A DNA stretch of 58,398 nt, taken from Thermodesulfobacteriota bacterium. Lineage in GTDB: Bacteria; Desulfobacterota; Desulfobaccia; Desulfobaccales; 0-14-0-80-60-11. The stretch is taken from positions 1 through 58,398 of the forward strand of contig JBFLZI010000002.1 in NCBI GenBank assembly GCA_040756315.1. Direction: 5' to 3'. Every line of letters starts with the position of its first letter. The stretch's first letter is position 1. The notes beneath the pieces were generated by a model. It had not been told where the DNA came from and did not search any database. It was given only the letters and a program-made list of their open reading frames with translations. A program made the position numbers and the translations under genes. Shown piece after piece: positions 1 to 58,398 of the stretch.

Positions 1-133
1 CTGGGAGGTATTTTTCTGTAACCAAAAGATCGCCCAAATTGATTTTAAAAACCAAAGACGTTTATAAAGAGAAAAAAGTGTTACCTATGTCTCCGAACAA
101 CTGTTACCCTTCTTCCCGGTCCAAACAAAGGGA

Positions 134-192
134 TTGGGGGAGGGGGTGTGGGGGAGGGGGTAAGGGCCTGTGGCCCTGAGCTCCCTCCCCCA
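134..192. repeat. REP-like palindromic element, G5AG5 family (copy A plus an extra upstream half-site)
   Basis: TGGGGGAGGGGGTAAGGGCC-TGT-GGCCCTGAGCTCCCTCCCCCA folds as a long imperfect hairpin. Near-identical copies lie at 52597-52640 and 58351-58395, with a half copy at 56852-56875. Confidence 0.6.
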
Positions 193-209
193 CTCCACTA
201 ACCAATCAT

Positions 210-1040
210 ATGAGCGTAAAGGTTCAGGTAGCGGATTTTTGGGTCGGGGATGGTGGTCTGGTGATGATCGCCGGGCCTTGTGTGATTGAGTCCGGAGAGC
301 TTACCTTGGGGATCGCCTGGGGCTTAAGGGAGGTGGCCCGGGAGCTGTCTTTGCCCCTGATCTTCAAGGCCTCTTATGATAAGGCCAACCGCACCTCCAT
401 CAACTCTTTCCGGGGTCCGGGGTTAAAGGAGGGGTTGGAGATTCTGGCCCGGGTCAAAGCCGAAGTGGGGCTGCCGGTGCTGACTGACGTGCATCAGTTG
501 GAGGAGGTGGGGCCGGTGGCGGAGGTGGCGGACGTGCTGCAAATTCCCGCGTTTTTGTGCCGGCAGACCGACCTGGTGGTGGCCGCGGCTAAGACCGGCA
601 AGCCGGTGAATTTGAAAAAAGGCCAGTTCATGGCCCCCTGGGAGATGGCCGCGGTGGCGGAAAAGGCCGCGTCCACCGGCAACCAGGGCCTTCTGCTCAC
701 GGAGCGGGGCACCACCTTCGGCTATAACAATCTGGTGGTGGATTTCCGGAGCCTCCCCTTGCTTAAAGGCCTGGGTTATCCGGTGGTCCTGGACGTCACC
801 CATAGCGTGCAACTGCCCGGAGGGCAGAGCACGTGCTCCGGGGGGCAAAGGGAATTTATCCCCCCTCTGGCCCGGGCCGGGGTGGCGGTAGGGGTGGACG
901 CCCTCTTCATGGAGGTGCACCCGGAGCCGGAGCGGGCCCGGTGCGACGGACCCAATTCCCTGCCGATGGCCGAAGTGCCAAGCCTGTGGCGGGAGCTTAA
1001 GGCCTTGCACGAATTCTGCCGGGAAGAGAAAGCCCATTGA
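210..1040 (+). CDS. kdsA: 3-deoxy-8-phosphooctulonate synthase (KDO-8-P synthase)
   Basis: 276-aa ORF with family-typical strings (FKASYDKANRTS, DVTHSVQLPG). Sits next to kdsC and the lpt genes. Confidence 0.95.
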   Translation: MSVKVQVADFWVGDGGLVMIAGPCVIESGELTLGIAWGLREVARELSLPLIFKASYDKANRTSINSFRGPGLKEGLEILARVKAEVGLPVLTDVHQLEEVGPVAEVADVLQIPAFLCRQTDLVVAAAKTGKPVNLKKGQFMAPWEMAAVAEKAASTGNQGLLLTERGTTFGYNNLVVDFRSLPLLKGLGYPVVLDVTHSVQLPGGQSTCSGGQREFIPPLARAGVAVGVDALFMEVHPEPERARCDGPNSLPMAEVPSLWRELKALHEFCREEKAH

Positions 1041-1570
1041 ATTCCCAGGACTATCCCCCCGAGGTCCGGCAGCGGGCCCAGGCCATTCGCCTCTTGCTGC
1101 TGGACGTGGACGGGGTCCTCACCGACGGCAGCCTCTATTTTGACGCCAAAGGCGAGACCCTGAAGGTCTTTCACGTCCGGGACGGCCACGGCATCAAGAT
1201 GGCCCAGCGGGCCGGCATTGAGGTGGCTTTCCTTTCGGGACGCCGCTCCGACGCGGCTTTTCATCGGGCCAAGGAATTAGGCATTGCCAGGTTTTATGAA
1301 GGCCTTAGGGACAAGGTGGCGGTTTTCCAAGACTTGCTGGAGGTTTTGCGCCTCAGTCCCCCAGAGGTCGCGGCGGTGGGGGATGAGCTGGTGGACCTGC
1401 CCCTCTTTGGCCGGGTGGGGCTGGCGGTGGCGGTGGCGGACGCCCCGCCGGAAGTCAGGGCCGGGGCGCACTGGGTCACCACCCTGCCCGGCGGGAGAGG
1501 CGCGGTGCGGGAGGTCTGCGATTTGCTTCTAAAGGCCCAAGGGAAGTGGCCGGAGGTCGCTAATCCTTAA
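1037..1570 (+). CDS. kdsC: KDO-8-phosphate phosphatase (HAD family)
   Basis: 177 aa with HAD motif LLLLDVDGVLTDG. TTGA overlap with the kdsA stop. Confidence 0.88.
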   Translation: MNSQDYPPEVRQRAQAIRLLLLDVDGVLTDGSLYFDAKGETLKVFHVRDGHGIKMAQRAGIEVAFLSGRRSDAAFHRAKELGIARFYEGLRDKVAVFQDLLEVLRLSPPEVAAVGDELVDLPLFGRVGLAVAVADAPPEVRAGAHWVTTLPGGRGAVREVCDLLLKAQGKWPEVANP

Positions 1571-1586
1571 CTGGGCGGCTTGAGGT

Positions 1587-1764
1587 GGCGGGCGGGGACG
1601 CCCGCCCAACGTCAGTCATAACGAAGCCTGAGCGGGTAGAACCGCCGCCCCGGCGGTTCACGCGGCTGCCGGGGGCGGCGGCGCTACATTATCCTCGTCG
1701 GTAAAGGCTGGGCAATCCAAAACCGCATATTAATTTCTGCTAATGTTGGTGGGCGGTGCCCACC
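1587..1764. repeat. cluster of GC-rich perfect hairpins in the kdsC-lptC spacer
   Basis: GGCGGGCG-GGGA-CGCCCGCC (1587-1606), GAACCGCCG-CCC-CGGCGGTTC (1639-1659), GGTGGGC-GGT-GCCCACC (1748-1764). Confidence 0.45.
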
Positions 1765-1960
1765 CTGCATTTATTCTCTCACCCAACCTCGGTCTTGGCT
1801 GAAAGCTGATGGCTGATGGCTACTTGCGCTTCAAGCCTAGGGCTGCGGCCCCGGCAATCAAGCCCGTCCCCTTTCGCCCCTGGCCCCCGGCCCCCCAGAT
1901 AAGCCTTTACACTTTTTCTTCGGGTTAATATAATTCTTCCAGAAAAACGACCAAATTGGC

Positions 1961-2560
1961 ATGGAAAATTCTAGTCCCAAAAACCGGATAGGCTGGCGCA
2001 GATTTTTCGGCTGGAAATGGCTGGCGGTCTTGCCGCTGCTCCTGGGGGTGGCCGCCGCGGCGCTCTGGCTGCGCCCGGCTGCGCCTCCTCCGCCCCCGCC
2101 CCCCCCGGCCCCGGCAGAGGCCCAGGCCAAAATGGAGAGCCTTTGCCTCACCGAGACCGAGGATGGGGGAAGACGCTGGTGCCTGAACGCCAAGAAGGCC
2201 GATTTCCTGAAAGATCGGGGTGAAATCCGGATCAGCGACATCCAGGTGGATTTCTTCGGGTATCCGGGAGGGGATCTCCGGCTCAAATGCCAGGAAGGAC
2301 TGGTCAATACCAAGACCCGGGCCTTGACCCTCAAGGGCGGGGTGGAGATCGCCAGAGGCGATCTGCTCATCAAGACCGATCTGGTGACTTACCAGCCGGA
2401 GGACCGGGTCCTGGTAGCCCCGGGGGACATCACCCTGGAAAGACCCACCCTGAAAATCCAGGGAAAAGACCTTAAAGTGGACCTGGCCCACAAGAAATTG
2501 GTCCTGGCCCAACATCATTTCACCGAGTTAGCCATGCCCAAGGGGGGATTGCGACAGTGA
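1961..2560 (+). CDS. lptC: LptC-like LPS export protein (N-terminal TM anchor, poly-Pro linker)
   Basis: 199 aa with one TM helix followed by a beta-rich domain. Position is immediately upstream of lptA-lptB. The sequence itself is only weakly diagnostic. Confidence 0.6.
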   Translation: MENSSPKNRIGWRRFFGWKWLAVLPLLLGVAAAALWLRPAAPPPPPPPPAPAEAQAKMESLCLTETEDGGRRWCLNAKKADFLKDRGEIRISDIQVDFFGYPGGDLRLKCQEGLVNTKTRALTLKGGVEIARGDLLIKTDLVTYQPEDRVLVAPGDITLERPTLKIQGKDLKVDLAHKKLVLAQHHFTELAMPKGGLRQ

Positions 2561-3219
2561 GGCTTAAGAGGATATGGGGCAGGCGGTCCTTGGCCCTGGC
2601 CCTTTTTTTCTGGCTGGCTTGGGGCCTGGGAGCAGCCAGCGGGGCGGAGCCGAAGAAGAAGCCCCCGGCCGGGGAAGTTCCCCTGCATATTACCGCCGCC
2701 CGTTTAGAGGCCGATCAACAACAGCGGACGGTCACCTTCACCGGCCAGGTGAAGGCGGTTTATGGCGACGCCATCTTATACGCCGACCAGTTGCAAGTCT
2801 TTTATCAACCCGCTCCCGCCGCCGCCCCGCCCCCGTCAACTGCCCCGGAGAGCGCCGACACTTCTCCCCTGGGCGAGTTGGGGGGAGGCAAGATCGACCG
2901 CATCGTGGCCAAAGGCTCGGTGCGTTTCGTCCAGGAAGACAAAGTGGCCACCGGCCAGGAAGCCGTCTATTATAAGAATCGGGAAGAAGTGGTGCTCTTG
3001 GGCAACCCCCAGCTTTGGCAAAAGGAAAATAACGTCAAGGGGGAGAAGATTTCCTTCTTTTTGGAGAATAAACGGGTCTTAGTGGAAAGCTCCTCCCGCC
3101 AGCGGGTGGAGGCCCACCTCTACCCCAGCGGACAAGCCGCGGTGGGCTCCAAGGGAATCCTGCCGGTTTCTCCGGGCCGCAAGGGGCGCGGGCCCCAGCC
3201 CAAGGGCGGCGATACTTGA
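2557..3219 (+). CDS. lptA: LptA/OstA-family periplasmic LPS transport protein
   Basis: 220 aa with a signal peptide and an OstA-like repeat pattern (ITAARLEADQQ..VTFTGQVKA). GTGA overlap with lptC. Confidence 0.75.
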   Translation: MRLKRIWGRRSLALALFFWLAWGLGAASGAEPKKKPPAGEVPLHITAARLEADQQQRTVTFTGQVKAVYGDAILYADQLQVFYQPAPAAAPPPSTAPESADTSPLGELGGGKIDRIVAKGSVRFVQEDKVATGQEAVYYKNREEVVLLGNPQLWQKENNVKGEKISFFLENKRVLVESSSRQRVEAHLYPSGQAAVGSKGILPVSPGRKGRGPQPKGGDT

Positions 3220-3944
3220 AGATGCATCGTCTTCTGCTCAAAAACTTGACCAAGAGTTATAACGGCCGCAAGGTCGTGGATAACGTGTCCCTGGAGCTGA
3301 AGAGCGGGGAAGTGGTGGGCCTTCTGGGTCCCAACGGCGCCGGCAAGACCACCACTTTTTACATGGTGCTGGGGCTCCTCAAACCCGACTCCGGCACCAT
3401 TTACCTGGACGGGGAAGACATCTCCGAGCTGGCCATTTATCTCCGGGCCCGCAAAGGGGTGCAATATCTGCCCCAGGAGCCTTCGGTCTTCCGGAAGCTG
3501 ACCGTGGCCGAAAATATCCTGGCCATTCTGGAAACCCTGGAGCCTAACCCGGATATCCGCCAGGAGCGCCTGGAAAAGCTCCTGGGGGAGCTGCGCATCT
3601 CCCATTTGGCCCAGCAAAAGGCCTCGGTGCTGTCCGGGGGGGAACGCCGCCGGGTGGAGATTACCCGGGCATTGGTCACTTCTCCTTTCTTCATTATCCT
3701 GGACGAGCCTTTTTCCGGCATCGACCCCCTGGCCGTCACCGATATCCAGAATATTATCCGCCAACTGAAAGACCAGGGTCTGGGTATCCTGGTCTCCGAC
3801 CATAATGTGCGGGAAGCCCTGGGGGTGTGTGATCGCGCCTATATTTTAAGTGAGGGAGTCGTCCTGGAAGAAGGAACCCCGGCCCATCTGGTCCAAAGTG
3901 AGGTAGCCAAAAGGATTTACTTGGGAGAAAGCTTTAAGTTATAA
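3216..3944 (+). CDS. lptB: LPS export ABC transporter ATP-binding protein
   Basis: Walker A GPNGAGKTT, signature LSGGERRR, Walker B FIILDEP. An ATG at 3222 is an alternative start. Confidence 0.93.
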   Translation: MKMHRLLLKNLTKSYNGRKVVDNVSLELKSGEVVGLLGPNGAGKTTTFYMVLGLLKPDSGTIYLDGEDISELAIYLRARKGVQYLPQEPSVFRKLTVAENILAILETLEPNPDIRQERLEKLLGELRISHLAQQKASVLSGGERRRVEITRALVTSPFFIILDEPFSGIDPLAVTDIQNIIRQLKDQGLGILVSDHNVREALGVCDRAYILSEGVVLEEGTPAHLVQSEVAKRIYLGESFKL

Positions 3945-3998
3945 TGATAATCAGCACCAGACCGGGATAAGTCCGGCAATGGCGGTTAAGGTAAACCG

Positions 3999-5483
3999 AT
4001 GGCTTTAGAGATTCGTCAGAATCTTAAACTGACCCAGACACTTATCATGACCCAGAAGTTGCAGCAGGCCATTAAGCTGCTGCAGCTCTCGCGCATGGAG
4101 TTGCTGGGGGAAATACACCAGGCTCTGGAAACCAACCCGGTTTTAGAGGAGCAGATGGCCGAGGAGCGGGGACCGGAGAACCAGGAGCTCGAAGTCTGGT
4201 CCGGGGCTGCCGAAGGCCAGACCCCGGAGGCTGAGTCCGGGGAAGATGGCCAGGGTAAGTCGGCCCTGGAAGAATGGAATTGGGACGGTTTCCTAAAAGA
4301 TCAGATCATGCCTCCCACTACCGGCGAATATGAGGATCGGGAGGCCTTTCCCTTTGAGAACTTAAATCCCCAGAAAACCACCTTAAAGTCTCATTTGATG
4401 TGGCTCCTGAAGATGGCCGAGTTAGGGGCGGAGGGCGAGAAGATCGGGGCCCTGATCATCGGCAACCTGGACGCGGCCGGCTACCTGCGCACCACCCTGG
4501 AGGAGATCGCCGCTGAAGTGGGCTGTGAGCCCGGCCGGGTGGAAGAGGTCCTCCGGGTGATCCAGGGGTTCGACCCCCCGGGGGTCGCGGCCCGGGACCT
4601 GAAGGAATGTCTGCTCTTGCAACTCCAGGCCTCCGACCGGCAGGACCCCTTGGTGTACGCCATGGTAGAACATCACTTGCCTAATCTCGGGAACAAAAAT
4701 TACCAGGCCATCGCCCGGGAATTGAAAGTGCCCCTAGAAGAGGTCTTTCGGGCCAGTGAGGTCATCTCCCGGTTGGACCCCAAACCTGGCCGGATCTTCG
4801 ACGCGGAGGACCCGGCTTACATCAATCCGGACGTCCACGTGCAAAAAGTGGGGGATGATTACGTTATCACCTTGAATGAAGACGGCTTACCCAAGCTCCG
4901 GATCAGTTCCTTTTATCTGGAGGCCATGCGCCATCCCGAAAAGCTGACGGACGCGGCCAAAAGCTACATTCAGAAACATCTGGACAACGCCCTCTGGTTT
5001 ATCCGCAGTATCCACCAGCGACAAAAGACTCTATACAAAGTGGCCGAAAGCATTGTCCGCTTTCAAAGCGACTTTCTGGACCACGGCTTGTCCCATCTGC
5101 GGCCTCTGACCCTGCGCCAGGTGGCGGAAGACGTGCAGATGCATGAGTCCACTATCAGCCGGGTGACCACCAGCAAATATATGCATACCCCCCAGGGGGT
5201 CTTTAACCTGAAATACTTTTTCAACAGCGGTATCAACCAGGCCCTGGGGGACCAGATCGCCTCGGAGAGCGTCAAAGAGAAGATTCGCCAGATCGTGCAG
5301 TCCGAGAACCCCCGGCAGCCTTTGAGCGACCAGGAGATTGCCGACATTCTGCGTCGGGAAAACGTGATCATCGCGCGCCGGACCGTGGCTAAATATCGGG
5401 GGATGTTGGGGGTGCTCTCTTCCAGCAAACGGAAGAAACCGGGCTTTCGCAGTAAGACCCTGACCGAAACTACCGCCCACTGA
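3999..5483 (+). CDS. rpoN: RNA polymerase sigma-54 factor
   Basis: 494 aa. N-terminal Gln/Leu-rich region I, and a C-terminal RpoN box (ARRTVAKYR). Confidence 0.97.
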   Translation: MALEIRQNLKLTQTLIMTQKLQQAIKLLQLSRMELLGEIHQALETNPVLEEQMAEERGPENQELEVWSGAAEGQTPEAESGEDGQGKSALEEWNWDGFLKDQIMPPTTGEYEDREAFPFENLNPQKTTLKSHLMWLLKMAELGAEGEKIGALIIGNLDAAGYLRTTLEEIAAEVGCEPGRVEEVLRVIQGFDPPGVAARDLKECLLLQLQASDRQDPLVYAMVEHHLPNLGNKNYQAIARELKVPLEEVFRASEVISRLDPKPGRIFDAEDPAYINPDVHVQKVGDDYVITLNEDGLPKLRISSFYLEAMRHPEKLTDAAKSYIQKHLDNALWFIRSIHQRQKTLYKVAESIVRFQSDFLDHGLSHLRPLTLRQVAEDVQMHESTISRVTTSKYMHTPQGVFNLKYFFNSGINQALGDQIASESVKEKIRQIVQSENPRQPLSDQEIADILRRENVIIARRTVAKYRGMLGVLSSSKRKKPGFRSKTLTETTAH

Positions 5484-5524
5484 CCCCCAGCCTGCCCTGA
5501 GAGACCCGGGCGTCGGAGGAAAGC

Positions 5525-6052
5525 ATGCAAATTTCCGTGACCTTCAGGCAACTTGAGCCGTCCGAGGCTTTAAAGAATTATGTGACCGAGCGCTTGAAAA
5601 AATTTAAACGTTATCTGGAAGGTCCCCAGGAGGCCCATGTGGTCCTGGGGTTGGAGAAATTCCGCCATCTGGCTGATGTCACCATTAACAGCAATGGCCG
5701 TATCCTCAAAGGTCGGGAGGAGAACACCGACATGTATGCCGCTATCGACCTGGTGATGGCCAAGCTGGACATGCAACTGAAAAAATTACGGGAGAAGTCC
5801 CGGGAAGTTAAAGGAGACCGGGGGCGCGAGACGATAACCGCCCTGGCCCCGGAGGAGGAAAGCCCGGCTTTGCCCCAGGTGCGCCGCCTGCGGGTGGAGG
5901 TTCCCCCCTTGGAACTGGCTGACGCCCTGGAGTTGATCGAAGCCAAGGGTGACCGTTGGTTGGTCTTTACCGAAGAAGCCAGCGGCTCCCTGGCCATTCT
6001 CTACCGACGCCAGGACGGCAGCTACCTGCTGTTGGAACCCGAGCTGGAATGA
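5525..6052 (+). CDS. hpf: ribosome hibernation promoting factor (long form)
   Basis: 175 aa with a sigma-54 modulation/S30EA-type N-terminus (MQISVTFRQLEPSEALKNYV) and a C-terminal extension. Canonical position after rpoN. Confidence 0.9.
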   Translation: MQISVTFRQLEPSEALKNYVTERLKKFKRYLEGPQEAHVVLGLEKFRHLADVTINSNGRILKGREENTDMYAAIDLVMAKLDMQLKKLREKSREVKGDRGRETITALAPEEESPALPQVRRLRVEVPPLELADALELIEAKGDRWLVFTEEASGSLAILYRRQDGSYLLLEPELE

Positions 6053-6061
6053 ACCTAACCC

Positions 6062-6523
6062 ATGAAAATTATTGAGTTATTGAACCAGGATCAAGTTTTA
6101 CCGGATTTGCATGCCACCAACAAACGCGGCGTCCTGGAGGAACTGGCGGCCACTTTGGTGCCGGGGTCGGAAGGGCTGGACCTGCTGACGGTGGTGGAAG
6201 TGTTAATGGAACGGGAGCGCCTGGGAAGCACCGGTATCGGCGATAGTATCGCCATCCCCCACGGCAAACTGGCCAACCTCTCCCAACTGAAGCTGGCCTT
6301 TGGCCGGAGTCTCAACGGGGTGGATTTCGACTCCCTGGACGGCAAGCCGTCCCACCTCTTTTTTCTGCTGCTGACGCCGGCCAATTCCGCCGGGCTACAT
6401 CTTAAAGCCCTGGCCAAGATCTCCCGCATGCTCATGAACCAGTCGTTCCGGGAGAGCCTGATGCAGGCTGACACCCCGGAAAGAATCTTTGACTTATTGG
6501 TGGAGAAAGACGCGGAAATTTGA
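6062..6523 (+). CDS. ptsN: nitrogen-PTS EIIA component (PtsN-like)
   Basis: 153 aa. Active-site region GIGDSIAIPHGK is typical of the EIIA(Ntr/Fru) family. Confidence 0.85.
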   Translation: MKIIELLNQDQVLPDLHATNKRGVLEELAATLVPGSEGLDLLTVVEVLMERERLGSTGIGDSIAIPHGKLANLSQLKLAFGRSLNGVDFDSLDGKPSHLFFLLLTPANSAGLHLKALAKISRMLMNQSFRESLMQADTPERIFDLLVEKDAEI

Positions 6524-6599
6524 GACAAACCTGTAACCCAATCCCTGGCCTCCAGATGAAGATGGAGGCAGGGATGATTCTACCACCTCCCCATTAGGC

Positions 6600-7511
6600 A
6601 TGGGCCATAATTCGGTGACGCCCAAGCAGCCAGGCCAACATCTTGAGACCCCCTTTCCCGTCCTGATCATCACCGGACTGTCGGGTTCAGGAAAGAGCAC
6701 CGTGCTGAGGACTTTGGAAGACGTAGGCTATTTCTGCGTGGATAATCTCCCCTTAAGCCTGTTGTCCCCCTTTTTGCAAAAGCTGTCCAAGACCTATGGG
6801 GACAGCCGCCAGATAGCTCTGGTAATGGATGTGCGCACCGAGGGATTCCTGAAAAACTATTCCCGGGTCTTCCGGCGCTTGGAGGGCCAGGGGTATAAGA
6901 TCCATCTCCTGTTTCTGGAAGCGGACGAAGGCGCCCTGATCCGGCGCTTCAGCCAGACCCGGCGTCAGCACCCCTGGGCCGATAAAGACAGCATCTCGGA
7001 GGCCCTGCGCCTGGAGCGCACTTCTCTGGAGGGGCTTAGGCAACTGGCCCATCGCATCATCAATACCTCTTCTTATAATCCTCACCAATTGCGGCAATTG
7101 ATTATCGCCGAATACTCCGATCTGGCGCCCCGGCAGCAGATGTTGCTCCATCTTATCTCTTTTGCTTACAAAAACGGCATCCCCCCGGAGGCCGATCTGG
7201 TGATGGACGTGCGGTTTCTCCCCAATCCCTTTTTTGTACCGGAACTGAAGCAACACACCGGTATGGAGCCCCGGGTGCGGGATTACGTCTTAAATCAGAC
7301 GGAAACCCGGGAGTTCCTCACCCGGTTCTTCGGGTTCCTGGATTATCTTCTGCCCTCATTTCAGAAGGAAGGCAAGACCCACCTGACCGTGGCTATTGGT
7401 TGCACCGGAGGACAGCACCGCTCCGTCGTCCTGACCAATGTTCTGGGGGAGCACCTGTCCCAGGAAAATTATCCCTTTACCCTGACGCATCGAGATCTGG
7501 TTCAGAATTGA
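6600..7511 (+). CDS. rapZ: RNase adapter protein RapZ (P-loop, YhbJ family)
   Basis: P-loop GLSGSGKS, and a C-terminal GCTGGQHRSV motif. Confidence 0.9.
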   Translation: MGHNSVTPKQPGQHLETPFPVLIITGLSGSGKSTVLRTLEDVGYFCVDNLPLSLLSPFLQKLSKTYGDSRQIALVMDVRTEGFLKNYSRVFRRLEGQGYKIHLLFLEADEGALIRRFSQTRRQHPWADKDSISEALRLERTSLEGLRQLAHRIINTSSYNPHQLRQLIIAEYSDLAPRQQMLLHLISFAYKNGIPPEADLVMDVRFLPNPFFVPELKQHTGMEPRVRDYVLNQTETREFLTRFFGFLDYLLPSFQKEGKTHLTVAIGCTGGQHRSVVLTNVLGEHLSQENYPFTLTHRDLVQN

Positions 7512-7523
7512 GGAGAGTTACAC

Positions 7524-7925
7524 ATGATCGGCTTGTTAATCGTCACTCATAAAGAACTGGCTGAAGCTTTGGTGGCCGCGGCTGACCTAATTTTAGGACA
7601 TCAGGAGGGGGTCCTGGCCGTCTCCCTGGACCCCAACGATCCCCCGGAGGCCTCCCTGCAGCAGATCCAGCGCGGTCTGACCCAGGTGAACAACAACAAC
7701 GGCGTCATCATCCTGACGGACATGCTGGGGGGCACCCCTTCCAACCTGAGCCTTACCTTCTTACAGGAAGGCAAGGTGGAGGTGGTCACCGGGGTGAATC
7801 TGCCCATGCTCATGAAACTGGCCCAACTGCGCCAGGAAAAAAACCTGGCAGAGGTGGCTGCGGCCCTGAAGGATTCAGGTCAAAAAGGAATTAAAGTGGC
7901 CAGCGAGGTTCTGCACCAGAAATGA
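7524..7925 (+). CDS. PTS EIIA component, mannose/sorbose family
   Basis: 133 aa. MIGLLIVTHKELAEAL...TDMLGGTPSN is typical of EIIA-Man. Confidence 0.75.
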   Translation: MIGLLIVTHKELAEALVAAADLILGHQEGVLAVSLDPNDPPEASLQQIQRGLTQVNNNNGVIILTDMLGGTPSNLSLTFLQEGKVEVVTGVNLPMLMKLAQLRQEKNLAEVAAALKDSGQKGIKVASEVLHQK

Positions 7926-8440
7926 GTCAGGCCTGGCAGATCCGTCGGGGTGGCCTGACGGATGTGAAAGCCCTCTTAGAAATCGAAAGACTCTCCTTTG
8001 CCAGCCCTTGGTCCCTATGGTGCTTCTTAGCCGAAGTCAGCAACCCCGTAAGCCATACCCTGCTGATCGGCCCTTCCCCGCCCCAATCCTGGCAGACCTG
8101 GGGTTATATCATCTTCTGGGTGGTGGCCCAGGAAATGCACATCCTCAATCTGGCGGTGCACCCCCGGCACCGGCGACAGGGCCTGGCCCGGGCTTTGCTT
8201 AGAGCCGCCCTGGCTAAGGCTCGAGACCTGGACGCCAAGGCAGCCTGGCTGGAGGTGCGGCCCTCCAACCAGCCGGCCCGGGCCCTTTACACCTCTTTCG
8301 GCTTTCAGGAAGTGGGTTATCGTCCCCACTATTACGCGGATAACCGGGAAGCTGCTTTAATTCTGAGCTTGTCCTGGCAGGAAGAGGAGGTCCAGCCCCC
8401 TAACCCCAGCCCGACCCCGAAGATTGGCAAGCTCCTTTAG
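7922..8440 (+). CDS. rimI: GNAT acetyltransferase, RimI-like
   Basis: GNAT core LAVHPRHRRQGLARALL. ATGA overlap with the upstream gene. Confidence 0.8.
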   Translation: MSQAWQIRRGGLTDVKALLEIERLSFASPWSLWCFLAEVSNPVSHTLLIGPSPPQSWQTWGYIIFWVVAQEMHILNLAVHPRHRRQGLARALLRAALAKARDLDAKAAWLEVRPSNQPARALYTSFGFQEVGYRPHYYADNREAALILSLSWQEEEVQPPNPSPTPKIGKLL

Positions 8441-8482
8441 CAAAGATCTGAGTAATCAGGCGGTTTCGGGCAGGAGAAGGAA

Positions 8483-10405
8483 TTGACCTGGGCTATTGAA
8501 ACATTTTCCCTGACTAAATATTTCCCCACCCCGGGCGGCGGCCTGGGGCTTTTCGGCCAGCCCCGCCCATCTCGGGCTGCGGTGGATGGGGTCAGCCTGG
8601 CCATCCGACCGGGGGAATTGTTCGGACTGCTCGGTCCCAACGGCGCCGGCAAAACCACCCTTATCAAGATGCTGGCCACCCTCATCATTCCTTCCTCAGG
8701 AAATGCGCTGGTCAATGGCTGCAACCTGGCCGCCGACAAGGCGGTGCGAGATGCCATCGCCGTGGTGAGCAGTGATGAACGCAGCTTTTACTGGCGCCTT
8801 ACCGGTCGCCAGAACCTCGAATTCTTTTCAGCCCTTTATCATCTTTCTCCGGCCCAACGCCGCGCCCGGATCAGGGAAGTCCTCCATCTGGTGGGTCTGG
8901 AGGAAGGGGCGGAAGTTCCGGTAAAAGCCTTTTCATCCGGAATGAAGCAACGCCTGGCCATCGCCCGGGCCCTTCTCGCCCTCAAACCCATCCTCCTTCT
9001 GGACGAACCCACCAAGGGCCTGGACCCTCCGGCCATCCGCCAGCTCCACCAACTCATCCGGGAGGAGTTGACGGAACGCCGGGGCATCACCGTGTTGTTG
9101 ACCACTCACCAGCTTTGGGAGGCGGAGGCCCTGTGTCACCGGGTGGCCGTGATGCATCAGGGGCGGCTTAAAGGGTGTGGGACGCCCTGGGAACTGCGGC
9201 GCGATTTAGGCCTGATGGACCGCTGGCGCCTCCTGGTGCCCAGGCTCACCCCGGCCCTCAGAGGGGGCCTGGAGAAGGTCTGGCCGCGCCTCCGTTTCGC
9301 CTCTCAGGACAACGGTCAAGTCCTTCTTGAATGGGAGGCTGAGAACCAGGCCCTTGCCGATGATATTGTGGGAGTTATCTTCCAGGAAGGGGAGAAGATC
9401 CTCAGCCTCTCCCGGGAACCGGCTTCCTTGGAGGTTATCTTTGATACCCTTACCCAGAGGCCGGATTCCCAGGGAAGCCAGAGTCAGAAGTCAGGACCGG
9501 AACCGCCTGATAAAGATGACCGGCGGCACCGGGAAGAACTTCCTCCGAATATTGGGGTAAGGGCCGGACCGAAGGGGACGCCCGGTATTTTCAGAAACTG
9601 GCTGACGGTGGCGGCCGCTTTCTTCAAACGCGACATGCTGGAAGAGTGGAGCTATCGTCTATCCTTTTCGCTCCAGCTCATCAGCATCTTCTTCTCGGTA
9701 ACCATGTTCTACTTCTTGTCCCGCCTCTTCGGTCAGAGCGTCAATCAATATCTGTCGCCTTATGGAACGGATTATTTTTCCTTTGTCCTGATGGGGATCG
9801 CCTTTTCCCAGTATTTTGACGTGGGCCTGTCAACCTTCTCCAACAGCCTGCGGGAGGCCCAGACCACCGGCACCCTGGAAGCCATGTTCACCTCCCCCAC
9901 CAGCATCTCCCTCATCATTATCTCCTCTTCCCTGTGGAGCTACCTCTTCGCCTCCTTGCAAGTGCTGATCTATTTAGTCATGGGCACGGTTTTGTTCAAA
10001 GCCCGCTTGGTGGACTTCAGCCTGCCGGCGGTTATCGTCATCCTCAGCCTCACTATCGTCTGTTTCAGCAGCCTGGGGCTAATCGCCGCCAGTTTTATCA
10101 TGTTATTCAAGCGGGGGGATCCGGTCCTCTGGCTCTTCAGCACCTCCTCCGCCCTGCTGAGCGGCGTCTATTATCCTCTGGCCATCCTGCCCGAATGGCT
10201 CAGGTCTCTGTCCTACTTCTTACCCAACACTTATATTCTGGAAGCGGTGCGCTTGGCGCTCCTCCAGGGGTGCCCCCTGGCGGCCCTGAAGCGACAGTTG
10301 GCCTTTCTGGTCCTCTTCTGTGTGATTCTCGTGCCTTTGAGCCTGTGGGCCTTCCGTTGGGCGGTGTACCGGGCCAAAGTGGCCGGGACCCTTACTCATT
10401 ATTGA
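8483..10405 (+). CDS. fused ABC transporter: ATP-binding domain plus ABC-2-type permease
   Basis: 640 aa. The N-terminal half has Walker A GPNGAGKTT, signature FSSGMKQR and Walker B LLLDEP. A charged linker follows, then six predicted hydrophobic segments. TTG start. Confidence 0.85.
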   Translation: MTWAIETFSLTKYFPTPGGGLGLFGQPRPSRAAVDGVSLAIRPGELFGLLGPNGAGKTTLIKMLATLIIPSSGNALVNGCNLAADKAVRDAIAVVSSDERSFYWRLTGRQNLEFFSALYHLSPAQRRARIREVLHLVGLEEGAEVPVKAFSSGMKQRLAIARALLALKPILLLDEPTKGLDPPAIRQLHQLIREELTERRGITVLLTTHQLWEAEALCHRVAVMHQGRLKGCGTPWELRRDLGLMDRWRLLVPRLTPALRGGLEKVWPRLRFASQDNGQVLLEWEAENQALADDIVGVIFQEGEKILSLSREPASLEVIFDTLTQRPDSQGSQSQKSGPEPPDKDDRRHREELPPNIGVRAGPKGTPGIFRNWLTVAAAFFKRDMLEEWSYRLSFSLQLISIFFSVTMFYFLSRLFGQSVNQYLSPYGTDYFSFVLMGIAFSQYFDVGLSTFSNSLREAQTTGTLEAMFTSPTSISLIIISSSLWSYLFASLQVLIYLVMGTVLFKARLVDFSLPAVIVILSLTIVCFSSLGLIAASFIMLFKRGDPVLWLFSTSSALLSGVYYPLAILPEWLRSLSYFLPNTYILEAVRLALLQGCPLAALKRQLAFLVLFCVILVPLSLWAFRWAVYRAKVAGTLTHY

Positions 10406-10705
10406 GCCGACATCATCCGTCCAGGACCTGTTCGGGCCGGGAACAACCTTACCGGAATTCAGCCCCATCTTCACCCGAGATAGTGATTTTATCCCGTTTC
10501 CAGTTTTCAGTTTCCGGTTTTTTGTTAAAAGATAGAAGTTTATCAATAAGTTACAAGCACCATTTGTAACATTTGAAAGTGAAACTGATATTACTTGCTT
10601 CTTTCCTCCTCGGGTTTCTTCGCAGTCAAAAGGCATTAAAAGGCAGGAGCGAACCTGGTGTTCACCCACTGATTCAGGGCGAAGACCACGTGCGCCCCAA
10701 GGCCC

Positions 10706-11359
10706 CTAGATCATTCTGGCCTTCAAGGCCCGGACATTTTCACCAAGATCATGTTCATTAAAGAGGGCGGAACCGGCCACAAACACATCCACCCCGGCCG
10801 CCACCAGGGCATCGATAGTCTCCAAATTAACCCCCCCGTCCACTTCCAGCAAAACCGGGAGCTGTAAGTCATCGATCATCTTTCTCAACCTCCGGATTTT
10901 GGGAAGCACCGCGGGAATGAATTTTTGCCCCCCGAAGCCGGGATTTACCGACATCAAGAGCACCATGTCCACTTCGCTTAAAATGACCTCCAGGGTGTCC
11001 AAGGAAGTGGCGGGGTTCAGGGTTACCGTGGCTTTGGCCCCCAACTCCTTGATCCGCTGGACCAGCCTCTCCAGGTGAACGGCGGCCTCCACGTGGACGC
11101 CCAGCCAATCCGCGCCCGCGTCAATATAGGTTTCCAGGTAAAGCTCGGGGTTGGAAATCATCAGGTGGACGTCCAGGGGCAGGCTGGTGGCCCGACGGAG
11201 GGCTTTCACTACCTTGGGGCCTATGGTCAGGTTGGGGACAAAATGGCCGTCCATGACATCCACATGGAGCCAATCCGCGCCCGCCTGCTCCACGGCCTGG
11301 ACCTGGTCCGCCAGGTGTCCGAAATCCGCCGACAAAATAGAGGCCGAGAGCTTTTTCAT
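10706..11359 (-). CDS. rpe: ribulose-phosphate 3-epimerase
   Basis: 217 aa with LHVDVMDGHFVPN and MSVNPGFGGQKF motifs. Confidence 0.95.
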   Translation of the reverse strand: MKKLSASILSADFGHLADQVQAVEQAGADWLHVDVMDGHFVPNLTIGPKVVKALRRATSLPLDVHLMISNPELYLETYIDAGADWLGVHVEAAVHLERLVQRIKELGAKATVTLNPATSLDTLEVILSEVDMVLLMSVNPGFGGQKFIPAVLPKIRRLRKMIDDLQLPVLLEVDGGVNLETIDALVAAGVDVFVAGSALFNEHDLGENVRALKARMI

Positions 11360-11482
11360 GTTTGGGTCATCCTCAATATCATTGTTCGGGGCATCCCCCC
11401 AGGGTTACTACGTCTTTATGGTTTCGATTCAAAGAAACTTATCCAGCCCTTATGTGCTATGTGCATTGTCATTGTCCCTACT

Positions 11483-12199
11483 TTAAAGCCGGGCGGCGGC
11501 CTCCCGATCCACCAGCCAACGGAGCTCCCCCGTGAGGGGAGACAGCAATCGGGCCGGGAGGCGCTGGGGCTCCCGGGGGCCTTTAAGGACTTCCTTTAAG
11601 GTCTCGGCCTTGTCCGCACCGGCAACCAACACCGCAATCAACGCGGCCTGATTGATAAGAGGGAAAGTCAGAGTCACCCGGCAAAATTCTTCCTGGGGCA
11701 CTTTCACCACCGCGGTCCAGCGGGAGCGCTCCTTAAGGGCCTCGCTGCCGGGGAAGAGGGAGGCGGTGTGGCCGTCGGCCCCCAACCCTAAAAGCATCAG
11801 GTCAAACCGGGGCGTCCGGCCGGCAAAAAAGTCTTTAAGCCGGGCGGCGTATTGAGCCGCGCCGGCTTCCGGTGAGGCGCCGCACCAAATGGGATGGACA
11901 TTGCCCGCCGGGAGGGGCACGTGATCCAGGAGGGCTTCCCGGGCCAGGCGGGCGTTGCTTCTGGGGTCCTCCGGGGGCACGCAGCGCTCGTCCCCCCAGA
12001 AGACGTGGACCCTCTTCCAGTCAATTTCGTCTCGGAACTCCGGCTGGGCTAAAAGCTCGTAGGTCCGCCGGGGGGTGTGGCCGCCGGACAGGGCCAGGCT
12101 TACGCGGTCCCGAACTTCAAGGACTTCCCTGACCCGCCGGACAAAAGCGTCAGCCGCGGCCCGGCTCAAGGATTCCAGATCAGGATAGACCTGGATCAT
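11483..12199 (-). CDS. pgl: 6-phosphogluconolactonase
   Basis: DevB/Pgl-like (LALSGGHTP, LLGLGADGHTASLFP). Start set at ATG 12199, which forms an ATGA overlap with the zwf stop. The track ORF extends to 12271. Confidence 0.85.
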   Translation of the reverse strand: MIQVYPDLESLSRAAADAFVRRVREVLEVRDRVSLALSGGHTPRRTYELLAQPEFRDEIDWKRVHVFWGDERCVPPEDPRSNARLAREALLDHVPLPAGNVHPIWCGASPEAGAAQYAARLKDFFAGRTPRFDLMLLGLGADGHTASLFPGSEALKERSRWTAVVKVPQEEFCRVTLTFPLINQAALIAVLVAGADKAETLKEVLKGPREPQRLPARLLSPLTGELRWLVDREAAARL

Positions 12200-13749
12200 G
12201 ACGGCGCCATCAGGGTCACCCGGCATATGGCCGTGTCCTCCTGGCATTGCAGGAAAGTGGGCATGATCCAACTGCGGCCATCCTGGGCAATCAGGATGTC
12301 GGCCCCTTCCGGACCCCAGGTGCCGGCCTGGTAATTGGGGAAATCTGCGGGTTTGATGCTCTCCCAGGTGTCCAGGATGGGGGAGAGCACTTCCCAGGCG
12401 GCCTCGACCTGATCCCCCCGCATAAACAGGGTAGTGTCCCCTCGCATGACATCCAGCAAGAGGGTCTCATAGGCTTCCGGCGGTTCGGTCTTAAAGGCTT
12501 CCCGGTAGTAAAACTGCATAATTACCGGGGAGAGGCGCAGGGTCGGGCCGGGATGCTTGGCTTCGAACCTGATGAGGATGCCTTCCTCAGGCTGGATGGC
12601 GATGAGCAGGCGGTTGGGACGCCAGTCCAGCAGGGCGCTGGGAGGAAAGGTCTGGTGGGGAACGGGCCGGAACTGGATGGAGACCTCGGAAATCCGGCTG
12701 GGCAGGCGCTTGCCGGTGCGCAAATAGAACGGCACGTCCTGCCAGCGCCAGTTGTCCACGAACAACTTAACCGCGGCATAGGTCTCCGTGGCGGAATCCG
12801 GGGACACGTCGGGTTCGCTGTGGTAGCCCGGCACCAGGTCTCCTTCCACCCAACCCGAGCCGTATTGGCCTCGAACGGCATACTGGTTCACCTGTTCCGG
12901 CAGGATGGGGCGAATGGCGTGGAGCACGTCCACTTTTTTATTGCGCACTTCATCGGCCTCAAAGGAAATGGGCGCTTCCATGGCCACCAGACACAGAATT
13001 TGCAACAGGTGATTCTGAATCATATCCCGGAGCGCCCCGGCCTGATCATAGTAATGACCCCGAAGTTCCACTCCTAATTTTTCCGCCACGGTGATCTGGA
13101 TGTGATCGATGTAGTGCCGGTTCCAAACGGGTTCAAACAGGGTATTGGCGAAGCGAAAGGCCAAAATATTCTGAACGGTTTCCTTTCCCAGGTAGTGATC
13201 GATGCGAAAGATCTGGGATTCGTAAAACATCTGGGTGAGGGACTGATTCAAGGCCCGGGCCGAATCCAGGTTACGGCCGAAGGGCTTTTCCACTACGATA
13301 CGCGCCCTGCCGCGGTCCTGGTTGAGTTTGGCCCTGGCCAGCTGTTGGGCCGCCGGCTCAATGAGTTGGGGGGGTAAGGCCAGATAAAAAATCCGATTGG
13401 CCTTGGCGCCCCAGGCTTTTTCCTGCCCGGCGATCTTTTGGGCCAGTGCCGAGAAGGTTTGGGGATCGTCCAACTCGGAGGTCAAAAAAGCGAAATGGGA
13501 GATAAAGGTCTGCCAGGACCCCTCCTCCACCCTATGCCGGGAGAACTTCCCCGCCTCCTGGCGCAGGTGTAGGAGGAAATCCTCTTCCCTCCCATGCAGG
13601 TGACCCAGACCCAAAATGGCAAACTTCTCCGGGAGCCACTTTTCCCTGAATAGGCTATAGAGGGCCGGGATGAGCTTGCGGGAGGCGAGATCGCCGCCGG
13701 CGCCAAAAATCGCGAAGATGGTGGCCTCGGGCCGATGAGTAACCGTCAT
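12196..13749 (-). CDS. zwf: glucose-6-phosphate 1-dehydrogenase
   Basis: Motifs GAGGDLASRKL, RIDHYLGKE and NHLLQIL. Start set at ATG 13749, preceded by GAGG. The track start at 13770 is a GTG that overlaps gnd. Confidence 0.95.
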   Translation of the reverse strand: MTVTHRPEATIFAIFGAGGDLASRKLIPALYSLFREKWLPEKFAILGLGHLHGREEDFLLHLRQEAGKFSRHRVEEGSWQTFISHFAFLTSELDDPQTFSALAQKIAGQEKAWGAKANRIFYLALPPQLIEPAAQQLARAKLNQDRGRARIVVEKPFGRNLDSARALNQSLTQMFYESQIFRIDHYLGKETVQNILAFRFANTLFEPVWNRHYIDHIQITVAEKLGVELRGHYYDQAGALRDMIQNHLLQILCLVAMEAPISFEADEVRNKKVDVLHAIRPILPEQVNQYAVRGQYGSGWVEGDLVPGYHSEPDVSPDSATETYAAVKLFVDNWRWQDVPFYLRTGKRLPSRISEVSIQFRPVPHQTFPPSALLDWRPNRLLIAIQPEEGILIRFEAKHPGPTLRLSPVIMQFYYREAFKTEPPEAYETLLLDVMRGDTTLFMRGDQVEAAWEVLSPILDTWESIKPADFPNYQAGTWGPEGADILIAQDGRSWIMPTFLQCQEDTAICRVTLMAPS

Positions 13750-13760
13750 AATCGCCTCAC

Positions 13761-15173
13761 TTAGTCCCACTCCGTATGGAATGTGCCGGGCAGATCCACC
13801 CGCTCATAGGTGTGGGCGCCGAAATAATCCCGCTGGGCCTGGATCAGGTTGGCCGGCAGCCTGGCCCGGCGGTAACCGTCCCAATAAGCCAGGGACACCA
13901 TCAGCCCCGGCGTGGGAATGCCCCAGGCCACCGCACTCTGCAGCACCTGCCGCCAGTCCCCCTGGCGACTTGAGACTTCCCGGCCCAGATGAGGGTCCAG
14001 GAGGAGGTTGAGCAACTCCGGCTGGTGCTGATAAGCAGCCCGAACATCCTCCAGGAGCGCGGCCCGGATGATGCAGCCGCCCCGCCAGATACGGGCCACG
14101 GTTTCGAGATCGAGTTGGTAGCCGTAGGCCGTGGAGGCCTGCCGGAGCAAGGCCAGGCCCTGGGCATAGGTGACGATCATGGCGGCATATAAAGCGTTCT
14201 TCATCTTAGCCGCAAACCCCTGCCGGTCTTGGGAAACCTGGATCGCCGGGGCCGGCAGGACCCGGCTGGCCGCCTCCCGCTCCGCCTTCATGGCCGAGAG
14301 GCAGCGCACCGCCACCGCCAAATCTATAGTGGGCACCGGCACCCGGGCATCCATGGCCTCCTGGCAAGTCCATATCCCGGTGCCCTTTTGCCGGGCCACA
14401 TCCAAAATCACGTCCACCAGGCGCTCTCCGGTTTTTTCGTCCACCCGGGTAAAGATCTGGGAAGTGATTTCCACCAGGTAGGATTGCAGCTCTTCCTGGT
14501 TCCATTGGGCGAACAGGGTATGCAGATCGTCGTTGTTGAAACCCAAACCCAGCTTCAACAGATCATAAGTCTCGGCGATCAACTGTTCCAGGCCGTATTC
14601 GATGCCGTTGTGCACCATTTTAACGTAGTGGCCGGCGGACCCGGGACCCAGATAAGCCACGCAGGGTTCATTATTCACCTGGGCGGCTGCGGCCTCCAGG
14701 AGGAGACGAACCCGGTCATAACCCTCCCGGGGGCCGCCGGGCATCAGGCTGGGGCCGAAGCGGGCCCCCTTCTCCCCCCCGGAGACCCCCATGCCCATGT
14801 AGAGCAGACCCGCGCCGGCAAGGGATTGGCCCCGTCGGTCGGTGTCATGAAAATTCGAGTTGCCCCCGTCGATGATCAGGTCGCCGGTTTCCAAAAGGGG
14901 CCGGAGCTCATCCAGTACCGCGTCCACAGCCCGGCCCGCGGAAACCAGGAGAATGACGGCCCGGGGCCGCTTCAGCTGGCCCAGGAATTCCTTCAGGGTG
15001 TAGGCCGGGGCAATGGGACGCTCTCCTGCTTCGCTGTCCATAAATTCCCGGATTTTTGCGCTATTGCGATTATACACCGCCACGGGAAAACCGTGGTCGG
15101 CCAGGTTCAGCGCAAAGTTCCGGCCCATGACCCCCAAACCTATCAAGCCTATTTCATCATCCTGGTTGCTCAT
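13761..15173 (-). CDS. gnd: 6-phosphogluconate dehydrogenase, decarboxylating
   Basis: 470 aa with GLIGLGVMGRNFALN, GGNSNF and HYVKMVHNGIEY. Confidence 0.95.
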   Translation of the reverse strand: MSNQDDEIGLIGLGVMGRNFALNLADHGFPVAVYNRNSAKIREFMDSEAGERPIAPAYTLKEFLGQLKRPRAVILLVSAGRAVDAVLDELRPLLETGDLIIDGGNSNFHDTDRRGQSLAGAGLLYMGMGVSGGEKGARFGPSLMPGGPREGYDRVRLLLEAAAAQVNNEPCVAYLGPGSAGHYVKMVHNGIEYGLEQLIAETYDLLKLGLGFNNDDLHTLFAQWNQEELQSYLVEITSQIFTRVDEKTGERLVDVILDVARQKGTGIWTCQEAMDARVPVPTIDLAVAVRCLSAMKAEREAASRVLPAPAIQVSQDRQGFAAKMKNALYAAMIVTYAQGLALLRQASTAYGYQLDLETVARIWRGGCIIRAALLEDVRAAYQHQPELLNLLLDPHLGREVSSRQGDWRQVLQSAVAWGIPTPGLMVSLAYWDGYRRARLPANLIQAQRDYFGAHTYERVDLPGTFHTEWD

Positions 15174-15396
15174 GAAATGTCTCCAAATCTTTCAAAAAAT
15201 CCCTGTTCCGGGTTTAAATCATTGACCGGCAACCTAATTGCCACCATGACTCCCTGATTCTACTTTCAGATTGGCCTGACGGCACTTTTCACCACCTTTG
15301 GTAAGGCGGCCAGGCCTTGGGGGAATTACCCGCCCAGGCGGATATAATCCCGCTAGACACTCAGGCCGAAGGTCACGAGCCTACCCGAAGGATTAT

Positions 15397-15858
15397 TCAC
15401 CATGGCTGTTCCTCCAGTTTCTCCAGCCGCGCCACCTTTTCCAGTCGGCGGCAAAACCGGTCGGCTCCTTTGAAGTTGGCTTTCAGAAACGCCTGCACGA
15501 GCTCCCATGCCAGAGGAAAACAGGTAACCCGTCCCCCCAGGCACATAATGTTCATGTTATCGTCTTCCACACCCTGGCGGGCCGAATAGGTTTCATTGAT
15601 CAGCGCCGCCCGGACCCCGGCCACTTTGTTGGCTGCGATGGAAGCTCCCACGCCGCTACCGCAGATGGCCAGGCCCCGGTCCACCTCCCCTTGGGCCACC
15701 GCCCGGGCCAGGGGCACGACAAAATCAGGATAATCATCATGAGGATCGTAGTCAAAAGCCCCATAGTCAACTATTTCATGCTTCAGGCCCCGAATTTCTT
15801 CAATCAACTGTTCCTTGAGCTCAAACCCGCCATGATCCGCCGCGATGCCGATACGCAT
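15397..15858 (-). CDS. rpiB: ribose-5-phosphate isomerase B
   Basis: 153 aa with MRIGIAADHGGFELK and ICGSGVGASIAANK. Confidence 0.93.
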   Translation of the reverse strand: MRIGIAADHGGFELKEQLIEEIRGLKHEIVDYGAFDYDPHDDYPDFVVPLARAVAQGEVDRGLAICGSGVGASIAANKVAGVRAALINETYSARQGVEDDNMNIMCLGGRVTCFPLAWELVQAFLKANFKGADRFCRRLEKVARLEKLEEQPW

Positions 15859-15889
15859 AGTCTTTTCCCTTTTCTGGAAGAGATAAATA

Positions 15890-17731
15890 TCAAATTATTT
15901 CCTTCACCCGTTTGACGATGGCCGCGGCCGAGATCTCCTCGTAATCATAAAGCTCTGCCGGAGAGCCGCTCCTGGGTTTTTTTCGCACCGTCAGGGAGTA
16001 AACCGGGATAGAAAGGGTGGAGAGCGCGGCGGCCACCGCCTCTCCCAGCCCGCCCGGGCCATAATGGTCCTCCACGGTCAAGATGGCCCGGGTCTCCTGG
16101 GCGGCCTGCTTCAGGGTCGGTTCATCCAGAGGCTTGATGCTGTAGAGGTCGATCACCCGGGCCGAAATCCCGTCTTGCTGCAATTGCTCATAGGCCGTAA
16201 GCGCCTCGAAAAGGGTTAATCCCGCGCTCACCACGCTTACCGCATCCCGGTCGCTCTGACGCAGGACCTTACTGCCGCCGATGGGAAATGATTCCTCGGG
16301 ACTATAGAGGATGGGGGTGGGGCCTCTGGTGGTGCGGAGATAGACCAGACCCTGGTGCCGGGCGGCTTCCTCCACCAACCTCTCGGTGGCGATGGCGTCG
16401 GCGGGATACAGTACCACGCTGTGCAATATGCTGCGGAACATGGCCAGGTCTTCCAATCCCATCTGGGAAGGGCCGTCCGCGCCGATGGAGACCCCGGCGT
16501 GGGAGCCGACGAATTTCAAATTGGCGTCGGAGTATTGACTCATGCGGATCTGGTCGAAGGCCCGGGTCAAAAACGCCGCGAAACTGGAAACAAAGGGGAT
16601 CTTGCCCCGGCAGGCCAACCCCAGGGCCGCGCCGGCCATGTTCTGTTCGGCGATGTACATCTCAAAGAAGCGCTGTGGATAAGCCTCCTCGAAGTATTCC
16701 GCCCGGGTGGAGTTGCTCACCTCCCCGTCCAGGCTCACCATCAAGGGATATTGGGGATAGAGCCTCCTTAAAGCGATACCGTAAGCGTCCCGGGTGGGCA
16801 CCGGTTTCTCCGGCGGGTATGCCGGCGGCGCCGCTTCCCGGGGGGTGGGTCTGTCGGGGAGCAAGTCCACCGGCAGGGCGATTTCCCCTCGAACGGACAG
16901 GTCCACCTCCCCTAACTCCGGCAAAGCCTTGGCCAATTCTTCTTTTTTCAGGGCCACACCGTGCCAGCCGTTTTTGTCTTCCAGGAAAGAGACGCCTTTT
17001 CCCTTGACAGTCTTGGCGATGATCATGATGGGCTTCTCCGAGACGCTGCCCACCTCCTGGTATGCCCCCAGAACACTAGGAAAAGAATGGCCGTCCACCA
17101 GAATCGTCTCCCAGCCGAAGGCGGCGATCCGGCGTTCGTAGGCCTGGAGATCATGGCCGTACATAGTCTCGCCCCGCTGGCCCAGACGATTCACGTCAAT
17201 GATGCCCACCAGATTGTCCAGGCGATAGTGGGCCGCAATCTCCAGAGCTTCCCAGACAGAGCCTTCCGCCATTTCGCTGTCACCCAGAAGGACATAGGTC
17301 AGATAGGGAAGCTTATCCAAATACTTGGCGTTCAGGGCCTGGCCGATGCCGATGGACAAACCCTGTCCCAAAGAACCGGTGGCGGCTTCCACATAAGGAA
17401 AATCCACCGTGGGGTGGCCTTCCAGAGGGCTGCCGAACTTTCTATAAGTCTTGATGAACTCCTGGATATCCAGCTTTCCGGCCGCGGCCCACAAGGCATA
17501 AAAGAGGGGCGAGGCGTGCCCCTTGGAAAAGATGAGGCGATCATTGTTCGGGTGCTGGGGGTTATCCGGATGGTAGCGAAAGAAGCCCCCGAACAGCAGG
17601 GCGGTCATCAGCTCCACGGCCGACAAGGAAGAGGTGGGGTGTCCGGAGCCTGCTTCGGTAGTGGAAACCAGAATTAAATACCGAATCAACTTCGCCAATT
17701 TCTCCAGCTTGTCAATTGGTGGCACCATCAA
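15890..17731 (-). CDS. tkt: transketolase
   Basis: 613 aa with ThDP motifs (GSGHPTSSLS, GDSEMAEGSVWEA) and a C-terminal pyrimidine-binding domain. Confidence 0.93.
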   Translation of the reverse strand: MMVPPIDKLEKLAKLIRYLILVSTTEAGSGHPTSSLSAVELMTALLFGGFFRYHPDNPQHPNNDRLIFSKGHASPLFYALWAAAGKLDIQEFIKTYRKFGSPLEGHPTVDFPYVEAATGSLGQGLSIGIGQALNAKYLDKLPYLTYVLLGDSEMAEGSVWEALEIAAHYRLDNLVGIIDVNRLGQRGETMYGHDLQAYERRIAAFGWETILVDGHSFPSVLGAYQEVGSVSEKPIMIIAKTVKGKGVSFLEDKNGWHGVALKKEELAKALPELGEVDLSVRGEIALPVDLLPDRPTPREAAPPAYPPEKPVPTRDAYGIALRRLYPQYPLMVSLDGEVSNSTRAEYFEEAYPQRFFEMYIAEQNMAGAALGLACRGKIPFVSSFAAFLTRAFDQIRMSQYSDANLKFVGSHAGVSIGADGPSQMGLEDLAMFRSILHSVVLYPADAIATERLVEEAARHQGLVYLRTTRGPTPILYSPEESFPIGGSKVLRQSDRDAVSVVSAGLTLFEALTAYEQLQQDGISARVIDLYSIKPLDEPTLKQAAQETRAILTVEDHYGPGGLGEAVAAALSTLSIPVYSLTVRKKPRSGSPAELYDYEEISAAAIVKRVKEII

Positions 17732-17803
17732 ACTCCTCCTTTATCTGCACCGCCAGTCAGCCTGCCGGACCAGGGATGGCTCTCTCCGTCAACCAGCAAA
17801 TAG

Positions 17804-17872
17804 GTAGGGGGGGGTCTCCCCGCCCTTGGAGTGATGACCGGCGCCTAGCGGGCGGGGAAACCCCGCCCCGAC
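17804..17872. repeat. GC-rich hairpin element (GTAGGGG...CCCCGAC type)
   Basis: Contains the perfect hairpin GGGCGGGG-AAA-CCCCGCCC (17850-17868). Its ends resemble the GTAGGGGCG repeat family at 47081, 47214 and 51054. Confidence 0.4.
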
Positions 17873-18303
17873 AAGCCTCTCCTGGTTAATGTTACATGTT
17901 TGACGGCAATTTGGCATCAGCCGCCCCACGGCTAGAGAACTTAAAAAATTTCGGTTTGACAGGCTGGTATGCCAGCGGGGCGCTGGCCGGGAAATAGGCC
18001 CTGCCCAGGATTATATTTTATTGATAACCATCCCATAAAGCGATGTCGAGAGGCTTTGAAGGGAATTTCGCCGAATTGCCGCGGGGAGGGAAGGCTGGGG
18101 CTGACTCCAGAATGATTTCCGGCAGTTCCTTAACCTTACCGGTGACCTCCGGTGGGCCGGATCACCATGCTACTTATGGGGGCCTAGCTGATGTCTAGAG
18201 GGAACAATAACCTTTCCCAGCCGATGTTTGGGATCAATGGTTTGATACCTTGCCGGCGGCGGCCTGGTTCCGTTCCCCCTCAGGGTGATTTAACCGGGCT
18301 TTT

Positions 18304-20322
18304 TTAGGCAGGCACTTTTTTAGTAACCGCCTCCTCTATTTCTCTTAATTGGGTGCACCATTGGTCTATTTCCTTCAAAAGATCAGAGGGGCTGTTGGCG
18401 GCCAGAGTTTGGAAAAGCACCCGCCCAGGATGGAGGCCGGCTTCCACTAAAAGGGCCTGGGCCTGTTCCGTCCGCCAGTGGGCGTGAAGGTTGCCCCGGT
18501 GCGATCGGCAATTCTCCGGATGGCAGGCCAGCACCAGGACCCCGGCGGCCCCCATGGTAAAAGCCTTCAAGATAAAGTCCAGGTCGATTTTGCCGGCGCA
18601 GGGCAATTTAAACGCGGTGAAGCCCAAGGGGAGCACCCCCTGCTCCAGTTTCAGGGCTGCCTGGTAGGCGATCCAGGCTGAGTTCCGACACATGAAGGCA
18701 ATGATTCGGGGGTGGAGTCTGGGGTCCAGGTTTTCCAGCTCGGCGAACATCTGCTCATCGCTGTAACTGCTAAAGTGGATGGCGTTATTGGGACATTCGC
18801 TGGCGCACAGGCCGCAGCCCTGGCAGTCCAGGTCCCGGATCAAGGCCCGGTTGTCCCAGGTAATGGCTCCATGGGGGCAGAGGCGATAACAGGTGAGACA
18901 CAGGACGCAGCGGCCCCGGTCCACCGTGGCCTCGGCCTTGGGGCCGCGGCGGTGGCCCCGATCCAGGAGTTTGCTGACCTCCAGGGCGGTGGCCTTGGCT
19001 TCTGTCAGGGATTCAGGCAATTCCAGGACGCCGTGTCCCGGCCCCACCACAAAGATGCCCCGGCGGTTGGTGACCCCGGCCAGATGGTGCACATTCTCCC
19101 CCTGGAGAAACCGGGAAGGGGCCGGACCGATTTGCGTGAGGAGGGAGAGAAACTGGTTTTCGGGTGCTCCGTAATAGTTTTCCTCCACCACCACCACGTC
19201 AGCCCGAATCTCCAGGGGCCGAAGCAGGATAGGGTCCCGAAAGCCCAACTTTATGCCGTCTTTTTCAGGCACAATCTCAGGCGTCTCCTGAAGTTTATAA
19301 AGGAATAGTCCTGCGGCCAGGGCGTTCTCCAGGGCCTCCTCCAGGCCGGGCGCCGCCACCTGGGCCTGCCCCAGAAACAGGTGCACCTGCCGGTTTCTTG
19401 AAAGCAACCGGGAGGCTGCCCCCAGGGCGCGACGCAGACTCTGGGGGCAGGTGTCCCCGGCCAACCCCAGGAGGAAGGCGGCCACTCCCAAGGGGGGGTG
19501 ATCCGTCTCCGGTTCGGAAAGAAGGAGGCTTTCCAACTGGGTCTGGGAGAGGAGCCGGGGCTGGGGAGAGAGCCCATAGCCGGCAAAATTGGCAGTCAGC
19601 CTGAACTCCGGGGCCAGGATGACGGCCCCCACCCGTTCTTCCCGTAGGCCGGCCCCGGTCTTGATTTGCACCGTAAAGTTGCCCGCGCCTCCCGCCAGGT
19701 CCATGATGCTTGCCTCCCAAAGCGGCTGGATCAGAGCCTGGGCCTGGACCTGGTTGAGGAGGGGCATCAGGTCCGGGGGAGGCGTCTCCGGGAGGGCCGA
19801 CCCCGGCGCGGCCAGAATCACTTCATGATCCTGTTGGGCCAGCTCCAGGGCGGCCTGGCAAGCGGCCCAGGAGTCCCCCCAGACCAGGACCCGGGAATTC
19901 ATCGGAAAATCCTGGAATTCTGTAGGATGGGCCTGGGCTACCCGGGTGGCGGCCAGGTAAATCAACTCCTGGGCTTTGATGAGGACATATTTGGCGTGGG
20001 GATATTGCAGGGCCTCATAGAGGTCCACCAGAGCCAACAGCCCCGGGTTTAACCGGAATTTTTCCAACAATAGATTGATGGTAGCGCGTCCCCGCCAGAG
20101 CGGGTCCAGGCCCACCAATACTACCGGATGCCGTTTGCCTTTGAGCAAAAAGGCCCTCAGGCGTTCTTCCTGTTCAAGCTCTGGGAGGGCCGGGTCCAGG
20201 GCCAGCACCCTGGTCTGGGAGAGACCCGCGGTCCACAAGGCCAGTTCCGGAAAGTCAAACCAACCGACGTCGGTCTCAAAACTGTAAAGAAATATGATTT
20301 CAACAAGTTGGGCGAATTTCAT
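18304..20322 (-). CDS. multidomain Fe-S protein: about 450-aa N-terminal region of unclear family, 2x[4Fe-4S] ferredoxin domain, and C-terminal MvhD/FlpD domain
   Basis: 672 aa. Ferredoxin motifs CVLCLTCYRLCP and CQGCGLCASECP. The MvhD-like tail is IIAFMCRNSAW...LPCAGKIDLDFILKAF..GAAGVLVLACHPENCRSH. Confidence 0.7.
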   Translation of the reverse strand: MKFAQLVEIIFLYSFETDVGWFDFPELALWTAGLSQTRVLALDPALPELEQEERLRAFLLKGKRHPVVLVGLDPLWRGRATINLLLEKFRLNPGLLALVDLYEALQYPHAKYVLIKAQELIYLAATRVAQAHPTEFQDFPMNSRVLVWGDSWAACQAALELAQQDHEVILAAPGSALPETPPPDLMPLLNQVQAQALIQPLWEASIMDLAGGAGNFTVQIKTGAGLREERVGAVILAPEFRLTANFAGYGLSPQPRLLSQTQLESLLLSEPETDHPPLGVAAFLLGLAGDTCPQSLRRALGAASRLLSRNRQVHLFLGQAQVAAPGLEEALENALAAGLFLYKLQETPEIVPEKDGIKLGFRDPILLRPLEIRADVVVVEENYYGAPENQFLSLLTQIGPAPSRFLQGENVHHLAGVTNRRGIFVVGPGHGVLELPESLTEAKATALEVSKLLDRGHRRGPKAEATVDRGRCVLCLTCYRLCPHGAITWDNRALIRDLDCQGCGLCASECPNNAIHFSSYSDEQMFAELENLDPRLHPRIIAFMCRNSAWIAYQAALKLEQGVLPLGFTAFKLPCAGKIDLDFILKAFTMGAAGVLVLACHPENCRSHRGNLHAHWRTEQAQALLVEAGLHPGRVLFQTLAANSPSDLLKEIDQWCTQLREIEEAVTKKVPA

Positions 20323-20346
20323 AAGTCATTCACTGAGGAAATATTT

Positions 20347-21654
20347 CTAGTGGCCGGCACCTACTTGTTCCCTGATCTGTTCCGGGTCCGGGGCGCGGCG
20401 GCAAGTTCCCTCCAGGTAGCGATGTACTCTCCAGGCGGCCGCGGTGGCCTGGGCGATACTCTCGGGAATGCTCAGGGGACCTAGAGCGGCGCCCGCCAAA
20501 AAAACGCCGGGTTGGCCGGTGGTGGCCCGCTCCTCGGCATCCGCCGGTTGGAAAAAGCGCTCCGGCGTCAACTCCAGGCGCAGCATACTCCCTAACGTCC
20601 GGTTATCCTGTCCGGCCCCCATTCCCACTGCCAGCACCACCAGATCGAACTCTTCAAACAGGGCTTGGCCCGTGGACTCCTCCACATAACGGACCTTGAC
20701 GGTCCCGCCCGCGGTCCCGGCCACAATTCCCGGCAAGGCCCGGATAGTGGTGATTTCCTCCTGGACGGCGGCCAAAAACTTCCCGGGAGTTTGACCCACA
20801 TTCTGGAGGTCCATGTAAAAAGTGGTGACCTGGCAGTCCGGCCGGCGATGTTTAATGAGCCGGGCCAGCCTCAGGGTATAGGCGCAGCAAACCCGGGAAC
20901 AATAAGGATGGCGATGATTCCGGCTGCCGACGCACTGGATGAAGGCCACCCGGCTTAGCTGTCGGCCCCCACCCGGAAAGAGTTGTTCAAACCCATGGCG
21001 GAGCAGGTTTTCCAGCTCCACTCCGGTGATTACTCCGGGAACGTAACCGTAACCATAGTGACTCAGCTCCCGGGGATCAGCGGGCTGATAACCGGTGGCC
21101 AGCACCACCGCCGCCACCGTCAGGTCCAGTTCCCGTTCCCGTTGGTTCAAATCGATGGCCCCGGTGGGACAAAGGTCGGCGCAAACGCGGCAGGACCCTT
21201 CCAGGAAATGCAGGCAATGCTCCGGTAAAATGGCGTACCGGGGGTGATGCGGCACCTGGGAGGTGGTCATCACCGCCCCCGCCTCAGCCGCGGGACACTC
21301 GCTGGCGCACAGGCTGCAATTGATACAGCGCTTAGGGTCCACCAGCAGCGGCTGCCCCTTGAGAGTGCAGCGGAATCGGCCGTTTTCCCGCCGACAGGCG
21401 ATGAGTTGCGATTGGGTCTCGATCTTAAGACGCGGTGCGGCAAACAGGTCGAGGAGACACTGCTCCACCAGGCAGGCGCCGCATTTCTGGCAGGTGTCGG
21501 TAGCCTTGCAGGTGAAGTGCGCCGCCCGGCCTCCCAAAAAAGGGCCTTTTTCCGCTAAGATAACCGTGTGGCCCAGGCGGGTCAGCTCCAGGGTCGCGGT
21601 GATGCCGGCAATGCCACCGCCCAGGACCAACACCGGATTCTCTAAAGGTTTCAT
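20347..21654 (-). CDS. HdrA-like FAD-dependent oxidoreductase with Fe-S motifs
   Basis: Dinucleotide fold VLVLGGGIAGITATLEL, Cys clusters CQKCGACLVEQC and CINCSLCASECP, and CVGSRN..PYCSRVCC typical of HdrA. ATG 21654 preferred; the track start is 21696. Confidence 0.75.
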   Translation of the reverse strand: MKPLENPVLVLGGGIAGITATLELTRLGHTVILAEKGPFLGGRAAHFTCKATDTCQKCGACLVEQCLLDLFAAPRLKIETQSQLIACRRENGRFRCTLKGQPLLVDPKRCINCSLCASECPAAEAGAVMTTSQVPHHPRYAILPEHCLHFLEGSCRVCADLCPTGAIDLNQRERELDLTVAAVVLATGYQPADPRELSHYGYGYVPGVITGVELENLLRHGFEQLFPGGGRQLSRVAFIQCVGSRNHRHPYCSRVCCAYTLRLARLIKHRRPDCQVTTFYMDLQNVGQTPGKFLAAVQEEITTIRALPGIVAGTAGGTVKVRYVEESTGQALFEEFDLVVLAVGMGAGQDNRTLGSMLRLELTPERFFQPADAEERATTGQPGVFLAGAALGPLSIPESIAQATAAAWRVHRYLEGTCRRAPDPEQIREQVGAGH

Positions 21655-21716
21655 AATATTATCGCTTTTCCCCCAGGACCTCCAAGCACGCGACACCTAA
21701 AACCTGACACCTGCCC

Positions 21717-22601
21717 CTAGAGGCCCGCGGCTTTAAGGACCAGGTTGATCAGGTCAACCCGGCCCCCGGCCTTCAGATAAGCCCCCTCCGCCAGGTTTTC
21801 CGCCTTGATCCTTTTGAGAAGGCCGCCGGCCAGCTCCGCGGCCCGGCGAGAAAATTCCTCCCCTTCCAAGTCCTTCAGTTCCGACAAAAATTCCAGGGGA
21901 ACCCGGAAGACCTGGCGCCACTCCTCCGTGTCAGCCTGGGCTGCTTCCTCCAGGGAGAGGACCTTCACCGTAGCCAGAAGTTTAACGGGATTAGCGGCCA
22001 GGGACTGGCGAAAGGCCCGCAATCTCTCCAAATCAAAGACCGGCGGGGTGACGAAAAACTGCGCCCCGGCCTTGACCTTTTTCTCGAATTTCAGAAGTTG
22101 GGGCGCTAGCGGCTCGGCTTCGGGGATGACCACCGCGCCCAGGAAAAAGTTGGGAGCGCCGTCCAGGGTCAGACCGGCGCTGTCCCGGCCTGCGGCCAGG
22201 TCCCGGGCGATTTGCAAAAGCTGCACCGAATCGGCGTCATACACCGGCTTGGCGTCGGGGTGGTCCCCCAGGGTGACGTAGTCGCCGCTCACCACCAGGA
22301 CGTTTTCTATCCCCAGGGCCGCGGCCCCTAATAGCTCGCTCTCCAGGGCCAACCGGTTCCGGTCCCGGCAGGTGAGGTGCCAAAGGGGCTCTCCCCCGGC
22401 TTCTTGGGCCAGCCGGCTTACCGCCAAGGCCGAGAGGCGCATCCGGGCCTGCTCGTTGTCCGGCACCCCGAACGCGGTGACCCGGTCCTGGAGCGCGGCT
22501 ACCAGAGCCAGCATACCTTCCACCCGCACCCCCTTGGGGGGCTGGAGTTCCGCCACCGCGGCAAAGGCGCCGGAATCCAAGGCCTCCTTAAGCTTGCTCA
22601 T
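21717..22601 (-). CDS. metF: methylenetetrahydrofolate reductase (MetF, acetogen/SRB type)
   Basis: 294 aa with an MTHFR TIM-barrel-like sequence (CRDRNRLALESELLGAAALGIENVLVVSGD). Overlaps the metV stop. Confidence 0.85.
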   Translation of the reverse strand: MSKLKEALDSGAFAAVAELQPPKGVRVEGMLALVAALQDRVTAFGVPDNEQARMRLSALAVSRLAQEAGGEPLWHLTCRDRNRLALESELLGAAALGIENVLVVSGDYVTLGDHPDAKPVYDADSVQLLQIARDLAAGRDSAGLTLDGAPNFFLGAVVIPEAEPLAPQLLKFEKKVKAGAQFFVTPPVFDLERLRAFRQSLAANPVKLLATVKVLSLEEAAQADTEEWRQVFRVPLEFLSELKDLEGEEFSRRAAELAGGLLKRIKAENLAEGAYLKAGGRVDLINLVLKAAGL

Positions 22602-23274
22602 GAGCGCCGTATCTCCTCTTGTAGGCCGGGTGGATGACCTTCCCGGGGGTAGTGCGCTTTTGGTAAGGGTGCAGGGGCAAAATCCCCTGGAACTGTTCCA
22701 GCCGCCCTTGCCTTTCCAGGCGATAAAAAATGTCGCACCAGGCGCAGGTGTTCTCGGGATTCACTTCGCAACGCCCATTGAACATGCCGCCGCACGGCCC
22801 GTTCAACAACCCCTTGGGACACATGGTCACCGGGCAGATGCCTCCCGTCACCCCCAGGTAGCAGTGATTGCAGGCCAGGCACCGCTCCGCGTAATGGCCG
22901 GCCTCCAGATTGACGCCGATGAAGCTCGTGTTGACTGCCGGGAAGATAGGCTTCATGTAACACAACTGTCCCAAGTCCTGCACTCCGGCCCCGCAGGCCA
23001 TGGAGATAATGCAGTCATAGTCGGCAATGAAGTCGCACAGGGGCTGGATGAACTCCAGGTCACACTGGCGCTCCACGGTGATTTCCCCCACCTCGAGGTG
23101 CCGGCCTCTCAGGCCCGCCGCCAGCTTGAGCTGGGAAGCCAGCAATCCCACTTCTTTTTCTCCCCCCACCAGGCACACGGCCACGCAGGTGCCGCAGCCC
23201 AAGATAAGGATCTTTTCATAAGGGGCCACCGCGGCCGCGATTTCCGCAAAAGGCTTTCGTTCTGCGATAATCAT
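22588..23274 (-). CDS. metV: MetV-like zinc-ribbon/Fe-S subunit (MTHFR C-terminal-like domain protein)
   Basis: 228 aa with a Cys-rich tail CLACNHCYLGVTGGICPVTMCPKGLLNGPCGG..GRCEV. Located directly upstream of metF. Confidence 0.75.
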   Translation of the reverse strand: MIIAERKPFAEIAAAVAPYEKILILGCGTCVAVCLVGGEKEVGLLASQLKLAAGLRGRHLEVGEITVERQCDLEFIQPLCDFIADYDCIISMACGAGVQDLGQLCYMKPIFPAVNTSFIGVNLEAGHYAERCLACNHCYLGVTGGICPVTMCPKGLLNGPCGGMFNGRCEVNPENTCAWCDIFYRLERQGRLEQFQGILPLHPYQKRTTPGKVIHPAYKRRYGAHEQA

Positions 23275-23276
23275 GC

Positions 23277-23732
23277 TTAAATCCCACCTCCCTGCTGTTC
23301 CGGAAGGTCGGCTGCCGGGCGCCGGCCCCCTTTCAAAGGATTAGGGCCCAACGCCTTTATCCGGGCGGTCATCTCCCTGACCACGGCCACCCACTTGTGA
23401 GCATCCGAGGCGGCCACTTCGTACATCTCCAAGCGGCCCCGCCCCAAACCGATCTCTTCCAGCAGGTGTTGGGCGTATTCCACCCGCTCCCGGGCCCGAA
23501 GATTTCCTTCCAGGAAGTGACAGCTCCCGGCCTCGCAGCCGCTCACCATCACCCCGTCGGCCCCGGCCTCGAAGGCCTTCAAGATATGCAGCAGGTCGAT
23601 GCTGCCGGTGCAGAGGTATTTGACGATGCGCACCGTGGCGGGATACTGCATCCTGGCCGAGCCGGCGATGTCCGCGGCCGTGTAGGTGCAGTAGGTGCAG
23701 ACAAAGGCCAGAATTTTCGGGACCCAAGCCAT
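23277..23732 (-). CDS. mvhD: MvhD/FlpD-type [2Fe-2S] electron-transfer subunit
   Basis: ILAFVCTYCTYTAADIAG...YLCTGSIDLLHILKAFEAGADGVMVSGCEAGSCHF. Start set at ATG 23732, preceded by GGAAGGA. The track ORF extends to 23759. Confidence 0.85.
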   Translation of the reverse strand: MAWVPKILAFVCTYCTYTAADIAGSARMQYPATVRIVKYLCTGSIDLLHILKAFEAGADGVMVSGCEAGSCHFLEGNLRARERVEYAQHLLEEIGLGRGRLEMYEVAASDAHKWVAVVREMTARIKALGPNPLKGGRRPAADLPEQQGGGI

Positions 23733-23743
23733 ATTTCCTTCCC

Positions 23744-23778
23744 AAAGTTCAAAGTTCAAGGTTCAAGGTTCGAAGTTA
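23744..23778 (-). repeat. tandem heptamer repeat in the hdrA-mvhD spacer
   Basis: Plus strand reads AAAGTTC AAAGTTC AAGGTTC AAGGTTC GAAGTTA. On the mRNA this is (GAACYUU)x4, ending 11 nt before the mvhD ATG. Confidence 0.7.
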
Positions 23779-23781
23779 ACC

Positions 23782-26700
23782 TCACGATGCCGCCATCTCC
23801 CCCAGGTCAATGGCGCAAATCTTGGCAATGAATTGCCGGTCCCGGCTGTGCATTACTTCGATGGCCTTCCGGGGACAGGCGCTGGCGCAACTGCCGCAAC
23901 CATGGCAGGCTGCCGGGTCGATGTCCACAACGCCTTCGGCCACATTAACCCGGGGCACCCCGAAGGGGCAGGTGCGCAGGCAGGTCAGGCAAAGCACGCA
24001 GTGCTGGGGGTCCACCGCGGCCACCGCGCCCCCCACCCACATCACTTTCCGGGCTAAGATGCCCAGGGCCCGGGCCGCGGCTCCTTGGGCCTGGGCGATG
24101 CTCTCGTCAATGAACTTGGGACTGTGGGCCAACCCGCACAGGAAGATGCCGTCGACGGCTAAATCCAGGGGCCTGAGCTTCAGGTGCGCCTCCATCAAGA
24201 AGCCGTCGGCATCGAAGGGCAGCTTAAAGACTTGGGCGATCTCCCGGCTCAGGGGGTGGGGACGGGTGGCCGCGGCCAGGGTCAAATAATCCACTGTCAG
24301 CCCCAGGGTGGCTCGGAGATTCTGGTCGAAAACCGAAACTTGGAGGCCCTCCCCGGCGGGGGTCACCTCGGGCTTACGATCAGTCTCATAGCGGATAAAT
24401 TGCACCCCTAAGTCACGAGCCTTTTTGTAGTACAGCTCTTTTAAGCCATAAGTGCGGATATCCCGGTAGAGAATAAATACCTGGGCCCGGGGGTTGGCCT
24501 CCTTGATTCTGATGGCGTGCTTGATGGCCTGGCTGCAGCATACCCGACTGCAGTAGGGGTGCTCCGGCTCCCGGGAGCCGACACACTGGATCATGGCCAC
24601 CCTGGGCGCGCCCTCCAGGAGATGCGGCTCCCGGTCCAGAAGCTGGTCCAACTCTATTAAGGTCAACACCCGGGGATGCTGGCCATACATATATTCGGAG
24701 GGCCGGTATTCGATTCCACCGGTGGCGATGACCGCCACCCCATAGGCCAGTTCCCGCTTTTCCGTGGGGTACTCCAGCAGGCTCCTGAACTTGCCCACCT
24801 GCCCGGAGAAACTTTTTACCCTGGTCAAGGGCCACCAGCGGATGCGGGGATGCTCGTCCACCCGGCGGAAGCATTCCTGAATGTAGGCCTGAACATCATG
24901 GCCCTCCAGGGTAAAATGGACTTTGTGGGCCAGCCCTCCCATGCCGTAGTGGTCCTCCAGGGCCGCCAGGTGCACCTGGTAGCCGGCGTCGGCAATGGTC
25001 AAAGCCGCGGTCAGGGCCGCCAGACCGTTGCCTACCACCAGGGCGCTCTGATTCACTTGGGAGGGAATTTCTCTGAGGGGGTCCAGGAGCGCGGCCCGGG
25101 CCACTGCCATTTTTACCAGTTCCTTGGCCTTCGCCGTGGCGAGCTCAGGTTCGGCCTGGTGTACCCAGGAATCCTGGTCCCGGATGTTGGCCATCTCAAA
25201 AAGGTACTTGTTGAGTCCGGCTTTGCGCAGGTTATCCTGAAAGAGCGGCTCATGCGTCCGGGGACTGCAGGAGGCCACCACCACCCGGTTCAGCCCTTCG
25301 GTTTCAATCACTTCCCGCATCTTTTCCAGGGAGTCGGTGGCGCAGGTGAAGGGATAATGGTGGGCATAGGCGACCTGCGGCAAGGTTGCGGCGTATTCTG
25401 CCACCCGGGCCACGTCCACCACCCCGGCGATATTGATGCCGCAATGGCAGACAAAGACCCCGATGCGGGGCTCCTCCGTAGCTACTTCCCGTTCCGAGGG
25501 AAATCCCTTCTTGGTGAGGAGAGTGCCCCGGGCCTCCCCCAAGAGAGCCGCGGCCGCCGCACTAGCCGCGGAAGCCTGGACCACGGTCTCCGGGATATCT
25601 TTGGGAGATTGATAAGCCCCACAGGTGAAAATGCCTTCCCGGGTGGTGGAGACCAGGTGAAATGGCTGGTTTTTCACAAAGCCGTAAGGGTCGGTCTCGA
25701 TGCCGCAGACCTGAGCCAATTCCCGGGCGGCCGGATGGGGGCTTAACCCCACTGAGAGTACCACCAGATCGAATTCTTCCGCCTGGATGCTACCCGCTTC
25801 ATCCGCATAGGCGATTTCCAGATTGCTGGTGCGGGGGTCCTGGGTCACCCGGGAGATCATGGAGCGGATAAAGCGTACCCCGTGCACATCCCGGGCCCGT
25901 TCGTAGTAGCGATCAAATCCCTTGCCCTGAGCCCGGAAGTCCAGGAAAAAGATGGCGGTCTCCACCTTAGGGTCATGTTCCCGAGCAATGATGGCCTGCT
26001 TGGCGGCATACATGCAACACACATAAGAGCAATACTCCCGTCCGATGCTGGCGTCCCGGGAACCCACGCACTGAATCCAGGCGATTTTTTTAGGGTCCGT
26101 CCCATCACTGGGCCGGCGGACGTGCCCGGCGCAGGGTCCGGTGGCGGACAGCAAACGCTCGAATTCGAGAGAGGTGATCACATTGGGATAGCGGCCATAG
26201 CCGTACTCGGGCTTTAACCGGGCGTCAAAGGGCCGAAAGCCTGGGGCCAGGATGACCGCGCCCACCTGGATCTGCCGTTCCGTGTCTGACTGAGACAGGT
26301 CCACCGCCTGGGTCGGGCAGAATTTCTCACAGGCCCGGCACTTGCCATCTTTTTGAAAATAAATGCAGTTGTCCTGGTCGATGGCGTACTTCAAGGGCAC
26401 CGCCTGGGGATACCGGATATAGACAGCCTTGCGGAAGGTCAGGCCCTCGTTGAAGGCGTCTTTCACTTTTTTGGGGCACTTTTCGGCGCACACGCCGCAG
26501 GCGATGCACTTTTCCGGGTCGATGTAACGGGCTGGCTGAAGGAGCTTCACCGTGAAGCTGCCCGCCTCCCCACTAACTTCAGCCATCCTGGCGGGGGCGA
26601 TGATCTCGATGTCCGGGTGCTGGGCCACCTCGATTAATTTGGGGGAAATGAGGCAGGTGGAGCAGTCATTGGTAGGAAAAGTTTTATCCAACTGGGCCAT

Positions 26701-26865
26701 GACCCCGCCGATGGAGACGTCTTGCTCCACCAGATAGACCTTGAAACCGGCGCCGGCCGCGTCCAGGGCGGCCTGCATGCCGCCGATGCCGCCTCCCACC
26801 ACCATGACGGCCCCAATTTTTCCCTTCTTTTCTTTGAGAGACATGGGGCATCTCTTACTAAACAT
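23782..26865 (-). CDS. hdrA: heterodisulfide reductase subunit A-like flavoprotein, extended 1027-aa form
   Basis: VVGGGIGGMQAALDAAGAGFKVYLVE, FPTNDCSTC, CVGSRD...YCSYVCC, and four ferredoxin-type CxxCxxCxxxCP motifs. A second Rossmann-like segment (VVGNGLAALTAAL) and a second CVGSRE..PYCSRVCC are also present. Confidence 0.9.
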   Translation of the reverse strand: MFSKRCPMSLKEKKGKIGAVMVVGGGIGGMQAALDAAGAGFKVYLVEQDVSIGGVMAQLDKTFPTNDCSTCLISPKLIEVAQHPDIEIIAPARMAEVSGEAGSFTVKLLQPARYIDPEKCIACGVCAEKCPKKVKDAFNEGLTFRKAVYIRYPQAVPLKYAIDQDNCIYFQKDGKCRACEKFCPTQAVDLSQSDTERQIQVGAVILAPGFRPFDARLKPEYGYGRYPNVITSLEFERLLSATGPCAGHVRRPSDGTDPKKIAWIQCVGSRDASIGREYCSYVCCMYAAKQAIIAREHDPKVETAIFFLDFRAQGKGFDRYYERARDVHGVRFIRSMISRVTQDPRTSNLEIAYADEAGSIQAEEFDLVVLSVGLSPHPAARELAQVCGIETDPYGFVKNQPFHLVSTTREGIFTCGAYQSPKDIPETVVQASAASAAAAALLGEARGTLLTKKGFPSEREVATEEPRIGVFVCHCGINIAGVVDVARVAEYAATLPQVAYAHHYPFTCATDSLEKMREVIETEGLNRVVVASCSPRTHEPLFQDNLRKAGLNKYLFEMANIRDQDSWVHQAEPELATAKAKELVKMAVARAALLDPLREIPSQVNQSALVVGNGLAALTAALTIADAGYQVHLAALEDHYGMGGLAHKVHFTLEGHDVQAYIQECFRRVDEHPRIRWWPLTRVKSFSGQVGKFRSLLEYPTEKRELAYGVAVIATGGIEYRPSEYMYGQHPRVLTLIELDQLLDREPHLLEGAPRVAMIQCVGSREPEHPYCSRVCCSQAIKHAIRIKEANPRAQVFILYRDIRTYGLKELYYKKARDLGVQFIRYETDRKPEVTPAGEGLQVSVFDQNLRATLGLTVDYLTLAAATRPHPLSREIAQVFKLPFDADGFLMEAHLKLRPLDLAVDGIFLCGLAHSPKFIDESIAQAQGAAARALGILARKVMWVGGAVAAVDPQHCVLCLTCLRTCPFGVPRVNVAEGVVDIDPAACHGCGSCASACPRKAIEVMHSRDRQFIAKICAIDLGEMAAS

Positions 26866-27191
26866 AAGAGGGTGGAAAAGAAATGACTATCAGATGATTT
26901 CTGATTCTTTTGTCAAAAGATTTCTTACAACCGGAGCTGCCCATCTTTGAGTAATATTGGGAAGGTAATCTCTGTTTTTTTAGCAAAATATATACCAGGG
27001 GCTAAATCTTACCCTTGACCAGAACCGTCCCTGGCCGGCCTTCTTATATCCATTTGGGAAACCAGGGTCCCGGAGGCGGTATGACCGAAGTTCTCTAAGG
27101 AACTTGGTGAGACTCTTAAAGGGTGCATTTTGCCCCCACCCCAACTCCGGATAATGGCGGGGTAGGTTAATCAGCCACGCAAAATCTAAGT

Positions 27192-27207
27192 TGGCATAAA
27201 AACTGCT
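27192..27207 (+). promoter_or_regulatory. candidate sigma-54 (-24/-12) promoter
   Basis: TGGCAT-AAAAA-CTGCTT. GG and GC have the canonical 10-nt separation. Lies about 65 nt upstream of the first ATG of the NifX-like/MinD operon, and a sigma-54 activator is encoded in the same array. Confidence 0.55.
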
Positions 27208-27273
27208 TCTGGCATTTTCAGGAGTCTTTGAAATTGCGGCAGTCAGGCGGAGGGGTGAGGAAGAGCCATCCCC

Positions 27274-27858
27274 ATGATTCGCCTGAGAGGTGTAATGATC
27301 GCCATTCCCGTTTTGCGCTCCCGGGTGGCGCCGGTGCTGAATTGGTGCTCCCGGGTTCGGATATTTCCTGATGACCCCTCTTATCAAGGATCGGGGGAAG
27401 AGCTCGAGGTGTCCCATTTGGAGGCCGGTCAACGCCTGGATTTCCTCCGGGAGAAAGGTGTAAAAACTTTGATCTGCGGGGCTTTAAGCCCCGATCTGCT
27501 GCATTACGCCGGTGAACTGGGAATGACGGTCGTGTGCGGCGTCGCGGGGGAAGTTGAGGAAGTGCGGCAGTCATATTGGCAAAACCGGTTGGATCAGCCC
27601 CAATTCTGGCTGCCGGGCTGCAGAGGCCGGAGACGTTACCGTTCCGGCTGGAAAGGCGTCAAAGGTTGTCAGGACTTTGCTAAAGGCAGCAACCGGGGCC
27701 CCAAGCGCAACCGGAGCGCCCAGGTCGGTGAAGCAGGACCGTGGGGCCCCGCTAGTTGCTTATGTCCGGCCTGCGGGTTCAGACAACCTCATGAGAGAGG
27801 GATTCCCTGCCTGCAGGTTGCCTGTCCCCGCTGTGGTCAGGCCATGGTGCGGGAATAA
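27274..27858 (+). CDS. NifX/NifB-like (Nitro_FeMo-Co family) domain fused to a basic linker and a C-terminal double CPxCG zinc ribbon
   Basis: N-terminal part MIAIPVLRSRVAPVLNWC...KTLICGALSP..LHYAGELGMTVV. C-terminal part CLCPACGFRQPHERGIPCLQVACPRCGQAMVRE, which is paralogous to the ORF at 44897. Alternative ATG at 27295 with GAGAGG. Confidence 0.7.
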   Translation: MIRLRGVMIAIPVLRSRVAPVLNWCSRVRIFPDDPSYQGSGEELEVSHLEAGQRLDFLREKGVKTLICGALSPDLLHYAGELGMTVVCGVAGEVEEVRQSYWQNRLDQPQFWLPGCRGRRRYRSGWKGVKGCQDFAKGSNRGPKRNRSAQVGEAGPWGPASCLCPACGFRQPHERGIPCLQVACPRCGQAMVRE

Positions 27859-27879
27859 GGGCAGAAAACCGGCAAAAAG

Positions 27880-28719
27880 ATGATTATCAGCATTGCCAGC
27901 GGCAAGGGGGGCACCGGTAAGACTACCGTAGCCGTCAACCTGGCAGCGGCTCTGGGAGAACCGGTGCAACTCCTGGACTGCGATGTGGAAGAGCCTAACG
28001 CCCACCTCTTCCTCAAGCCTGCCATTACCCAGGAACTTAAAGTTTACCTGGAAGTGCCGGAGATTTCCCTGGATAAATGCACTTTCTGCGGCCTCTGCCA
28101 GGAACTTTGCCAGTTCAACGCCATCGCCATTCTCCCCCAAACCGCGCTCACCTTCCCGGAACTTTGCCACAGTTGCGGCGGCTGTTTTCTCATCTGTCCG
28201 GAGGAGGCCATTCTTAGCCGAAAACGGCTGGTGGGCCAGGTAGAGATAGGTTCCCGGAACGGCCTCCGCTTCGTCCATGGCCGGCTGCGGGTTGGGGAAG
28301 CCATGTCCCCGCCCCTCATCCGCCGGGTGAAACAAGAAATCCAGCCCCACGGCACGGTTATCATCGACGCGCCGCCGGGAACCTCCTGCCCGGTGGTGAC
28401 CACCCTCTGGGGCAGCGATTATGTCCTCCTGGTGACGGAACCCACCCCTTTCGGTCTCAATGATTTAGAACTGGCCGTGGGGGTGGCAAGGCATTTAGAC
28501 CTGCCTTGCGGCCTGGTGATCAACCGGGCCGATTTAGGGGACCGGCGGGTGCACGACTATGCCGTCCGGGAGAACCTGCCGATTCTGCTGGAAATCCCCT
28601 TTGACCGGGAGGCCGCGGAAATCTATGCCCAAGGCGGTTTACTGGTGGAAAAGCTCCCCCGCTGGCGCCGTCTCATGGAGGACTTGCTCATTAAGCTAGG
28701 GGGTTGGTTAAGCCATTAA
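27880..28719 (+). CDS. MinD/CooC-superfamily P-loop ATPase with inserted 2x[4Fe-4S] ferredoxin domain
   Basis: Deviant Walker A SGKGGTGKTT. Insert CTFCGLCQELCQFNAI / CHSCGGCFLICPEEAI. Confidence 0.85.
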   Translation: MIISIASGKGGTGKTTVAVNLAAALGEPVQLLDCDVEEPNAHLFLKPAITQELKVYLEVPEISLDKCTFCGLCQELCQFNAIAILPQTALTFPELCHSCGGCFLICPEEAILSRKRLVGQVEIGSRNGLRFVHGRLRVGEAMSPPLIRRVKQEIQPHGTVIIDAPPGTSCPVVTTLWGSDYVLLVTEPTPFGLNDLELAVGVARHLDLPCGLVINRADLGDRRVHDYAVRENLPILLEIPFDREAAEIYAQGGLLVEKLPRWRRLMEDLLIKLGGWLSH

Positions 28720-28886
28720 CCGCACATCAGGAAAGCGCCCACCAGGGGAGGGGGAGAAACAGCCCCAATTTTCTAGGCGAGCCAATTGTGATAAATTACC
28801 AGATCAAAAGCGTTTCCTGACCGGGTGAGTTCATCTCCGGCGATGCGGCTTTTACCGGTAAGGCGCCATTCAAAAAGGAGGCACCG

Positions 28887-29060
28887 ATGTCCAACCCCAA
28901 AATTTCCGAGATCAAGGGCAAACTGGCCAGCGACCCGAGCCAATTGAGCCGGCAGGAGTTGGAGTGGCTGGTGAAACGGGTGGAGGAGCTGGAAAAAGAA
29001 AACGATTGGCTTAAAAGAGAACTCTCTTATGCCGAACATCAGGGTGAAGTCAGTTTTTAA
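28887..29060 (+). CDS. small coiled-coil protein, 57 aa, absent from the ORF track
   Basis: ATG preceded by AAAAAGGAGG at a spacing of 6 nt. Translation is MSNPKISEIKGKLASDPSQLSRQELEWLVKRVEELEKENDWLKRELSYAEHQGEVSF. It fills the gap between two operon genes on the same strand. The 88-aa antisense ORF at 28773-29039 lacks these signals. Confidence 0.6.
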   Translation: MSNPKISEIKGKLASDPSQLSRQELEWLVKRVEELEKENDWLKRELSYAEHQGEVSF

Positions 29061-29089
29061 CCGAAATAGTCCGGTCCAGGGGGGGTCGC

Positions 29090-29575
29090 ATGGATGACAT
29101 TATCCTCCGGCCCATCGGCACCATCCAGACGCCCTTTCGCGAACCCCAGGGAACGCCGATACAACCGCCGGCAGCCAAAGGGGTGGCGGGGCTAGTCACC
29201 TTGTTTCCCGAGTACCGGGAAGGCCTCCAGGATCTAGATGGTTTTTCCCATCTTTATCTCATTTATCATTTCCACCTCTGCAAGGGTTTTTCCCTGAAGG
29301 TCAAGCCGTTTCTGGACGACCGGAAACGGGGGGTCTTTGCCACCCGGGCGCCGGCCCGGCCCAACTCCATCGGCGTCTCTTTAGTGCGTTTGGAGAAGAT
29401 CGAGGGAGACCGGCTGCACGTCCGGGACGTGGACATGGTGGATGGCACACCCCTTTTGGACATCAAGCCTTATGTCCCGGAATTCGATTCTCGTCTCCAG
29501 GCAAGGATCGGCTGGCTGGCGACCAATCTGGTTAAACTGCGGACGGCCCGGGATGACGGTAGATTTACGGCCTGA
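29090..29575 (+). CDS. TrmO/TsaA(YaeB)-family SAM-dependent methyltransferase-like protein
   Basis: 161 aa. IGTIQTPF...GTPIQP, DLDGFSHLYLIYHFH, RAPARPNSIGVSLVRL, GTPLLDIKPY. Confidence 0.8.
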   Translation: MDDIILRPIGTIQTPFREPQGTPIQPPAAKGVAGLVTLFPEYREGLQDLDGFSHLYLIYHFHLCKGFSLKVKPFLDDRKRGVFATRAPARPNSIGVSLVRLEKIEGDRLHVRDVDMVDGTPLLDIKPYVPEFDSRLQARIGWLATNLVKLRTARDDGRFTA

Positions 29576-29607
29576 ATTACTCCGGGGGCCTGAGATACGG
29601 GGGAAAG

Positions 29608-30498
29608 GTGTCGGATATTAGCGAACTGGTGGTATTAAGCGGCAAAGGCGGCACAGGTAAGACCAGCCTGGTGGGAGCCCTGGCGGCCCTGGCGCCGGAT
29701 AAAGTCCTGTGCGATGCCGACGTGGACGCCGCGGACCTGCACCTGTTGCTCCGGCCGGAGATCCGGCAACGCCATGATTTTTATGCCGGCCATAAGGCGG
29801 TGATTGCTGCCGACCGGTGCAGCCAATGCGGCGAGTGTCTCGATTGGTGCCGTTTCGGCGCCATCAGCGGGTCTTTCGCCATTAATCCTTTGCTCTGCGA
29901 AGGCTGCGGGGTCTGCTGGCATTTGTGCCCGGTTAAAGCCATCGATTTTCCCGTCAACCTCTGCGGCGAGTGGTTCATTTCCGATACCCGCTTCGGCCCC
30001 CTGGTGCATGCCCGGCTGGGTATCGCCGAAGAAAACTCCGGGAAACTGGTGGCTTTGGTCCGGCAGGAAGCCCGGCGTTTGGCAGAAGAGCAAGGTCTGG
30101 ACTGGATCCTTACCGACGGCCCCCCGGGCATCGGCTGTCCGGTAATCTCTTCTCTGGGCAACGCCAGCGCGGTGCTCGTCATTACCGAGCCCAGCGTTGC
30201 CGGTCTCCATGACCTGGAACGGGTGGCGGCGCTGGCCCAGCACTTTGTCCTGCCGGTCTCGGTCCTGGTGAACAAAGCCGACCTGCATTGGGAAACCGCC
30301 GAGGCGATCTCGCAATTTTGCCGGGAGAAAGGCTATACCTTCCTGGGGCACCTGCCTTTTGATCCTGATTTCACCCGGGCCCAGGTTGAAGGCCGGACGA
30401 TTATGGAATATAATAACCAGAAGTTGCACGTCCTTCTCCGGGAGGTCTGGGAACGATTAAAAAGCGAGCTGCCAAGACCCAGGCTCAAGATTTGCTGA
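29608..30498 (+). CDS. MinD/CooC-superfamily P-loop ATPase with inserted ferredoxin domain (second paralog)
   Basis: SGKGGTGKTS. Insert CSQCGECLDWCRFGAI / CEGCGVCWHLCPVKAI. GTG start. Confidence 0.85.
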   Translation: MSDISELVVLSGKGGTGKTSLVGALAALAPDKVLCDADVDAADLHLLLRPEIRQRHDFYAGHKAVIAADRCSQCGECLDWCRFGAISGSFAINPLLCEGCGVCWHLCPVKAIDFPVNLCGEWFISDTRFGPLVHARLGIAEENSGKLVALVRQEARRLAEEQGLDWILTDGPPGIGCPVISSLGNASAVLVITEPSVAGLHDLERVAALAQHFVLPVSVLVNKADLHWETAEAISQFCREKGYTFLGHLPFDPDFTRAQVEGRTIMEYNNQKLHVLLREVWERLKSELPRPRLKIC

Positions 30499-31868
30499 CC
30501 AAGCCCAACGCCGGCCCGGGGCTGCTCAAGACCGGAGCAGCTTCTCCCCTTACTCCCCATACGGAAATCATCCTGAACAGCATTGCCGACGGCGTTTTCA
30601 CCGTGGACCTGGATTGGCGGGTAACTTTTTTCAACCAGGCGGCCGAGGAGATTACCGGCGTTCCGGCCACAGAAGCCCTGGGACGGCCTTGCTGCGAAGT
30701 CTTCCGGGCCAACGTCTGTGAATCGGCCTGCGTCCTCAAGCACACCCTGGAGACGGGCAAACCGGTGGTGAACCGGGCCATCGCCATCCTCCGGGCCGAC
30801 GGCAAGGAAATCCCCATCAGCGTCAGCACGGCTCTTTTGAAAAATGAAAACGGAGCCGTCATCGGCGGGGTGGAGACCTTTCGGGATTTGAGCCTGGTGG
30901 AGGAGCTGCGCCGGGAAATCCAACGACAATACCGTCTGGGCGACATCATCTCCAAATCGCCCCTGATGCAAAAAATCTTCGGGCTCCTGCCGGAAATCGC
31001 CCGCTCCGACAGCACCGTTTTGATCGAAGGGGAGTCCGGCACCGGCAAGGAACTGGTGGCCCGGGCCTTGCATCACCTAAGCCGCCGGGCCAAAGGCCCC
31101 TTTGTGGCCGTCAATTGCGGCGCGCTCCCGGACACCCTGCTGGAGTCGGAGCTTTTCGGCCACACCGCCGGCGCGTTTACCGACGCCCGCCGTGACCGCT
31201 TGGGCCGCTTTGCCCTGGCGGAAAAAGGCACCCTCTTCCTGGATGAAATCGGGGACATTTCCCCGGCTCTCCAGGTGCGGCTGCTCCGGGTCCTGGAAGA
31301 GAAGGCCTACATGCCCTTGGGTTCCTCCAAGAGCCTGAAGGCCGATGTGCGCATCGTCACCGCCACCCATAGAGACCTGGGCAAGCTGGTAGAGGAAGGC
31401 GCCTTTCGCCGGGACCTTTACTATCGCATCAATGTGGTGAAGTTGACATTGCCTCGGCTGGCCGAACGTAAAGAAGATATCCCCCTGTTGGCCCAGCATT
31501 TCATCGAGCGGTTTAATCGCCTCAAAGAGAAAAAGCTGGTGGGGTTGAGCCACGCCGCCCTGTCCATTTTCATGCGCCACGACTGGCCCGGCAACGTCCG
31601 GGAACTGGAAAACGCCATCGAACACGCGTTCATTCTGTGCCCCTCGGGCCTTATCCAGCCCCAGCATTTGCCGGAGCACCTGCGACCGGAATATCAGCCC
31701 GGCCCGCTGCTCACCGGCTTGACGTTGGAGGAGATGGAGAAGCGGACCCTGTGGGAGGCTCTGGAGCGCCACCAGTGGCGCCGTATGGCTACGGCCCGGG
31801 AACTGGGCATCGACAAGAATACTCTGCGCCGCAAAATCAAACGCCACGGGCTTACGCCGCCGGAATAG
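30492..31868 (+). CDS. sigma-54-dependent transcriptional activator with N-terminal Cys-rich PAS domain (no receiver domain)
   Basis: AAA+ core GESGTGKE, the sigma-54 contact motif GAFTDA (GAFTGA-type), and a C-terminal Fis-type HTH (ELGIDKNTLRRKIKRHG). The PAS domain carries C-x8-C-x3-C. Confidence 0.92.
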   Translation: MLTKPNAGPGLLKTGAASPLTPHTEIILNSIADGVFTVDLDWRVTFFNQAAEEITGVPATEALGRPCCEVFRANVCESACVLKHTLETGKPVVNRAIAILRADGKEIPISVSTALLKNENGAVIGGVETFRDLSLVEELRREIQRQYRLGDIISKSPLMQKIFGLLPEIARSDSTVLIEGESGTGKELVARALHHLSRRAKGPFVAVNCGALPDTLLESELFGHTAGAFTDARRDRLGRFALAEKGTLFLDEIGDISPALQVRLLRVLEEKAYMPLGSSKSLKADVRIVTATHRDLGKLVEEGAFRRDLYYRINVVKLTLPRLAERKEDIPLLAQHFIERFNRLKEKKLVGLSHAALSIFMRHDWPGNVRELENAIEHAFILCPSGLIQPQHLPEHLRPEYQPGPLLTGLTLEEMEKRTLWEALERHQWRRMATARELGIDKNTLRRKIKRHGLTPPE

Positions 31869-31900
31869 GGTCCCGGAGAAACTCTTTTAATAACCGTTAA

Positions 31901-32338
31901 CTAATGCGGCTCACCGGGCTTGGTCTGCCAGAGAGGCAATCCCGCAGGGTTGCGCAGTCTCAGAATCCGGGAGCCTTTTTTCACTTCTCGGGCGACAATT
32001 ACCGGCCTTTGTCCCACCGCGGTCCTCGAGCCGGTTACCTCCAGGAGGTCTTGGGGAGCCAACTTAAAGCCCTGCTCCTGGATGAAGGCCAACGGTCCCA
32101 GGCAGACCAGGATGGTTTCCCGGGGAGTCTGCAGTTGGACGGCCAGACGGTCGGGGATTTCCTTCTTTGGAGCGGATACCGTCACTAAATCCACGGCCTG
32201 GCCCTGAAGCACTTCCACCGTTTGGGGAAGGTAGGCAGGACAAAAAGCCCAGTCCATTTCTCCTGAGTTAGCCGGCGGGGCGGAGAGGCAAGCCAAAAAG
32301 ATGAACCAACCGAGGCAACGCCAACCGGTTTTTCTCAT
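31901..32338 (-). CDS. hypothetical exported protein
   Basis: Signal peptide MRKTGWRCLGWFIFLACLSAPPANSG. ATG 32338 is preceded by AAAGGGGA. The track ORF extends to 32380. No recognisable family. Confidence 0.55.
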   Translation of the reverse strand: MRKTGWRCLGWFIFLACLSAPPANSGEMDWAFCPAYLPQTVEVLQGQAVDLVTVSAPKKEIPDRLAVQLQTPRETILVCLGPLAFIQEQGFKLAPQDLLEVTGSRTAVGQRPVIVAREVKKGSRILRLRNPAGLPLWQTKPGEPH

Positions 32339-32478
32339 CTGATTTTTCCCCTTTCCCCATCCAGGGCTGGACAGTTGCATGGATAATATTGTATCAGACC
32401 TGGCCGATTACTTCCGAATAATTTCATCTTCCGGCTACGCCGGGTGACCGGGATAAAAAATGATATCAGCAAAGATCG

Positions 32479-33225
32479 GTGGATGGCATGGGGCTATCTT
32501 TTGATGAGCAGGCGGAGGCCTATGACCGCTGGTATGAGACGCCCCTGGGGCGGTTGGTGGATACCGTGGAGAAACAGGCCGTCTTTGACCTGACGCCCCA
32601 GGTACAGGGTCGGCGCATCCTGGAGGTGGGCTGCGGCACCGGCAATTTTTCCCTGGAATTGGCCCACCGGGGGGCACAAGTGGTGGGGCTGGACTCCTCC
32701 GGTCCCATGCTGGCCAGGGCCCGGGCCAAGGCCGGGAGGCAGGACCGGGCCGTCGCCTGGGTCCGGGGCCGGGCCTCGCGTTTACCCTTTGGGGACGGTG
32801 GTTTTGACGGAGTAATGTGTATCCTGGCCCTGGACTTCATGTCGGACCGGGAGGCGGTCCTGAAGGAGATGGTCCGGGTGCTGGCGCCGGGAGGGTTTTT
32901 AGCGGTGGCCATCCTGAACCGCTACAGTCTTTGGACGCTGAAGCGGCTTATCCGGGCTTGGTTCAAGCCTTCTCTCTGGCGGGAGGTCCGTTTCCTCACC
33001 GCCAAAGAACTGGGGCGGTTGCTGACCGGGAGTCAGGAATTGGCGGAAATCCGCAGCCGTTGGGCCGTTTACTTCCCCCCCTGGGCCCACCGGCGACTGG
33101 TGCGCTATTATCCTTACCTGGAGAGCTTGGGAGACCGGCTGAATCTTGCCAGCGGGGCCTTCCTGGCGGCGGTGGCCAGAAAAAAAATCAACCTTCCCCA
33201 ACCTTTGGGGAGGTCTCTCGCCTAA
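32479..33225 (+). CDS. class I SAM-dependent methyltransferase
   Basis: Motif I ILEVGCGTGNFS. Acidic post-I residue in VVGLDSS. Motif II region FDGVMC. Confidence 0.85.
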   Translation: MDGMGLSFDEQAEAYDRWYETPLGRLVDTVEKQAVFDLTPQVQGRRILEVGCGTGNFSLELAHRGAQVVGLDSSGPMLARARAKAGRQDRAVAWVRGRASRLPFGDGGFDGVMCILALDFMSDREAVLKEMVRVLAPGGFLAVAILNRYSLWTLKRLIRAWFKPSLWREVRFLTAKELGRLLTGSQELAEIRSRWAVYFPPWAHRRLVRYYPYLESLGDRLNLASGAFLAAVARKKINLPQPLGRSLA

Positions 33226-33350
33226 AGAGCTGCCCCGAACCTTCCCCTAGAAACAATTTGCACCCAAAGCCCAAGGAATTTGGGCTCATATTGTTCCCAA
33301 CCCTCATCTCCCGGCCTTTGCCCAAGCCTCTGTCGCCGACTGGTCTCAAC

Positions 33351-33366
33351 TGGCATACTACTTGAT
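33351..33366 (+). promoter_or_regulatory. candidate sigma-54 promoter (weak -12 element)
   Basis: TGGCAT-ACTAC-TTGATG. Correct GG-to-12 spacing, but GA replaces GC at -12. It is embedded in a promoter module that is duplicated at 34797-34877. Confidence 0.4.
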
Positions 33367-33529
33367 GAACTAAAAATGAAAAGTTTTCCAGAAATCTCGG
33401 ACTCCTGGCAAAGCCTCAGGCCCGGTTCGGGGAAAGCGTCGTCGTTGAGGCCGTGCCGCATGGTTGGGGGCCTTGGTCAAAACGCGGGCAGAAACCATAA
33501 GGTTTTGCCAGGCAGTACAGGAGTTGGTC

Positions 33530-33793
33530 ATGCCCACCTATGAATACGAGTGCCGCGCCTGCGGTTACCAATTCGAAATGCCGCAAGGCATGCTGGACGC
33601 GCCTCTTAAGAAATGCCCGGAGTGTCAAGGGCCTGTCCGGCGCCTGGTCAGCGGCTGGCTCGGTTTCATCCTCAAAGGGCGGGACTCCGGCCGGGTTGCG
33701 CACCAGGGCCAGGCATGTTCCCGGGAACGGGGCAGCGGAACCTGCTGCGGTCGGGAAGAGCGTTGCGACCGGCCGCCATGCGGAGATAATTAA
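33530..33793 (+). CDS. FmdB-family zinc-ribbon protein with Cys-rich tail
   Basis: MPTYEYECRACGYQFE...KKCPECQGPVRR is the classic CxxC..CxxC FmdB signature. RBS CAGGAG. The track start at 33464 is an upstream extension. Confidence 0.8.
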   Translation: MPTYEYECRACGYQFEMPQGMLDAPLKKCPECQGPVRRLVSGWLGFILKGRDSGRVAHQGQACSRERGSGTCCGREERCDRPPCGDN

Positions 33794-34780
33794 ATGACCA
33801 CATCCGGCTTTCGCTACATCTATGGCCCGGTAAACTCGCGCCGTTTGGGTCGCTCCTTGGGAGTGGACCTCGTGCCTTTTAAGACCTGCACCTACGATTG
33901 CATCTACTGCCAGTTGGGGCATACCACCAATAAGACCTGCAGACGGCAAGAATATGTCCCCATTGCCGACATTCTCGGCGAATTGCAGCAGAAATTAGCC
34001 GAAGGGCCTCCTCTGGATTACATCACCCTGGGAGGCTCGGGGGAACCGACGCTGAATGCCCGCCTGGGTGAATTGCTAGGGCAGATAAAGGGGCTGACCC
34101 GCGTCCCTCTGGCCGTTCTCACCAATGGTTCCCTTTTGTGGCGGCGAGTGGTTCAGGATGCCCTGATGGAGGCCGACCTCGTCCTGCCTTCCCTCGACGC
34201 CGGGGATGAACAGTTATTTCGGTATGTAAATCGCCCCCACCGGGACATTACCTTTGACCACATGGTTTATGGCCTGGCGGAATTCACCAGGCGTTTCCCC
34301 AAGTCAGTGTGGCTGGAAGTGTTGCTGTTGTCGGGGGTGACGGGCATAGTGACGGAAGTGGAGAAGATCGCGGCCCTGGCCAGAAGCATCCGGCCGGAAC
34401 GGGTGCAACTGAACACGGTATCCCGCCCCCCCTCCGAAGAGTTCGCCTGTCCCGTCCCCCGGGATCAGTTGGAAGCCTTCGCCAAGCTGTTTGAAGGCAA
34501 GGCGGAAGTGATCAGTGCCGCTAATGGGGAGGTAACCAGGTCGCCGCAGGCCCATCCGGCAACGGATGCTGACATCCTGGCTTTGTTAAGCCGGCGCCCC
34601 TGCACGGTTCAGGGGGTTTCAGCCAGTTTAGGCCTCCACGTCGGGGAAGCGGCCAAACGGCTGCAAGCTTTGGCCGATCAAGGCTCAGTGATAGCCGTGC
34701 GCAATAATGGGGGAATTTTTTATGAGCCGTTGCGGACCTCCGCTCCGGAAGTTATCGTGGGGGACAAAATGAACCCTTAG
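33794..34780 (+). CDS. radical SAM protein with C-terminal winged-helix-like domain
   Basis: Canonical CTYDCIYC (Cx3Cx2C) and GGSGEPT. The ATG directly abuts the TAA stop of the upstream zinc-ribbon gene. Confidence 0.85.
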   Translation: MTTSGFRYIYGPVNSRRLGRSLGVDLVPFKTCTYDCIYCQLGHTTNKTCRRQEYVPIADILGELQQKLAEGPPLDYITLGGSGEPTLNARLGELLGQIKGLTRVPLAVLTNGSLLWRRVVQDALMEADLVLPSLDAGDEQLFRYVNRPHRDITFDHMVYGLAEFTRRFPKSVWLEVLLLSGVTGIVTEVEKIAALARSIRPERVQLNTVSRPPSEEFACPVPRDQLEAFAKLFEGKAEVISAANGEVTRSPQAHPATDADILALLSRRPCTVQGVSASLGLHVGEAAKRLQALADQGSVIAVRNNGGIFYEPLRTSAPEVIVGDKMNP

Positions 34781-34861
34781 AAGATCGATCCAGGTTTATA
34801 TTGTTCCCAGCACCTCTCCCGGCCTTTGCCAAAGCCCTGGTTTCTGCTGATCCCCCCCCCT

Positions 34862-34877
34862 TGGCACAGTATTTGAT
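34862..34877 (+). promoter_or_regulatory. candidate sigma-54 promoter (weak -12 element)
   Basis: TGGCAC-AGTAT-TTGATC, about 45 nt upstream of ATG 34921. Same architecture as the candidate at 33351. Confidence 0.45.
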
Positions 34878-34920
34878 CAGATAGAAGATAAAACGTCCGG
34901 CAACCAAGGAGTGATAAGAT

Positions 34921-36189
34921 ATGAGCACCTGTCAGAGCCGCCAGTGCGGATCAGGCGGCGGCAAAACCCATCACCATGAAACCGAAGACGATTCCCGTCT
35001 TCAGGAACAACTCCGGCACATTCGCCACAAACTCTTAGTTATGAGCGGCAAGGGCGGCGTGGGCAAGACCAGCGTGGCCACCTACCTGGCCTTGGGCCTG
35101 GCCCAAAGAGGATATCAGGTGGGACTCTTGGACGTGGACCTGCACGGTCCGGACATCCCCCGGATGCTGGGCATCAGCGGCCGGTTCGAAATGGATGCCG
35201 AAGGGCATCTGCTGCCCCACCGTTACAGCGACCATCTCCAGGTGGTCTCCATCGAATGCCTGCTGCATGACCGGGACGAAGCGGTGATCTGGCGGGGTCC
35301 CCTCAAGCACAGCTACATCCAGCAGAGCCTGTCCCAGGTGAATTGGGGCGAGTTGGACTTCCTGGTCATCGACTCGCCTCCCGGCACCGGGGATGAGCCG
35401 CTGAGCGTGGCCCAGACCATCACCGGGGTTCAGGCCGTCGTGGTCACCACCCCTCAGGAGATCTCCCTGGCCGACGTACGCAAGGCCATCAATTTCTGCC
35501 GGAAAGTGGAGATGCCCATCCTGGGCCTGGTGGAGAACATGAGCGGCCTTATTTGCCCCCATTGCGGCAAAGAGATTCCCTTGTTCAGCCAGGGAGGCGG
35601 GCAGAAGACCGCGGAGTTGACGGCCGTGCCCCTCTTGGCCAGTCTTCCCTTTGATCTCAGGGTGGTGCAAGGCGGCGATGCGGGACGTCCCTTGCTGGAG
35701 TCCCAGGATGGGAGCCCTTTCATTCTTGCTTTGAGGCGTCTGCTGGATGAAGTGGAAAAGCATCTGAGTGGACCACAGGTAAAAATTCCCGAACCGACTG
35801 CAGAAATTAGAAAACCGGAGGCAATGTCAACTATGGCGAAGGCGGGAGATTATACCTTCAAAGCCGCGGTGCCCCTGGCGGGTGGGGTGCTGTGCAACCA
35901 TTTCGGCCATTGTGAGCAGTTTGCGGTGCTGCACGTGGCTGACGGCAAGATCAGCGCCACGGAAATGCATGTGCCGCCGCCCCATGAGCCCGGGGTTCTG
36001 CCCCGGTGGCTGGGAGATTTAGGCGTAAACCTCATCATCGCCGGAGGTATGGGGCAAAGGGCCCTGGGGCTGTTCGCCGAGCAGGGCATCCAGGTGATCA
36101 CCGGCGCCCCGAATCTGGAGCCTGAGGCTCTGGTGCAGAGCTATCTGGCCGGAAGCTTGACGACCGGACCCAATATCTGTGATCACTAA
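34921..36189 (+). CDS. Mrp/NBP35(ApbC)-type Fe-S cluster carrier ATPase fused to a C-terminal NifX-like domain
   Basis: MSGKGGVGKTS and CPHCG (the Mrp CxxC motif). The C-terminal part has NHFGHCEQFAVL...LIIAGGMGQRALGLFAEQGIQV, typical of Nitro_FeMo-Co. Confidence 0.88.
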   Translation: MSTCQSRQCGSGGGKTHHHETEDDSRLQEQLRHIRHKLLVMSGKGGVGKTSVATYLALGLAQRGYQVGLLDVDLHGPDIPRMLGISGRFEMDAEGHLLPHRYSDHLQVVSIECLLHDRDEAVIWRGPLKHSYIQQSLSQVNWGELDFLVIDSPPGTGDEPLSVAQTITGVQAVVVTTPQEISLADVRKAINFCRKVEMPILGLVENMSGLICPHCGKEIPLFSQGGGQKTAELTAVPLLASLPFDLRVVQGGDAGRPLLESQDGSPFILALRRLLDEVEKHLSGPQVKIPEPTAEIRKPEAMSTMAKAGDYTFKAAVPLAGGVLCNHFGHCEQFAVLHVADGKISATEMHVPPPHEPGVLPRWLGDLGVNLIIAGGMGQRALGLFAEQGIQVITGAPNLEPEALVQSYLAGSLTTGPNICDH

Positions 36190-36402
36190 GGCTATACCCA
36201 TCAACCCAATGATATTCACGGTGGTCCCATAGGGCTTCTCCCTGGCGGGAGGTTGAGGGTTTGTTTTTTTCCCTGGGCATGGAAAACCTCCCTCTTCATG
36301 ACCGAACTCCCGCCAGGGAGAATTTTGGCGGTAAACCTTCCTCAAAGCTGCTTTTAGGGGATTTGGGCAAGATCTTCTTATGAAGACTTAAAGGAGAGCG
36401 CG

Positions 36403-36765
36403 GTGAAGATTGCCATAAGCGCCAACGGACCTGGTCTGGAGGCCCAGGTGGACCCCCGCTTCGGGCGGGCGGCCTACTTTCTCCTGGTGGATCCGGAAAC
36501 CCTGGAATTCGAGGTAGTCCCCAATCTGCCGAACCTCCAGGCGGCCCAGGGTGCCGGCATCCAGGCGGCCACCCTGGTGGCCCGCCATCGGCCGGCCGCG
36601 GTCCTCACGGGCCACTGCGGGCCGAAGGCTTTTTACACCCTGGAGGCCGCGGGCATCCCGGTGATCGTGGGTGTGGAAGGGTCGGTGCGGGAAGCGGTGG
36701 AGAACTACCAAACCGGAAAATTCCGTCCTGCCGGGGGGCCCAACGTCGCCAGCCATTGGGGCTGA
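36403..36765 (+). CDS. stand-alone NifX/NifB-like (Nitro_FeMo-Co family) cluster-binding protein, ORP-like size
   Basis: 120 aa. MKIAISANG..VDPRFGRAAYFLLVD...AVLTGHCGPKAF..LEAAGIPV. GTG start with AAGGAGA. Confidence 0.85.
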   Translation: MKIAISANGPGLEAQVDPRFGRAAYFLLVDPETLEFEVVPNLPNLQAAQGAGIQAATLVARHRPAAVLTGHCGPKAFYTLEAAGIPVIVGVEGSVREAVENYQTGKFRPAGGPNVASHWG

Positions 36766-36883
36766 TCTGAAGGGAAAGGGGCCTTCTTGAAGTTCCATTA
36801 AAAAGCCTTACCTTTTGAACAAAGACTCAAAAAACGGATAGCGACTCCCAAGGAAACTATCCTCAAAAAGGGAGGTAAGAGAC

Positions 36884-37135
36884 ATGGTGCCCCCGGAAAA
36901 GGAAATGACCATGGAATGCGCCCTGTGCGGCTATAGCGCCTCAGGGAAGTTTGTGGGGGATATCTGTCCCCAGTGCAACCTGACCTACTGGCGTTGCAGC
37001 AATTGCCGCTACACCCTCACCGCGGCCCAGCCCCCGGAAGTCTGTCCCAGTTGTCAGCAGAAATGCGATTTCCTCAACATCACCTGCTACACCCCGGAAT
37101 GCGGCGGCCCCGGGCATATTGACCCCAAGCTCTAG
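36884..37135 (+). CDS. Cys-rich multi-zinc-ribbon/rubredoxin-like small protein
   Basis: 83 aa with four CxxC pairs (CALCG, CPQC, CSNC, CPSC) plus extra Cys residues. RBS GGGAGG. Confidence 0.65.
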   Translation: MVPPEKEMTMECALCGYSASGKFVGDICPQCNLTYWRCSNCRYTLTAAQPPEVCPSCQQKCDFLNITCYTPECGGPGHIDPKL

Positions 37136-37203
37136 GTCAGGATCACCAGCCGGCTTGATTTGTGAGGCTCTCAGAGAGCTTGCCGCTTTAAGGATCGGCA
37201 AAG

Positions 37204-37845
37204 ATGAAGCTCACCATCGTTTATGACAATGAGGTGGATCAAGCCGGCCTGGAGGCCGATTGGGGGTTTGCCTGCCTGGTGGAGGCGGACGGCCGGCGGT
37301 TGCTCTTTGACACCGGGGCCAGAGGGGCGCTGTTGGTGCACAACCTGGAGAAGCTCCATCTGGCTCCGGGGCAGATCCCGGAAATTTTCATCTCCCACGA
37401 TCATTGGGACCACCTGGGGGGCCTGGAGGAAATTCTCCGGCTCAACCCGCAAGCCACGGTTTTCCTCCCCAAGTCCTGCTGCGAGACTTTTGCGGCCCGG
37501 CAGGTGGTCAGGGTCCAGGGGGCCTGCGGCCTCTCCCGGATTTTCTTTTCCACCGGGGAACTGCGCAACGTGGAGCAATCCCTGGTGGTCAAGACGAACG
37601 GCGGCCTGGTAGTAATTTGCGGCTGTTCTCACCCCGGAGTGGGACCTATCCTGGCAGCCGCCTCTCAGTTCGGACGAGTCTCGGCTCTGGTGGGCGGCCT
37701 GCACGGTTTCCGGGAATTCGAGCAGCTCGCTGACCTGGCCCTGGTCTGCCCCTGCCATTGCACCAGGCACAAAGAGGAAATTATGGCGCTCTTTCCGAAG
37801 ACCGCGGTGCGTGGCGGGGCCGGCAAAGTACTGGAGATTCACTAG
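37204..37845 (+). CDS. MBL-fold metallo-hydrolase (short COG1237-like form)
   Basis: FDTGARG, and the metal motif [10 protein letters not shown]. Confidence 0.8.
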
Positions 37846-38089
37846 CAAGAAGGCGGCTCTGGTCCAAAGGGAAGGGAGTCTTGGCAACCCGCCCCTTGAC
37901 CTGGAATCAACCGTCCGGGTGGATGGCGTTCCAAAAAATGGACTTTGCGGTTTAAGGGAAGAGAGGCAGAAGAAGATGGCGGAACAACCTTCAGATAAGT
38001 GCGTGAGCCCGGCTAAGGGGCCGATCCTGACCAAGAAGACCGGACAAGCGGAAGGCTCCGGCATTTCACCTGGCAGGGAGGAACAGAAG

Positions 38090-38683
38090 ATGGGAGCGAA
38101 AGTCGGCAAACCGGCCCCGGACTTTGAGGCCGCGGCCTTTATCAATGGTGGTTTCAAAAACATCAAGCTCTCCGATTATAAAGGAAAATGGGTAGTGCTG
38201 TGCTTTTATCCGGGTGATTTCACCTTTGTCTGACCCACGGAACTGGCGGCAGTTGCCGCCAGATATAAAGAGTTTCAGGACTTGGGGGTAGAATTCCTGT
38301 CCATCAGCACCGACAGCCGCTTCAGTCATAAGATTTGGCAGGAAGAAGAGCTAAGCAAAATGGTGCCCGGCGGGATTCCCTTCCCCATGTTATCTGACCC
38401 CATGGGACTCATCGGGCAGGTGTACGGCGTCTTTGATGAGGAAGGCGGGGTGGATATCCGGGGCCGGTTTATCATTGATCCGGATGGCGTCATTCAAGCC
38501 GCGGAAACCTTGAGTCCACCGGTGGGCCGCAATCCTGCCGAGTTGCTCCGGCAGATCAAGGCTTATCAGCATGTCCGGGCCACCGGGGAAGTCTGCCCTT
38601 CAGGTTGGCAGCCGGGAAAATCTACTTTGAAGCCCGGTCCCGCCCTGGTAGGGAAAGTCTATCAGTGCTGGCAGCCGGAATAG
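38090..38683 (+). CDS. 2-Cys peroxiredoxin (AhpC/Prx family) with selenocysteine (TGA 38231-38233) at the peroxidatic position
   Basis: Two same-frame track ORFs join through one TGA. The joined sequence [16 protein letters not shown] matches the Prx motif FYPxDFTFVCPTE. Resolving-Cys region EVCPSGW. RBS GGGAGG 9 nt before the ATG. A hairpin lies downstream of the TGA. Confidence 0.85.
38243..38262 (+). promoter_or_regulatory. candidate bacterial SECIS hairpin (Prx)
   Basis: CTGGCGGC-AGTT-GCCGCCAG. Perfect 8-bp stem with GU in the loop. Starts 10 nt after the TGA. Confidence 0.65.
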
Positions 38684-38761
38684 GCTTGCCGACGGCCCAT
38701 GAGCACAAGTGCGGGCTGCGGTTGTCTGTGCTTAATTTACTTTTAGCCAAGGAGAACCACC

Positions 38762-39022
38762 ATGAAAGGCAAGCACGAACATAAGCATTTGCACTCCCAT
38801 GAACACACGCACGTCCACGGTCATGAGCACCGGCATGGAGACGAAGTCCACCTGCATGAGCACGCCCATACGCACACCCACGAGCATTTGCACGAGCACT
38901 CCCACGAGCATAGCCATGCCCAAGACTCCCACGTGCACGACCATGAGCACTCCGGGGAGCATGGTCCTCATGACCATGAGCATCCGGCCCACGACGCGGA
39001 GATGCACGAACATTCGCATTGA
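38762..39022 (+). CDS. histidine-rich metal-binding protein
   Basis: 86 aa, of which 35 are His, mostly as alternating HxH. RBS AAGGAGA. Lies upstream of a ZIP transporter gene. Confidence 0.75.
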   Translation: MKGKHEHKHLHSHEHTHVHGHEHRHGDEVHLHEHAHTHTHEHLHEHSHEHSHAQDSHVHDHEHSGEHGPHDHEHPAHDAEMHEHSH

Positions 39023-39135
39023 CCAGATTACTGCGCCTGGATCAAAGGCTGGGGCCCCGGATGCCAACGGAGGCCCGAAAAGGAAGGCATCTTTAATGGC
39101 CTCCGGCTTAAGGCCTTAGCCAAGGGGGCGAGATC

Positions 39136-39450
39136 ATGCCGAGATATTATGGTCCACGTCAGTATGCCAGAGGTCCTGGCTGGGGACGGGGCTTCGGGTT
39201 CGGGAGGGGATACGGCGGCGGTTGGTGTTGGTGGCCGCGGCGATCCTGGTGTCTGGGCTGGGGAGGGTGGGGGCCGCCCCCCTTTTGGGAGGCTGGCCCA
39301 TATGGACCCGGGCCTTATTGGGAAGAGCCGCCCTATGAATCTCCTCAAGAGGAACTGGCCGACCTTAAAGAGCAGGAAGCATCTCTCCGGAAGGAATTAG
39401 CAGCCGTTCAGACACGCCTGGCCGAACTGGAGAAAGAGGCCTCGGGTTAG
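39136..39450 (+). CDS. DUF5320-like protein: Gly/Arg/Trp-rich N-terminal region plus C-terminal coiled coil
   Basis: MPRYYGPRQYARGPGWGRGFGFGRGYGGG... followed by ELADLKEQEASLRKELAAVQTRLAELEKE. Paralog of the ORF at 45200. Confidence 0.7.
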   Translation: MPRYYGPRQYARGPGWGRGFGFGRGYGGGWCWWPRRSWCLGWGGWGPPPFWEAGPYGPGPYWEEPPYESPQEELADLKEQEASLRKELAAVQTRLAELEKEASG

Positions 39451-39528
39451 TGAGACCGGAACCCTAGCCTTCCCGGTGGGGGAAGCGCCGATCCCGGCAC
39501 CGGGGGCGACAGAAAGGCGGATTCGGCA

Positions 39529-40266
39529 ATGCTGGCCTGGATCATCTTTTTCAGCCTGCTGGGAAGCGTGGGGGCTCTCTTGGGGGCGGCCCTGGTCCTG
39601 ATCTTGCCGGAAAAGTTCCGGAAATTTCTGGTGGCCAACCTGATCAGCTACGCCACCGGCACCCTCCTGGGCGCGGTATTCCTCGGCCTGGTGCCCAGAG
39701 CCTTGCAAGAGTCTCCTTCCCCCAGGATACTGGTTTGGCTTTTAGGGGGTATCCTCTTCTTTTTCGTCATGGAGAAGCTGATCCTCTGGCGCCACTGCCA
39801 CCTGCCCGACTGCGACGTTCACGCCAGCGCCGGCCCTCTCCTGCTTATCGGGGACGCGGTCCACAATTTTACCGACGGGGTGATCATCGCCGGGGCCTTT
39901 CTCCTGTCGATGCCTTTAGGCATCGCCACCGGCCTGGCGGTGGTTTCCCACGAAGTGCCCCAGGAGCTGGGAGACTTCGCCATCCTGCTGGAGAGCGGCT
40001 ATTCCCGGGGCCAGGCCCTCGGTTACAACCTGATTTCCGCCCTGGCCACGCTGCCCGGCGCTCTTTTGGGGTACTATTTTTTGGCCCACCTGATGCAGGT
40101 GGTGCCCTATATCCTGTTAATGGGGGCGGCCAGTTTCCTGTATATCGCCCTGGCGGATCTGACCCCGTATCTCCACCGGCGCTTCGGGTTGACGGACAGC
40201 CTGCTCCAGCTTGGCTTAATCCTGGGCGGCATCGCCACCATCTGGCTGTTCCATACCGGGAGTTAA
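39529..40266 (+). CDS. ZIP-family (ZupT-like) divalent metal transporter
   Basis: Multi-pass membrane protein with HNFTDG and SHEVPQELGDF motifs. Confidence 0.88.
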   Translation: MLAWIIFFSLLGSVGALLGAALVLILPEKFRKFLVANLISYATGTLLGAVFLGLVPRALQESPSPRILVWLLGGILFFFVMEKLILWRHCHLPDCDVHASAGPLLLIGDAVHNFTDGVIIAGAFLLSMPLGIATGLAVVSHEVPQELGDFAILLESGYSRGQALGYNLISALATLPGALLGYYFLAHLMQVVPYILLMGAASFLYIALADLTPYLHRRFGLTDSLLQLGLILGGIATIWLFHTGS

Positions 40267-40299
40267 ATTCGCTTGGGGAAAAATTCCCTCGATTTGGCT

Positions 40300-41439
40300 A
40301 TGTGGGCGCGGCTCAAATCTTTTTTGGATTATTGTCAGAGGGTGTGTGGCTTAGAAGCGCCTCGCTGGCAATATCTCCAGGTGGAGGTAACCACGCGCTG
40401 CAACCTGGCGGGGTGCGCCATGTGTCCCCGCACCGCCTGGCCGGAAAGGTGGCAGGCCCGGGATCTGGCCTGGGAAACCTGGGAAGCCCTCATGCCGTCT
40501 CTGAAATTTTTCTCTCAGGTCCATTTAGGCGGCTGGGGGGAACCGCTTTTGCATCCCCGGCTTTGGGATCTGGTCCAGGGCTTGCGGTCTCAAAGGGTGG
40601 AAGTCAGCTTGACCACCAATGGCGTCGGCTTGAGGGAAGAAGCGCGGACGCAAATCCTGGAGCATCTTAATCTGGTTACCATCTCCTTGGATGGGGCCCA
40701 GGCGAAAACTTATGGGAGACTACGTCCCGGCGGCGATTTTTATCGGATCATTGGAAACATCGCCGCGCTTTGCTCCCGGAAGCAATCCCTGGGACTAGCG
40801 AGGCCGAAGGTGGTGCTGCGGTTTTTGAAGATGCGTCCGAACCTGGCGGAATTGCCCGAGTTTCTCAGATTAGCCGCCTCCCTGGGGGTGGACCGGGTTG
40901 ACGCCCCCAACCTGGCCTTTATTCCGGTCCCGGCAATGGAGCCTTTGAGTCTTTTGTCTCCCGGTCCGCCGGACTCCCGGATCAAGGCCATACAGCAGGA
41001 AGCCGAAAGGGAGGCCTGGGCCTTGAAATTGCCCTTCCGGAACTTCAGCCTCTCCCCCAATTTTAACCTGAGAGTCTGTGAGGCCAATCCCCTGGGCCAG
41101 GCCTTCGTCACCGTCTCCGGGGAGGTGGCCCCCTGCGCTTATTTGGGGCTTCCCGTTAACGGCTCATTTACACGTCGGTACTTCAACAAGTCTTATCAGA
41201 CCGGCAATTATTCCTATGGGAATGCCCGGGAGCACGGCTTGCTAAAACTTTACCAGCAACCGGCCTATCTTAACTTTATTGATTATTTTCGGAGTCCGGC
41301 GGAGATATTTGCTCTCTTGCAACCGGTCAGAGACGCTGACCGGCCAGCGGCTGAACCGTCCGGGGCAAGTCCGGTTGCCACCGCCTTAGGCCGCTGGCCG
41401 CCACCCTGTCAGGGGTGCCTGAAAAGCTTGGGGGTTTAG
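40300..41439 (+). CDS. radical SAM protein with SPASM/twitch-like C-terminal domain and a non-canonical Cx4Cx2C cluster motif
   Basis: VEVTTRCNLAGCAMCPR, GGWGEPLLHP. The C-terminal part has CEANPLGQAFVTVSGEVAPC ... PPCQGC. Start uncertain (TTG 40273 or ATG 40300). Confidence 0.75.
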   Translation: MWARLKSFLDYCQRVCGLEAPRWQYLQVEVTTRCNLAGCAMCPRTAWPERWQARDLAWETWEALMPSLKFFSQVHLGGWGEPLLHPRLWDLVQGLRSQRVEVSLTTNGVGLREEARTQILEHLNLVTISLDGAQAKTYGRLRPGGDFYRIIGNIAALCSRKQSLGLARPKVVLRFLKMRPNLAELPEFLRLAASLGVDRVDAPNLAFIPVPAMEPLSLLSPGPPDSRIKAIQQEAEREAWALKLPFRNFSLSPNFNLRVCEANPLGQAFVTVSGEVAPCAYLGLPVNGSFTRRYFNKSYQTGNYSYGNAREHGLLKLYQQPAYLNFIDYFRSPAEIFALLQPVRDADRPAAEPSGASPVATALGRWPPPCQGCLKSLGV

Positions 41440-41534
41440 GTCCAGGTGGAGACTTATTCAGACCGATAAATGCCGGCTGTTGAGTTGATTGAGGCAAGTG
41501 GTGAATATCACCGGAGGGACCCGGAGGGTTAGAA

Positions 41535-42710
41535 ATGTTTAATGTGCCTGAACTAGCAGACAAGATCTATTTCCTGGGAGCCAGGGATTGGCATCGCCGT
41601 ATCTTTGATGCTCTTATCCCCCTGCCCCAGGGGACGACATATAATGCCTACCTGGTCAAAGGCAGCGACCAAACAGCCCTGATTGATACAGTAAATCCTG
41701 GTTTTGAGCCGGAGTTGCTTGCCAGACTCTCCCAGGTCATGGAGCCGGGGGAGCTGGATTATGTGGTGATGAACCACGCGGAGCCGGACCATGCCGGAGC
41801 CATTCCGGCCGTCTTACAGGCCAGCCCCAGGGCCAAATTGATCACTACCGCCAAGGGCGCGAGTATGGCCCGCACCTATTTTCAGACCCCGGAAGAGAGA
41901 ATCATGGTGGTGAAAGACAGCGATACCGTCACCCTGGGCGATAAAACCCTGCGCTTTCTGGAGGCCCCCTGGCTCCACTGGCCGGAAACCATGTTTACCT
42001 ATGCGGTAGAGGAACGGGTGCTTTTTTCCTGTGACTTCTTCGGCGCCCATACTGCCTTCGGATTGTATGAGGATGAGGTGGAGGACCTGCCGGTTTTGGC
42101 CAAGAGGTACTTCGGTGAAATCATGATGCCCTTCCGCCTGCCAGGGCAAAAGGCTCTGCGGAAGCTGGCCGATCTGGAGATCGGCCTCATCGCCCCCAGC
42201 CACGGCCCCGTTTACCGGAATCCTAAAAAAATTCTGGCCGCTTATCAAGACTGGACGTCAGGCGTTACCGGTGAAAAAGCGACCCTGGTATATGCCAGCA
42301 TGTGGCAATCCACCGAGAAGATGGTTTTTCACCTGGCGGAAGTTTTTCAGGCCGAGGCCATACAGGTCTGCCTCTATAACCTGGTTAATGCGGATTTGGG
42401 CGATATTGCCAAAGACCTGGTAGATTCCCGGGCCTTGGTCCTCGGCACCCCCACAGTTTTAGGGGGCATGCATCCCCTGGCCCTTTTTGGAGCCTACCTG
42501 GTGAAAGCTTTACGTCCTCCGGCAAAGTATGGGGCAGTGCTTAGCTCCTATGGCTGGGGCGGCGGGGCCCTGCGTCAAATTTCCGAAATCCTCTCCGGCA
42601 CTAACATTGAGTTGGCAGGCGCCGTGGAGGTTTTGGGACCGCCCACCGCAGAAACCCTGGAGCAAGTGGAGGGTCTGGGTCATAAACTCGCGGGCAAAAT
42701 TAAGGGTTAA
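41535..42710 (+). CDS. flavodiiron protein (FprA/ROO-type O2/NO reductase)
   Basis: MBL-like diiron motif NHAEPDHAG, then a flavodoxin-like C-terminal domain. RBS GGAGGG. Confidence 0.88.
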   Translation: MFNVPELADKIYFLGARDWHRRIFDALIPLPQGTTYNAYLVKGSDQTALIDTVNPGFEPELLARLSQVMEPGELDYVVMNHAEPDHAGAIPAVLQASPRAKLITTAKGASMARTYFQTPEERIMVVKDSDTVTLGDKTLRFLEAPWLHWPETMFTYAVEERVLFSCDFFGAHTAFGLYEDEVEDLPVLAKRYFGEIMMPFRLPGQKALRKLADLEIGLIAPSHGPVYRNPKKILAAYQDWTSGVTGEKATLVYASMWQSTEKMVFHLAEVFQAEAIQVCLYNLVNADLGDIAKDLVDSRALVLGTPTVLGGMHPLALFGAYLVKALRPPAKYGAVLSSYGWGGGALRQISEILSGTNIELAGAVEVLGPPTAETLEQVEGLGHKLAGKIKG

Positions 42711-42795
42711 AAAAAATAGTCAAGATCAGCGACAGGGCAGGCTGGCTCACTAATTAACTTACCTTTCCTGAGAAGCAACGGGTTTAAGACACGTT

Positions 42796-44055
42796 ATGGA
42801 TACGGGTGAACGTCTGGCATTAGCGTCTGTAGCAGTCAACCTTTTGGTGACCGGGCTCAAGTATTTCCTGGGGGTGTTTTCCGGGAGTCTGGCCCTCTTG
42901 GCCGACGCGGTGCACTCCAGCGCCGACGTGGTCTCGTCCGCCTCCATCTGGGCCGGGATCAGGCTCTCCCGGCGCAAGACCAAACGGTTTCCCTATGGCC
43001 TCTACAAGGTGGAAAACCTGGTGGCTTTAATCACCGCGGCGATTATTCTCCTGGCCGGCTATGAGATCGCCCGCAGCGTGTTGTGGGCCGGGGAGAGGGT
43101 CCGGGCGGAACGCCTGCCGTACGCCATTTTCGGAGTGATGGTGATTGTTTTGATTCTCCTGGCCTTTTCCCGCTACGAGCTGAGAAAGGCCAGAGCCCTC
43201 AGTTCCCCCAGCCTGGAGGCCGACGCCCAGCACCTGGGCGCCGACCTGTTTTCTTCTTGCGTCATCCTGGTGGGACTGGCAGGAACCTATTTTCAGGTGA
43301 AATTCCCCCTGGACCGGGTGGCGGCCCTGATCATCGTGGGATTGATCGCCTGGGTGGGGGTGAAAATCGCAGTGGACGCCATCCGGGTGCTCCTGGACGC
43401 CTCCCTGGACTTCCATACCTTGAACACTATCCGGGACATTATCCTTGAGACCCCCCAGGTCAGTAAGATCAACGCGCTGACGGGAAGGAATTCCGGCAAA
43501 TTCAAGTTCATCGAAGCCGACCTGGCCCTTAAGGTCAGGGAGCTCCCCAAGGCTCACTTTATTGCCAATCAAATCGAGGGCCGCATCAAAGCCAGAGTGT
43601 CCAATGTGGATCACGTTCTCATCCATTATGAACCCATTAAAAAAGAGACTCGGGTCATTGCCTTGCCCGTGGCGGCAGATCGGCAGCACCTGTCGGAGCA
43701 CTTCGGGGAAGCGCCTTATTTCCTTTTGCTCACCTTAAAGATTGAAGACGGCAGTCTTTTAGAAGAAACCTGGCAGTCCAACCCCTTTCTAGGGGTGGAA
43801 AAAGGTAAAGGCATCCAGGTGAGCGAATGGCTGGTGAGCCTGGGGATTGACGAAGTGGTCACCGCCAAAAGTTTCGCGCATAAGGGTCCCTTTTACGTCT
43901 TTTCCGACAATGAAGTGGAGGTGCGGCAAACCGAGGGGCAGAGCCTCAAGGAGATCAAGGAATCTCTCATCGGGTCTGCCGAGGCCGGTAGCGCTGGCCA
44001 GGACTTCAGCTTTGGTGGAAATAATCCCCCCATTTACTCAGAAGATAGCCATTGA
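42796..44055 (+). CDS. cation diffusion facilitator (CDF) efflux transporter fused to a C-terminal NifX-like domain
   Basis: CDF membrane and cytoplasmic domains (LLADAVHSSADVVSS, six TM segments). The last ~110 aa or so read RVIALPVAADRQHLSEHFGEAPYFLLL...GIDEVVTAKSF, which matches the Nitro_FeMo-Co pattern. Confidence 0.85.
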   Translation: MDTGERLALASVAVNLLVTGLKYFLGVFSGSLALLADAVHSSADVVSSASIWAGIRLSRRKTKRFPYGLYKVENLVALITAAIILLAGYEIARSVLWAGERVRAERLPYAIFGVMVIVLILLAFSRYELRKARALSSPSLEADAQHLGADLFSSCVILVGLAGTYFQVKFPLDRVAALIIVGLIAWVGVKIAVDAIRVLLDASLDFHTLNTIRDIILETPQVSKINALTGRNSGKFKFIEADLALKVRELPKAHFIANQIEGRIKARVSNVDHVLIHYEPIKKETRVIALPVAADRQHLSEHFGEAPYFLLLTLKIEDGSLLEETWQSNPFLGVEKGKGIQVSEWLVSLGIDEVVTAKSFAHKGPFYVFSDNEVEVRQTEGQSLKEIKESLIGSAEAGSAGQDFSFGGNNPPIYSEDSH

Positions 44056-44833
44056 CTGCCTCCTCCACCGTCCCTGTGTGGAGTTGGCTTATGGCGATTA
44101 CGGGGCCGGCGAGGCCCTCATCCTGATTCATGGGCTGGGCGGCAGGGGTTGGAGCTGGCGCCAGCAAATTGCCGAGCTGTCTCAGGATTACCGGGTCCTG
44201 GCCCTGGACCTGCGAGGCCACGGGAACTCCGGCTGCCGGGCCGGGGAGACCATCAGCCTCAGGTCCCTGGCTGAGGACGTCATGGCCTTGATGAAGAACC
44301 TCGGAGTGGTTCGGGGCCATATCTGCGGCCATTCCCTGGGGGGCATGATCGCCCTGGAGATCCTGGCCCGCTCCGGCACCTTGATAAAGTCCCTGGTCTT
44401 GACGGACACCACGGCTTTTTTCCCCCCGCCTTCAATGTTGGCAGAATTTTTGCACCACTTTGACCTGATGGAAATGGCAAATTGGGCCAGGTTTATGGCG
44501 CCCCGGCTCCTGGGGCGGGAAGCGCCGGCGGCTTTGACCGAGGAGGTGGTGGAGACCATCAGCGCCACCTCCCGGGTCGCGTACCGCCAGGCCCTCATCG
44601 CCGCTTTCCAAGCGGACTATCGCTGGTTACTCCCTTTGCTTGACCTTCCCACCTTGATTCTGGTGGGAGAAGAAGATCAGGCGACCCCCTGGGGTCATGC
44701 CCGTTACCTCCAGAGCCGGATCAGAGAGGCATCTCTTCAGGTGGTGCCTAAGGCCGGGCACCTGTCCCCTCAAGAAAATCCCCAGGAATTCAACCGGCAG
44801 CTTCGGGCGCACCTGAAAGGATATGAGAGGTAA
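44015..44833 (+). CDS. alpha/beta-fold hydrolase
   Basis: LILIHGLGG and the nucleophile elbow GHSLGG. The start is uncertain: GTG 44015, GTG 44078 or TTG 44084. The long track ORF starting at 43847 overlaps the CDF gene. Confidence 0.75.
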   Translation: MEIIPPFTQKIAIDCLLHRPCVELAYGDYGAGEALILIHGLGGRGWSWRQQIAELSQDYRVLALDLRGHGNSGCRAGETISLRSLAEDVMALMKNLGVVRGHICGHSLGGMIALEILARSGTLIKSLVLTDTTAFFPPPSMLAEFLHHFDLMEMANWARFMAPRLLGREAPAALTEEVVETISATSRVAYRQALIAAFQADYRWLLPLLDLPTLILVGEEDQATPWGHARYLQSRIREASLQVVPKAGHLSPQENPQEFNRQLRAHLKGYER

Positions 44834-44896
44834 TGGTCTTGCCGGGGAGCAAATATCAACCCTAGAAAAGCCAATTACTGGAAAGGAGATCCGTGT

Positions 44897-45130
44897 ATGC
44901 CAGGTTTTGCTCGGAGTCAAGGTCCAGGCGGCGGAGCGGGCGGCGGTCCAGGCCGCGGGCCCGGTCGCGGCGGGGGCCGGGGCGGTGGCCGGGGCGGCGG
45001 TTTCCGGCCGGGCCCTGGAGGTTTCTGCCTCTGCCCGGCCTGTGGCCACAAGGTGTCTCACCAGCAGGGAGTCCCCTGCTTTGAGGTAAAATGCCCCCAA
45101 TGCGGGGCGATGATGATCCGGGAAAGATGA
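44897..45130 (+). CDS. Gly/Arg-rich protein with C-terminal double CPxCG zinc ribbon
   Basis: 77 aa. MPGFARSQGPGGGAGGGPGRGPGRGGGRGGGRGGG... followed by CLCPACGHKVSHQQGVPCFEVKCPQCGAMMIRE. RBS AAAGGAGA. The ribbon matches the tail of the ORF at 27274. Confidence 0.7.
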   Translation: MPGFARSQGPGGGAGGGPGRGPGRGGGRGGGRGGGFRPGPGGFCLCPACGHKVSHQQGVPCFEVKCPQCGAMMIRER

Positions 45131-45199
45131 GGCGGCTCCGGGCCTTTTACCGCCCGGGAGCGCGGCGACATTCTTTCCTGGTAAAGGAGGTATTGGATT

Positions 45200-45523
45200 A
45201 TGCCAGGTTATGATGGTACAGGACCCCGGGGCCAAGGCCCTGGCACCGGCTGGGGTCTGGGTCCCTGTGGCGCGGGTCGGCGGAGAGGCGCCGGCTTCGG
45301 TCCGGGGTTTGGCCGGGGCGCTGGGGGTTTCGGCCGGGGCGCCTGGGGCCGCCCCCGTTGGGGTTGGGGCGCGCGGCGGGCCTACGGCCCTTTCGCCCCC
45401 GGCGGCGGTCCGGTCTATGGAGCTCCACCGGACGAAGCCCAGGCTTTGAAAGAGGAAGCGGCCTACTTACAAAGTGAGCTGGAGGCCGTCCAGAGGCGGA
45501 TCGCCGCACTGGAGAGCTCTTAA
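45200..45523 (+). CDS. DUF5320-like protein: Gly/Arg-rich N-terminal region plus C-terminal coiled coil
   Basis: MPGYDGTGPRGQGPGTG... followed by EAQALKEEAAYLQSELEAVQRRIAALESS. RBS AAAGGAGG. Confidence 0.75.
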   Translation: MPGYDGTGPRGQGPGTGWGLGPCGAGRRRGAGFGPGFGRGAGGFGRGAWGRPRWGWGARRAYGPFAPGGGPVYGAPPDEAQALKEEAAYLQSELEAVQRRIAALESS

Positions 45524-45534
45524 CTTTCGGCCAT

Positions 45535-45581
45535 GTCCCCTGCTCCGGATAAAATCAGGGCAGGGGACGTGAGACTTTTTT
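45535..45581 (+). terminator. rho-independent terminator candidate
   Basis: GTCCCCTGC-16 nt-GCAGGGGAC is a perfect 9-bp stem, followed by GTGAGACTTTTTT. Confidence 0.55.
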
Positions 45582-45631
45582 GGCAGCAGGGCTTTGCGCC
45601 GGTGAACCGGCTTTTTAAGAGGTATGTGGCC

Positions 45632-46072
45632 ATGTCAGAAGTTGAGTGTCAACTCCCGGAGTTCAACCCGGAAGACACGGAAATCAAGGAAATTTTGGCA
45701 AAGAGCCGGATCATTGCGGTAGTGGGGCTTTCCGCCGACCCTGACAAGGACAGCCATCAGGTGGCCAAATACCTGCAGGAACAGGGCTATCGCATTGTGC
45801 CGGTCAACCCCAGGCCGGGCGAGATTTTGGGTCAGAAATGTTACGCCAGCCTCAAAGAAATCCCTTTTCCAGTGGATATCGTGGATATTTTTCGAAAAAT
45901 CGCCGCCATTCCGGCAGTGGTGGACGACGCCATTGCCATCGGCGCCAAAGTAGTCTGGATGCAGTTGGGTCTGGCCGAAAACCAGGCAGCTCGTAAGGCG
46001 ATGGCTGCCGGTCTTCAGGTGGTCATGAATAAATGCCTGAAAATCGAACACAGGCGCTATTTCTCCCGATAA
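45632..46072 (+). CDS. CoA-binding domain protein (YccU/YneT-like)
   Basis: RIIAVVGLSADPDKDSHQVAKYLQEQGYRIVPVNP. Start set at ATG 45632 with AAGAGG. The track extension from 45533 contains the terminator. Confidence 0.8.
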   Translation: MSEVECQLPEFNPEDTEIKEILAKSRIIAVVGLSADPDKDSHQVAKYLQEQGYRIVPVNPRPGEILGQKCYASLKEIPFPVDIVDIFRKIAAIPAVVDDAIAIGAKVVWMQLGLAENQAARKAMAAGLQVVMNKCLKIEHRRYFSR

Positions 46073-46168
46073 TCCCGGCAGGCGGCCCAGGCGGCTTGAG
46101 AGTTGAGCCAGGCCCGGCGCCGGCCGCCGGCCGGTGACCATGTCCCGGCGGTTATTGCCGAAAGCGCC

Positions 46169-46197
46169 TTGACTGGGAAAGCTTTCTGGACTAATTT
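46169..46197 (+). promoter_or_regulatory. sigma-70-type promoter candidate
   Basis: TTGACT, 17-nt spacer, TAATTT. Lies 28 nt upstream of the rhodanese GTG. Confidence 0.5.
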
Positions 46198-46225
46198 CTA
46201 TTGGTATTAAACAGAAAGGAGGAAC

Positions 46226-46948
46226 GTGCCAGTGACCAGAAAGATCTTTTTATGCGCATTGGTAGTGGCGCTCTTGGGCGCCTTTGCGGTGATGGGTGCA
46301 GCCCAACAGGCGGCGAAACCGGCCGCGCCGGCGGCGGCGCCGGAAAAAGCCGCGGCCCCGGAAAAACCGGCGGCGCCGGCGGCCCCAGCCGCAGCCAAAG
46401 AGGCGGCCGCACCCGCACCTAAGGCTGCCCCCGCCCCCGAGGACAAGAAGAAGCATGTCGCCTCGGGGCTGTACGTCTCGGCTAAAGACGCTTACGCCAT
46501 GTGGCAGGCGGACAAAGCCAACGTCAAGGTTTTGGATTGCCGCACCCCCGAGGAATATGCCTTTATCGGGCATGCCCCCATGGCCGTAAACATTCCTATC
46601 AAATTCGTGGTTTACAAGTGGGATCCGGAAAAGAAAGCCTACCAGATGAAACCGAATCCCAAATTCCTGAGAGAAGCCAAAAAGCGCTTCAAGAAAACCG
46701 ACACCATCCTGGTGATGTGCCGTTCAGGGCACCGGAGCGCCGCCTCAGCCAACGCCCTCATCAAAGCCGGCTACCCTAAGGTGTATAACATCATTGACGG
46801 CTATGAGGGGGACAAGGTGAAAGACAAGAACAGCCCTGATTTCGGCAAGCGCACCATCAACGGCTGGAAGAATTCCGGGGTTCCCTGGACCTATGATCTT
46901 GACGTGGAACAGATTTACCTCATCGCCAAACCCAAGAAGACCAAATGA
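46226..46948 (+). CDS. exported rhodanese-domain sulfurtransferase with Ala/Pro-rich linker
   Basis: Signal peptide, then an (A/P/K/E)-rich spacer of about 55 aa, then a rhodanese domain with active-site loop CRSGHRS. RBS AAAGGAGGA. Confidence 0.85.
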   Translation: MPVTRKIFLCALVVALLGAFAVMGAAQQAAKPAAPAAAPEKAAAPEKPAAPAAPAAAKEAAAPAPKAAPAPEDKKKHVASGLYVSAKDAYAMWQADKANVKVLDCRTPEEYAFIGHAPMAVNIPIKFVVYKWDPEKKAYQMKPNPKFLREAKKRFKKTDTILVMCRSGHRSAASANALIKAGYPKVYNIIDGYEGDKVKDKNSPDFGKRTINGWKNSGVPWTYDLDVEQIYLIAKPKKTK

Positions 46949-46975
46949 TCCGTGCGGTGATAGAGTCAAGAAGTC

Positions 46976-47015
46976 GGGGCCGGCCTTCCCTGAAGAAGCT
47001 GGCCCCAGTGTTTTT
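46976..47015 (+). terminator. rho-independent terminator candidate
   Basis: GGGGCCGGC-13 nt-GCTGGCCCC (9 bp, one G-U pair), then AGTGTTTTT. Confidence 0.55.
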
Positions 47016-47050
47016 AATAGCCGGTTAACTGGGGGAAATAATTAAGTTAT

Positions 47051-47172
47051 ACCAATTCGCACTCAAATAGGTATTAAAATGTAGGGGCGAACCTTGGGTT
47101 CGCCCACTGATTTAGGGCGAATCCAAGATTCGCCCCTACGAAAAAAATTGTCGTTTGATGGCGAATTGGTAT
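47051..47172. repeat. MITE-like element: terminal inverted repeats ACCAATTCGC/GCGAATTGGT around a double-hairpin GTAGGGGCG...CGCCCCTAC core
   Basis: The core at 47081-47139 contains GGGCGAAC-CTTG-GGTTCGCCC and GGGCGAATC-CAA-GATTCGCCC. Related cores lie at 47214-47270 and 51054-51117. The GGCGAATTGGTATTAG end recurs at 51675-51690. Confidence 0.55.
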
Positions 47173-47213
47173 TAGACAGGCCCGGCGGGCGCCGGGCTGC
47201 CTTAAGCAGTTTG

Positions 47214-47270
47214 GTCGGGGCGCACCCGCGTGTGCTCCTTTGAAATCGGGCGGACACCTAAGTCCGCCCC
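47214..47270. repeat. degenerate copy of the GTAGGGGCG double-hairpin repeat
   Basis: GTCGGGGCGCAC..GTGTGCTCC..GGGCGGAC-ACCTAA-GTCCGCCCCTGG. Confidence 0.45.
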
Positions 47271-47382
47271 TGGAGGAGACTCTATTAGTGTTTGACGGAA
47301 ACATCCGGGACATAACCGTAAGGGAAAATGTAACTTCACTGACAGGGCAGATCTAGAAAAGGGGGTGACAAAGGTGAGCAAC

Positions 47383-47730
47383 ATGCTCTTTATCATTTCC
47401 AACGGCTTTGAAAAGGCGGGCCGGGCCACCCGGGCCTTCCAATTCGCCAAGGTAGCCAGGGAAAAGGGACATGACGTTAAGGTCTTTCTGGTGGACGACG
47501 CCATCCATTGGGCCCAACTGGGCATGGCCGAAGGGGTCCGGGCCGCCACCGGCGAGGAGATGAAGCCTTTTATCGACTACCTGCTGGCCAACGGCACGGA
47601 GATTGTCGCCTGCAAGGCCTGAGTGGACCACAGGTACTTAACCCCCGATGAAATGATTCCGGGGGTCACTATTCAAGGGGCGCCATATCTCATCGATTTG
47701 ATAGAACGCTATCAGACGATGACCTTTTAA
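47383..47730 (+). CDS. DsrE/YchN-family protein with selenocysteine (TGA 47620-47622) in a CxxU motif
   Basis: The track ORF stops at ...EIVACKA. Reading through the TGA adds VDHRYLTPDEMIPGVTIQGAPYLIDLIERYQTMTF, restoring the C-terminal third typical of DsrE/YchN. The family motif CxxC becomes CKAU. Start is ATG 47383 or GTG 47365/47374. Confidence 0.75.
47641..47666 (+). promoter_or_regulatory. candidate SECIS hairpin (DsrE-like gene)
   Basis: ACCCCCG-12 nt-CGGGGGT. Perfect 7-bp stem starting 19 nt after the TGA. Confidence 0.5.
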
Positions 47731-47960
47731 AGGGCCTGGTTCTAAAAAGCGCTTCCCTCTGTCGCCCGGTGGGGTGGAGGAAGGAGATTCCTTTTTTAGC
47801 CAAAAGGCCCGGTATTACTGCGCCTGGAACTTTCAGGGGATTCAGGTCAGGCAACCTCGGAGATCCCGCCCGGGTTGCGGCTGACGGAAAAGGGAGAGGT
47901 TTGTTTTTTCCCTCCCCCTGGCAGGGTTTCCGGCAAGACCTTTAAGACGGTTAAGGTAAG

Positions 47961-49037
47961 ATGACCCCTATGTCTTTATTGCCTGCTGATTTGCCCGATT
48001 GGCCGCATTTTATCATTCAAAGCGTGGCGGACGGCATAATCACGGTGGACGGCGAGATGCGGGTTACCGACCTTAATCAGGCGGCGGAAAGACTCACGGG
48101 GTACAGCCGGGAGAAGGCTTTAGGGCGTTTTTGCGGAAAAGTCCTCCAGAGCAGTATGTGCGGACGGGAATGTCCCCTGAAGATGGCCATGAGCACCGGC
48201 GAGATCATCTCTCGGGAAGCCGTCCTGACCAATCGCCGGGGGGAAAAAATTGAGGTCATGCTGTCCGCCTCAGCTTTACGGGATGATCAGGGCAACCTCC
48301 TGGGCGGGGTGGAAACCTTTCGGGACATCGCGCCCCTCAAACACCTGGAAAATGAGCGCCGCCAACTGGTGGGCATGTTCGCCCATGATCTGAAGGCCCC
48401 GGTGGTAGGCGTGGCCGGCCTCCTCAACCGTCTTCTCCAGGGCAAGGCGGGGAAACTCAATAAAGACCAGAAGTCCTACCTGGAGACCGTCTATCGGGAA
48501 ATGCAGCGCCTGGAGAGCCTCATCACCAATTTTCTGGACTATTCCCGCTTGGACCTGCACATCATTACCCCGGTGATTAGCGCCATGCAAGTGGAGAAGG
48601 AGTGCCAGGAGGTTATCAATCGATTGCGGCCCCAAGCAGAGGAAAAGGGCATTGCGCTTCAGGTGGAATACCCGCAAGACATCCTCGTCCTCCAGGCTGA
48701 TCCCGTGTTATTCCAGAGGACTCTCTGCAACCTTATGGGCAACGCCATCAAGTATTCCCCGCCCCAAGGTCGGGTGACCCTGACGGTGAGCGATTTGGGG
48801 GAGGAAATCCTGTTTGCCGTTAAAGACCAGGGGCCGGGCATTGACCCTGGCGACTTGCCCCATCTATTTGAACTGCTTTATCGGGGGAAAAGCGTAGGGC
48901 AAGAGAGCGGCTTGGGTCTGGGTTTGGCCATAGTCAAGCGCATCATCGACGCCCACGGCGGCCGGGTATGGGTGGAAAGCGAGACCGGCCAGGGGGCCAC
49001 CTTCTTTTTCACGCTTCCCCGGAGCAACCGGGCGTAA
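47961..49037 (+). CDS. cytoplasmic sensor histidine kinase with Cys-rich PAS domain
   Basis: PAS domain with C-x8-C-x3-C, HisKA H-box FAHDLKAP, and HATPase motifs (GNAIKYS, DQGPGI, GLGLGLAIV). No TM segment. Confidence 0.9.
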   Translation: MTPMSLLPADLPDWPHFIIQSVADGIITVDGEMRVTDLNQAAERLTGYSREKALGRFCGKVLQSSMCGRECPLKMAMSTGEIISREAVLTNRRGEKIEVMLSASALRDDQGNLLGGVETFRDIAPLKHLENERRQLVGMFAHDLKAPVVGVAGLLNRLLQGKAGKLNKDQKSYLETVYREMQRLESLITNFLDYSRLDLHIITPVISAMQVEKECQEVINRLRPQAEEKGIALQVEYPQDILVLQADPVLFQRTLCNLMGNAIKYSPPQGRVTLTVSDLGEEILFAVKDQGPGIDPGDLPHLFELLYRGKSVGQESGLGLGLAIVKRIIDAHGGRVWVESETGQGATFFFTLPRSNRA

Positions 49038-49279
49038 CCCCGCCCTGGTGGGAAACATGGTTCTAGTCTGCCGCGGCCAGGACAGGGAACTCGGTGTCTT
49101 CTCATAACTCCGGGTCTGACCCCGGCGGGATCAGACCTCTGCAAAGTGAAAGAAAGGCTGGTTTCGGTGGGCCATGGCGTCGGGACCGCGGCAGGCACCG
49201 GACCTGACCACGGGCCGCCTGAGGCGCAGCGTTTGCCGGCAAGCGGCCCCCTGCCGGAGACACACAAAGGAGAACTGGT

Positions 49280-50635
49280 ATGGAAAAAGGACATAAACTG
49301 GTGATCATCGGCATGGGAGGAGTGGGCGGCCCGGCGGCTATGCTCGCTCGCAAGTTACTGCCGGGCGTGGACATTACCGTTATCCGGGAAGAAGACCGCT
49401 TCATCGTCCGCTGAGCCCTCCCCCACGTGGTGGCCGGTGTGGCTACCGTTGACTCCATCACCAATCCGGACCGGATGTTTGAGGAAGCCGGCATCAAGGT
49501 GGTGCTGGGAAAAGTCGTGAAGGCTGACGCGGTCAATAAAACCCTGATGTTGGCGGATGGCGGCACCATCCATTTTGACAAGCTCATCTTGGGCCTGGGG
49601 GCCCGACAGATGATCTCACCTTTGGAGGGGAGTACCCTCAAGGGCGTTTTTACCTTGAGGAGCGCCGCTGACGCCGTGCGCATCCGGGAATATCTCGAGG
49701 CTGAAAATCCTCGTCAACTGATCTTTATCGGCGCGGGTTACACCAATCTGGAAACCGCCTCCTTGCTGATGACCGCCAAACCGGATTACTACCGGGCCAC
49801 CGTCGTTGAACTTATGGAGTATCCTTTGCCCTTGATGCTGGACCGGGACCTGGCCCTGGGGGTTCAGGATTATTTAGCCGAAAAAGGCCTCCAGATGAAA
49901 ATGGGAGAAAAAGCCGCCCGGCTCCTGGGAAACAACGGCCGGGTAGCCGGGGTTGAACTTACCTCGGGGGAACAAATCCCCGGAGATTTTGTTTTGATCG
50001 CGGTGGGGGCCGCCCCTAACCTGGAACTGGCCCAGCAGTTAGATCTGGCCCTAGAAAAATTCGGCATTCAGGTAAATGAGTTTTTGGAGACCTCCCATCC
50101 CGATATTCTGGCCGGAGGCGATTGTGTGGAGAAGCTCCATTTTATCACGAAAAAACCGGTGCTCAGCATGCTGCGCGGCCCCGCCGTCATTCAGGGGCGG
50201 CTCCTGGCCAAACGCCTGGCCGGTTATGCGATTCCTTTCCCGGGAGTCTTGAACAATTCCGCGGTCAGGTTGTTCGACAAATATTTGGGTTCCGTGGGTC
50301 TGACCGAAGACGCGGCCCGCCGGGAAGGGTTCGACCCCATCACGGCTTCGGCGGTCTCCCGCAGTAAACACGGCATGATCCCCGGGGTCAAGCCCTGGAC
50401 CCTAAAACTGGTGTTCGACCGCCAAACCCAAAAGCTCCTGGGGGGGCAGATCATCAGTGACAGCGAGGCGCCGGTGAAGGAGATCGATACGATCAACGCC
50501 CTGATCCTGGGGGGCAAAACCATCCCCGACCTGACCCTCTTGATGTGCGCCGGCACGCCGGACTTGTCGTCCGAACCGAGTCTGGAGCCCATCACGATCT
50601 GCGCCGAGCAGGCGCTGCAAAAAATGCGCGGATAA
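49280..50635 (+). CDS. CoA-disulfide reductase/NADH oxidase-family flavoprotein with selenocysteine (TGA 49412-49414) at the redox-active Cys position
   Basis: ATG 49280 with AAAGGAGA. MEKGHKLVIIGMGGVGGPAAM...RFIVR-U-ALPHVVAG aligns with the SFANCALPY region of CoADR/Nox. Same frame as the track ORF at 49427-50635. The joined protein is 451 aa. Confidence 0.82.
49427..49449 (+). promoter_or_regulatory. candidate SECIS hairpin (CoADR/Nox-like gene)
   Basis: GGTGGCC-GGTGT-GGCTACC (7 bp including one G-U pair, extendable by two wobble pairs). Starts 13-15 nt after the TGA. Confidence 0.5.
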
Positions 50636-50674
50636 ACGGCATCTTTGCCAATCATTAGAAAAGGAGATTTTCCC

Positions 50675-51019
50675 ATGAAAAAAGTGATGCTGGTAGGTTG
50701 TGGAGCCTACATGGACAGCGGTTACGGCTGTCCGGGGGAATGGCGCTGCATGAAGGCGGCCACGTTGGGGGAGGGGACGTTTACCGAACCCGTGCAGGTC
50801 ATGTCCTTTGTCAAGTGTCAGTGCCCCGGTCGCAGCCTGGTGGCCAACGTGGGCATGGCCATGAAGCTGGCGGAAATGAAGCCGGAAGCGATTTATTTGA
50901 GTTCCTGCCTGGCCAAGGCCAAGCCGGGGTGTCCTTATAGCACCGCCGAAGAAATCTCCCAGCTTATCACGGGAAAAACCGGCATCCCGGTGATATTGGG
51001 GACCCACGAATATCATTAA
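50675..51019 (+). CDS. CGGC-domain protein
   Basis: MKKVMLVGCGAYMDSGYGCPGEWRC...CQCPG...SSCL. RBS AAAGGAG 9 nt upstream. The track start at 50645 is an extension. Confidence 0.7.
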   Translation: MKKVMLVGCGAYMDSGYGCPGEWRCMKAATLGEGTFTEPVQVMSFVKCQCPGRSLVANVGMAMKLAEMKPEAIYLSSCLAKAKPGCPYSTAEEISQLITGKTGIPVILGTHEYH

Positions 51020-51053
51020 TACCAAGGTGCGCTCATAACGGTAATATATTTTC

Positions 51054-51117
51054 TGTAGGGGCGGACCTAGGTGTCCGCCTCAGATTTTGGGCGCACACAC
51101 AGGTGCGCCCCTACAGA
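51054..51117. repeat. GTAGGGGCG double-hairpin repeat (best copy)
   Basis: CTGTAGGGGCGGAC-CTAGGT-GTCCGCC...GGGCGCAC-ACACAG-GTGCGCCCCTACAG. Confidence 0.55.
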
Positions 51118-51166
51118 CAAGCAGATTGACTTACTTCTTTGAGCGTAACTTGGCATACACCCTTCA

Positions 51167-51218
51167 AAATAGAAAACCGCTCATGCATCCCCTCATGAAA
51201 TTGAGGGGAGAGAGCGGT
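51167..51218 (-). terminator. rho-independent terminator downstream of tRNA-Ala
   Basis: On the minus strand: ACCGCTC..CCCCTCA-ATTTCA-TGAGGGG..GAGCGGT, followed by TTTTCTATTTT. Confidence 0.65.
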
Positions 51219-51243
51219 ACCAGGGATAACTTATTGAATAACT

Positions 51244-51319
51244 TGGTGGAGATGAGGGGATTTGAACCCCTGACCTCCTGCATGCGAAGCAGGCGCTCTT
51301 CCAACTGAGCTACATCCCC
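51244..51319 (-). tRNA. tRNA-Ala (anticodon CGC), CCA encoded
   Basis: The reverse complement GGGGATGTAGCTCAGTTGGAAGAGCGCCTGCTTCGCATGCAGGAGGTCAGGGGTTCAAATCCCCTCATCTCCACCA folds as a cloverleaf. It has the G3:U70 Ala identity pair and anticodon loop TTCGCAT. Confidence 0.95.
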
Positions 51320-51431
51320 ACAGATTTTAATTATGGCCGGGAATTACTCGATGTCAAGCGGAAACGCCGTCGGCTTAAAGAGAAGACCAGAGGGCCAGCG
51401 GTCACCCGGCCCTCTGAGTTCAGCTACTCTT

Positions 51432-51690
51432 ATACCAATCCGCCAGCAAACCTGGGTTTGGATAGTAGAGGCGAATCTGGTATTCCCCCTGAATCGGCGG
51501 GAGAACACGAGGAAACCGTCTCAAAACCCATATTTTTATCAAAATGTCATTCTGAGCGAAGCGAAGAATCTCGTATTATTAAACACTTGATACCCTTCGC
51601 TTCGCTCAGGGCGACAGAAAGAAAAGGTTTTGGGACGGTTTCCGAGGTTCGTCCCTTGTCTAATACCTTTTGAAGGCGAATTGGTATTAG
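51432..51690. repeat. composite repeat region (ATACCAAT-CGCC/GGCGAAT-TGGTAT inverted repeats plus a TGAGCGAAGCGAAG/CTTCGCTTCGCTCA hairpin)
   Basis: TATACCAATCCGCC (51431-51444) pairs with GGCGAATCTGGTAT (51470-51483). A 14-bp inverted repeat lies at about 51553-51609. GGCGAATTGGTATTAG at 51675-51690 is identical to 47160-47175. Confidence 0.5.
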
Positions 51691-51743
51691 AACAGTCTCA
51701 GCTTATCCCCTGCAGGCAGGTACCCCGAGACTCCTTTTAGCCT

Positions 51744-52649
51744 TCAGGTCCCGAAAAGAAAGAGGCGTACGTAAACCACCACCGGGACAGCGAAGAGCAG
51801 GCTGTCCAGGCGGTCCAGCATGCCGCCGTGCCCCGGCAGTAGGGAGCCGGCGTCCTTCACCCGGGCCTGACGCTTGAGCATGGATTCGAAGAGGTCCCCC
51901 ACCAGCCCCAGTAAACCCACCAGCAGGGACAGCCAGGCCAGGCTTACGGTCCGGCTCTGTGGAAAGAGCTGCCGCCCCAGCAAAATCCCCACCACCAGAC
52001 AGGCGGCCAGACCGCCGGCAGTGCCCACCCAGGTCTTCCCCGGACTCACCTGGGGATAGAGCTTCTTTTCCCCCCAGGCCTTACCGCTGTAAAAGGCCGT
52101 GGTGTCTCCGGCGAAAATTACCGCCAGGAGCCATAAGACCCACCATTCCCCCTGAGCCATGAAGCGGAGCCAGACCAGATGGCCTAACAGCAGGGGCAGA
52201 TAAAGCAGCCCCAAGGCATTTACCGCCAGACTCCAGGCCACCTTTTCAATATGGCCGTAGCTGAGGAGATAAAAAAGCAGCAGGCCGAACAGGCAAAACA
52301 CTAAGACCATTACCGGCCCGATGGGGTTGATGGGATAAGCCTGCTTCGGTATGGTCCAGAAACTTAAGATCAATATCGTGCCCAGGGTAATGGGGTAGAG
52401 CTTGCGCACCCAGTCGGATTCCGGCTTGAACATGCCGATAAATTCCCATTGCCCCAGCCCGCTGATCAAAACGATCATCAACACAAAGAGGATGCGACCT
52501 CCCAGAAGGAGCACCAGGAGCAAAATGGGCACCGCAATGATGGCCGTAAGCCAACGCTGCCAATGCAAAGGAAATTCCTCTCTGGGGTGATTGACGTGGG
52601 GGAGGGGGCTAAGGGCCTCAGGTCCCTGGCCCTCCCTCCACAACTTCAT
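51744..52649 (-). CDS. cdsA: phosphatidate cytidylyltransferase
   Basis: Polytopic membrane protein with C-terminal signature SMLKRQARVKDAGSLLPGHGGMLDRLDS. ATG 52649 forms an ATGA overlap with lgt, but the first 27 codons cover a REP-like element. TTG 52568 with GAGAGGA is an alternative start. Confidence 0.88.
   Translation of the reverse strand: MKLWREGQGPEALSPLPHVNHPREEFPLHWQRWLTAIIAVPILLLVLLLGGRILFVLMIVLISGLGQWEFIGMFKPESDWVRKLYPITLGTILILSFWTIPKQAYPINPIGPVMVLVFCLFGLLLFYLLSYGHIEKVAWSLAVNALGLLYLPLLLGHLVWLRFMAQGEWWVLWLLAVIFAGDTTAFYSGKAWGEKKLYPQVSPGKTWVGTAGGLAACLVVGILLGRQLFPQSRTVSLAWLSLLVGLLGLVGDLFESMLKRQARVKDAGSLLPGHGGMLDRLDSLLFAVPVVVYVRLFLFGT
52597..52640. repeat. REP-like palindromic element, G5AG5 family (copy B)
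   Basis: TGGGGGAGGGGGCTAAGGGCC-TCAGGT-CCCTGGCCCTCCCTCCA. Confidence 0.55.
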
Positions 52650-53422
52650 TCCTTTTCCTTACTCCTATGCCAGGCCCAAAGTAAAACCGCGCCCGCGGTC
52701 AGGGACAGGCCCAGGGCAAAGACCTGGGTAGAGGGCATCTCCCCGATTAATAGCGGTCCCCGGTAGTCCAGGGGGGATCGAAAAAACTCTACCACAAAAC
52801 GCACCAGGCCAGCCAGCACGAAGTAGGTAAGAATCACCTGGCCCTCGAAGCGTTTCCTGGTCCTGAGCCAATAGACCACCCCGAAGACTCCCAGGGATAA
52901 CAGGGCTTCATAGAGTTGCGTGGGGTGGATGGGCACTTTGATGGGGCACAGGGTCTCGGGGTGGGTAAAGGTGACCCCCCAGGGGAGATCAGTGGGGCGG
53001 CCGTAACAACAGCCGGCCATGAAGCAGCCCAGCCGCCCGAAAAACTGTCCCACCGGCAGGCCCACTCCCAGGGAATCAAAGGAAGTCCGCCAGGGCAGAT
53101 CATGGCGGCGCATATACCAGAACCCCACCGCCACCGCGGCCACCAGGCCGCCGTGAAACACCAGCCCGCCGTCCCAGAGGACAAAGATTTTCAGGGGGTT
53201 AGCCAGAAAATAGGGGTATTCCAAAATGACATACAACAAGCGGGAGCCCACTAAGGCGGACAGGACGATGTAAAAACAGAGATCATAGAATCGCCCGACG
53301 TTCAGGCCCTGACGCCGGGCCTCCTGGGCGGAGAGATAGATGGCGGCAAGGAAGGCCAGGGCCAGGAAAAATCCATAGGTGAAGATATTAATGGGACCTA
53401 ATCTAAACAGGATGGGATGCAT
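52646..53422 (-). CDS. lgt: prolipoprotein diacylglyceryl transferase
   Basis: 258 aa with GGLVFHGG, and GRLGCFMAGCCYGRPT matching the Lgt signature. Confidence 0.93.
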   Translation of the reverse strand: MHPILFRLGPINIFTYGFFLALAFLAAIYLSAQEARRQGLNVGRFYDLCFYIVLSALVGSRLLYVILEYPYFLANPLKIFVLWDGGLVFHGGLVAAVAVGFWYMRRHDLPWRTSFDSLGVGLPVGQFFGRLGCFMAGCCYGRPTDLPWGVTFTHPETLCPIKVPIHPTQLYEALLSLGVFGVVYWLRTRKRFEGQVILTYFVLAGLVRFVVEFFRSPLDYRGPLLIGEMPSTQVFALGLSLTAGAVLLWAWHRSKEKE

Positions 53423-53903
53423 CTTGTCCTTTCTCTTCCGTCAGGATGACCCAGACCAGGAGTCCGGCTCCCAGGCAGACCAGGCTGTCCGCCACATTGA
53501 AGGCCGGCCAATGGTGCCGCCCCCAATAGAAATCCAAGAAGTCGATGACTTCTTTCAGGCGCACCCGGTCAATGAGATTGCCCAAGGCCCCGGTCATAAT
53601 CAGGCTGTAGCCCAAGGCCGCCAACCCGTGGCCCTCCGGCAGGCGCCACCAGAGATAACCCACCACCACCAGCACCACCAGGGTGGTGATGATAAAGAAA
53701 ATCCAGGCAAAGTTAGGGGACAGGCTTGACAACAGTCCGAACGCGGCCCCCCGGTTGCGGATGTGCACCAGGTTGAAAAAACCCGGGATGATGGGAATCT
53801 GGGTCCCCAAAGGCAGGGATCTGACCACCAGAAACTTGGTAATCTGGTCCAGGGCCACCCCGACGACCAGGACCGGCAACAGGAACATGACTTTGCGAGA
53901 CAT
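53403..53903 (-). CDS. lspA: lipoprotein signal peptidase II
   Basis: 166 aa with NRGAAFG and FNVAD motifs. Classic ileS-lspA linkage. Confidence 0.92.
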   Translation of the reverse strand: MSRKVMFLLPVLVVGVALDQITKFLVVRSLPLGTQIPIIPGFFNLVHIRNRGAAFGLLSSLSPNFAWIFFIITTLVVLVVVGYLWWRLPEGHGLAALGYSLIMTGALGNLIDRVRLKEVIDFLDFYWGRHHWPAFNVADSLVCLGAGLLVWVILTEEKGQDASHPV

Positions 53904-53979
53904 AAGGTTCGAAGCCTTTTTATCCCTAGGGCGGGCCTCCCGCCCGTCTTTGGCGCCTGACTTTAGGGGTATCGGGTTA

Positions 53980-56766
53980 TTAAGCCTCCAGGACCTGAAG
54001 ACAACGGGCGCAAATCTGGGGATGCCCGGCGTCGGCCCCGACGCTGGGGGATTGGAACCAGCAGCGCACGCACTTTTCCCCCGGGGCTTTGTCCACCTGG
54101 ACCCAAAGCCCGGGGACCTCTTGGGCCGGCAGCGCCGCCGCGGTGCCGACCTGCCATTCAGCCACTTCCAAATCCGCCACCTGGGCCAGGGTCTTCAGTT
54201 CCCCTTCCTGTTGGGAGAGCTTTTCATAAAGACCGGCCTCAGTGACCCCCAGCACCACCCGGGCTTCCTGGGGGGTGCTGAGTTGTTTGGCTCTCCGGGC
54301 CTCCTCCAGGCCCCGGTTGATCTCCGCCCGCACCTGGAGTAGAAATTCATACTTGCTCAATAAAGCCTCCTCCGGGAACCCGGGGCGGGGTTCCGGGAAG
54401 GCGGTCAGATGGACGCTTTCTTCTCTAGTCTGACCGGGAAGATGGTCCCACACCTCCTCCGCGGTAAAAGAGAGGATAGGGGCCAAAAGCCTGGTCAAGT
54501 CGCGCAAAATCTCCCACAGGGTGCTTTGGGCGCTCCGCCGGGCCGGGGATTCGGCTTTGGAAATATAAAGGCGATCTTTCAGGATATCCAGATAGATGGC
54601 CGACATCTCCACCGCGCAGAATTGGTGCAGGCGGTGAAAGACCAAATGGAATTCGTAATCCAGGTAAGCCTTTTTTACCCGCTCCCGCAGTTGGGCCAGC
54701 CAGGACAGGGCCAGGCGATCCAATTCCTCCCGGTCCCCGGGGGGCACCAGGTGGCGCTCCGGGTCAAAATCATAGAGATTACCCAGCATGAACCGGGCGG
54801 TATTCCGGAAACGCCGATAAGCCTCGGCCAGTTGCTTTAAAATGCCGTCCGAGAGGCGCACGTCGTCCCGGTAATCCTCCGCCGCCACCCACAGCCGGAG
54901 AATCTCCGCGCCGTAAGCCTGCATGACCTCCTGGGGAACGATGACGTTTCCCAGGGATTTGGACATCTTGCGCCCGTCGCCGTCCACCACGAAGCCGTGG
55001 GTCAGCACCCCCCGATAAGGGGCCTGGCCCCGCGTGCCCACCGCGGCCAAAAGGCTGCTGTGGAACCAACCCCGGTGTTGGTCGGAGCCTTCCAGGTACA
55101 GGTCCGCGGGAAAGCGCAGCTCCGGGTTACCTTCCAACACCGCAGCGAAACTCACCCCGGAGTCGAACCAGACGTCCAGGATGTCCGTTTCCTTGCGGAA
55201 ATCTTTTCCCTGACAACGGGGGCAAGAGATCTCGGGGGGCAGCAGTTCCGTCACCGGACTGGCAAACCAGAAATCCGCGCCTTCCCGGCGCACCCGGGCG
55301 ATAATGCCGTCCAGGATTTCCCGGGTCAAAACCACTTCGCCGCAGCCCTGACAATGAAACGCGACAATGGGCACTCCCCAGGCCCGCTGGCGGGAGATGC
55401 ACCAATCCGGGCGTTGCTCCACCATCTGGTAGATGCGCTCCCGGCCCCAGCGGGGAATCCAGGCGGCCCCGTCAATGGCCTCCAGGGCCTTTTCCCGGAG
55501 GCCGTTTTGCTCCATGGAGATGAACCACTGCTCCGTAGCCCGAAAGATAATGGGCTGCTTGCAGCGCCAGCAGTGAGGATAGCTGTGGCTGGCCTCTTCG
55601 GCCAGGAGCAAAGCGCCCTTACGGCGCAGCAGGTCGATGATGCCGGGGTTGGCGCCCCAGACGCTCTCTCCGGCGAACTCCGGCACTTCCTTAGTAAAGC
55701 AGCCGCTGTCGTCCACGGGAGAATAGGGTTTTAGACCATACTTGAGGCCGCTGTCATAATCCTCCTGACCGTGGCCCGGAGCAATATGCACCAAACCGGT
55801 GCCCGCGGTCACCGTGACGTAATCCGCTAAAATTACCTGGGAGTCCCGCTCCAGCCAGGGGTGCCGGGCCACGGCCCCTTCCAGTTGCCGCCCGCTTACT
55901 CTTAAGACCTCCTCCCCTTTGAGGCCCCAGAAGGCCAACAGGCCGGCGGCCAGGTCCGCGGCCACCACCAACAGTTCCTCACCCACCTGAAGGGCCACGT
56001 AATCCAGGTCGGGATGCACGGCAATAGCCAGATTGGCGGGCAGAGTCCAGGGGGTGGTGGTCCAGATCACCAGGGAAACGGGCCTTCCCCCCAACTCCGG
56101 AGCGCCAGCTGGCGGGCTGATCAGGGGAAACTTCACATAAATGGAGGGGGTGTGGTGGTCTTCATATTCCACCTCCGCCTCCGCCAGGGCGGTATGACAG
56201 GTGGCGCACCAGTGGATGGGCTTTTTACTCCGGTAAATGGAGCCGTTCAAAAAAAACTTGCCGTATTCTGTCACGATGGCCGCCACATAGGCCGGGTCCA
56301 TAGTCAGATAAGGATGCCGCCAATCTCCTAAGACCCCCAGGCGCTCAAACTCCTCCCGCTGGATGTCGATAAATTTTTCGGCATAGGCCCGGCAGCGGTT
56401 CCGCACCTCCAACTGGGGCAGGGCCTGGCCCTGGGCCTTCAGTTCCTTGTCCACCTGATGTTCGATGGGCAGCCCGTGGCAATCCCAACCCGGCACATAG
56501 GGGCAGGCAAACCCGGCCATCTGCCGGGATTTGATGATAATGTCCTTGAGAATCTTGTTTAGGGCATGGCCCAGATGAATGTGGCCATTGGCGTAGGGCG
56601 GCCCGTCATGCAAGATGAAGCGGGGTCTGCCCCGGGTGTTGGTCTGAATCCTGCCATAGAGGTCCATTTCCCCCCAGCGCCGCAGGATTTCCGGCTCCCG
56701 CCGGGGCAGCTCCGCTTTCATGGGGAAAGCCGTGCGAGGCAGGTTAAGGGTATCCTTGTAATCCAT
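53980..56766 (-). CDS. ileS: isoleucine--tRNA ligase
   Basis: 928 aa with HIGH-type motif [16 protein letters not shown], and C-terminal zinc-binding pairs CVRC...CARC. Confidence 0.97.
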
Positions 56767-56851
56767 CCAGCCGCCTCCCTGCTAAACTCAAAGGTTTAAC
56801 TTACCTCATTTGCCTAAAAAAGCAACCGAGTGAGAGGGGGAGATGAGGTTT

Positions 56852-56875
56852 TTGGGGGAGGGGGCCAGGGGGAAT
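56852..56875. repeat. half copy of the G5AG5 REP-like element
   Basis: TTGGGGGAGGGGGCCAGGGGGAAT. It lacks the second arm. Confidence 0.4.
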
Positions 56876-56921
56876 AGTAAAGGGCGAAAAGGGAAAAAGG
56901 TCAACTCATTCTAAAATTGTA

Positions 56922-57010
56922 CTTGGGAACGACAATGAATGCCAAGCTTAACTTGGCTGGTAAAAGCGTTCCCAAGCGCAGCTTGGGAACGAGCCATTCA
57001 TGTTCCAAGG
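56922..57010. repeat. nested inverted-repeat structure (CTTGGGAACG units) in the ileS upstream region
   Basis: CTTGGGAACG (56922-31) pairs perfectly with CGTTCCCAAG (56967-76) and encloses the hairpin GCCAAG-CTTAA-CTTGGC (56941-57). A second unit, CTTGGGAACG (56982-91) with GTTCCAAGG (57002-10), follows. Confidence 0.6.
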
Positions 57011-57184
57011 AACACCCAAAACCAGGAAAATTAACGTAGGGTGAGTCTCACGCACCATTTTTGGCTACGACAGACATTTTCAGAGCAGGCTATTTTTAAG
57101 CGAATTTATGAAGTGTTATCTATACCCACCCCTCTAAACCCGGCCATAACTTGACCTCAAAACCTGATTTAGATAAGATGAGCC

Positions 57185-57517
57185 ATGCGACCGGCGTTAA
57201 CGGCTTTTTTCCTGTCGGCCCTGGTCTTTCCCGGTTTGGGCCAGCTCTACAAGCAGGACCGCAAAAAAGGCATCATCCTGATTTTGCTGGCTAACCTGCT
57301 TTTGGGCCTTCTCCTGTTAATGGGATTGATTACTTTTTCCCAGGAATATATGGCGAATTTTTTCCCGGCCCCCATATCCCTGGAGATTTTGCGGCCCTTG
57401 CTCTTAAGAGTCGTCACCCGCCCCTGGTTCATCATTCCTTTTAGCCTCATGGTGGGATTGTGGGCCTTCGCGGCGTTGGACGCCCTGCGCCGACCGCCCC
57501 CACCCCAGGAGGATTAA
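57185..57517 (+). CDS. hypothetical small membrane protein
   Basis: 110 aa with three hydrophobic segments and an N-terminal FPGLGQLY motif. The stop overlaps the next ATG (TAATG). Confidence 0.6.
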   Translation: MRPALTAFFLSALVFPGLGQLYKQDRKKGIILILLANLLLGLLLLMGLITFSQEYMANFFPAPISLEILRPLLLRVVTRPWFIIPFSLMVGLWAFAALDALRRPPPPQED

Positions 57518-58338
57518 TGGATTTCCTCCAGTTTTTCTGGATTTTCCTCATCTTCATTGCGCTTCAGCCCCTATTCCGGCAGAAGGCCCTGGAGTTTTCC
57601 CGGAAGCGCCTCCTGGCCCGCTTGCAGCAAAAACGCTCCTCCCGGGTCATCCTCCTGGTGCACCGCCAGGAGACCATGGCCCTTTTAGGCTTTCCCGTCT
57701 TCCGCTATATCGACGTGAACGACTCGGAAGAGGTGATCCGGGCCGTCCACTTCTCCGATCCGGAAACCCCCATCGACCTGATTCTTCATACCCCCGGCGG
57801 CCTGGTCCTGGCTTCCCTGCAGATCGCCTTTGCCCTGAATAAACATCCCGGCAAAGTCACCGTCTTTGTGCCCCACTATGCCATGTCCGGGGGCACCTTA
57901 ATCGCCCTGGCCGCGGATGAAATTGTCATGTGCGAACACGCCGTCCTGGGGCCGGTGGACCCCCAGATCGCCCAATTCCCCGCCACCTCCCTCCTCCGAG
58001 CGGTGGCCAAAAAGCCCCTGGGGGACCTGGAGGACAAGACCCTGATCCTGGCGGACCAGGCGGAGATGGCCATCGTGGAAGTGCGGAACAGCGTCCGGGA
58101 ATTGCTGCGGACCAAATTCCCCGACGAAAAGGCTGAGGAACTGGCCCGCATCCTCTCGGAAGGACGCTGGACCCACGATTTTCCCATCACCTTCGAAGTG
58201 GCCCGGACCCTGGGCCTGCCGGTGTCCAACGACATGCCCCAGGAAATCATGGAACTCATGGGCCTCTTCCCCCAACCCGTCCGCCAAACCCCGGCAGTGG
58301 AATACCTTCCCTTCCCCCGCCGCACCCGGCCTGATTGA
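57517..58338 (+). CDS. Clp-fold serine protease of the SDH/SppA-like family, membrane-anchored
   Basis: N-terminal TM helix, then ILHTPGGLVLASLQIA and AMSGGTLIALAADEIVM (ClpP/crotonase-like serine-protease core). Start set at ATG 57517; the track start is 57460. Confidence 0.75.
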   Translation: MDFLQFFWIFLIFIALQPLFRQKALEFSRKRLLARLQQKRSSRVILLVHRQETMALLGFPVFRYIDVNDSEEVIRAVHFSDPETPIDLILHTPGGLVLASLQIAFALNKHPGKVTVFVPHYAMSGGTLIALAADEIVMCEHAVLGPVDPQIAQFPATSLLRAVAKKPLGDLEDKTLILADQAEMAIVEVRNSVRELLRTKFPDEKAEELARILSEGRWTHDFPITFEVARTLGLPVSNDMPQEIMELMGLFPQPVRQTPAVEYLPFPRRTRPD

Positions 58339-58350
58339 GAGTGAGTTACT

Positions 58351-58395
58351 TGGGGGAGGGGGCTAAGGGCCACAGGCCCTTACCCCCTCCCCCAA
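58351..58395. repeat. REP-like palindromic element, G5AG5 family (copy D, best hairpin)
   Basis: TGGGGGAGGGGGCTAAGGGCC-ACA-GGCCCTTACCCCCTCCCCCA. The arms are complementary except for one bulged nucleotide. It lies immediately 3' of the protease gene. Confidence 0.6.
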
Positions 58396-58398
58396 ACC

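What the first reader, a model, noticed from the sequence alone, without database searches (positions are those of the whole stretch)
27274..37135. Expanded orange-protein (ORP)-like metallocluster system: NifX-like carriers, ferredoxin-inserted MinD ATPases, Mrp-NifX fusion and cognate sigma-54 activator, plus extra enzymes
From memory of published work on Desulfovibrio vulgaris orp genes (not verifiable here): the anaerobe-specific ORP complex comprises a small NifX-like orange protein, further NifX-like proteins, two MinD-like ATPases with Fe-S domains and an Mrp/NifX fusion. Its genes are expressed from sigma-54 promoters under a PAS-containing activator, and its physiological role is still unclear.

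This window has every one of those parts: 27274, 27880, 29608, 30492, 34921 and 36403. They lie in one co-directional array that is interleaved with genes not part of that description:
- a 57-aa coiled-coil micro-ORF
- a TrmO/TsaA-like protein
- a SAM methyltransferase
- an FmdB zinc ribbon coupled to a radical SAM enzyme
- a four-CxxC zinc-ribbon protein
- an MBL hydrolase

This looks like a larger, uncharacterised variant of a poorly understood metal-cluster handling system.
Basis: partly seen in the sequence, partly recalled or inferred. Interest (0 to 1): 0.75.

Follow-up and report, generated by a model that had tools for sequence, protein, structure and literature searches.

The report
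Orange-protein gene cluster with radical-SAM partners
This is a complete copy of the poorly understood "orange protein" metal-cluster system of anaerobes. It also carries a radical-SAM enzyme, a cysteine-rich zinc-ribbon partner and methyltransferases, and these travel with the system in more than ten bacterial phyla, which suggests it builds or modifies a metal-sulfur cofactor.

Summary
The window encodes a full ORP gene set:
- an orange-protein homologue (PDB 2WFB, E 6e-26);
- an MrpORP above NCBI's equivalog cut-off;
- two MinD ATPases with ferredoxin inserts;
- a NifX-like protein with a cationic tail and a zinc ribbon;
- an OrpR-type activator that keeps the published Fe-S cysteine triad and the GAFTDA motif.

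Three sigma-54-type promoters each lie about 70 bp downstream of an OrpR-like palindrome. They precede the first operon, the FmdB/radical-SAM pair and mrpORP.

I fetched 80 species through the radical-SAM enzyme. Of the 41 loci of at least 15 kb, 36 carry MinD-ferredoxin genes, 33 Mrp, 32 OrpR-like activators and 20 TrmO-like genes. The usual order is OrpR, NifX-like, ORP, TrmO, MinD, FmdB, rSAM, (methyltransferase), MinD, Mrp, (selenocysteine peroxiredoxin). Homologues of the enzyme also occur fused to NifX-like or methyltransferase domains.

The link is one-sided. Four close relatives fetched through MrpORP lack the rSAM, FmdB and TrmO genes within 10 kb.

The 57-aa ORF, the rubredoxin-like protein, the MBL, DUF5320, ZIP and CDF-NifX are neighbours confined to this lineage.

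Function remains inferred: probably SAM-dependent maturation of a NifX-carried metal-sulfur species. This is a new variant of a known system.

The parts
27121..27137 (+). Upstream activator site 1, GGGTGCATTTTGCCCCC, an OrpR-type palindrome
   Evidence: It has 2 mismatches to the published D. vulgaris OrpR site GGGCGYRTTTTGCGCCC. It is conserved in L005 and L006 within otherwise diverged intergenic DNA. It lies 71 bp upstream of P1.
27192..27207 (+). P1, sigma-54-type promoter TGGCATAAAAACTGCT
   Evidence: Equivalent promoters precede the orthologous first gene in L005, L006 and L085-L088 and in 36 cases in the wider set.
27274..27858 (+). NifX-like domain + cationic Gly/Arg linker (pI 11.6) + C-terminal zinc ribbon (194 aa)
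   Evidence: In other genomes the ribbon module is a separate small protein that begins MPRGDGTGP.
27880..28719 (+). MinD-type ATPase A with a 2x[4Fe-4S] ferredoxin insert (Orp3/Orp4-like)
   Evidence: Orthologues share 50-76% identity in related loci.
28887..29060 (+). 57-aa coiled-coil ORF
   Evidence: No family match. It is conserved at the same position in L006 (67%) and L086 (63%) only.
29090..29575 (+). TrmO/TsaA N-domain-only SAM-binding protein (161 aa)
   Evidence: It is present in 20 of 41 long rSAM-centred loci and absent from the four closest ORP clusters.
29608..30498 (+). MinD-type ATPase B with a 2x[4Fe-4S] ferredoxin insert
30492..31868 (+). OrpR-type sigma-54 activator (PAS-AAA+-HTH)
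   Evidence: The sequence CCEVFRANVCESAC has the spacing of C52/E54/C61/C65, and the protein carries GAFTDA. A sigma-70-like TTGAAG-17-TATAAT lies at 30386-30414.
32479..33225 (+). Class I SAM methyltransferase (248 aa)
   Evidence: It follows orpR in L005, L087 and L088. A homologue lies directly downstream of the rSAM in 12 loci. It is fused to the rSAM in P0241 and P0248.
33249..33298 (+). Upstream activator sites 2a and 2b (AGAAACAATTTGCACCC and GGGCTCATATTGTTCCC)
   Evidence: Site 2b lies 69 bp upstream of P2.
33351..33366 (+). P2, sigma-54-type promoter TGGCATACTACTTGAT (the -12 element reads GA, not GC)
   Evidence: The counterpart in L006 is TGGCATGCTATTTGAT and in L005 CGGCATACTATTTGCT. 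P2 shares a roughly 45-bp block with P3.
33530..33793 (+). FmdB-family zinc ribbon with a conserved five-cysteine tail (87 aa)
   Evidence: The tail motif CS.E..G.TCCG...RC....CG is conserved in the 42 aligned sequences. The gene abuts the rSAM gene in 41 loci.
33794..34780 (+). Radical SAM enzyme (CX3CX2C) with a C-terminal winged helix (328 aa), an uncharacterised family
34760..34808 (+). Upstream activator sites 3a and 3b (GGGGACAAAATGAACCC and AGGTTTATATTGTTCCC)
   Evidence: Site 3b lies 70 bp upstream of P3. The same pair of sites occurs in L086 and L088.
34862..34877 (+). P3, sigma-54-type promoter TGGCACAGTATTTGAT
   Evidence: It is identical in L006. L085-L088 carry equivalents, with a canonical TTGCT in L085.
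34921..36189 (+). MrpORP (Orp9): Mrp/NBP35 ATPase + NifX-like domain
   Evidence: It scores 517 bits against NF041136, cut-off 450. The motifs GKGGVGKT, CPHC, CNHFGHCE, VPPPHEPGVLP and CDH match those published.
36403..36765 (+). Orange protein (Orp8) homologue, 120 aa
36884..37135 (+). 83-aa protein with two rubredoxin-like CxxC...CxxC units
   Evidence: It is conserved in L006, L086 and partly in L085.
37204..37845 (+). MBL-fold hydrolase (213 aa)
   Evidence: Orthologues occur in L006, L086 and L088.
38090..38683 (+). Peroxiredoxin with an in-frame TGA (38231-38233) at the peroxidatic cysteine: a probable selenoprotein
38762..39022 (+). His-rich 86-aa protein
   Evidence: It is conserved in L006, L086 and L088.
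39136..39450 (+). DUF5320 protein: a Gly/Trp/Arg/Tyr/Pro-rich N-terminal region and a coiled-coil C-terminus
   Evidence: The composition resembles the tail of IssA.
39529..40266 (+). ZIP-family metal transporter
40273..41439 (+). Second radical SAM enzyme with a SPASM domain
   Evidence: It is conserved in L006 and L086.
42796..44055 (+). Cation-diffusion-facilitator transporter fused to a NifX-like domain
   Evidence: The same fusion lies near ORP genes in L001, L004, L086 and L088.

Best explanation
Shown: the locus is an ORP (orange protein) gene set. It has the sequence marks of control by a redox-sensing OrpR-type activator and three sigma-54-type promoters:
- P1 precedes NifX-like, MinD-A, the 57-aa ORF, TrmO and MinD-B.
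- P2 precedes FmdB and the rSAM.
- P3 precedes MrpORP, ORP and the genes that follow.

Strongly inferred: the FmdB/radical-SAM pair, the TrmO-like protein and the class I methyltransferase are functional partners of the ORP proteins, not passengers.

Inferred mechanism:
1. At low redox potential OrpR switches the genes on.
2. MrpORP loads [4Fe-4S] clusters onto the two MinD-ferredoxin ATPases.
3. The NifX-like proteins (ORP, the tailed NifX-like protein and the Mrp C-domain) hold a labile anionic metal-sulfur species.
4. The radical-SAM enzyme chemically matures that species, or its protein ligand. It works with its five-cysteine FmdB partner, and the methyltransferases assist it.

The logic parallels NifB, NifX and NifH in nitrogenase cofactor assembly. 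The Sec-peroxiredoxin, the rubredoxin-like protein and the metal transporters would serve as protection and supply.
For: ORP identity:
- MrpORP scores above the equivalog cut-off and carries all the published motifs.
- The 120-aa protein is closest to the D. gigas orange protein.
- The activator has OrpR's C-x-E-x6-C-x3-C and GAFTDA.

Regulon:
- The only three exact matches in 58 kb to GGGNNCAWWWTGNNCCC are at 27121, 33282 and 34760.
- The only three exact matches to TGGCAY-N6-TGMT are at 27192, 33351 and 34862. The proximal sites (27121, 33282, 34792) lie 69-71 bp upstream of them.
- The same layout recurs at P1 and P3 in four relatives that were not used to derive the motifs, and in L005 and L006.

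Partnership:
- In the 41 rSAM-centred loci of at least 15 kb from many phyla, 36 have MinD-Fer4, 35 the NifX-like/ribbon gene, 33 Mrp, 32 an OrpR-like activator, 32 ORP-like, 30 FmdB and 20 TrmO.
- The rSAM lies between the two MinD genes in 33 of 80 loci, and FmdB abuts it in 41.
- 40 of 42 neighbouring activators keep the OrpR cysteine motif.
- Sigma-54 promoters precede the first operon gene in 36 cases. All genes together gave 55 hits, against 7-19 in each of ten shuffles.
- Fusions exist: NifX+rSAM (P0255, P0270), rSAM+NifX (P0038) and rSAM+methyltransferase (P0241, P0248).
- In this lineage the rSAM/FmdB and TrmO genes sit at positions different from the common order. This argues for selection on linkage rather than inherited synteny.

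Literature:
- MrpORP transfers Fe-S clusters to Orp3 and Orp4.
- OrpR is active only at low redox potential.
- NifX-family domains bind anionic Fe-S species.
Against: - No experiment links any of these proteins here.
- The rSAM has only the three canonical cysteines invariant, so it has no NifB-like auxiliary cluster sites.
- Its predicted fold matches TYW1, PFL-AE, NifB and viperin equally well.
- P2 and P3 read GA in place of the near-invariant GC at -12.
- The motifs used for the exact-match counts were refined on these same sites.
- The studied D. vulgaris system is described without an rSAM.
- Four close relatives lack the rSAM, FmdB and TrmO genes within 10 kb of their ORP genes, so the ORP core can stand without them nearby.
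- The 80 loci are those most similar to the query and are not an unbiased sample.
Confidence: 0.55

Rival explanations
1. Iron-sulfur storage and mobilisation. The NifX-like proteins with cationic tails, and DUF5320, hold inorganic Fe-S polymer (thioferrate-like) as IssA does. The CDF-NifX and ZIP transporters supply metal. Mrp and the MinD-ferredoxin ATPases mobilise clusters. The SAM enzymes play only a minor or regulatory part, and no new cofactor is made.
For: - IssA is a NifX-family domain plus a cationic Gly/aromatic tail.
- The tail of the 194-aa protein has pI 11.6. The first 70 residues of DUF5320 hold G18, W9, R7, Y7 and P13, close to the IssA tail composition.
- CDF-NifX fusions recur near ORP genes.
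- MrpORP is an Fe-S carrier.
Against: - It does not explain why a radical-SAM enzyme sits between the two MinD genes across phyla and fuses to NifX-like and methyltransferase domains.
- The orange protein of D. gigas carries a Mo/Cu cluster, not thioferrate.
Confidence: 0.2
2. Protein or peptide modification. The radical-SAM enzyme uses its C-terminal winged helix to recognise the FmdB-like protein and modifies its cysteine-rich tail, as RiPP maturases do. The ORP genes would then be co-regulated but biochemically separate.
For: - The stop codon of FmdB is immediately followed by the rSAM start, and the two genes abut in 41 loci.
- The tail motif is strictly conserved.
- The model has a winged helix at residues 258-312.
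Against: - The rSAM has no SPASM or twitch domain.
- No protease or exporter lies in the common operon.
- FmdB is conserved along its whole length across phyla, unlike RiPP cores.
- The fusions found are to NifX-like and methyltransferase domains, and none of the extended homologues examined gave an FmdB match.
Confidence: 0.15
3. The extra genes are unrelated passengers that happen to lie among ORP genes.
For: - Close relatives have the ORP backbone without the rSAM, FmdB and TrmO genes.
- The 57-aa ORF, the rubredoxin-like protein, the His-rich protein and ZIP are confined to this lineage.
Against: - The genes co-occur across many phyla at 50-90% of long loci.
- They are embedded inside the operon.
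- FmdB/rSAM carries an OrpR-type promoter of its own.
- Domain fusions tie the rSAM to NifX-like and methyltransferase domains.
Confidence: 0.07
4. tRNA modification, as the source labels suggest ('wyosine synthetase' for the rSAM, TrmO for the 161-aa protein).
For: - JGI names the rSAM family wyosine synthetase.
- The 161-aa protein passes the TIGR00104 cut-off.
Against: - The TYW1 model scores 20.8 bits against a cut-off of 318.
- The TrmO-like protein matches only the TrmO_N family and aligns only to the N-terminal part of full-length TrmO.
- The genomic context is entirely metal-cluster proteins.
Confidence: 0.03

Closest known systems
ORP (orange protein) system of Desulfovibrio vulgaris Hildenborough: orp3-4-5, orpR, orp7-8-9
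   Same: It shares an orange-protein homologue, MrpORP with all published motifs and two MinD-like ATPases with two ferredoxin motifs each. It also shares an OrpR-type PAS activator with the Fe-S cysteine triad and GAFTDA, and sigma-54 promoters preceded by a GGG..CA...TG..CCC palindrome.
   Different: - The operons are co-directional, not divergent.
- A third OrpR-type promoter drives an FmdB/radical-SAM pair.
- A TrmO-like gene and a 57-aa ORF lie between the MinD genes, and a methyltransferase follows orpR.
- The NifX-like first gene carries a cationic tail and a zinc ribbon.
- A long downstream train adds Sec-Prx, DUF5320, ZIP, rSAM/SPASM and CDF-NifX.
- The D. vulgaris sequences themselves were not available for direct alignment.
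Nitrogenase cofactor assembly (NifB, NifX/NafY, NifH)
   Same: Both combine a radical-SAM enzyme, NifX-family carrier domains and P-loop ATPases of the MinD/NifH/Mrp class. In some homologues the rSAM is fused to a NifX-like domain, as in NifB. NifB structures are among the top fold matches.
   Different: - No NifB model matched.
- The rSAM has no conserved auxiliary-cluster ligands.
- No NifEN or NifDK genes are present.
- The fold match is no better than to TYW1, PFL-AE or viperin.
IssA thioferrate storage protein of Pyrococcus furiosus
   Same: Both have a NifX-family globular domain followed by a cationic, glycine- and aromatic-rich tail.
   Different: Here the tail ends in a zinc ribbon, and the Gly/Trp-rich segment also exists as a separate DUF5320 protein. 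No metal data exist for these proteins.
Mrp/NBP35/ApbC iron-sulfur carriers
   Same: The 422-aa protein has the deviant Walker A GKGGVGKT and the bridging CxxC motif.
   Different: It carries the extra NifX-like domain that defines the MrpORP subtype.

Membership tests
ORP system (D. vulgaris orp/OrpR regulon) | Orange protein (Orp8): a single NifX-family domain of about 120 aa | tested here: met
   The protein at 36403-36765 is closest to D. gigas ORP 2WFB, E 6e-26 over residues 2-114. Pfam Nitro_FeMo-Co E 1e-20.
ORP system (D. vulgaris orp/OrpR regulon) | MrpORP (Orp9): Mrp/NBP35 domain + NifX-like domain with the motifs CXXC, CXHFGHCE, TPPPHXPGXXP and CDH | tested here: met
   NF041136 scores 517 bits, cut-off 450. 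CPHC, CNHFGHCE, VPPPHEPGVLP and the terminal CDH are in the translation and match.
ORP system (D. vulgaris orp/OrpR regulon) | Two paralogous MinD-like ATPases, each with two [4Fe-4S] ferredoxin motifs (Orp3/Orp4) | tested here: met
   CbiA/ParA plus Fer4 matches. Each has two CxxCxxCxxxC motifs. No direct alignment to DVU2103/2104 was possible.
ORP system (D. vulgaris orp/OrpR regulon) | Further NifX-like protein(s) (Orp5, Orp7) | tested here: inconclusive
   The 194-aa protein matches Nitro_FeMo-Co at E 2.5e-3, below the cut-off, and has only weak PDB hits. The D. vulgaris sequences were not at hand.
ORP system (D. vulgaris orp/OrpR regulon) | OrpR: PAS domain with C52/C61/C65 and an acidic residue at position 54, a sigma-54 AAA+ domain with GAFTDA, and an HTH | tested here: met
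   CCEVFRANVCESAC and GAFTDA are present. The same motif occurs in 40 of 42 neighbouring activators elsewhere.
ORP system (D. vulgaris orp/OrpR regulon) | Sigma-54 promoters preceded by the OrpR palindrome upstream of the orp operons | tested here: met
   Met at sequence level only. P2 and P3 have a non-canonical -12 element. No transcript data.
ORP system (D. vulgaris orp/OrpR regulon) | Two divergent operons flanking orpR | tested here: not met
   All ORP genes are on the + strand. The same co-directional layout occurs in L085-L088.
ORP system (D. vulgaris orp/OrpR regulon) | A physical complex of Orp3/4/5/8/9, and a Mo/Cu cluster on ORP | not testable with these tools
   This needs pull-downs and metal analysis.
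NifB | Radical-SAM CX3CX2C motif plus conserved ligands for two further clusters, and a match to the NifB family model | tested here: not met
   Only C32, C36 and C39 are invariant. NifB is not among the NCBIfam matches. The fold match is generic.
TYW1 (the source label 'wyosine synthetase') | A match to the TYW1 family model | tested here: not met
   TIGR03972 scores 20.8 bits, cut-off 318.
TrmO/TsaA | TrmO N-terminal SAM-binding barrel | tested here: met
   TIGR00104 scores 135 bits, cut-off 93. Pfam TrmO_N E 6e-42.
TrmO/TsaA | The C-terminal part present in full-length TrmO | tested here: not met
   The protein is 161 aa with only a TrmO_N match. It aligns to residues 12-152 of the 237-aa 7BTU protein and resembles the 147-aa AF_0241.
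FmdB-family zinc ribbon (TIGR02605) | N-terminal CxxC...CxxC ribbon | tested here: met
   It scores 65.9 bits, cut-off 31.3. The five-cysteine tail is specific to this subfamily.
IssA-type Fe-S storage proteins | NifX-family domain plus a cationic glycine-rich tail, and thioferrate binding | tested here: inconclusive
   The tail composition fits. Binding is not testable here.
RiPP radical-SAM maturase with precursor (e.g. SCIFF type) | An auxiliary-cluster (SPASM/twitch) domain and a short variable core peptide | tested here: not met
   The 328-aa enzyme has no SPASM match. FmdB is conserved along its length across phyla.

The most novel reading that the evidence does not exclude
The ORP system is the core of a previously unrecognised radical-SAM-dependent pathway that assembles or modifies a complex metal-sulfur cofactor outside nitrogenase. 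It would be built on the same logic as NifB/NifX/NifH: a radical-SAM enzyme that in some lineages is fused to a NifX domain, methyl donors, NifX-type carriers and Fe-S-bearing P-loop ATPases. It would be widespread in anaerobes of more than ten phyla and switched on only at low redox potential by OrpR.
Probability: 0.25. Interest if true: 0.9.

Novelty: new variant of a known kind. Interest (0 to 1): 0.65.

Why it matters
The papers I could read, dated 2014 to 2021, still call the role of the ORP complex unclear. They concern Desulfovibrio, whose cluster is described without the SAM enzymes.

The common form of the operon elsewhere carries three kinds of enzyme genes: a radical-SAM enzyme, a five-cysteine partner and methyltransferases. 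This points away from a purely structural or cell-division role and towards cofactor chemistry. It also names concrete proteins and cultured organisms in which to test that: Syntrophus buswellii and Malonomonas rubra.

None of my searches of the held literature found this link.

Tried and rejected
- The published OrpR consensus alone gave one match in the window against 1.6 expected by chance. It is convincing only through its position and its conservation.
- A joint scan for the window's palindrome plus promoter across the 80 loci found pairs only in L005 and L006. Other lineages use related but different palindromes of the GTCGCA-N4-TGCGAC type.
- My first sigma-54 scan had a faulty pattern and returned nothing. 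It was corrected.
- A profile search of solved structures found no relative of the rSAM beyond generic radical-SAM and winged-helix hits.
- Foldseek could not discriminate among TYW1, PFL-AE, NifB and viperin.
- The terminator scan was no richer than shuffles.
- No extra sigma-54 promoter was evident ahead of the rubredoxin-like, MBL or Prx genes.
- The 57-aa ORF shows only a 17-residue coiled-coil resemblance to DUF5320.
- The 2011 paper that defines the ORP complex is not held.
- The 'orange protein' + 'radical SAM' literature hits were irrelevant.

Full report
WHAT IS THERE

- The 422-aa protein at 34921-36189 scores 517 bits against NCBIfam's MrpORP equivalog model (cut-off 450). It contains the motifs published for MrpORP: GKGGVGKT, CPHC, CNHFGHCE, VPPPHEPGVLP and a terminal CDH.
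- The 120-aa protein at 36403-36765 is most similar among solved structures to the Desulfovibrio gigas orange protein, 2WFB (E 6e-26, aligned end to end).
- The two MinD-type ATPases (27880-28719, 29608-30498) each carry two CxxCxxCxxxC ferredoxin motifs.
- The activator (30492-31868) has PAS, sigma-54 AAA+ and HTH_8 domains. Its sequence CCEVFRANVCESAC reproduces the spacing of the C52/E54/C61/C65 residues shown to be needed for redox sensing by OrpR. It also has OrpR's unusual GAFTDA motif.
- The first gene (27274-27858) is a weak NifX-like domain followed by a strongly cationic linker (pI 11.6) and a zinc ribbon.

Two corrections to the observation:
- A 159-aa ORF of unknown status lies on the minus strand at 31901-32380.
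- Thematically related genes continue to about 44055. They include a ZIP transporter, a second radical-SAM/SPASM enzyme and a cation-efflux transporter fused to a NifX-like domain.

REGULATION

- The published OrpR site GGGCGYRTTTTGCGCCC matches once in the window, at 27121 (2 mismatches). It lies 71 bp upstream of a sigma-54-type promoter, TGGCATAAAAACTGCT (27192), directly ahead of the first gene.
- Two more sigma-54-type promoters precede the FmdB/radical-SAM pair (33351) and mrpORP (34862). Each has two palindromes of the form GGGnnCAwwwTGnnCCC, the proximal one 69-70 bp upstream.
- In the whole 58-kb window the only three exact matches to that palindrome, and the only three exact matches to TGGCAY-N6-TGMT, are at these three places.
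- Those patterns were refined on these same sites, so I checked them on sequences not used to derive them. In four relatives fetched through MrpORP the same promoter arrangement precedes both the first gene and mrpORP, and a palindrome accompanies all but one of these eight promoters (P1 of L088). The same holds in L005 and L006, where the palindrome and promoter stand out as conserved islands in diverged intergenic DNA.
- P2 and P3 share a block of about 45 bp. P2 therefore looks like a copy of the mrpORP promoter.
- Caveat: P2 and P3 read TTGAT at -12 rather than TTGC. Desulfoglaeba has the canonical form at the equivalent promoter.
- A sigma-70-like promoter lies just upstream of orpR.

ARE THE EXTRA GENES REALLY PART OF IT?

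The radical-SAM enzyme belongs to a large, highly conserved and uncharacterised family.
- It has thousands of homologues above 60% identity across phyla and 1115 clusters at E 1e-30 or better.
- It reaches no NCBIfam cut-off and has no solved relative.

Using an alignment of it, I fetched the 80 best-matching species out of at least 584. They span Syntrophales, other Thermodesulfobacteriota, NC10, Acidobacteriota, Planctomycetota, Lentisphaerae, Verrucomicrobiota, Anaerolineales, Gaiellales, Eisenbacteria, Elusimicrobia and Firmicutes.

I then searched these loci with all the window proteins. In the 41 loci of at least 15 kb the counts are:

| Window protein | Loci with a match (of 41) |
|---|---|
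| MinD-ferredoxin | 36 |
| NifX-like/ribbon protein | 35 |
| Mrp | 33 |
| OrpR-like activator | 32 |
| ORP-like | 32 |
| FmdB | 30 |
| TrmO-like | 20 |
| Methyltransferase | 14 |
| Peroxiredoxin | 13 |
| MBL | 12 |
| rSAM/SPASM | 4 |
| DUF5320 | 3 |
| ZIP | 2 |
| 57-aa ORF, rubredoxin-like protein, His-rich protein | 1 each |

The recurrent order is OrpR, NifX-like, Gly/Arg-rich ribbon protein, ORP, TrmO, MinD-A, FmdB, rSAM, (methyltransferase), MinD-B, Mrp, (peroxiredoxin).

Further support:
- FmdB abuts the rSAM gene in 41 loci, and the rSAM lies between the two MinD genes in 33 of 80.
- 40 of 42 adjacent activators keep the OrpR cysteine motif.
- A sigma-54 promoter precedes the first operon gene in 36 cases. 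All genes together gave 55 hits, against 7-19 in each of ten shuffles.
- Independent Pfam-annotated contexts agree.
- Homologues of the rSAM occur fused to a NifX-like domain at either end (P0038, P0255, P0270) and to a class I methyltransferase (P0241, P0248).

The link is one-sided. Four close relatives fetched through MrpORP are Desulfoglaeba alkanexedens and three MAGs. They share the backbone NifX-like, MinD, (57-aa ORF), MinD, OrpR, (methyltransferase), Mrp, ORP, and in some the downstream train. None has the rSAM, FmdB or TrmO genes within 10 kb.

In the window these genes are therefore insertions into a lineage backbone, at positions different from the common order. I read that as selection for linkage rather than inherited synteny.

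WHAT THE PARTS SUGGEST

- The FmdB partners share a strictly conserved tail, CS.E..G.TCCG...RC....CG. Its five cysteines are enough to hold a cluster or to be a substrate.
- The rSAM has only the three canonical cysteines invariant and a C-terminal winged helix. Its predicted fold (pLDDT 82.5) matches TYW1, PFL-AE, NifB and viperin about equally. It is therefore not a NifB and not a TYW1.
- The TrmO-like protein passes the TrmO model but is N-domain only, like AF_0241.
- The cationic tail of the first gene resembles the tail of IssA, and so does the Gly/Trp/Arg/Tyr/Pro-rich DUF5320 protein. [quoted passage not shown]

MOST LIKELY MECHANISM

The first step rests on shown sequence features and published D. 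vulgaris work. The rest is inferred.
1. At low redox potential OrpR activates the three promoters.
2. MrpORP supplies [4Fe-4S] clusters to the MinD-ferredoxin ATPases, as shown in vitro for the Desulfovibrio proteins.
3. NifX-family proteins hold a labile anionic metal-sulfur species.
4. The FmdB/rSAM pair, with the methyltransferases, matures that species or its ligand.

Rivals are Fe-S storage without new chemistry, modification of the FmdB tail as an end in itself, passenger genes and tRNA modification. They are weighed in their own sections.

COMPARISON AND NOVELTY

The locus is a member of the ORP kind by every sequence-level criterion I could test, except the divergent operon layout. What the accessible literature does not describe is the association with the radical-SAM/FmdB pair, the TrmO-like protein and the methyltransferase, nor the NifX-rSAM fusions. 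The founding 2011 paper could not be read, so prior mention there cannot be excluded.

SOURCE ORGANISM

This is an inference. The closest named relatives are Desulfobacca/Desulfobaccales and Syntrophobacterales MAGs. The upstream HdrA-MvhD-MetV-MetF genes fit such an organism.

Noticed in passing
window 38090-38683 (TGA at 38231-38233); also L006, L007, L020, L023, L038, L044, L048, L056, L057, L060, L077, L082: The peroxiredoxin has an in-frame TGA exactly at the peroxidatic cysteine (FTFV*PTE). An 8-bp GC-rich hairpin follows 9 nt later. All 12 operon-linked homologues have TGA at the same place. In most of these homologues a 7-bp hairpin with a GGUC loop follows, and its stem shows compensatory changes between loci. 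This is a selenocysteine peroxiredoxin. The type is already known, but here it is a recurrent last gene of the ORP/rSAM operon.
   Followed up: yes
window 31901-32380 (- strand): A 159-aa ORF with a signal-peptide-like N-terminus lies between orpR and the methyltransferase gene. It has no family match and no clear homologue in the related loci. In relatives the methyltransferase follows orpR directly. Whether it is a real gene is open.
   Followed up: partly
window 18304-26865 (- strand); 26982-26997 (-): A divergently transcribed operon encodes HdrA-like (1027 aa), MvhD/FlpD, MetV-like, MTHFR and further HdrA-like/FlpD proteins. A sigma-54-like match, TGGTATATATTTTGCT, faces it. L005 has a similar match ahead of its HdrA-like gene.
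   Followed up: partly
window 39136-39450; also 27274-27858, residues 110-160: The first 70 residues of DUF5320 hold G18, W9, R7, Y7 and P13. This is close to the composition reported for the thioferrate-binding tail of IssA. The first ORP gene has a pI 11.6 linker of similar character.
   Followed up: partly
window 42796-44055; L001, L004, L086, L088: A cation-diffusion-facilitator transporter fused to a C-terminal NifX-like domain recurs a few kb from ORP genes in several genomes. In the window it lies close to a ZIP transporter and a His-rich 86-aa protein (38762-39022).
   Followed up: partly
L005 (= L001) 7421-7564 and 11073-11368: In this Syntrophobacterales MAG only fragments of a MinD-ferredoxin gene and of mrpORP remain at the orthologous positions, and FmdB is missing. 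The cluster seems to be decaying there, while the promoters, orpR, the methyltransferase and the rSAM persist.
   Followed up: no
L003/L077 10999-12351: In an NC10 genome the Mrp-type ATPase next to the rSAM is fused to a NifU_N scaffold domain instead of a NifX-like domain.
   Followed up: no
protein P0262 (704 aa): One homologue of the radical-SAM enzyme carries a C-terminal HD phosphohydrolase domain. Desulfoglaeba has an HDOD/HD protein just downstream of its ORP genes (L085 12448-13293).
   Followed up: no
window 41535-42710: An ODP-family (oxygen-binding di-iron type) metallo-beta-lactamase-fold protein lies between the rSAM/SPASM gene and the CDF-NifX gene.
   Followed up: no
L087 16272-16628, L088 16861-17205, L003 15150-15596: Small CGGC-domain proteins and PAS histidine kinases recur a few kb downstream of ORP clusters in several genomes.
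   Followed up: no

Follow-up and report, generated by a model that had tools for sequence, protein, structure and literature searches.

The region 37976-38683 on the forward strand of the window (the whole stretch of DNA that was analysed, 58,398 nucleotides from a Thermodesulfobacteriota bacterium) can be assigned with high confidence, on comparative grounds, to one gene. It encodes a PrxU-type peroxiredoxin of the Prx1/AhpC subfamily, whose peroxidatic residue is selenocysteine (Sec) specified by UGA 38231-38233. That TGA 38231-38233 almost certainly encodes Sec follows from four lines that agree: the family match, the comparison with orthologues, the statistics of codon positions and the covariation at synonymous sites. 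The gene belongs, as a standard orthologue, to a selenoprotein family that is curated and has long been known, and is in that sense already known.

Sec peroxiredoxins had been called rare in an earlier annotation made from the letters of the window and a list of open reading frames (the sequence-only reading). This does not hold, as the family has its own curated equivalog (NCBIfam NF040737), ranked fifth among selenoprotein families by gene number in a 2006 bacterial survey (PMC1794560) and is common in anaerobes. The same survey places Sec-peroxiredoxin in Syntrophobacter, Syntrophus, Geobacter, Anaeromyxobacter and others (PMC1794560). PrxU was first described as a Sec peroxiredoxin in Eubacterium (Peptoclostridium) acidaminophilum, according to the citation of Sohling et al. 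2001 in PMC13188914.

A PrxU gene divided by an in-frame TGA codon

Direct reading of the sequence bears out that ORF 37811-38233 closes at TGA 38231-38233 and that the same frame then stays open until TAG 38681-38683. The prxU coding sequence (37976-38683, forward strand) thus has 235 codons including the in-frame UGA, which is codon 86. For family searches the TGA was written as Cys in the joined protein. The 235-residue form scored 371.9 bits and a 197-residue form, starting further downstream, 360.1 bits with the PrxU equivalog NF040737 (cut-off 270). AhpC proper (TIGR03137, the AhpF-dependent enzyme) gave approximately 202 bits against a cut-off of 272. The Pfam domain AhpC-TSA (PF00578) was matched with E = 1e-40 (138.8 bits) and the C-terminal domain 1-cysPrx_C (PF10417) with 34 bits. 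Gene structure and membership of the PrxU family are established by these matches.

Human Prx2 was matched with E = 7e-54, its peroxidatic Cys being aligned to the TGA. In this check of the joined translation FTFV-TGA-PTE falls on FTFVCPTE of human Prx2, so the peroxidatic placement of the TGA proposed by the sequence-only reading stands. The active-site motif P-G-D-F-T-F-V-U (PxxxTxxU, 38210-38233) supplies P79-G-D-F-T83-F-V-U86, and three Arg residues (R162, R164 and R185) are invariant in a family alignment (A1). The features by which typical 2-Cys peroxiredoxins are recognized are present: the AhpC-TSA and 1-cysPrx_C domains, the conserved catalytic Arg and Cys207 in a VCP motif. An additional Cys (Cys231) lies in the tail.

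The window protein therefore shares features with two groups. Like PrxU of E. acidaminophilum and NF040737 it scores above the equivalog cut-off over the whole profile, and has Sec in PxxxTxxU, the family-specific Cys ten residues before it and an N-terminal Cys motif. It differs in having the EVCP resolving Cys, which is lacking in 80 of 84 loci compared (see below), as well as Cys231, and its host is an uncultured relative of Desulfobaccales and not a clostridium. With typical 2-Cys enzymes of the Prx1/AhpC type (human Prx2, 1qmv; Salmonella AhpC, 1yep) it has in common the fold and the domains PF00578 and PF10417, and its FTFV-x-PTE and EVCP-x-GW motifs align with theirs residue by residue. 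In contrast to them, it has Sec for the peroxidatic Cys, Cys for Phe at position -10 and a 38-residue N-terminal extension, and falls below the AhpC equivalog cut-off.

Orthologues were collected by a scan with the family alignment over one genome per GTDB species. At least 600 stretches matched, 597 of which were confirmed as relatives. The set of 84 loci used throughout consists of the best 80 of at least 597 relatives together with the window, two metagenomic contigs (L001 and L002, with 98% and 87% protein identity to the window, respectively) and the L021 second paralogue. Among the matches listed from GTDB species representatives, the closest PrxU is 79% identical. Hosts in the set belong to Thermodesulfobacteriota, Chloroflexota, Ignavibacteria, Acidobacteriota, Zixibacteria, Armatimonadota, Actinomycetota and others.

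Choice of the start codon

Translation of prxU most likely begins at ATG 37976, giving 235 residues. This start is preferred because a motif in the extension is conserved, is kept behind signal peptides in relatives and the same start is called in L001 and L002. The extension (37976-38089) contains, at 38000-38029, a motif of the CVxPAxGP type that includes Cys9. In at least 70 of the 84 loci a motif of this type precedes the Sec codon by 74 to 78 residues; it is kept across phyla (alignments A1 and A3) and is retained downstream of signal peptides in exported Cys-type relatives. Independent gene callers picked the equivalent of ATG 37976 in L001 and L002, producing an 85-residue upstream piece. 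A Shine-Dalgarno-like GAGAGG (37961-37966), identified by consensus resemblance only, lies 9 nt 5' of this ATG.

The sequence-only reading had started the enzyme at ATG 38090 behind GGGAGG and given it 197 residues. The putative ribosome-binding site is indeed present at 38076-38081, and the 197 codons, with FTFV-TGA-PTE and EVCPSGW, are correctly counted; it is the preference for this start that has been given up. That translation begins only at ATG 38090, the upstream 38 codons being an untranslated leader, is unlikely but deserves some weight. The GGGAGG is a good one, 8 nt ahead of ATG 38090; Met is often found at the aligned position in homologues; the extension is absent from some family members (for example L016 and P0094); and the 197-residue form is by itself above the PrxU cut-off (360 bits). 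Against this, the extension is conserved as protein: in no fewer than 70 of the 84 loci CVxPAxGP keeps a constant spacing to Sec, and the first 18 residues are 15/18 identical between the window and L002. Furthermore, the PrxU profile of 233 positions aligns with the 235-residue form over positions 3-231 (371.9 bits) but with the 197-residue form only from position 36, and the 38 residues of the extension raise the score by 12 bits. Met39 is frequent, not universal, among homologues, and other residues occupy its place in exported forms. With ATG 37976 as the main start, ATG 38090 and its good Shine-Dalgarno sequence (together 38076-38092) form a candidate secondary start, and both starts may be used.

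A hairpin behind the TGA codon selected as RNA structure

Behind the TGA lies a hairpin (38243-38262) with a perfect 8-bp stem, formed by CTGGCGGC (38243-38250) and GCCGCCAG (38255-38262) around the loop AGTT (AGUU in RNA, 38251-38254). Stem and loop are as the sequence-only reading described them, while the spacer from the TGA is 9 nt (38234-38242) and not 10. The hairpin alone has a folding energy of -15.9 kcal/mol (z = -4.5) and none of 200 shuffled sequences folds as well. As the 58-kb window contains 25 perfect 8-bp hairpins with loops of 3 to 9 nt, one within approximately 20 nt behind a chosen TGA is expected in fewer than 1% of cases.

It is clear from comparison of the orthologues that the hairpin is under selection as RNA structure. 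In a gap-free alignment of 60 nt from the 84 loci (alignment A2) nine proposed pairs were scored, and 87.5% of cells were paired. The covariation score was 0.296, compared with 0.157 ± 0.010 in shuffled alignments (0/500 as high) and 0.08 to 0.12 when the partners were slid by one to three columns. The loop-closing pair 27-30 is AU in 45 loci, GC in 35 and GU in two, and pair 24-33 is GC in 68, AU in ten and GU in four; neither is ever unpaired. Pair 21-36 takes five pair types.

The covarying pairs fall on the third positions of codons for Leu, Ala and Val. Drift in genome G+C as the source of the covariation was ruled out by a control in which G+C correlations were taken for each of the 190 third-position pairs: the three predicted pairs had the three highest values (0.95, 0.82 and 0.77); the remaining pairs had a mean of 0.07 (sd 0.15) and a maximum of 0.40. 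As the predicted pairs top all third-position correlations, the structure is selected in its own right. The encoded peptide accounts for some of the hairpin, since the codons of Ala-Ala-Val-Ala-Ala (AAVAA) are self-complementary. Four Cys-type homologues (L083-L086) keep three to six Watson-Crick or G·U stem pairs; pair 27-30 is unpaired in two of these four compared with 0/82, a small sample that is suggestive.

The bSECISearch consensus for bacterial SECIS elements, as quoted in PMC13188914 (Fig. 2), asks for an apical loop of 3 to 9 nt, with G in one of its first two positions, usually then G or U, and flanking bases that can pair; the window hairpin has a 4-nt loop reading A-G-U-U. The upper stem should be 4 to 16 bp (8 bp found), the distance from UGA to the loop 16 to 37 nt (17 nt found, 38234-38250) and the free energy -7.5 kcal/mol or lower (-15.9 found). 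The hairpin at 38243-38262 agrees with all four published criteria. No Rfam SECIS match was obtained, either over the whole window at the gathering threshold or over 38180-38330 at E ≤ 10. No Rfam model was noticed for short coding-region hairpins of this kind, and the negative is of little weight.

Across the 84 loci the loop is AGUU or GGUC, its outer bases covarying, and in the window the loop GU stands at +19/+20 after UGA. In Escherichia coli fdhF, a sequence confirmed in 5,413 genomes, the loop is GGUC with GU at +20/+21. The loop G and U are presumably the SelB contact. The window hairpin resembles the fdhF SECIS in being a coding-sequence hairpin right behind the UGA, with a four-base N-G-U-N loop and complementary outer bases. 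However, its stem sequence is unrelated, its upper stem lacks a bulged U and nothing in the window corresponds to the lower stem of fdhF; binding of SelB to the window hairpin is predicted by analogy.

Evidence for decoding of UGA as selenocysteine

It is very improbable that UGA is read through without Sec, by near-cognate insertion of Trp or Cys or after reassignment of UGA in the lineage. The JGI pipeline does give W at the homologous codon in five homologues (P0001-P0004 and P0103), but this is most simply an artefact of the gene caller's translation table, and an enzyme with Trp as its peroxidatic residue would have no catalytic activity. The stops of the 39 confidently assigned genes of the window are TGA in 14, TAA in 14 and TAG in 11, so the genetic code has not been globally reassigned. 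In addition, there is selection for the hairpin at synonymous sites, and it matches the SelB-type SECIS model. The absence of visible Sec machinery from the 58-kb window would fit such read-through: neither selA, selB, selC, selD nor tRNA-Sec was found there (approximately 45 ORFs scanned for SelA, SelB and SelD), and the sole tRNA is tRNA-Ala.

Sec decoding is further suggested by other genes of the window. A screen of 32 TGA codons with long open flanks, together with short ones in unassigned regions, found a family match bridging the TGA only at 38231, 49412 and 47620. The second of these lies in a candidate selenoprotein gene for a CoA-disulfide-reductase/NADH-oxidase-like flavoprotein (ATG 49280, TGA 49412-49414, stop 50635). 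In alignments with NoxA-3 and CoADR structures its TGA falls on their active-site Cys, the same TGA occurs in L002 with third-position-biased divergence on either side and there is a conserved hairpin (GGUGGCC-GGUNU-GGCYACC). TIGR03385, the CoADR-like family, is listed among selenoprotein families (PMC13188914). The third is in a candidate selenoprotein gene for a DsrE-like protein (ATG 47383, TGA 47620-47622, stop 47730), in which the Pfam match spans the TGA (residues 2-115 on profile positions 4-116 of 116).

Other TGA-bridged frames considered as Sec candidates were alternative frames of real genes. The HdrA-like ORFs at 20347-21696 and 18304-20322 on the reverse strand were also considered as a Sec split; the stop that separates them is TAG, and they are two genes.

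The presence within 58 kb of three genes that belong to known selenoprotein families and are interrupted by TGA is indirect but good evidence of a Sec-decoding organism, and would mark this Desulfobaccales-like organism as a selenium user. The isoleucyl-tRNA synthetase of the window has 78 to 80% identity to those of uncultured Desulfobaccales and other Thermodesulfobacteriota, a phylum among those richest in selenoproteins (PMC13188914).

Conservation of TGA and coding constraint on either side

Of the 84 loci, 83 have TGA as the peroxidatic codon and one has TGC, and TGA, hairpin and downstream frame recur together across the set (83 loci). Between the window and L002, the 149 codons 3' of the TGA differ at codon positions 1, 2 and 3 in 14, 13 and 66 cases; 61 of the codon changes are synonymous and 19 are not. 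The corresponding figures for the 47 peroxiredoxin codons 5' of the TGA are 4, 3 and 16, with 13 synonymous and six non-synonymous changes. These comparisons indicate that purifying selection is acting in one frame on either side of the TGA.

A genuine stop at this TGA is extremely unlikely for these reasons. It would leave either a pseudogene or two products, an N-terminal fragment of 85 residues and a C-terminal one of 133 residues starting at TTG 38282. Standard gene callers produce exactly such a split in the window, L001 and L002, and 14 of 39 other genes of the window end normally at TGA. Against this stand the position of the TGA at the exact catalytic codon in 83/84 loci across phyla, the one-frame selection just described and the fact that neither fragment has a complete peroxiredoxin fold or active site. 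Between the TGA and TTG 38282, the first possible restart, lie 16 conserved codons, none of which is a start codon in frame; the downstream part therefore cannot be made by re-initiation. Orthologues that terminate at the TGA and restart downstream, which would have spoken against Sec, were looked for, and the loci do not behave in this way. A lineage-specific pseudogene is excluded by the occurrence of TGA in 83/84 loci of many phyla.

An error of sequencing or assembly, by which a Cys codon (TGC or TGT) became TGA, has a negligible probability: a single base change would suffice and Cys-type homologues are known (L041 and L083-L086), but the same TGA is present in the independent assemblies L001 (98% identical) and L002 (87%), in 79/80 species-representative loci (the best 80 of at least 597 relatives) and in the L021 second paralogue, 83 loci altogether with the window, and two more TGA-containing genes of known selenoprotein families are found in the window.

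The earlier annotation of a Sec peroxiredoxin split by ORF calling is supported by the 372 bits with NF040737, TGA in 83/84 loci, purifying selection and hairpin covariation. That gene callers miss the gene is likewise borne out by the identical split in the window, L001 and L002.

Cysteines of the PrxU family and a proposed mechanism

The canonical resolving Cys of the window protein, Cys207 (38594-38596), lies in EVCPSGW and is aligned with EVCPAGW of human Prx2. The sequence-only reading was right that it is there. At this position the 84 loci have Thr in 67, Met in nine (Thr or Met in 76/84), Ala in one and Cys in four, these being the window, L001, L002 and L077. From this survey the EVCP resolving Cys is atypical for PrxU. 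Cys76 (38201-38203), ten residues N-terminal of Sec, is a family-specific Cys found in 83/84 loci where ordinary Prx1 enzymes, including human Prx2, have Phe.

Because the canonical Cys is mostly replaced while the -10 and N-terminal Cys residues are conserved, it is conceivable, although rather doubtful, that the PrxU family resolves oxidized Sec non-canonically. The -10 Cys or the Cys of the N-terminal CVxPAxGPI motif might then act as partner of the selenenic acid or as relay to the reductant. If so, the window protein, with the -10 Cys, the N-terminal Cys and the classical Cys207, would be an intermediate form. An AlphaFold2 model of a homologue (P0030) was uninformative about docking of the N-terminal Cys on the active site: the core was confident, the extension had a pLDDT of approximately 60 and the linker was below 50. 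A shallow literature search on an N-terminal resolving Cys, the CVxPAxGPI motif or the mechanism of PrxU yielded nothing usable.

From the family and from bacterial Sec decoding we infer the following course of selenium insertion and catalysis. The hairpin 9 nt past the UGA would present GU in its four-base loop and act as a bacterial SECIS. SelB-GTP-Sec-tRNA(Sec) would bind it and bring Sec to the UGA instead of release factor 2. Sec86 would react as the selenolate, with Pro79, Thr83 and the conserved Arg as activating residues, and reduce H2O2 or organic hydroperoxides, becoming a selenenic acid. This would be resolved by a Cys, probably Cys207 of the partner subunit, to a selenenylsulfide, which a thioredoxin-type reductant may then reduce.

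Significance for annotation and gene surroundings

The practical value of the assignment is correct annotation, as Prodigal-type callers give two fragments or Trp at the UGA. In metagenomic catalogues such mis-calling conceals one of the main selenoenzymes with which anaerobes detoxify peroxides. The window gene leaves knowledge of Sec decoding and of peroxiredoxins unchanged.

Downstream of prxU, a terminator-like hairpin followed by a T-rich tail (38707-38733, forward strand) begins 24 nt 3' of the stop codon. It was picked up in a consensus scan; terminator-type sites in the scanned region numbered five compared with 3.8 expected, a weak basis for this candidate.

The neighbours of prxU are genes for NifX-like, rubredoxin-like, metallo-β-lactamase-fold, His-rich and DUF5320 proteins, and also for a ZIP transporter, a radical SAM protein and an ODP-type diiron protein. 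This neighbourhood, part of which is also found in L001 and L002, may, purely as context, point to a setting of metal and oxidative stress.

Cysteine pattern of the PrxU family

Comparison of the window's Sec peroxiredoxin gene, prxU (+ strand), with loci L001-L082 shows an unusual cysteine pattern in this family. The 84 PrxU loci compared comprise the window, two related metagenomic contigs, the best 80 of at least 597 confirmed relatives and a second copy in one of these (L021). At the canonical resolving-Cys position (Cys207 in the window, 38594-38596) 76 of the 84 carry Thr or Met, while a Cys ten residues before Sec (38201-38203) is found in 83. At least 70 of the 84 have an N-terminal CVxPAxGP motif (38000-38029 in the window) whose distance from Sec is constant; the motif is also kept, behind signal peptides, in the exported Cys forms P0008, P0012, P0026 and P0042.

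The Desulfobacterales contig L021 has two PrxU-type genes (695-754 and 3244-3303), both with TGA; the second copy has Tyr in place of the -10 Cys and does not have the N-terminal motif. Only one of the 84 loci analysed has TGC (Cys) at the peroxidatic codon. In this Acidobacteriota locus (L041, 3226-3285) the GGUC-loop hairpin is still intact, which is consistent with a recent replacement of Sec by Cys. Five database homologues (P0001-P0004 and P0103, from JGI and other sources) have Trp at the peroxidatic position (FTFVWPTE). Most likely, this is the Sec TGA rendered as Trp by the gene caller, an annotation artefact that hides their selenoprotein nature.

Other selenoprotein candidates in the window

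In Thermodesulfobacteriota, HdrA and MvhD often contain selenocysteine. A cluster at 18304-26865 (- strand) contains MetF-like and MetV-like genes (MTHFR, DUF5981), MvhD/FlpD and three HdrA-like genes, whose products have 1027, 449 and 672 aa; the C-terminus of the 672-aa protein is VhuD-like. None of its HdrA-like or MvhD genes is interrupted. The 449- and 672-aa ORFs were considered as one TGA-split gene, but the stop separating them is TAG.

The gene for a CoA-disulfide-reductase (CoADR)/NADH-oxidase-like flavoprotein (49280-50635, + strand) is split by an in-frame TGA at 49412-49414 (RFIVR-U-ALPHVVAG, with TGA read as U), and may encode a second selenoprotein. In alignments with NoxA-3 (6pfz) and CoADR (5l1n) this TGA takes the position of the redox-active Cys. 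Behind it lies a hairpin (49429-49447, + strand; GGUGGCC-GGUNU-GGCYACC) and both hairpin and TGA (5563-5565) are kept in the related contig L002. The family, TIGR03385, is a known selenoprotein family (PMC13188914).

A third candidate is a DsrE/DsrF-like protein of 115 aa (47383-47730, + strand). Its in-frame TGA (47620-47622) forms a CxxU motif (IVACKA-U-VDHRY) and is spanned by the Pfam PF02635 match, residues 2-115 aligning with profile positions 4-116 of 116. Taken alone, the RNA fold downstream of the TGA is not significant (z = -0.8).

Genes downstream of prxU

The neighbourhood downstream of prxU looks like one of metal handling. Directly 3' is a gene (38762-39022, + strand) for an 86-aa protein in which repeats of His, Glu and Asp (HEHxH) account for nearly the whole sequence. 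Beyond it come genes for DUF5320 (39136-39450), for a ZIP transporter (39529-40266) and for a protein of the radical SAM/SPASM type (40273-41439). The gene at 42796-44055 encodes a CDF efflux protein as a fusion with a NifX-like domain.

What the first reader, a model, noticed from the sequence alone, without database searches (positions are those of the whole stretch)
47383..47730. DsrE/YchN-family selenoprotein with a CxxU motif, truncated in the ORF track
The track ORF ends ...GTEIVACKA at TGA 47620-47622. The same frame continues for 35 more codons (VDHRYLTPDEMIPGVTIQGAPYLIDLIERYQTMTF) to TAA 47728-47730. From memory, E. coli YchN reads ...VKLCKTCTDGRGI...GVEIG.L.EL....ADKVLTF. The extension therefore restores the conserved C-terminal third, including the terminal TF, and the family CxxC becomes C-K-A-U. 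A 7-bp GC hairpin (47641-47666) follows the TGA. The joined protein is about 115 aa, the normal size for the family.
Basis: partly seen in the sequence, partly recalled or inferred. Interest (0 to 1): 0.7.

Follow-up and report, generated by a model that had tools for sequence, protein, structure and literature searches.

The report
Unannotated DsrE/YchN-like selenoprotein (C-x-x-U)
A small sulfur-carrier-type (DsrE/YchN-like) gene is cut short in databases at a TGA that almost certainly encodes selenocysteine; the family is already known to contain selenoproteins, but here the selenium sits at the other cysteine of the active-site pair.

Summary
The ORF ends at TGA 47620-47622. The same frame runs 35 more codons to TAA 47728-47730, and a GC hairpin lies at 47641-47666.

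The interpretation also holds. Read-through restores the whole Pfam DsrE domain (46 to 70.5 bits). The same in-frame TGA occurs in 28 genome loci and in 5 further contigs that share three distinct sequences. Thirty related loci have Cys at that column (C-K-A-C). The tail after the TGA is under purifying selection (pN/pS 0.23). Synonymous change drops about four-fold exactly over the hairpin, and only in the TGA clade. Two other genes in the window (a peroxiredoxin and a CoA-disulfide-reductase-like gene) also carry TGA at their catalytic Cys.

It is a real selenoprotein gene that every source consulted lists as a truncated protein of about 82 aa.

DsrE-like selenoproteins have been known since 2005, but they are listed as UxxC. 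This clade is CxxU, so Sec replaces the second Cys. I call it a new variant of a known kind.

In about 17 of 34 loci (with the window; 30 distinct sequences) it sits beside a TusA gene and a sigma-54 activator, and sometimes beside a CoA-disulfide/persulfide-reductase-type gene. This points to sulfane-sulfur relay. That function is inferred, not shown.

Interest is moderate.

The parts
47360..47365 (+). Probable ribosome-binding site (AGGGGG), 8 nt upstream of GTG 47374
   Evidence: Read from the sequence. Inference only.
47374..47619 (+). N-terminal two-thirds of the DsrE/YchN-like coding sequence. The probable start is GTG 47374, with ATG 47383 as the alternative; the mechanical ORF start is GTG 47365.
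   Evidence: ORF list and translation. Pfam DsrE matches model positions 4-78. Homologues begin M-[SAG]-[KN]-[MFL]-LFIIS.
47611..47613 (+). TGC, the first Cys of the C-K-A-U motif, at the column of the first Cys of the family CxxC
   Evidence: Invariant in 29/29 Sec-clade and 30/30 Cys-clade sequences. Invariant column C81 in alignment A4. In the model it lies at the end of strand 78-81.
47620..47622 (+). In-frame TGA, the predicted selenocysteine codon (U of C-K-A-U)
   Evidence: TGA in 29/29 clade members and in L067-L071. TGC/TGT Cys at the same column in 30 homologues.
47623..47640 (+). 18-nt spacer between the UGA and the hairpin (codons V-D-H-R-Y-L)
   Evidence: Amino acids are almost invariant (pN 0.017) while synonymous sites vary (pS 0.53).
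47641..47666 (+). Candidate SECIS hairpin. It has a 6-7 bp G/C stem, a 5' two-nucleotide bulge (AU), a 3-bp upper helix (GAA/UUC) and a tetraloop AUGA at 47653-47656, 33 nt after the U of UGA.
   Evidence: Folding. Conserved in 29 sequences, with every change structure-preserving (C>U or A>G giving G.U). Four-fold codons in the arms are invariant (CCC 25/25, CCG 29/29, GGG 29/29), against 1.2-1.8 bits at most four-fold codons outside the hairpin. The same codons vary freely in the Cys clade. pS is 0.18 against about 0.70 in the flanks. The same stem occurs in independent contigs L067-L070 with variable loops.
47623..47727 (+). C-terminal third of the protein, translated only if the UGA is decoded
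   Evidence: It restores Pfam model positions 79-116. pN/pS is 0.23 for codons +16..+27. In the model of the 73%-identical Cys homologue this part holds helix 82-87, strand 99-102, helix 104-113 and strand 116-119.
47728..47730 (+). True stop codon TAA
   Evidence: Homologues also stop right after ...[TS]F.

Best explanation
Bases 47374(47383)-47730 are one gene for a cytoplasmic DsrE/YchN-fold protein of about 115-118 aa. Its active-site pair is Cys-Lys-Ala-Sec.

**Decoding (inferred from the standard bacterial mechanism).** UGA 47620-47622 is decoded as selenocysteine. SelB carrying Sec-tRNA(Sec) would bind the conserved hairpin at 47641-47666, which lies inside the coding sequence, and deliver Sec to the ribosome at the UGA. 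Without decoding, the product lacks two of the five core strands and two helices, and should not fold.

**Function (inferred from family, fold and gene neighbourhood).** The protein is a sulfane-sulfur (persulfide) relay or reductase.
- The invariant first Cys lies at the first-Cys column of the family CxxC. By recalled knowledge, this is the position of the persulfide-carrying Cys78 of TusD/DsrE.
- This Cys, or the Sec itself, takes sulfur from a TusA-type or rhodanese-type donor.
- The Sec three residues later, in the first turn of the following helix, acts as the highly nucleophilic partner and forms a selenenylsulfide. This releases or passes on the sulfur.
- The Se-S bond is then re-reduced by a partner, for example a CoA-disulfide/persulfide-reductase-type flavoprotein or an Hdr-like complex.

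**Shown:** the gene structure, Cys/Sec homology, selection on the tail, an RNA-level constraint on the hairpin, the fold of the family, and the neighbourhood.
**Inferred:** SelB binding, actual Se incorporation, and every chemical step.
For: **Gene structure**
- Pfam DsrE scores 70.5 bits over the full model for the read-through, against 46.1 bits over two-thirds for the truncated ORF.
- The same TGA occurs in L001-L028, all with a conserved downstream frame. L029-L061 (30 analysable) have C-K-A-C.
- All Sec-clade entries among the 120 best protein-database hits stop at ...CKA (69% coverage), including NCBI 'DsrE family protein' records.

**Selection**
- pS/pN is 0.715/0.090 for the upstream codons.
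- It is 0.696/0.161 for tail codons +16..+27.
- It is 0.181/0.048 for the hairpin codons.
- Zero third-position entropy at four-fold codons in the hairpin arms occurs only in the TGA clade.
- The hairpin is kept in 29 sequences, and all changes preserve pairing. It is kept again in L067-L070.

**Sec decoding in this genome**
- TGA is otherwise a normal stop here, ending 22 of 57 mapped ORFs.
- A peroxiredoxin (DFTFV-TGA-PTE) and a CoADR-like gene (FIVR-TGA-ALPHVV) in the same window carry TGA at their catalytic Cys. Each is followed by a hairpin.
- The relatives are Syntrophobacter-type Deltaproteobacteria, a selenoprotein-rich group (PMC1794560).

**Fold**
- The AF2 model of the 73%-identical Cys homologue has pLDDT 93.7.
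- It matches 3mc3 at TM 0.87 and YchN 1jx7 at TM 0.86/0.88.

**Function clues**
- A TusA gene and a divergent sigma-54/PAS activator lie next to the gene in about 17 loci.
- A CoADR-rhodanese fusion is convergent to it in L070/L071.
- A CoADR-Sec gene is adjacent in the window, L003 and L005.
- Hdr-like genes and a second DsrE paralogue occur in 5-6 loci.
- A rhodanese and a CoA-binding protein lie upstream in the window.
Against: - No selA/selB/selD or tRNA-Sec lies in the 58-kb window (ORF map).
- No Rfam family matches the hairpin.
- There is no double compensatory change in the stem, so there is no covariation in the strict sense.
- The single-sequence folding energy is unremarkable.
- The apical loop (AUGA, AUGG, AUGC or AUAC) does not clearly show the G in its first two positions that I recall from the published bacterial SECIS consensus.
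- The immediate neighbours in the window (rhodanese, histidine kinase) are not conserved in other loci, and the window copy has no TusA beside it.
- There is no protein-level evidence. The chemistry is entirely inferred.
Confidence: 0.85

Rival explanations
1. The TGA is a genuine stop. The gene is a truncated or split pseudogene, or two separate small ORFs (the second starting at GTG 47623).
For: the ORF listing reports both pieces as separate ORFs, and GTG 47623 could serve as a start. All sources consulted annotate the 79-85 aa product. An open frame after a TGA is common in this window.
Against: The arrangement is conserved in at least 31 independent assemblies spanning 73-91% protein identity. 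There is purifying selection on the tail (pN/pS 0.23) and no frameshift or second stop. The tail supplies core strands of the fold. Cys occupies the TGA column in homologues. No ribosome-binding site or spacer exists for a separate second ORF.
Confidence: 0.04
2. It is a sequencing or assembly error at 47620-47622, and the real codon is TGC or TGT.
For: A single-base change would give Cys, as in homologues.
Against: TGA is found at this column in 28 genome loci and 5 further contigs from unrelated projects. The TGA clade also has its own conserved hairpin, which the Cys clade lacks.
Confidence: 0.01
3. The UGA is read through or recoded as something other than Sec. Examples are Trp, Cys or Gly by near-cognate suppression or an altered genetic code, with the hairpin acting as a generic read-through stimulator.
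For: Nothing here shows selenium directly. The loop does not clearly fit my recollection of the SECIS consensus, and no Sec machinery is in the window.
Against: TGA terminates many ordinary genes in the window. The recoded column is a redox Cys in all homologues, which is the signature of Sec. Two further genes in the window have TGA at the catalytic Cys of families with published Sec forms, namely Prx TxxU and CoADR. The lineage is selenoprotein-rich.
Confidence: 0.05
4. It is a selenoprotein, but it is not a sulfur-relay protein. [quoted passage not shown]
For: - The C-x-x-U motif at a strand-helix junction resembles redox CxxC motifs.
- JGI names many members 'predicted peroxiredoxin'.
- YedF, with a TusA-like plus a DsrE-like domain and a CGxC motif, has been linked to selenium use (PMC5322559).
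- The window copy has no TusA and lies near oxidative-stress-type genes, Prx-Sec and CoADR-Sec.
Against: TusA is adjacent in about 17 loci, and there are CoADR-rhodanese, DsrE paralogues and Hdr-like genes. These are typical of sulfane-sulfur handling. No selD or yedE neighbour was seen in the loci examined. These alternatives overlap chemically with the main proposal and are not strictly exclusive of it.
Confidence: 0.3

Closest known systems
DsrE-like selenoprotein family (Zhang, Gladyshev and co-workers 2005-2008). Examples are Desulfovibrio vulgaris ...GVLAA-U-GKC-MGIHGV... and Sargasso Sea ...VPIYI-U-GGC-AEARGV... It is listed as 'DsrE-like protein, PF02635, UxxC, WP_014524487.1' in the 2022 and 2026 reviews.
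   Same: - Same Pfam domain (PF02635).
- Same small single-domain architecture ending in ...TF or ...NF.
- Sec in the same four-residue active-site motif.
- Also found in sulfate-reducing Deltaproteobacteria.
- Function likewise unknown and predicted only.
   Different: - Published members are U-x-x-C; this clade is C-x-x-U.
- hhalign places the Sargasso U on the first Cys column and its C on the column that is TGA here (94.8% probability). MAFFT agrees.
- For D. vulgaris the profile alignment of the C-terminal part failed, so equivalence there rests on the motif and on MAFFT.
- Sequence similarity to the published members is low (17-23% identity).
- The two review tables and the four survey papers I read list only UxxC for this family.
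E. coli YchN (PDB 1jx7) and the Sulfolobus DsrE/DsrF-like protein 3mc3
   Same: - Closest solved structures. phmmer gives E = 5.5e-4 to 1jx7.
- Foldseek gives TM 0.86/0.88 with rmsd 1.8 A to 1jx7, and TM 0.87 to 3mc3, for the model of the 73%-identical Cys homologue.
- Same length. A C-K-T-C motif at the same place in YchN (sequence recalled from memory and used). Same terminal ...LTF.
   Different: Both are Cys proteins, about 22% identical, of unknown function. No Sec and no SECIS.
TusD / DsrE subunits of the TusBCD and DsrEFH sulfur-relay complexes (PDB 2d1p, 2hy5)
   Same: - Same fold (TM 0.75-0.84).
- A conserved Cys at the first position of the motif, which by established knowledge carries a persulfide.
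- They work with TusA, which is also the most frequent neighbour here.
   Different: - NCBIfam TIGR03012 (TusD) scores 16.3 bits against a cut-off of 89.25, so this is not a TusD/DsrE orthologue.
- No TusB/C or DsrF/H partners were seen nearby.
- TusD has no second Cys or Sec three residues on (recalled).
Cys-containing paralogue clade (C-K-A-C-A-D-K-R...) of Desulfobacterota, e.g. Desulfacinum, Desulfocarbo and Desulfarculus. In Desulforhabdus amnigena it is P0141, alongside the Sec form P0068.
   Same: 49-61% identical, the same length, the same motif position, and often present in the same genomes.
   Different: Cys instead of Sec, no conserved hairpin, and free synonymous variation over the equivalent codons.

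Membership tests
DsrE/DsrF-like family (Pfam PF02635) | Full-length match to the family HMM above the gathering score | tested here: met
   70.5 bits against a cut-off of 22.7, covering residues 2-115 on model positions 4-116 of 116 with the U replaced by C. The truncated ORF gives 46.1 bits on model positions 4-78.
DsrE/DsrF-like family (Pfam PF02635) | DsrE/YchN alpha/beta fold | tested here: met
   Tested on the closest full-length Cys homologue, P0001 (73% identical), not on the window protein itself. pLDDT is 93.7. Foldseek top hits are 3mc3, 1jx7, 3pnx, 2hy5 and 2d1p, with TM 0.75-0.88.
DsrE/DsrF-like family (Pfam PF02635) | Conserved active-site Cys at the end of the fourth strand (the Cys78 position of TusD/DsrE) | tested here: met
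   TGC 47611-47613 is invariant in all 59 aligned homologues. It lies at the end of strand 78-81 in the model. Equivalence to TusD Cys78 is from recalled sequence, not tested.
TusD/DsrE equivalog (NCBIfam TIGR03012) | Score above the curated cut-off | tested here: not met
   16.3 bits against a cut-off of 89.25, and only residues 4-44 match.
Bacterial selenoprotein gene | In-frame UGA aligned with Cys in homologues | tested here: met
   TGA in 29/29 clade members, and TGC/TGT in 30/30 members of the sister and paralogue clades at the same column.
Bacterial selenoprotein gene | Conserved, selected coding frame downstream of the UGA | tested here: met
   pN/pS is 0.23 for codons +16..+27 and 0.19 for +1..+27. 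The frame ends in ...[TS]F followed by a stop in nearly all members (L014 ends ...TLSC).
Bacterial selenoprotein gene | Stem-loop (SECIS) a short distance 3' of the UGA | tested here: met
   The hairpin is at 47641-47666, with its apical loop 33 nt after the UGA. It is conserved in 29 plus 4 sequences. Synonymous sites are frozen in its arms only in the TGA clade, and pS is 0.18 against 0.70.
Bacterial selenoprotein gene | Published bacterial SECIS consensus details (a G among the first loop positions), or a match to a curated RNA model | tested here: inconclusive
   The loop is AUGA, AUGG, AUGC or AUAC, with a 5' AU/AC bulge. The G is not at loop positions 1-2 if the 3-bp upper helix forms. 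There is no Rfam match. The consensus is recalled from memory. There are no compensatory double changes.
Bacterial selenoprotein gene | Sec machinery (selA, selB, selC/tRNA-Sec, selD) in the same genome | not testable with these tools
   Only tRNA-Ala is in the window, and the rest of the genome is not available. Indirect support comes from two more TGA-at-catalytic-Cys genes in the window and from a selenoprotein-rich lineage.
Bacterial selenoprotein gene | Selenium in the protein | not testable with these tools
   Needs 75Se labelling or mass spectrometry.
Published 'DsrE-like selenoprotein' (UxxC form) | Sec at the first position of the four-residue motif (U-x-x-C) | tested here: not met
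   The motif here is C-K-A-U. The Sargasso member aligns U to the first Cys and C to the column of this TGA (MAFFT). The sequences come from the supplements of PMC1088965 and PMC1794560.

The most novel reading that the evidence does not exclude
This may be an uncatalogued second form of DsrE-like selenoprotein, with these features:
- It arose by an independent Cys-to-Sec change at the second (helix) position of the CxxC.
- It is widespread in Syntrophobacterales, Desulfobaccales and Desulfobacterales.
- It is systematically truncated in GenBank/RefSeq, JGI and ENA gene calls.
- It is regulated by a sigma-54/PAS activator.
- It may work with TusA and a CoA-persulfide-reductase-type flavoprotein as a selenium-dependent persulfide relay or reductase.

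The clade also seems to contain a Sec-to-Cys reversion with a decaying SECIS (L029/L030).
Probability: 0.45. Interest if true: 0.5.

Novelty: new variant of a known kind. Interest (0 to 1): 0.4.

Why it matters
**Annotation.** More than 100 protein clusters in public databases, including NCBI 'DsrE family protein' records from cultured species such as Desulforhabdus amnigena, are truncated by one third. They hide a selenoprotein. A family model with U at this column would fix them.

**Biology.** The same CxxC motif has acquired Sec at either Cys in different branches of one small fold. The TGA clade also coexists with a Cys paralogue in the same genomes. This makes a clean natural comparison of what Sec does at the attacking position versus the resolving position.

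**Function.** The conserved TusA / sigma-54 activator / CoADR-type neighbourhood gives an experimentally approachable hypothesis for a YchN-type protein. The function of this group has been unknown since the YchN structure was released in 2002.

None of this overturns current understanding.

Tried and rejected
- **Rfam**, at gathering threshold on the whole window and at E up to 10 on 47560-47760, gave no SECIS-type match and only chance hits.
- **Single-sequence folding** of 47611-47690 was not better than shuffles (z = -0.07). This is uninformative for a short coding hairpin.
- **Covariation test.** No pair changed on both sides, and shuffles equalled the observed values. Support therefore comes from suppression of synonymous change, not from covariation.
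- **Synteny with the window's own neighbours** (rhodanese, CoA-binding protein, histidine kinase, CGGC protein) is not conserved. The exception is CoADR-Sec (plus the CGGC gene in L003) in L003 and L005. The conserved neighbours, TusA and the sigma-54 activator, are absent from the window copy.
- **hhalign of the family profile against the D. vulgaris DsrE-like selenoprotein** aligned only 28 N-terminal columns. Positional equivalence for that protein remains unproven.
- **PDB phmmer.** The top hits were spurious matches of 'GFEKAGRATRAFQFAKVAREKG' to designed pentatricopeptide repeats, and I disregarded them.
- **A second protein search**, seeded with a Desulfovibrionales Cys homologue to look for U-x-x-C forms within this subfamily, found only full-length Cys proteins.
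- **Antisense ORFs** over the gene (47353-47631 and 47202-47549, minus strand) recur in other loci only because the sense strand is conserved (cluster 0). I rejected them as genes.
Full report
**Observation**

The stated sequence facts are all correct.
- The ORF (mechanical start GTG 47365) ends ...GTEIVACKA at TGA 47620-47622.
- The same frame continues for 35 codons (VDHRYLTPDEMIPGVTIQGAPYLIDLIERYQTMTF) to TAA 47728-47730.
- A hairpin lies at 47641-47666, with arms ACCCCCG and CGGGGGU.
- Homologues begin M-[SAG]-[KN]-x-LFIIS, so the likely start is GTG 47374 (MSNMLFIIS), preceded by AGGGGG at 47360-47365. ATG 47383 is the alternative.

By itself the open frame means little. At least a quarter of the TGA-terminated ORFs in this 59% GC window have 35 or more open codons behind them. 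The hairpin's folding energy is also no better than that of shuffled sequence. The case rests on homology and comparison.

**The read-through restores a complete domain**

With Cys in place of the stop, Pfam DsrE (PF02635) matches residues 2-115 to model positions 4-116 of 116 at 70.5 bits. The truncated ORF gives 46.1 bits on model positions 4-78 only.

An AlphaFold model of the closest full-length Cys homologue (P0001, 73% identical) is confident, with pLDDT 93.7. Its best structural matches are as follows:
- the Sulfolobus DsrE/DsrF-like protein 3mc3 (TM 0.87);
- E. coli YchN 1jx7 (TM 0.86/0.88, rmsd 1.8 A);
- DsrEFH and TusBCD subunits after these.

YchN is also the best true sequence hit in the PDB (E = 5.5e-4).

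In the model the first Cys ends strand 78-81 and the second Cys sits in the first turn of helix 82-87. The part after the stop contributes strand 99-102, helix 104-113 and strand 116-119. A protein ending at the TGA would therefore lack core elements of the fold.

**Comparative evidence for selenocysteine**

A scan of one genome per species found 66 related loci. I translated them through stops.
- **TGA clade.** L001-L028 are Desulfobaccales, Syntrophobacteraceae and Desulfobacterales MAGs, plus Desulfoferrobacter suflitae. All have TGA at the same column (...[AV]CKA-TGA-V[DN]HRYL[ST]PDEM...), followed by a conserved frame ending ...[TS]F-stop.
- **Cys clade.** Thirty analysable loci among L029-L061 have C-K-A-C there. 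They include Desulfacinum, Desulfocarbo and Desulfarculus.
- **Further contigs.** Five contigs fetched through the truncated proteins (L067-L071) carry three distinct sequences. One comes from a Chitinispirillaceae bin and one matches the Desulforhabdus amnigena protein. They show the same TGA and tail.
- **Database state.** Every clade member among the 120 best protein-database hits stops at ...CKA, at 79-85 aa and 69% coverage. NCBI names them 'DsrE family protein' and JGI 'predicted peroxiredoxin'. No source holds a read-through version.

A base-call error is therefore excluded.

**Selection**

I computed Nei-Gojobori proportions over the 29 clade sequences.

| Region | pS | pN |
|---|---|---|
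| 75 codons before the TGA | 0.715 | 0.090 |
| Tail codons +16..+27 | 0.696 | 0.161 |
| Codons +7..+15 (over the hairpin) | 0.181 | 0.048 |

The tail evolves as a translated protein.

Per codon, the four-fold degenerate codons in the hairpin arms are invariant: Pro CCC 25/25, Pro CCG 29/29 and Gly GGG 29/29. Four-fold codons just outside the hairpin mostly carry 1.2-1.8 bits of third-position entropy. In the Cys clade the equivalent Pro and Gly codons carry 1.35 and 1.88 bits. This is an RNA-level constraint specific to the TGA clade.

**The hairpin**

The consensus structure is a 6-bp G/C stem, with a seventh A-U pair in some sequences. Above it are a 5' bulge (AU or AC), a 3-bp upper helix (GAA/UUC) and a tetraloop. 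Every observed change keeps pairing (C>U or A>G giving G.U). No pair changed on both sides, so there is no strict covariation. In the more divergent contigs the stem is identical and only the loop varies: AUGA, AUGG, AUGC or AUAC.

The loop lies 33 nt after the UGA. As I recall the published bacterial SECIS model, this is within its range. The loop does not clearly show the early G of that consensus, and Rfam has no matching model. I treat the element as a SECIS on the strength of position and constraint, not of motif identity.

**Does this organism decode Sec?**

The window holds no sel gene and only a tRNA-Ala. TGA is an ordinary stop in the window, ending 22 of 57 mapped ORFs.

Two more genes in the window have TGA at the catalytic Cys of families with published Sec forms:
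- a peroxiredoxin at 38090-38683, with DFTFV-TGA-PTE at 38231-38233 (AhpC-TSA, 138.8 bits for the read-through);
- a CoA-disulfide-reductase/NADH-oxidase-like flavoprotein at 49280-50635, with FIVR-TGA-ALPHVV at 49412-49414 (TIGR03385, 225 bits for the read-through, below that model's 578.8-bit cut-off).

The flavoprotein TGA is conserved in L003 and L005. Each TGA is followed by a GC hairpin with G/U-containing loops. The relatives belong to a lineage noted for very large selenoproteomes (PMC1794560).

**What is known**

'DsrE-like protein' has been on the list of predicted prokaryotic selenoprotein families since the Sargasso Sea survey and the 2006 comparative study. The 2022 and 2026 reviews list it as PF02635, UxxC, with representative WP_014524487.1.

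The supplements give the sequences:
- D. vulgaris: ...GVLAA-U-GKC-MGIHGV...
- Sargasso: ...VPIYI-U-GGC-AEARGV...

A profile alignment places the Sargasso U on the first Cys column and its Cys on the column that is TGA in this window (94.8% probability). MAFFT agrees. For D. vulgaris the profile alignment covered only the N-terminus.

So the published members carry Sec at position 1 of the motif and this clade at position 4. Identity to the published members is only 17-23%. NCBIfam has no model that recognises the read-through protein beyond a sub-threshold TusD hit of 16.3 bits against a cut-off of 89.25. I therefore class it as a new variant of a known kind. I could not search every large-scale selenoproteome data set, so prior cataloguing under the umbrella name cannot be excluded.

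**Evolution**

In a neighbour-joining tree the TGA sequences form one clade, separated by a long branch from the C-K-A-C-A-D-K-R paralogue clade. Both forms occur in the same genomes:
- D. amnigena has P0068 and P0141;
- MAG JTS-AC195 has L003 and L049.

Two Cys sequences (L029 and L030, motif CKAC-VDRRYLSPDEML) nest beside L028 within the TGA clade and keep a weakened hairpin (CCCG...CGGG). This suggests a Sec-to-Cys reversion. The tree is crude, so this is only a suggestion.

**Context and likely function**

In the window the gene stands alone between two long intergenic regions (425 nt upstream, 230 nt downstream) that carry palindromic repeats.
- Upstream lie a signal-peptide rhodanese and a CoA-binding protein.
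- Downstream lie a PAS histidine kinase, the CoADR-Sec gene and a CGGC-domain gene.

These neighbours are mostly not conserved. Across the other loci the recurrent partners are as follows:
- a TusA-family gene, usually immediately upstream, and a divergently transcribed sigma-54/PAS activator, in about 17 loci;
- a second DsrE paralogue (C-V-P-C), with HdrA-, HdrB(CCG)- and HdrC-like genes, in 5-6 loci;
- CoADR-type flavoproteins: the Sec form in the window, L003 and L005, and a CoADR-rhodanese fusion convergent to the gene in L070/L071.

TusA, rhodanese, DsrE-family proteins and CoADR-rhodanese enzymes are, by established knowledge, components of persulfide and sulfane-sulfur trafficking and CoA-persulfide reduction.

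My best functional reading is a persulfide relay or reductase in which Cys76 and Sec79 (numbered from ATG 47383) form a reducible selenenylsulfide. A general redox role or a selenium-handling role cannot be excluded. All of this is inference.

**Verdict**

- The gene is a genuine but universally mis-truncated selenoprotein gene of the DsrE/YchN fold.
- It differs from the published DsrE-like selenoproteins in which Cys has become Sec.
- Interest is moderate. It is useful for annotation and as a natural Cys/Sec positional comparison, but it is not a surprise in kind.

Noticed in passing
window 49280-50635 (+), TGA 49412-49414, hairpin about 49429-49447: A CoA-disulfide-reductase/NADH-oxidase-like flavoprotein is split in the ORF list at an in-frame TGA at the catalytic Cys position (FIVR-U-ALPHVV). 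The TGA and a GGUGGCC-GGUGU-GGCUACC hairpin are conserved in L003 and L005. It belongs to a published Sec family ('FAD-dependent oxidoreductase/CoADR').
   Followed up: partly
window 38090-38683 (+), TGA 38231-38233, hairpin about 38243-38262: A peroxiredoxin (AhpC/TSA) has an in-frame TGA at the peroxidatic Cys (DFTFV-U-PTE, the known TxxU Sec form). The ORF list shows only its C-terminal 133 aa.
   Followed up: partly
window 47081-47139, 47214-47271 and 51049-51120: REP-like paired palindromes (GTAGGGGCGnnCC...GGnnCGCCCCTAC) occur only in the intergenic regions on either side of the roughly 4-kb block holding DsrE-Sec, the histidine kinase, CoADR-Sec and the CGGC gene. Arms 47214-47271 and 51057-51114 are 78% complementary. 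It is unclear whether they mark a mobile or rearranged module.
   Followed up: partly
L029:5464-5811 and L030:4454-4801: Two Cys-form genes (CKAC-VDRRYLSPDEML) nest inside the TGA clade in a neighbour-joining tree. They retain a weakened version of the hairpin (CCCG...CGGG). This may be a Sec-to-Cys reversion with a decaying SECIS.
   Followed up: partly
proteins P0064 (NCBI, Desulfobacteraceae bacterium 4484_190.3) and P0090 (JGI): Two database proteins of this clade lack 26-31 residues that span the C-K-A-U motif, and therefore the TGA and the 5' half of the hairpin, but continue in frame (...EEMKPFI|MIPGVEMEG...). They could be real in-frame deletions or assembly artefacts. The DNA was not examined.
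   Followed up: no
L067:1-3564 (GCA_016929595.1, Chitinispirillaceae MAG): A TGA-form gene sits on a 3.7-kb contig next to IS21/DDE transposase genes in a bin assigned outside the Desulfobacterota. This could be horizontal transfer or a binning error.
   Followed up: no
L070/L071:6069-10314; also L003-L011, L015, L020, L023 and L024: There is a conserved cassette: a sigma-54/PAS activator, divergent from TusA followed by DsrE(Sec). In L070/L071 a CoADR-rhodanese fusion is convergent to it. Nitro_FeMo-Co-domain proteins and a CDF transporter with a Nitro_FeMo-Co domain lie nearby. The window also has such a CDF gene at 42796-44055.
   Followed up: partly
window 47353-47631 (-) and 47202-47549 (-): Long antisense ORFs overlap the gene, and similar ones recur in 18 related loci. 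This is most simply a by-product of sense-strand conservation in GC-rich DNA, not evidence of genes.
   Followed up: partly
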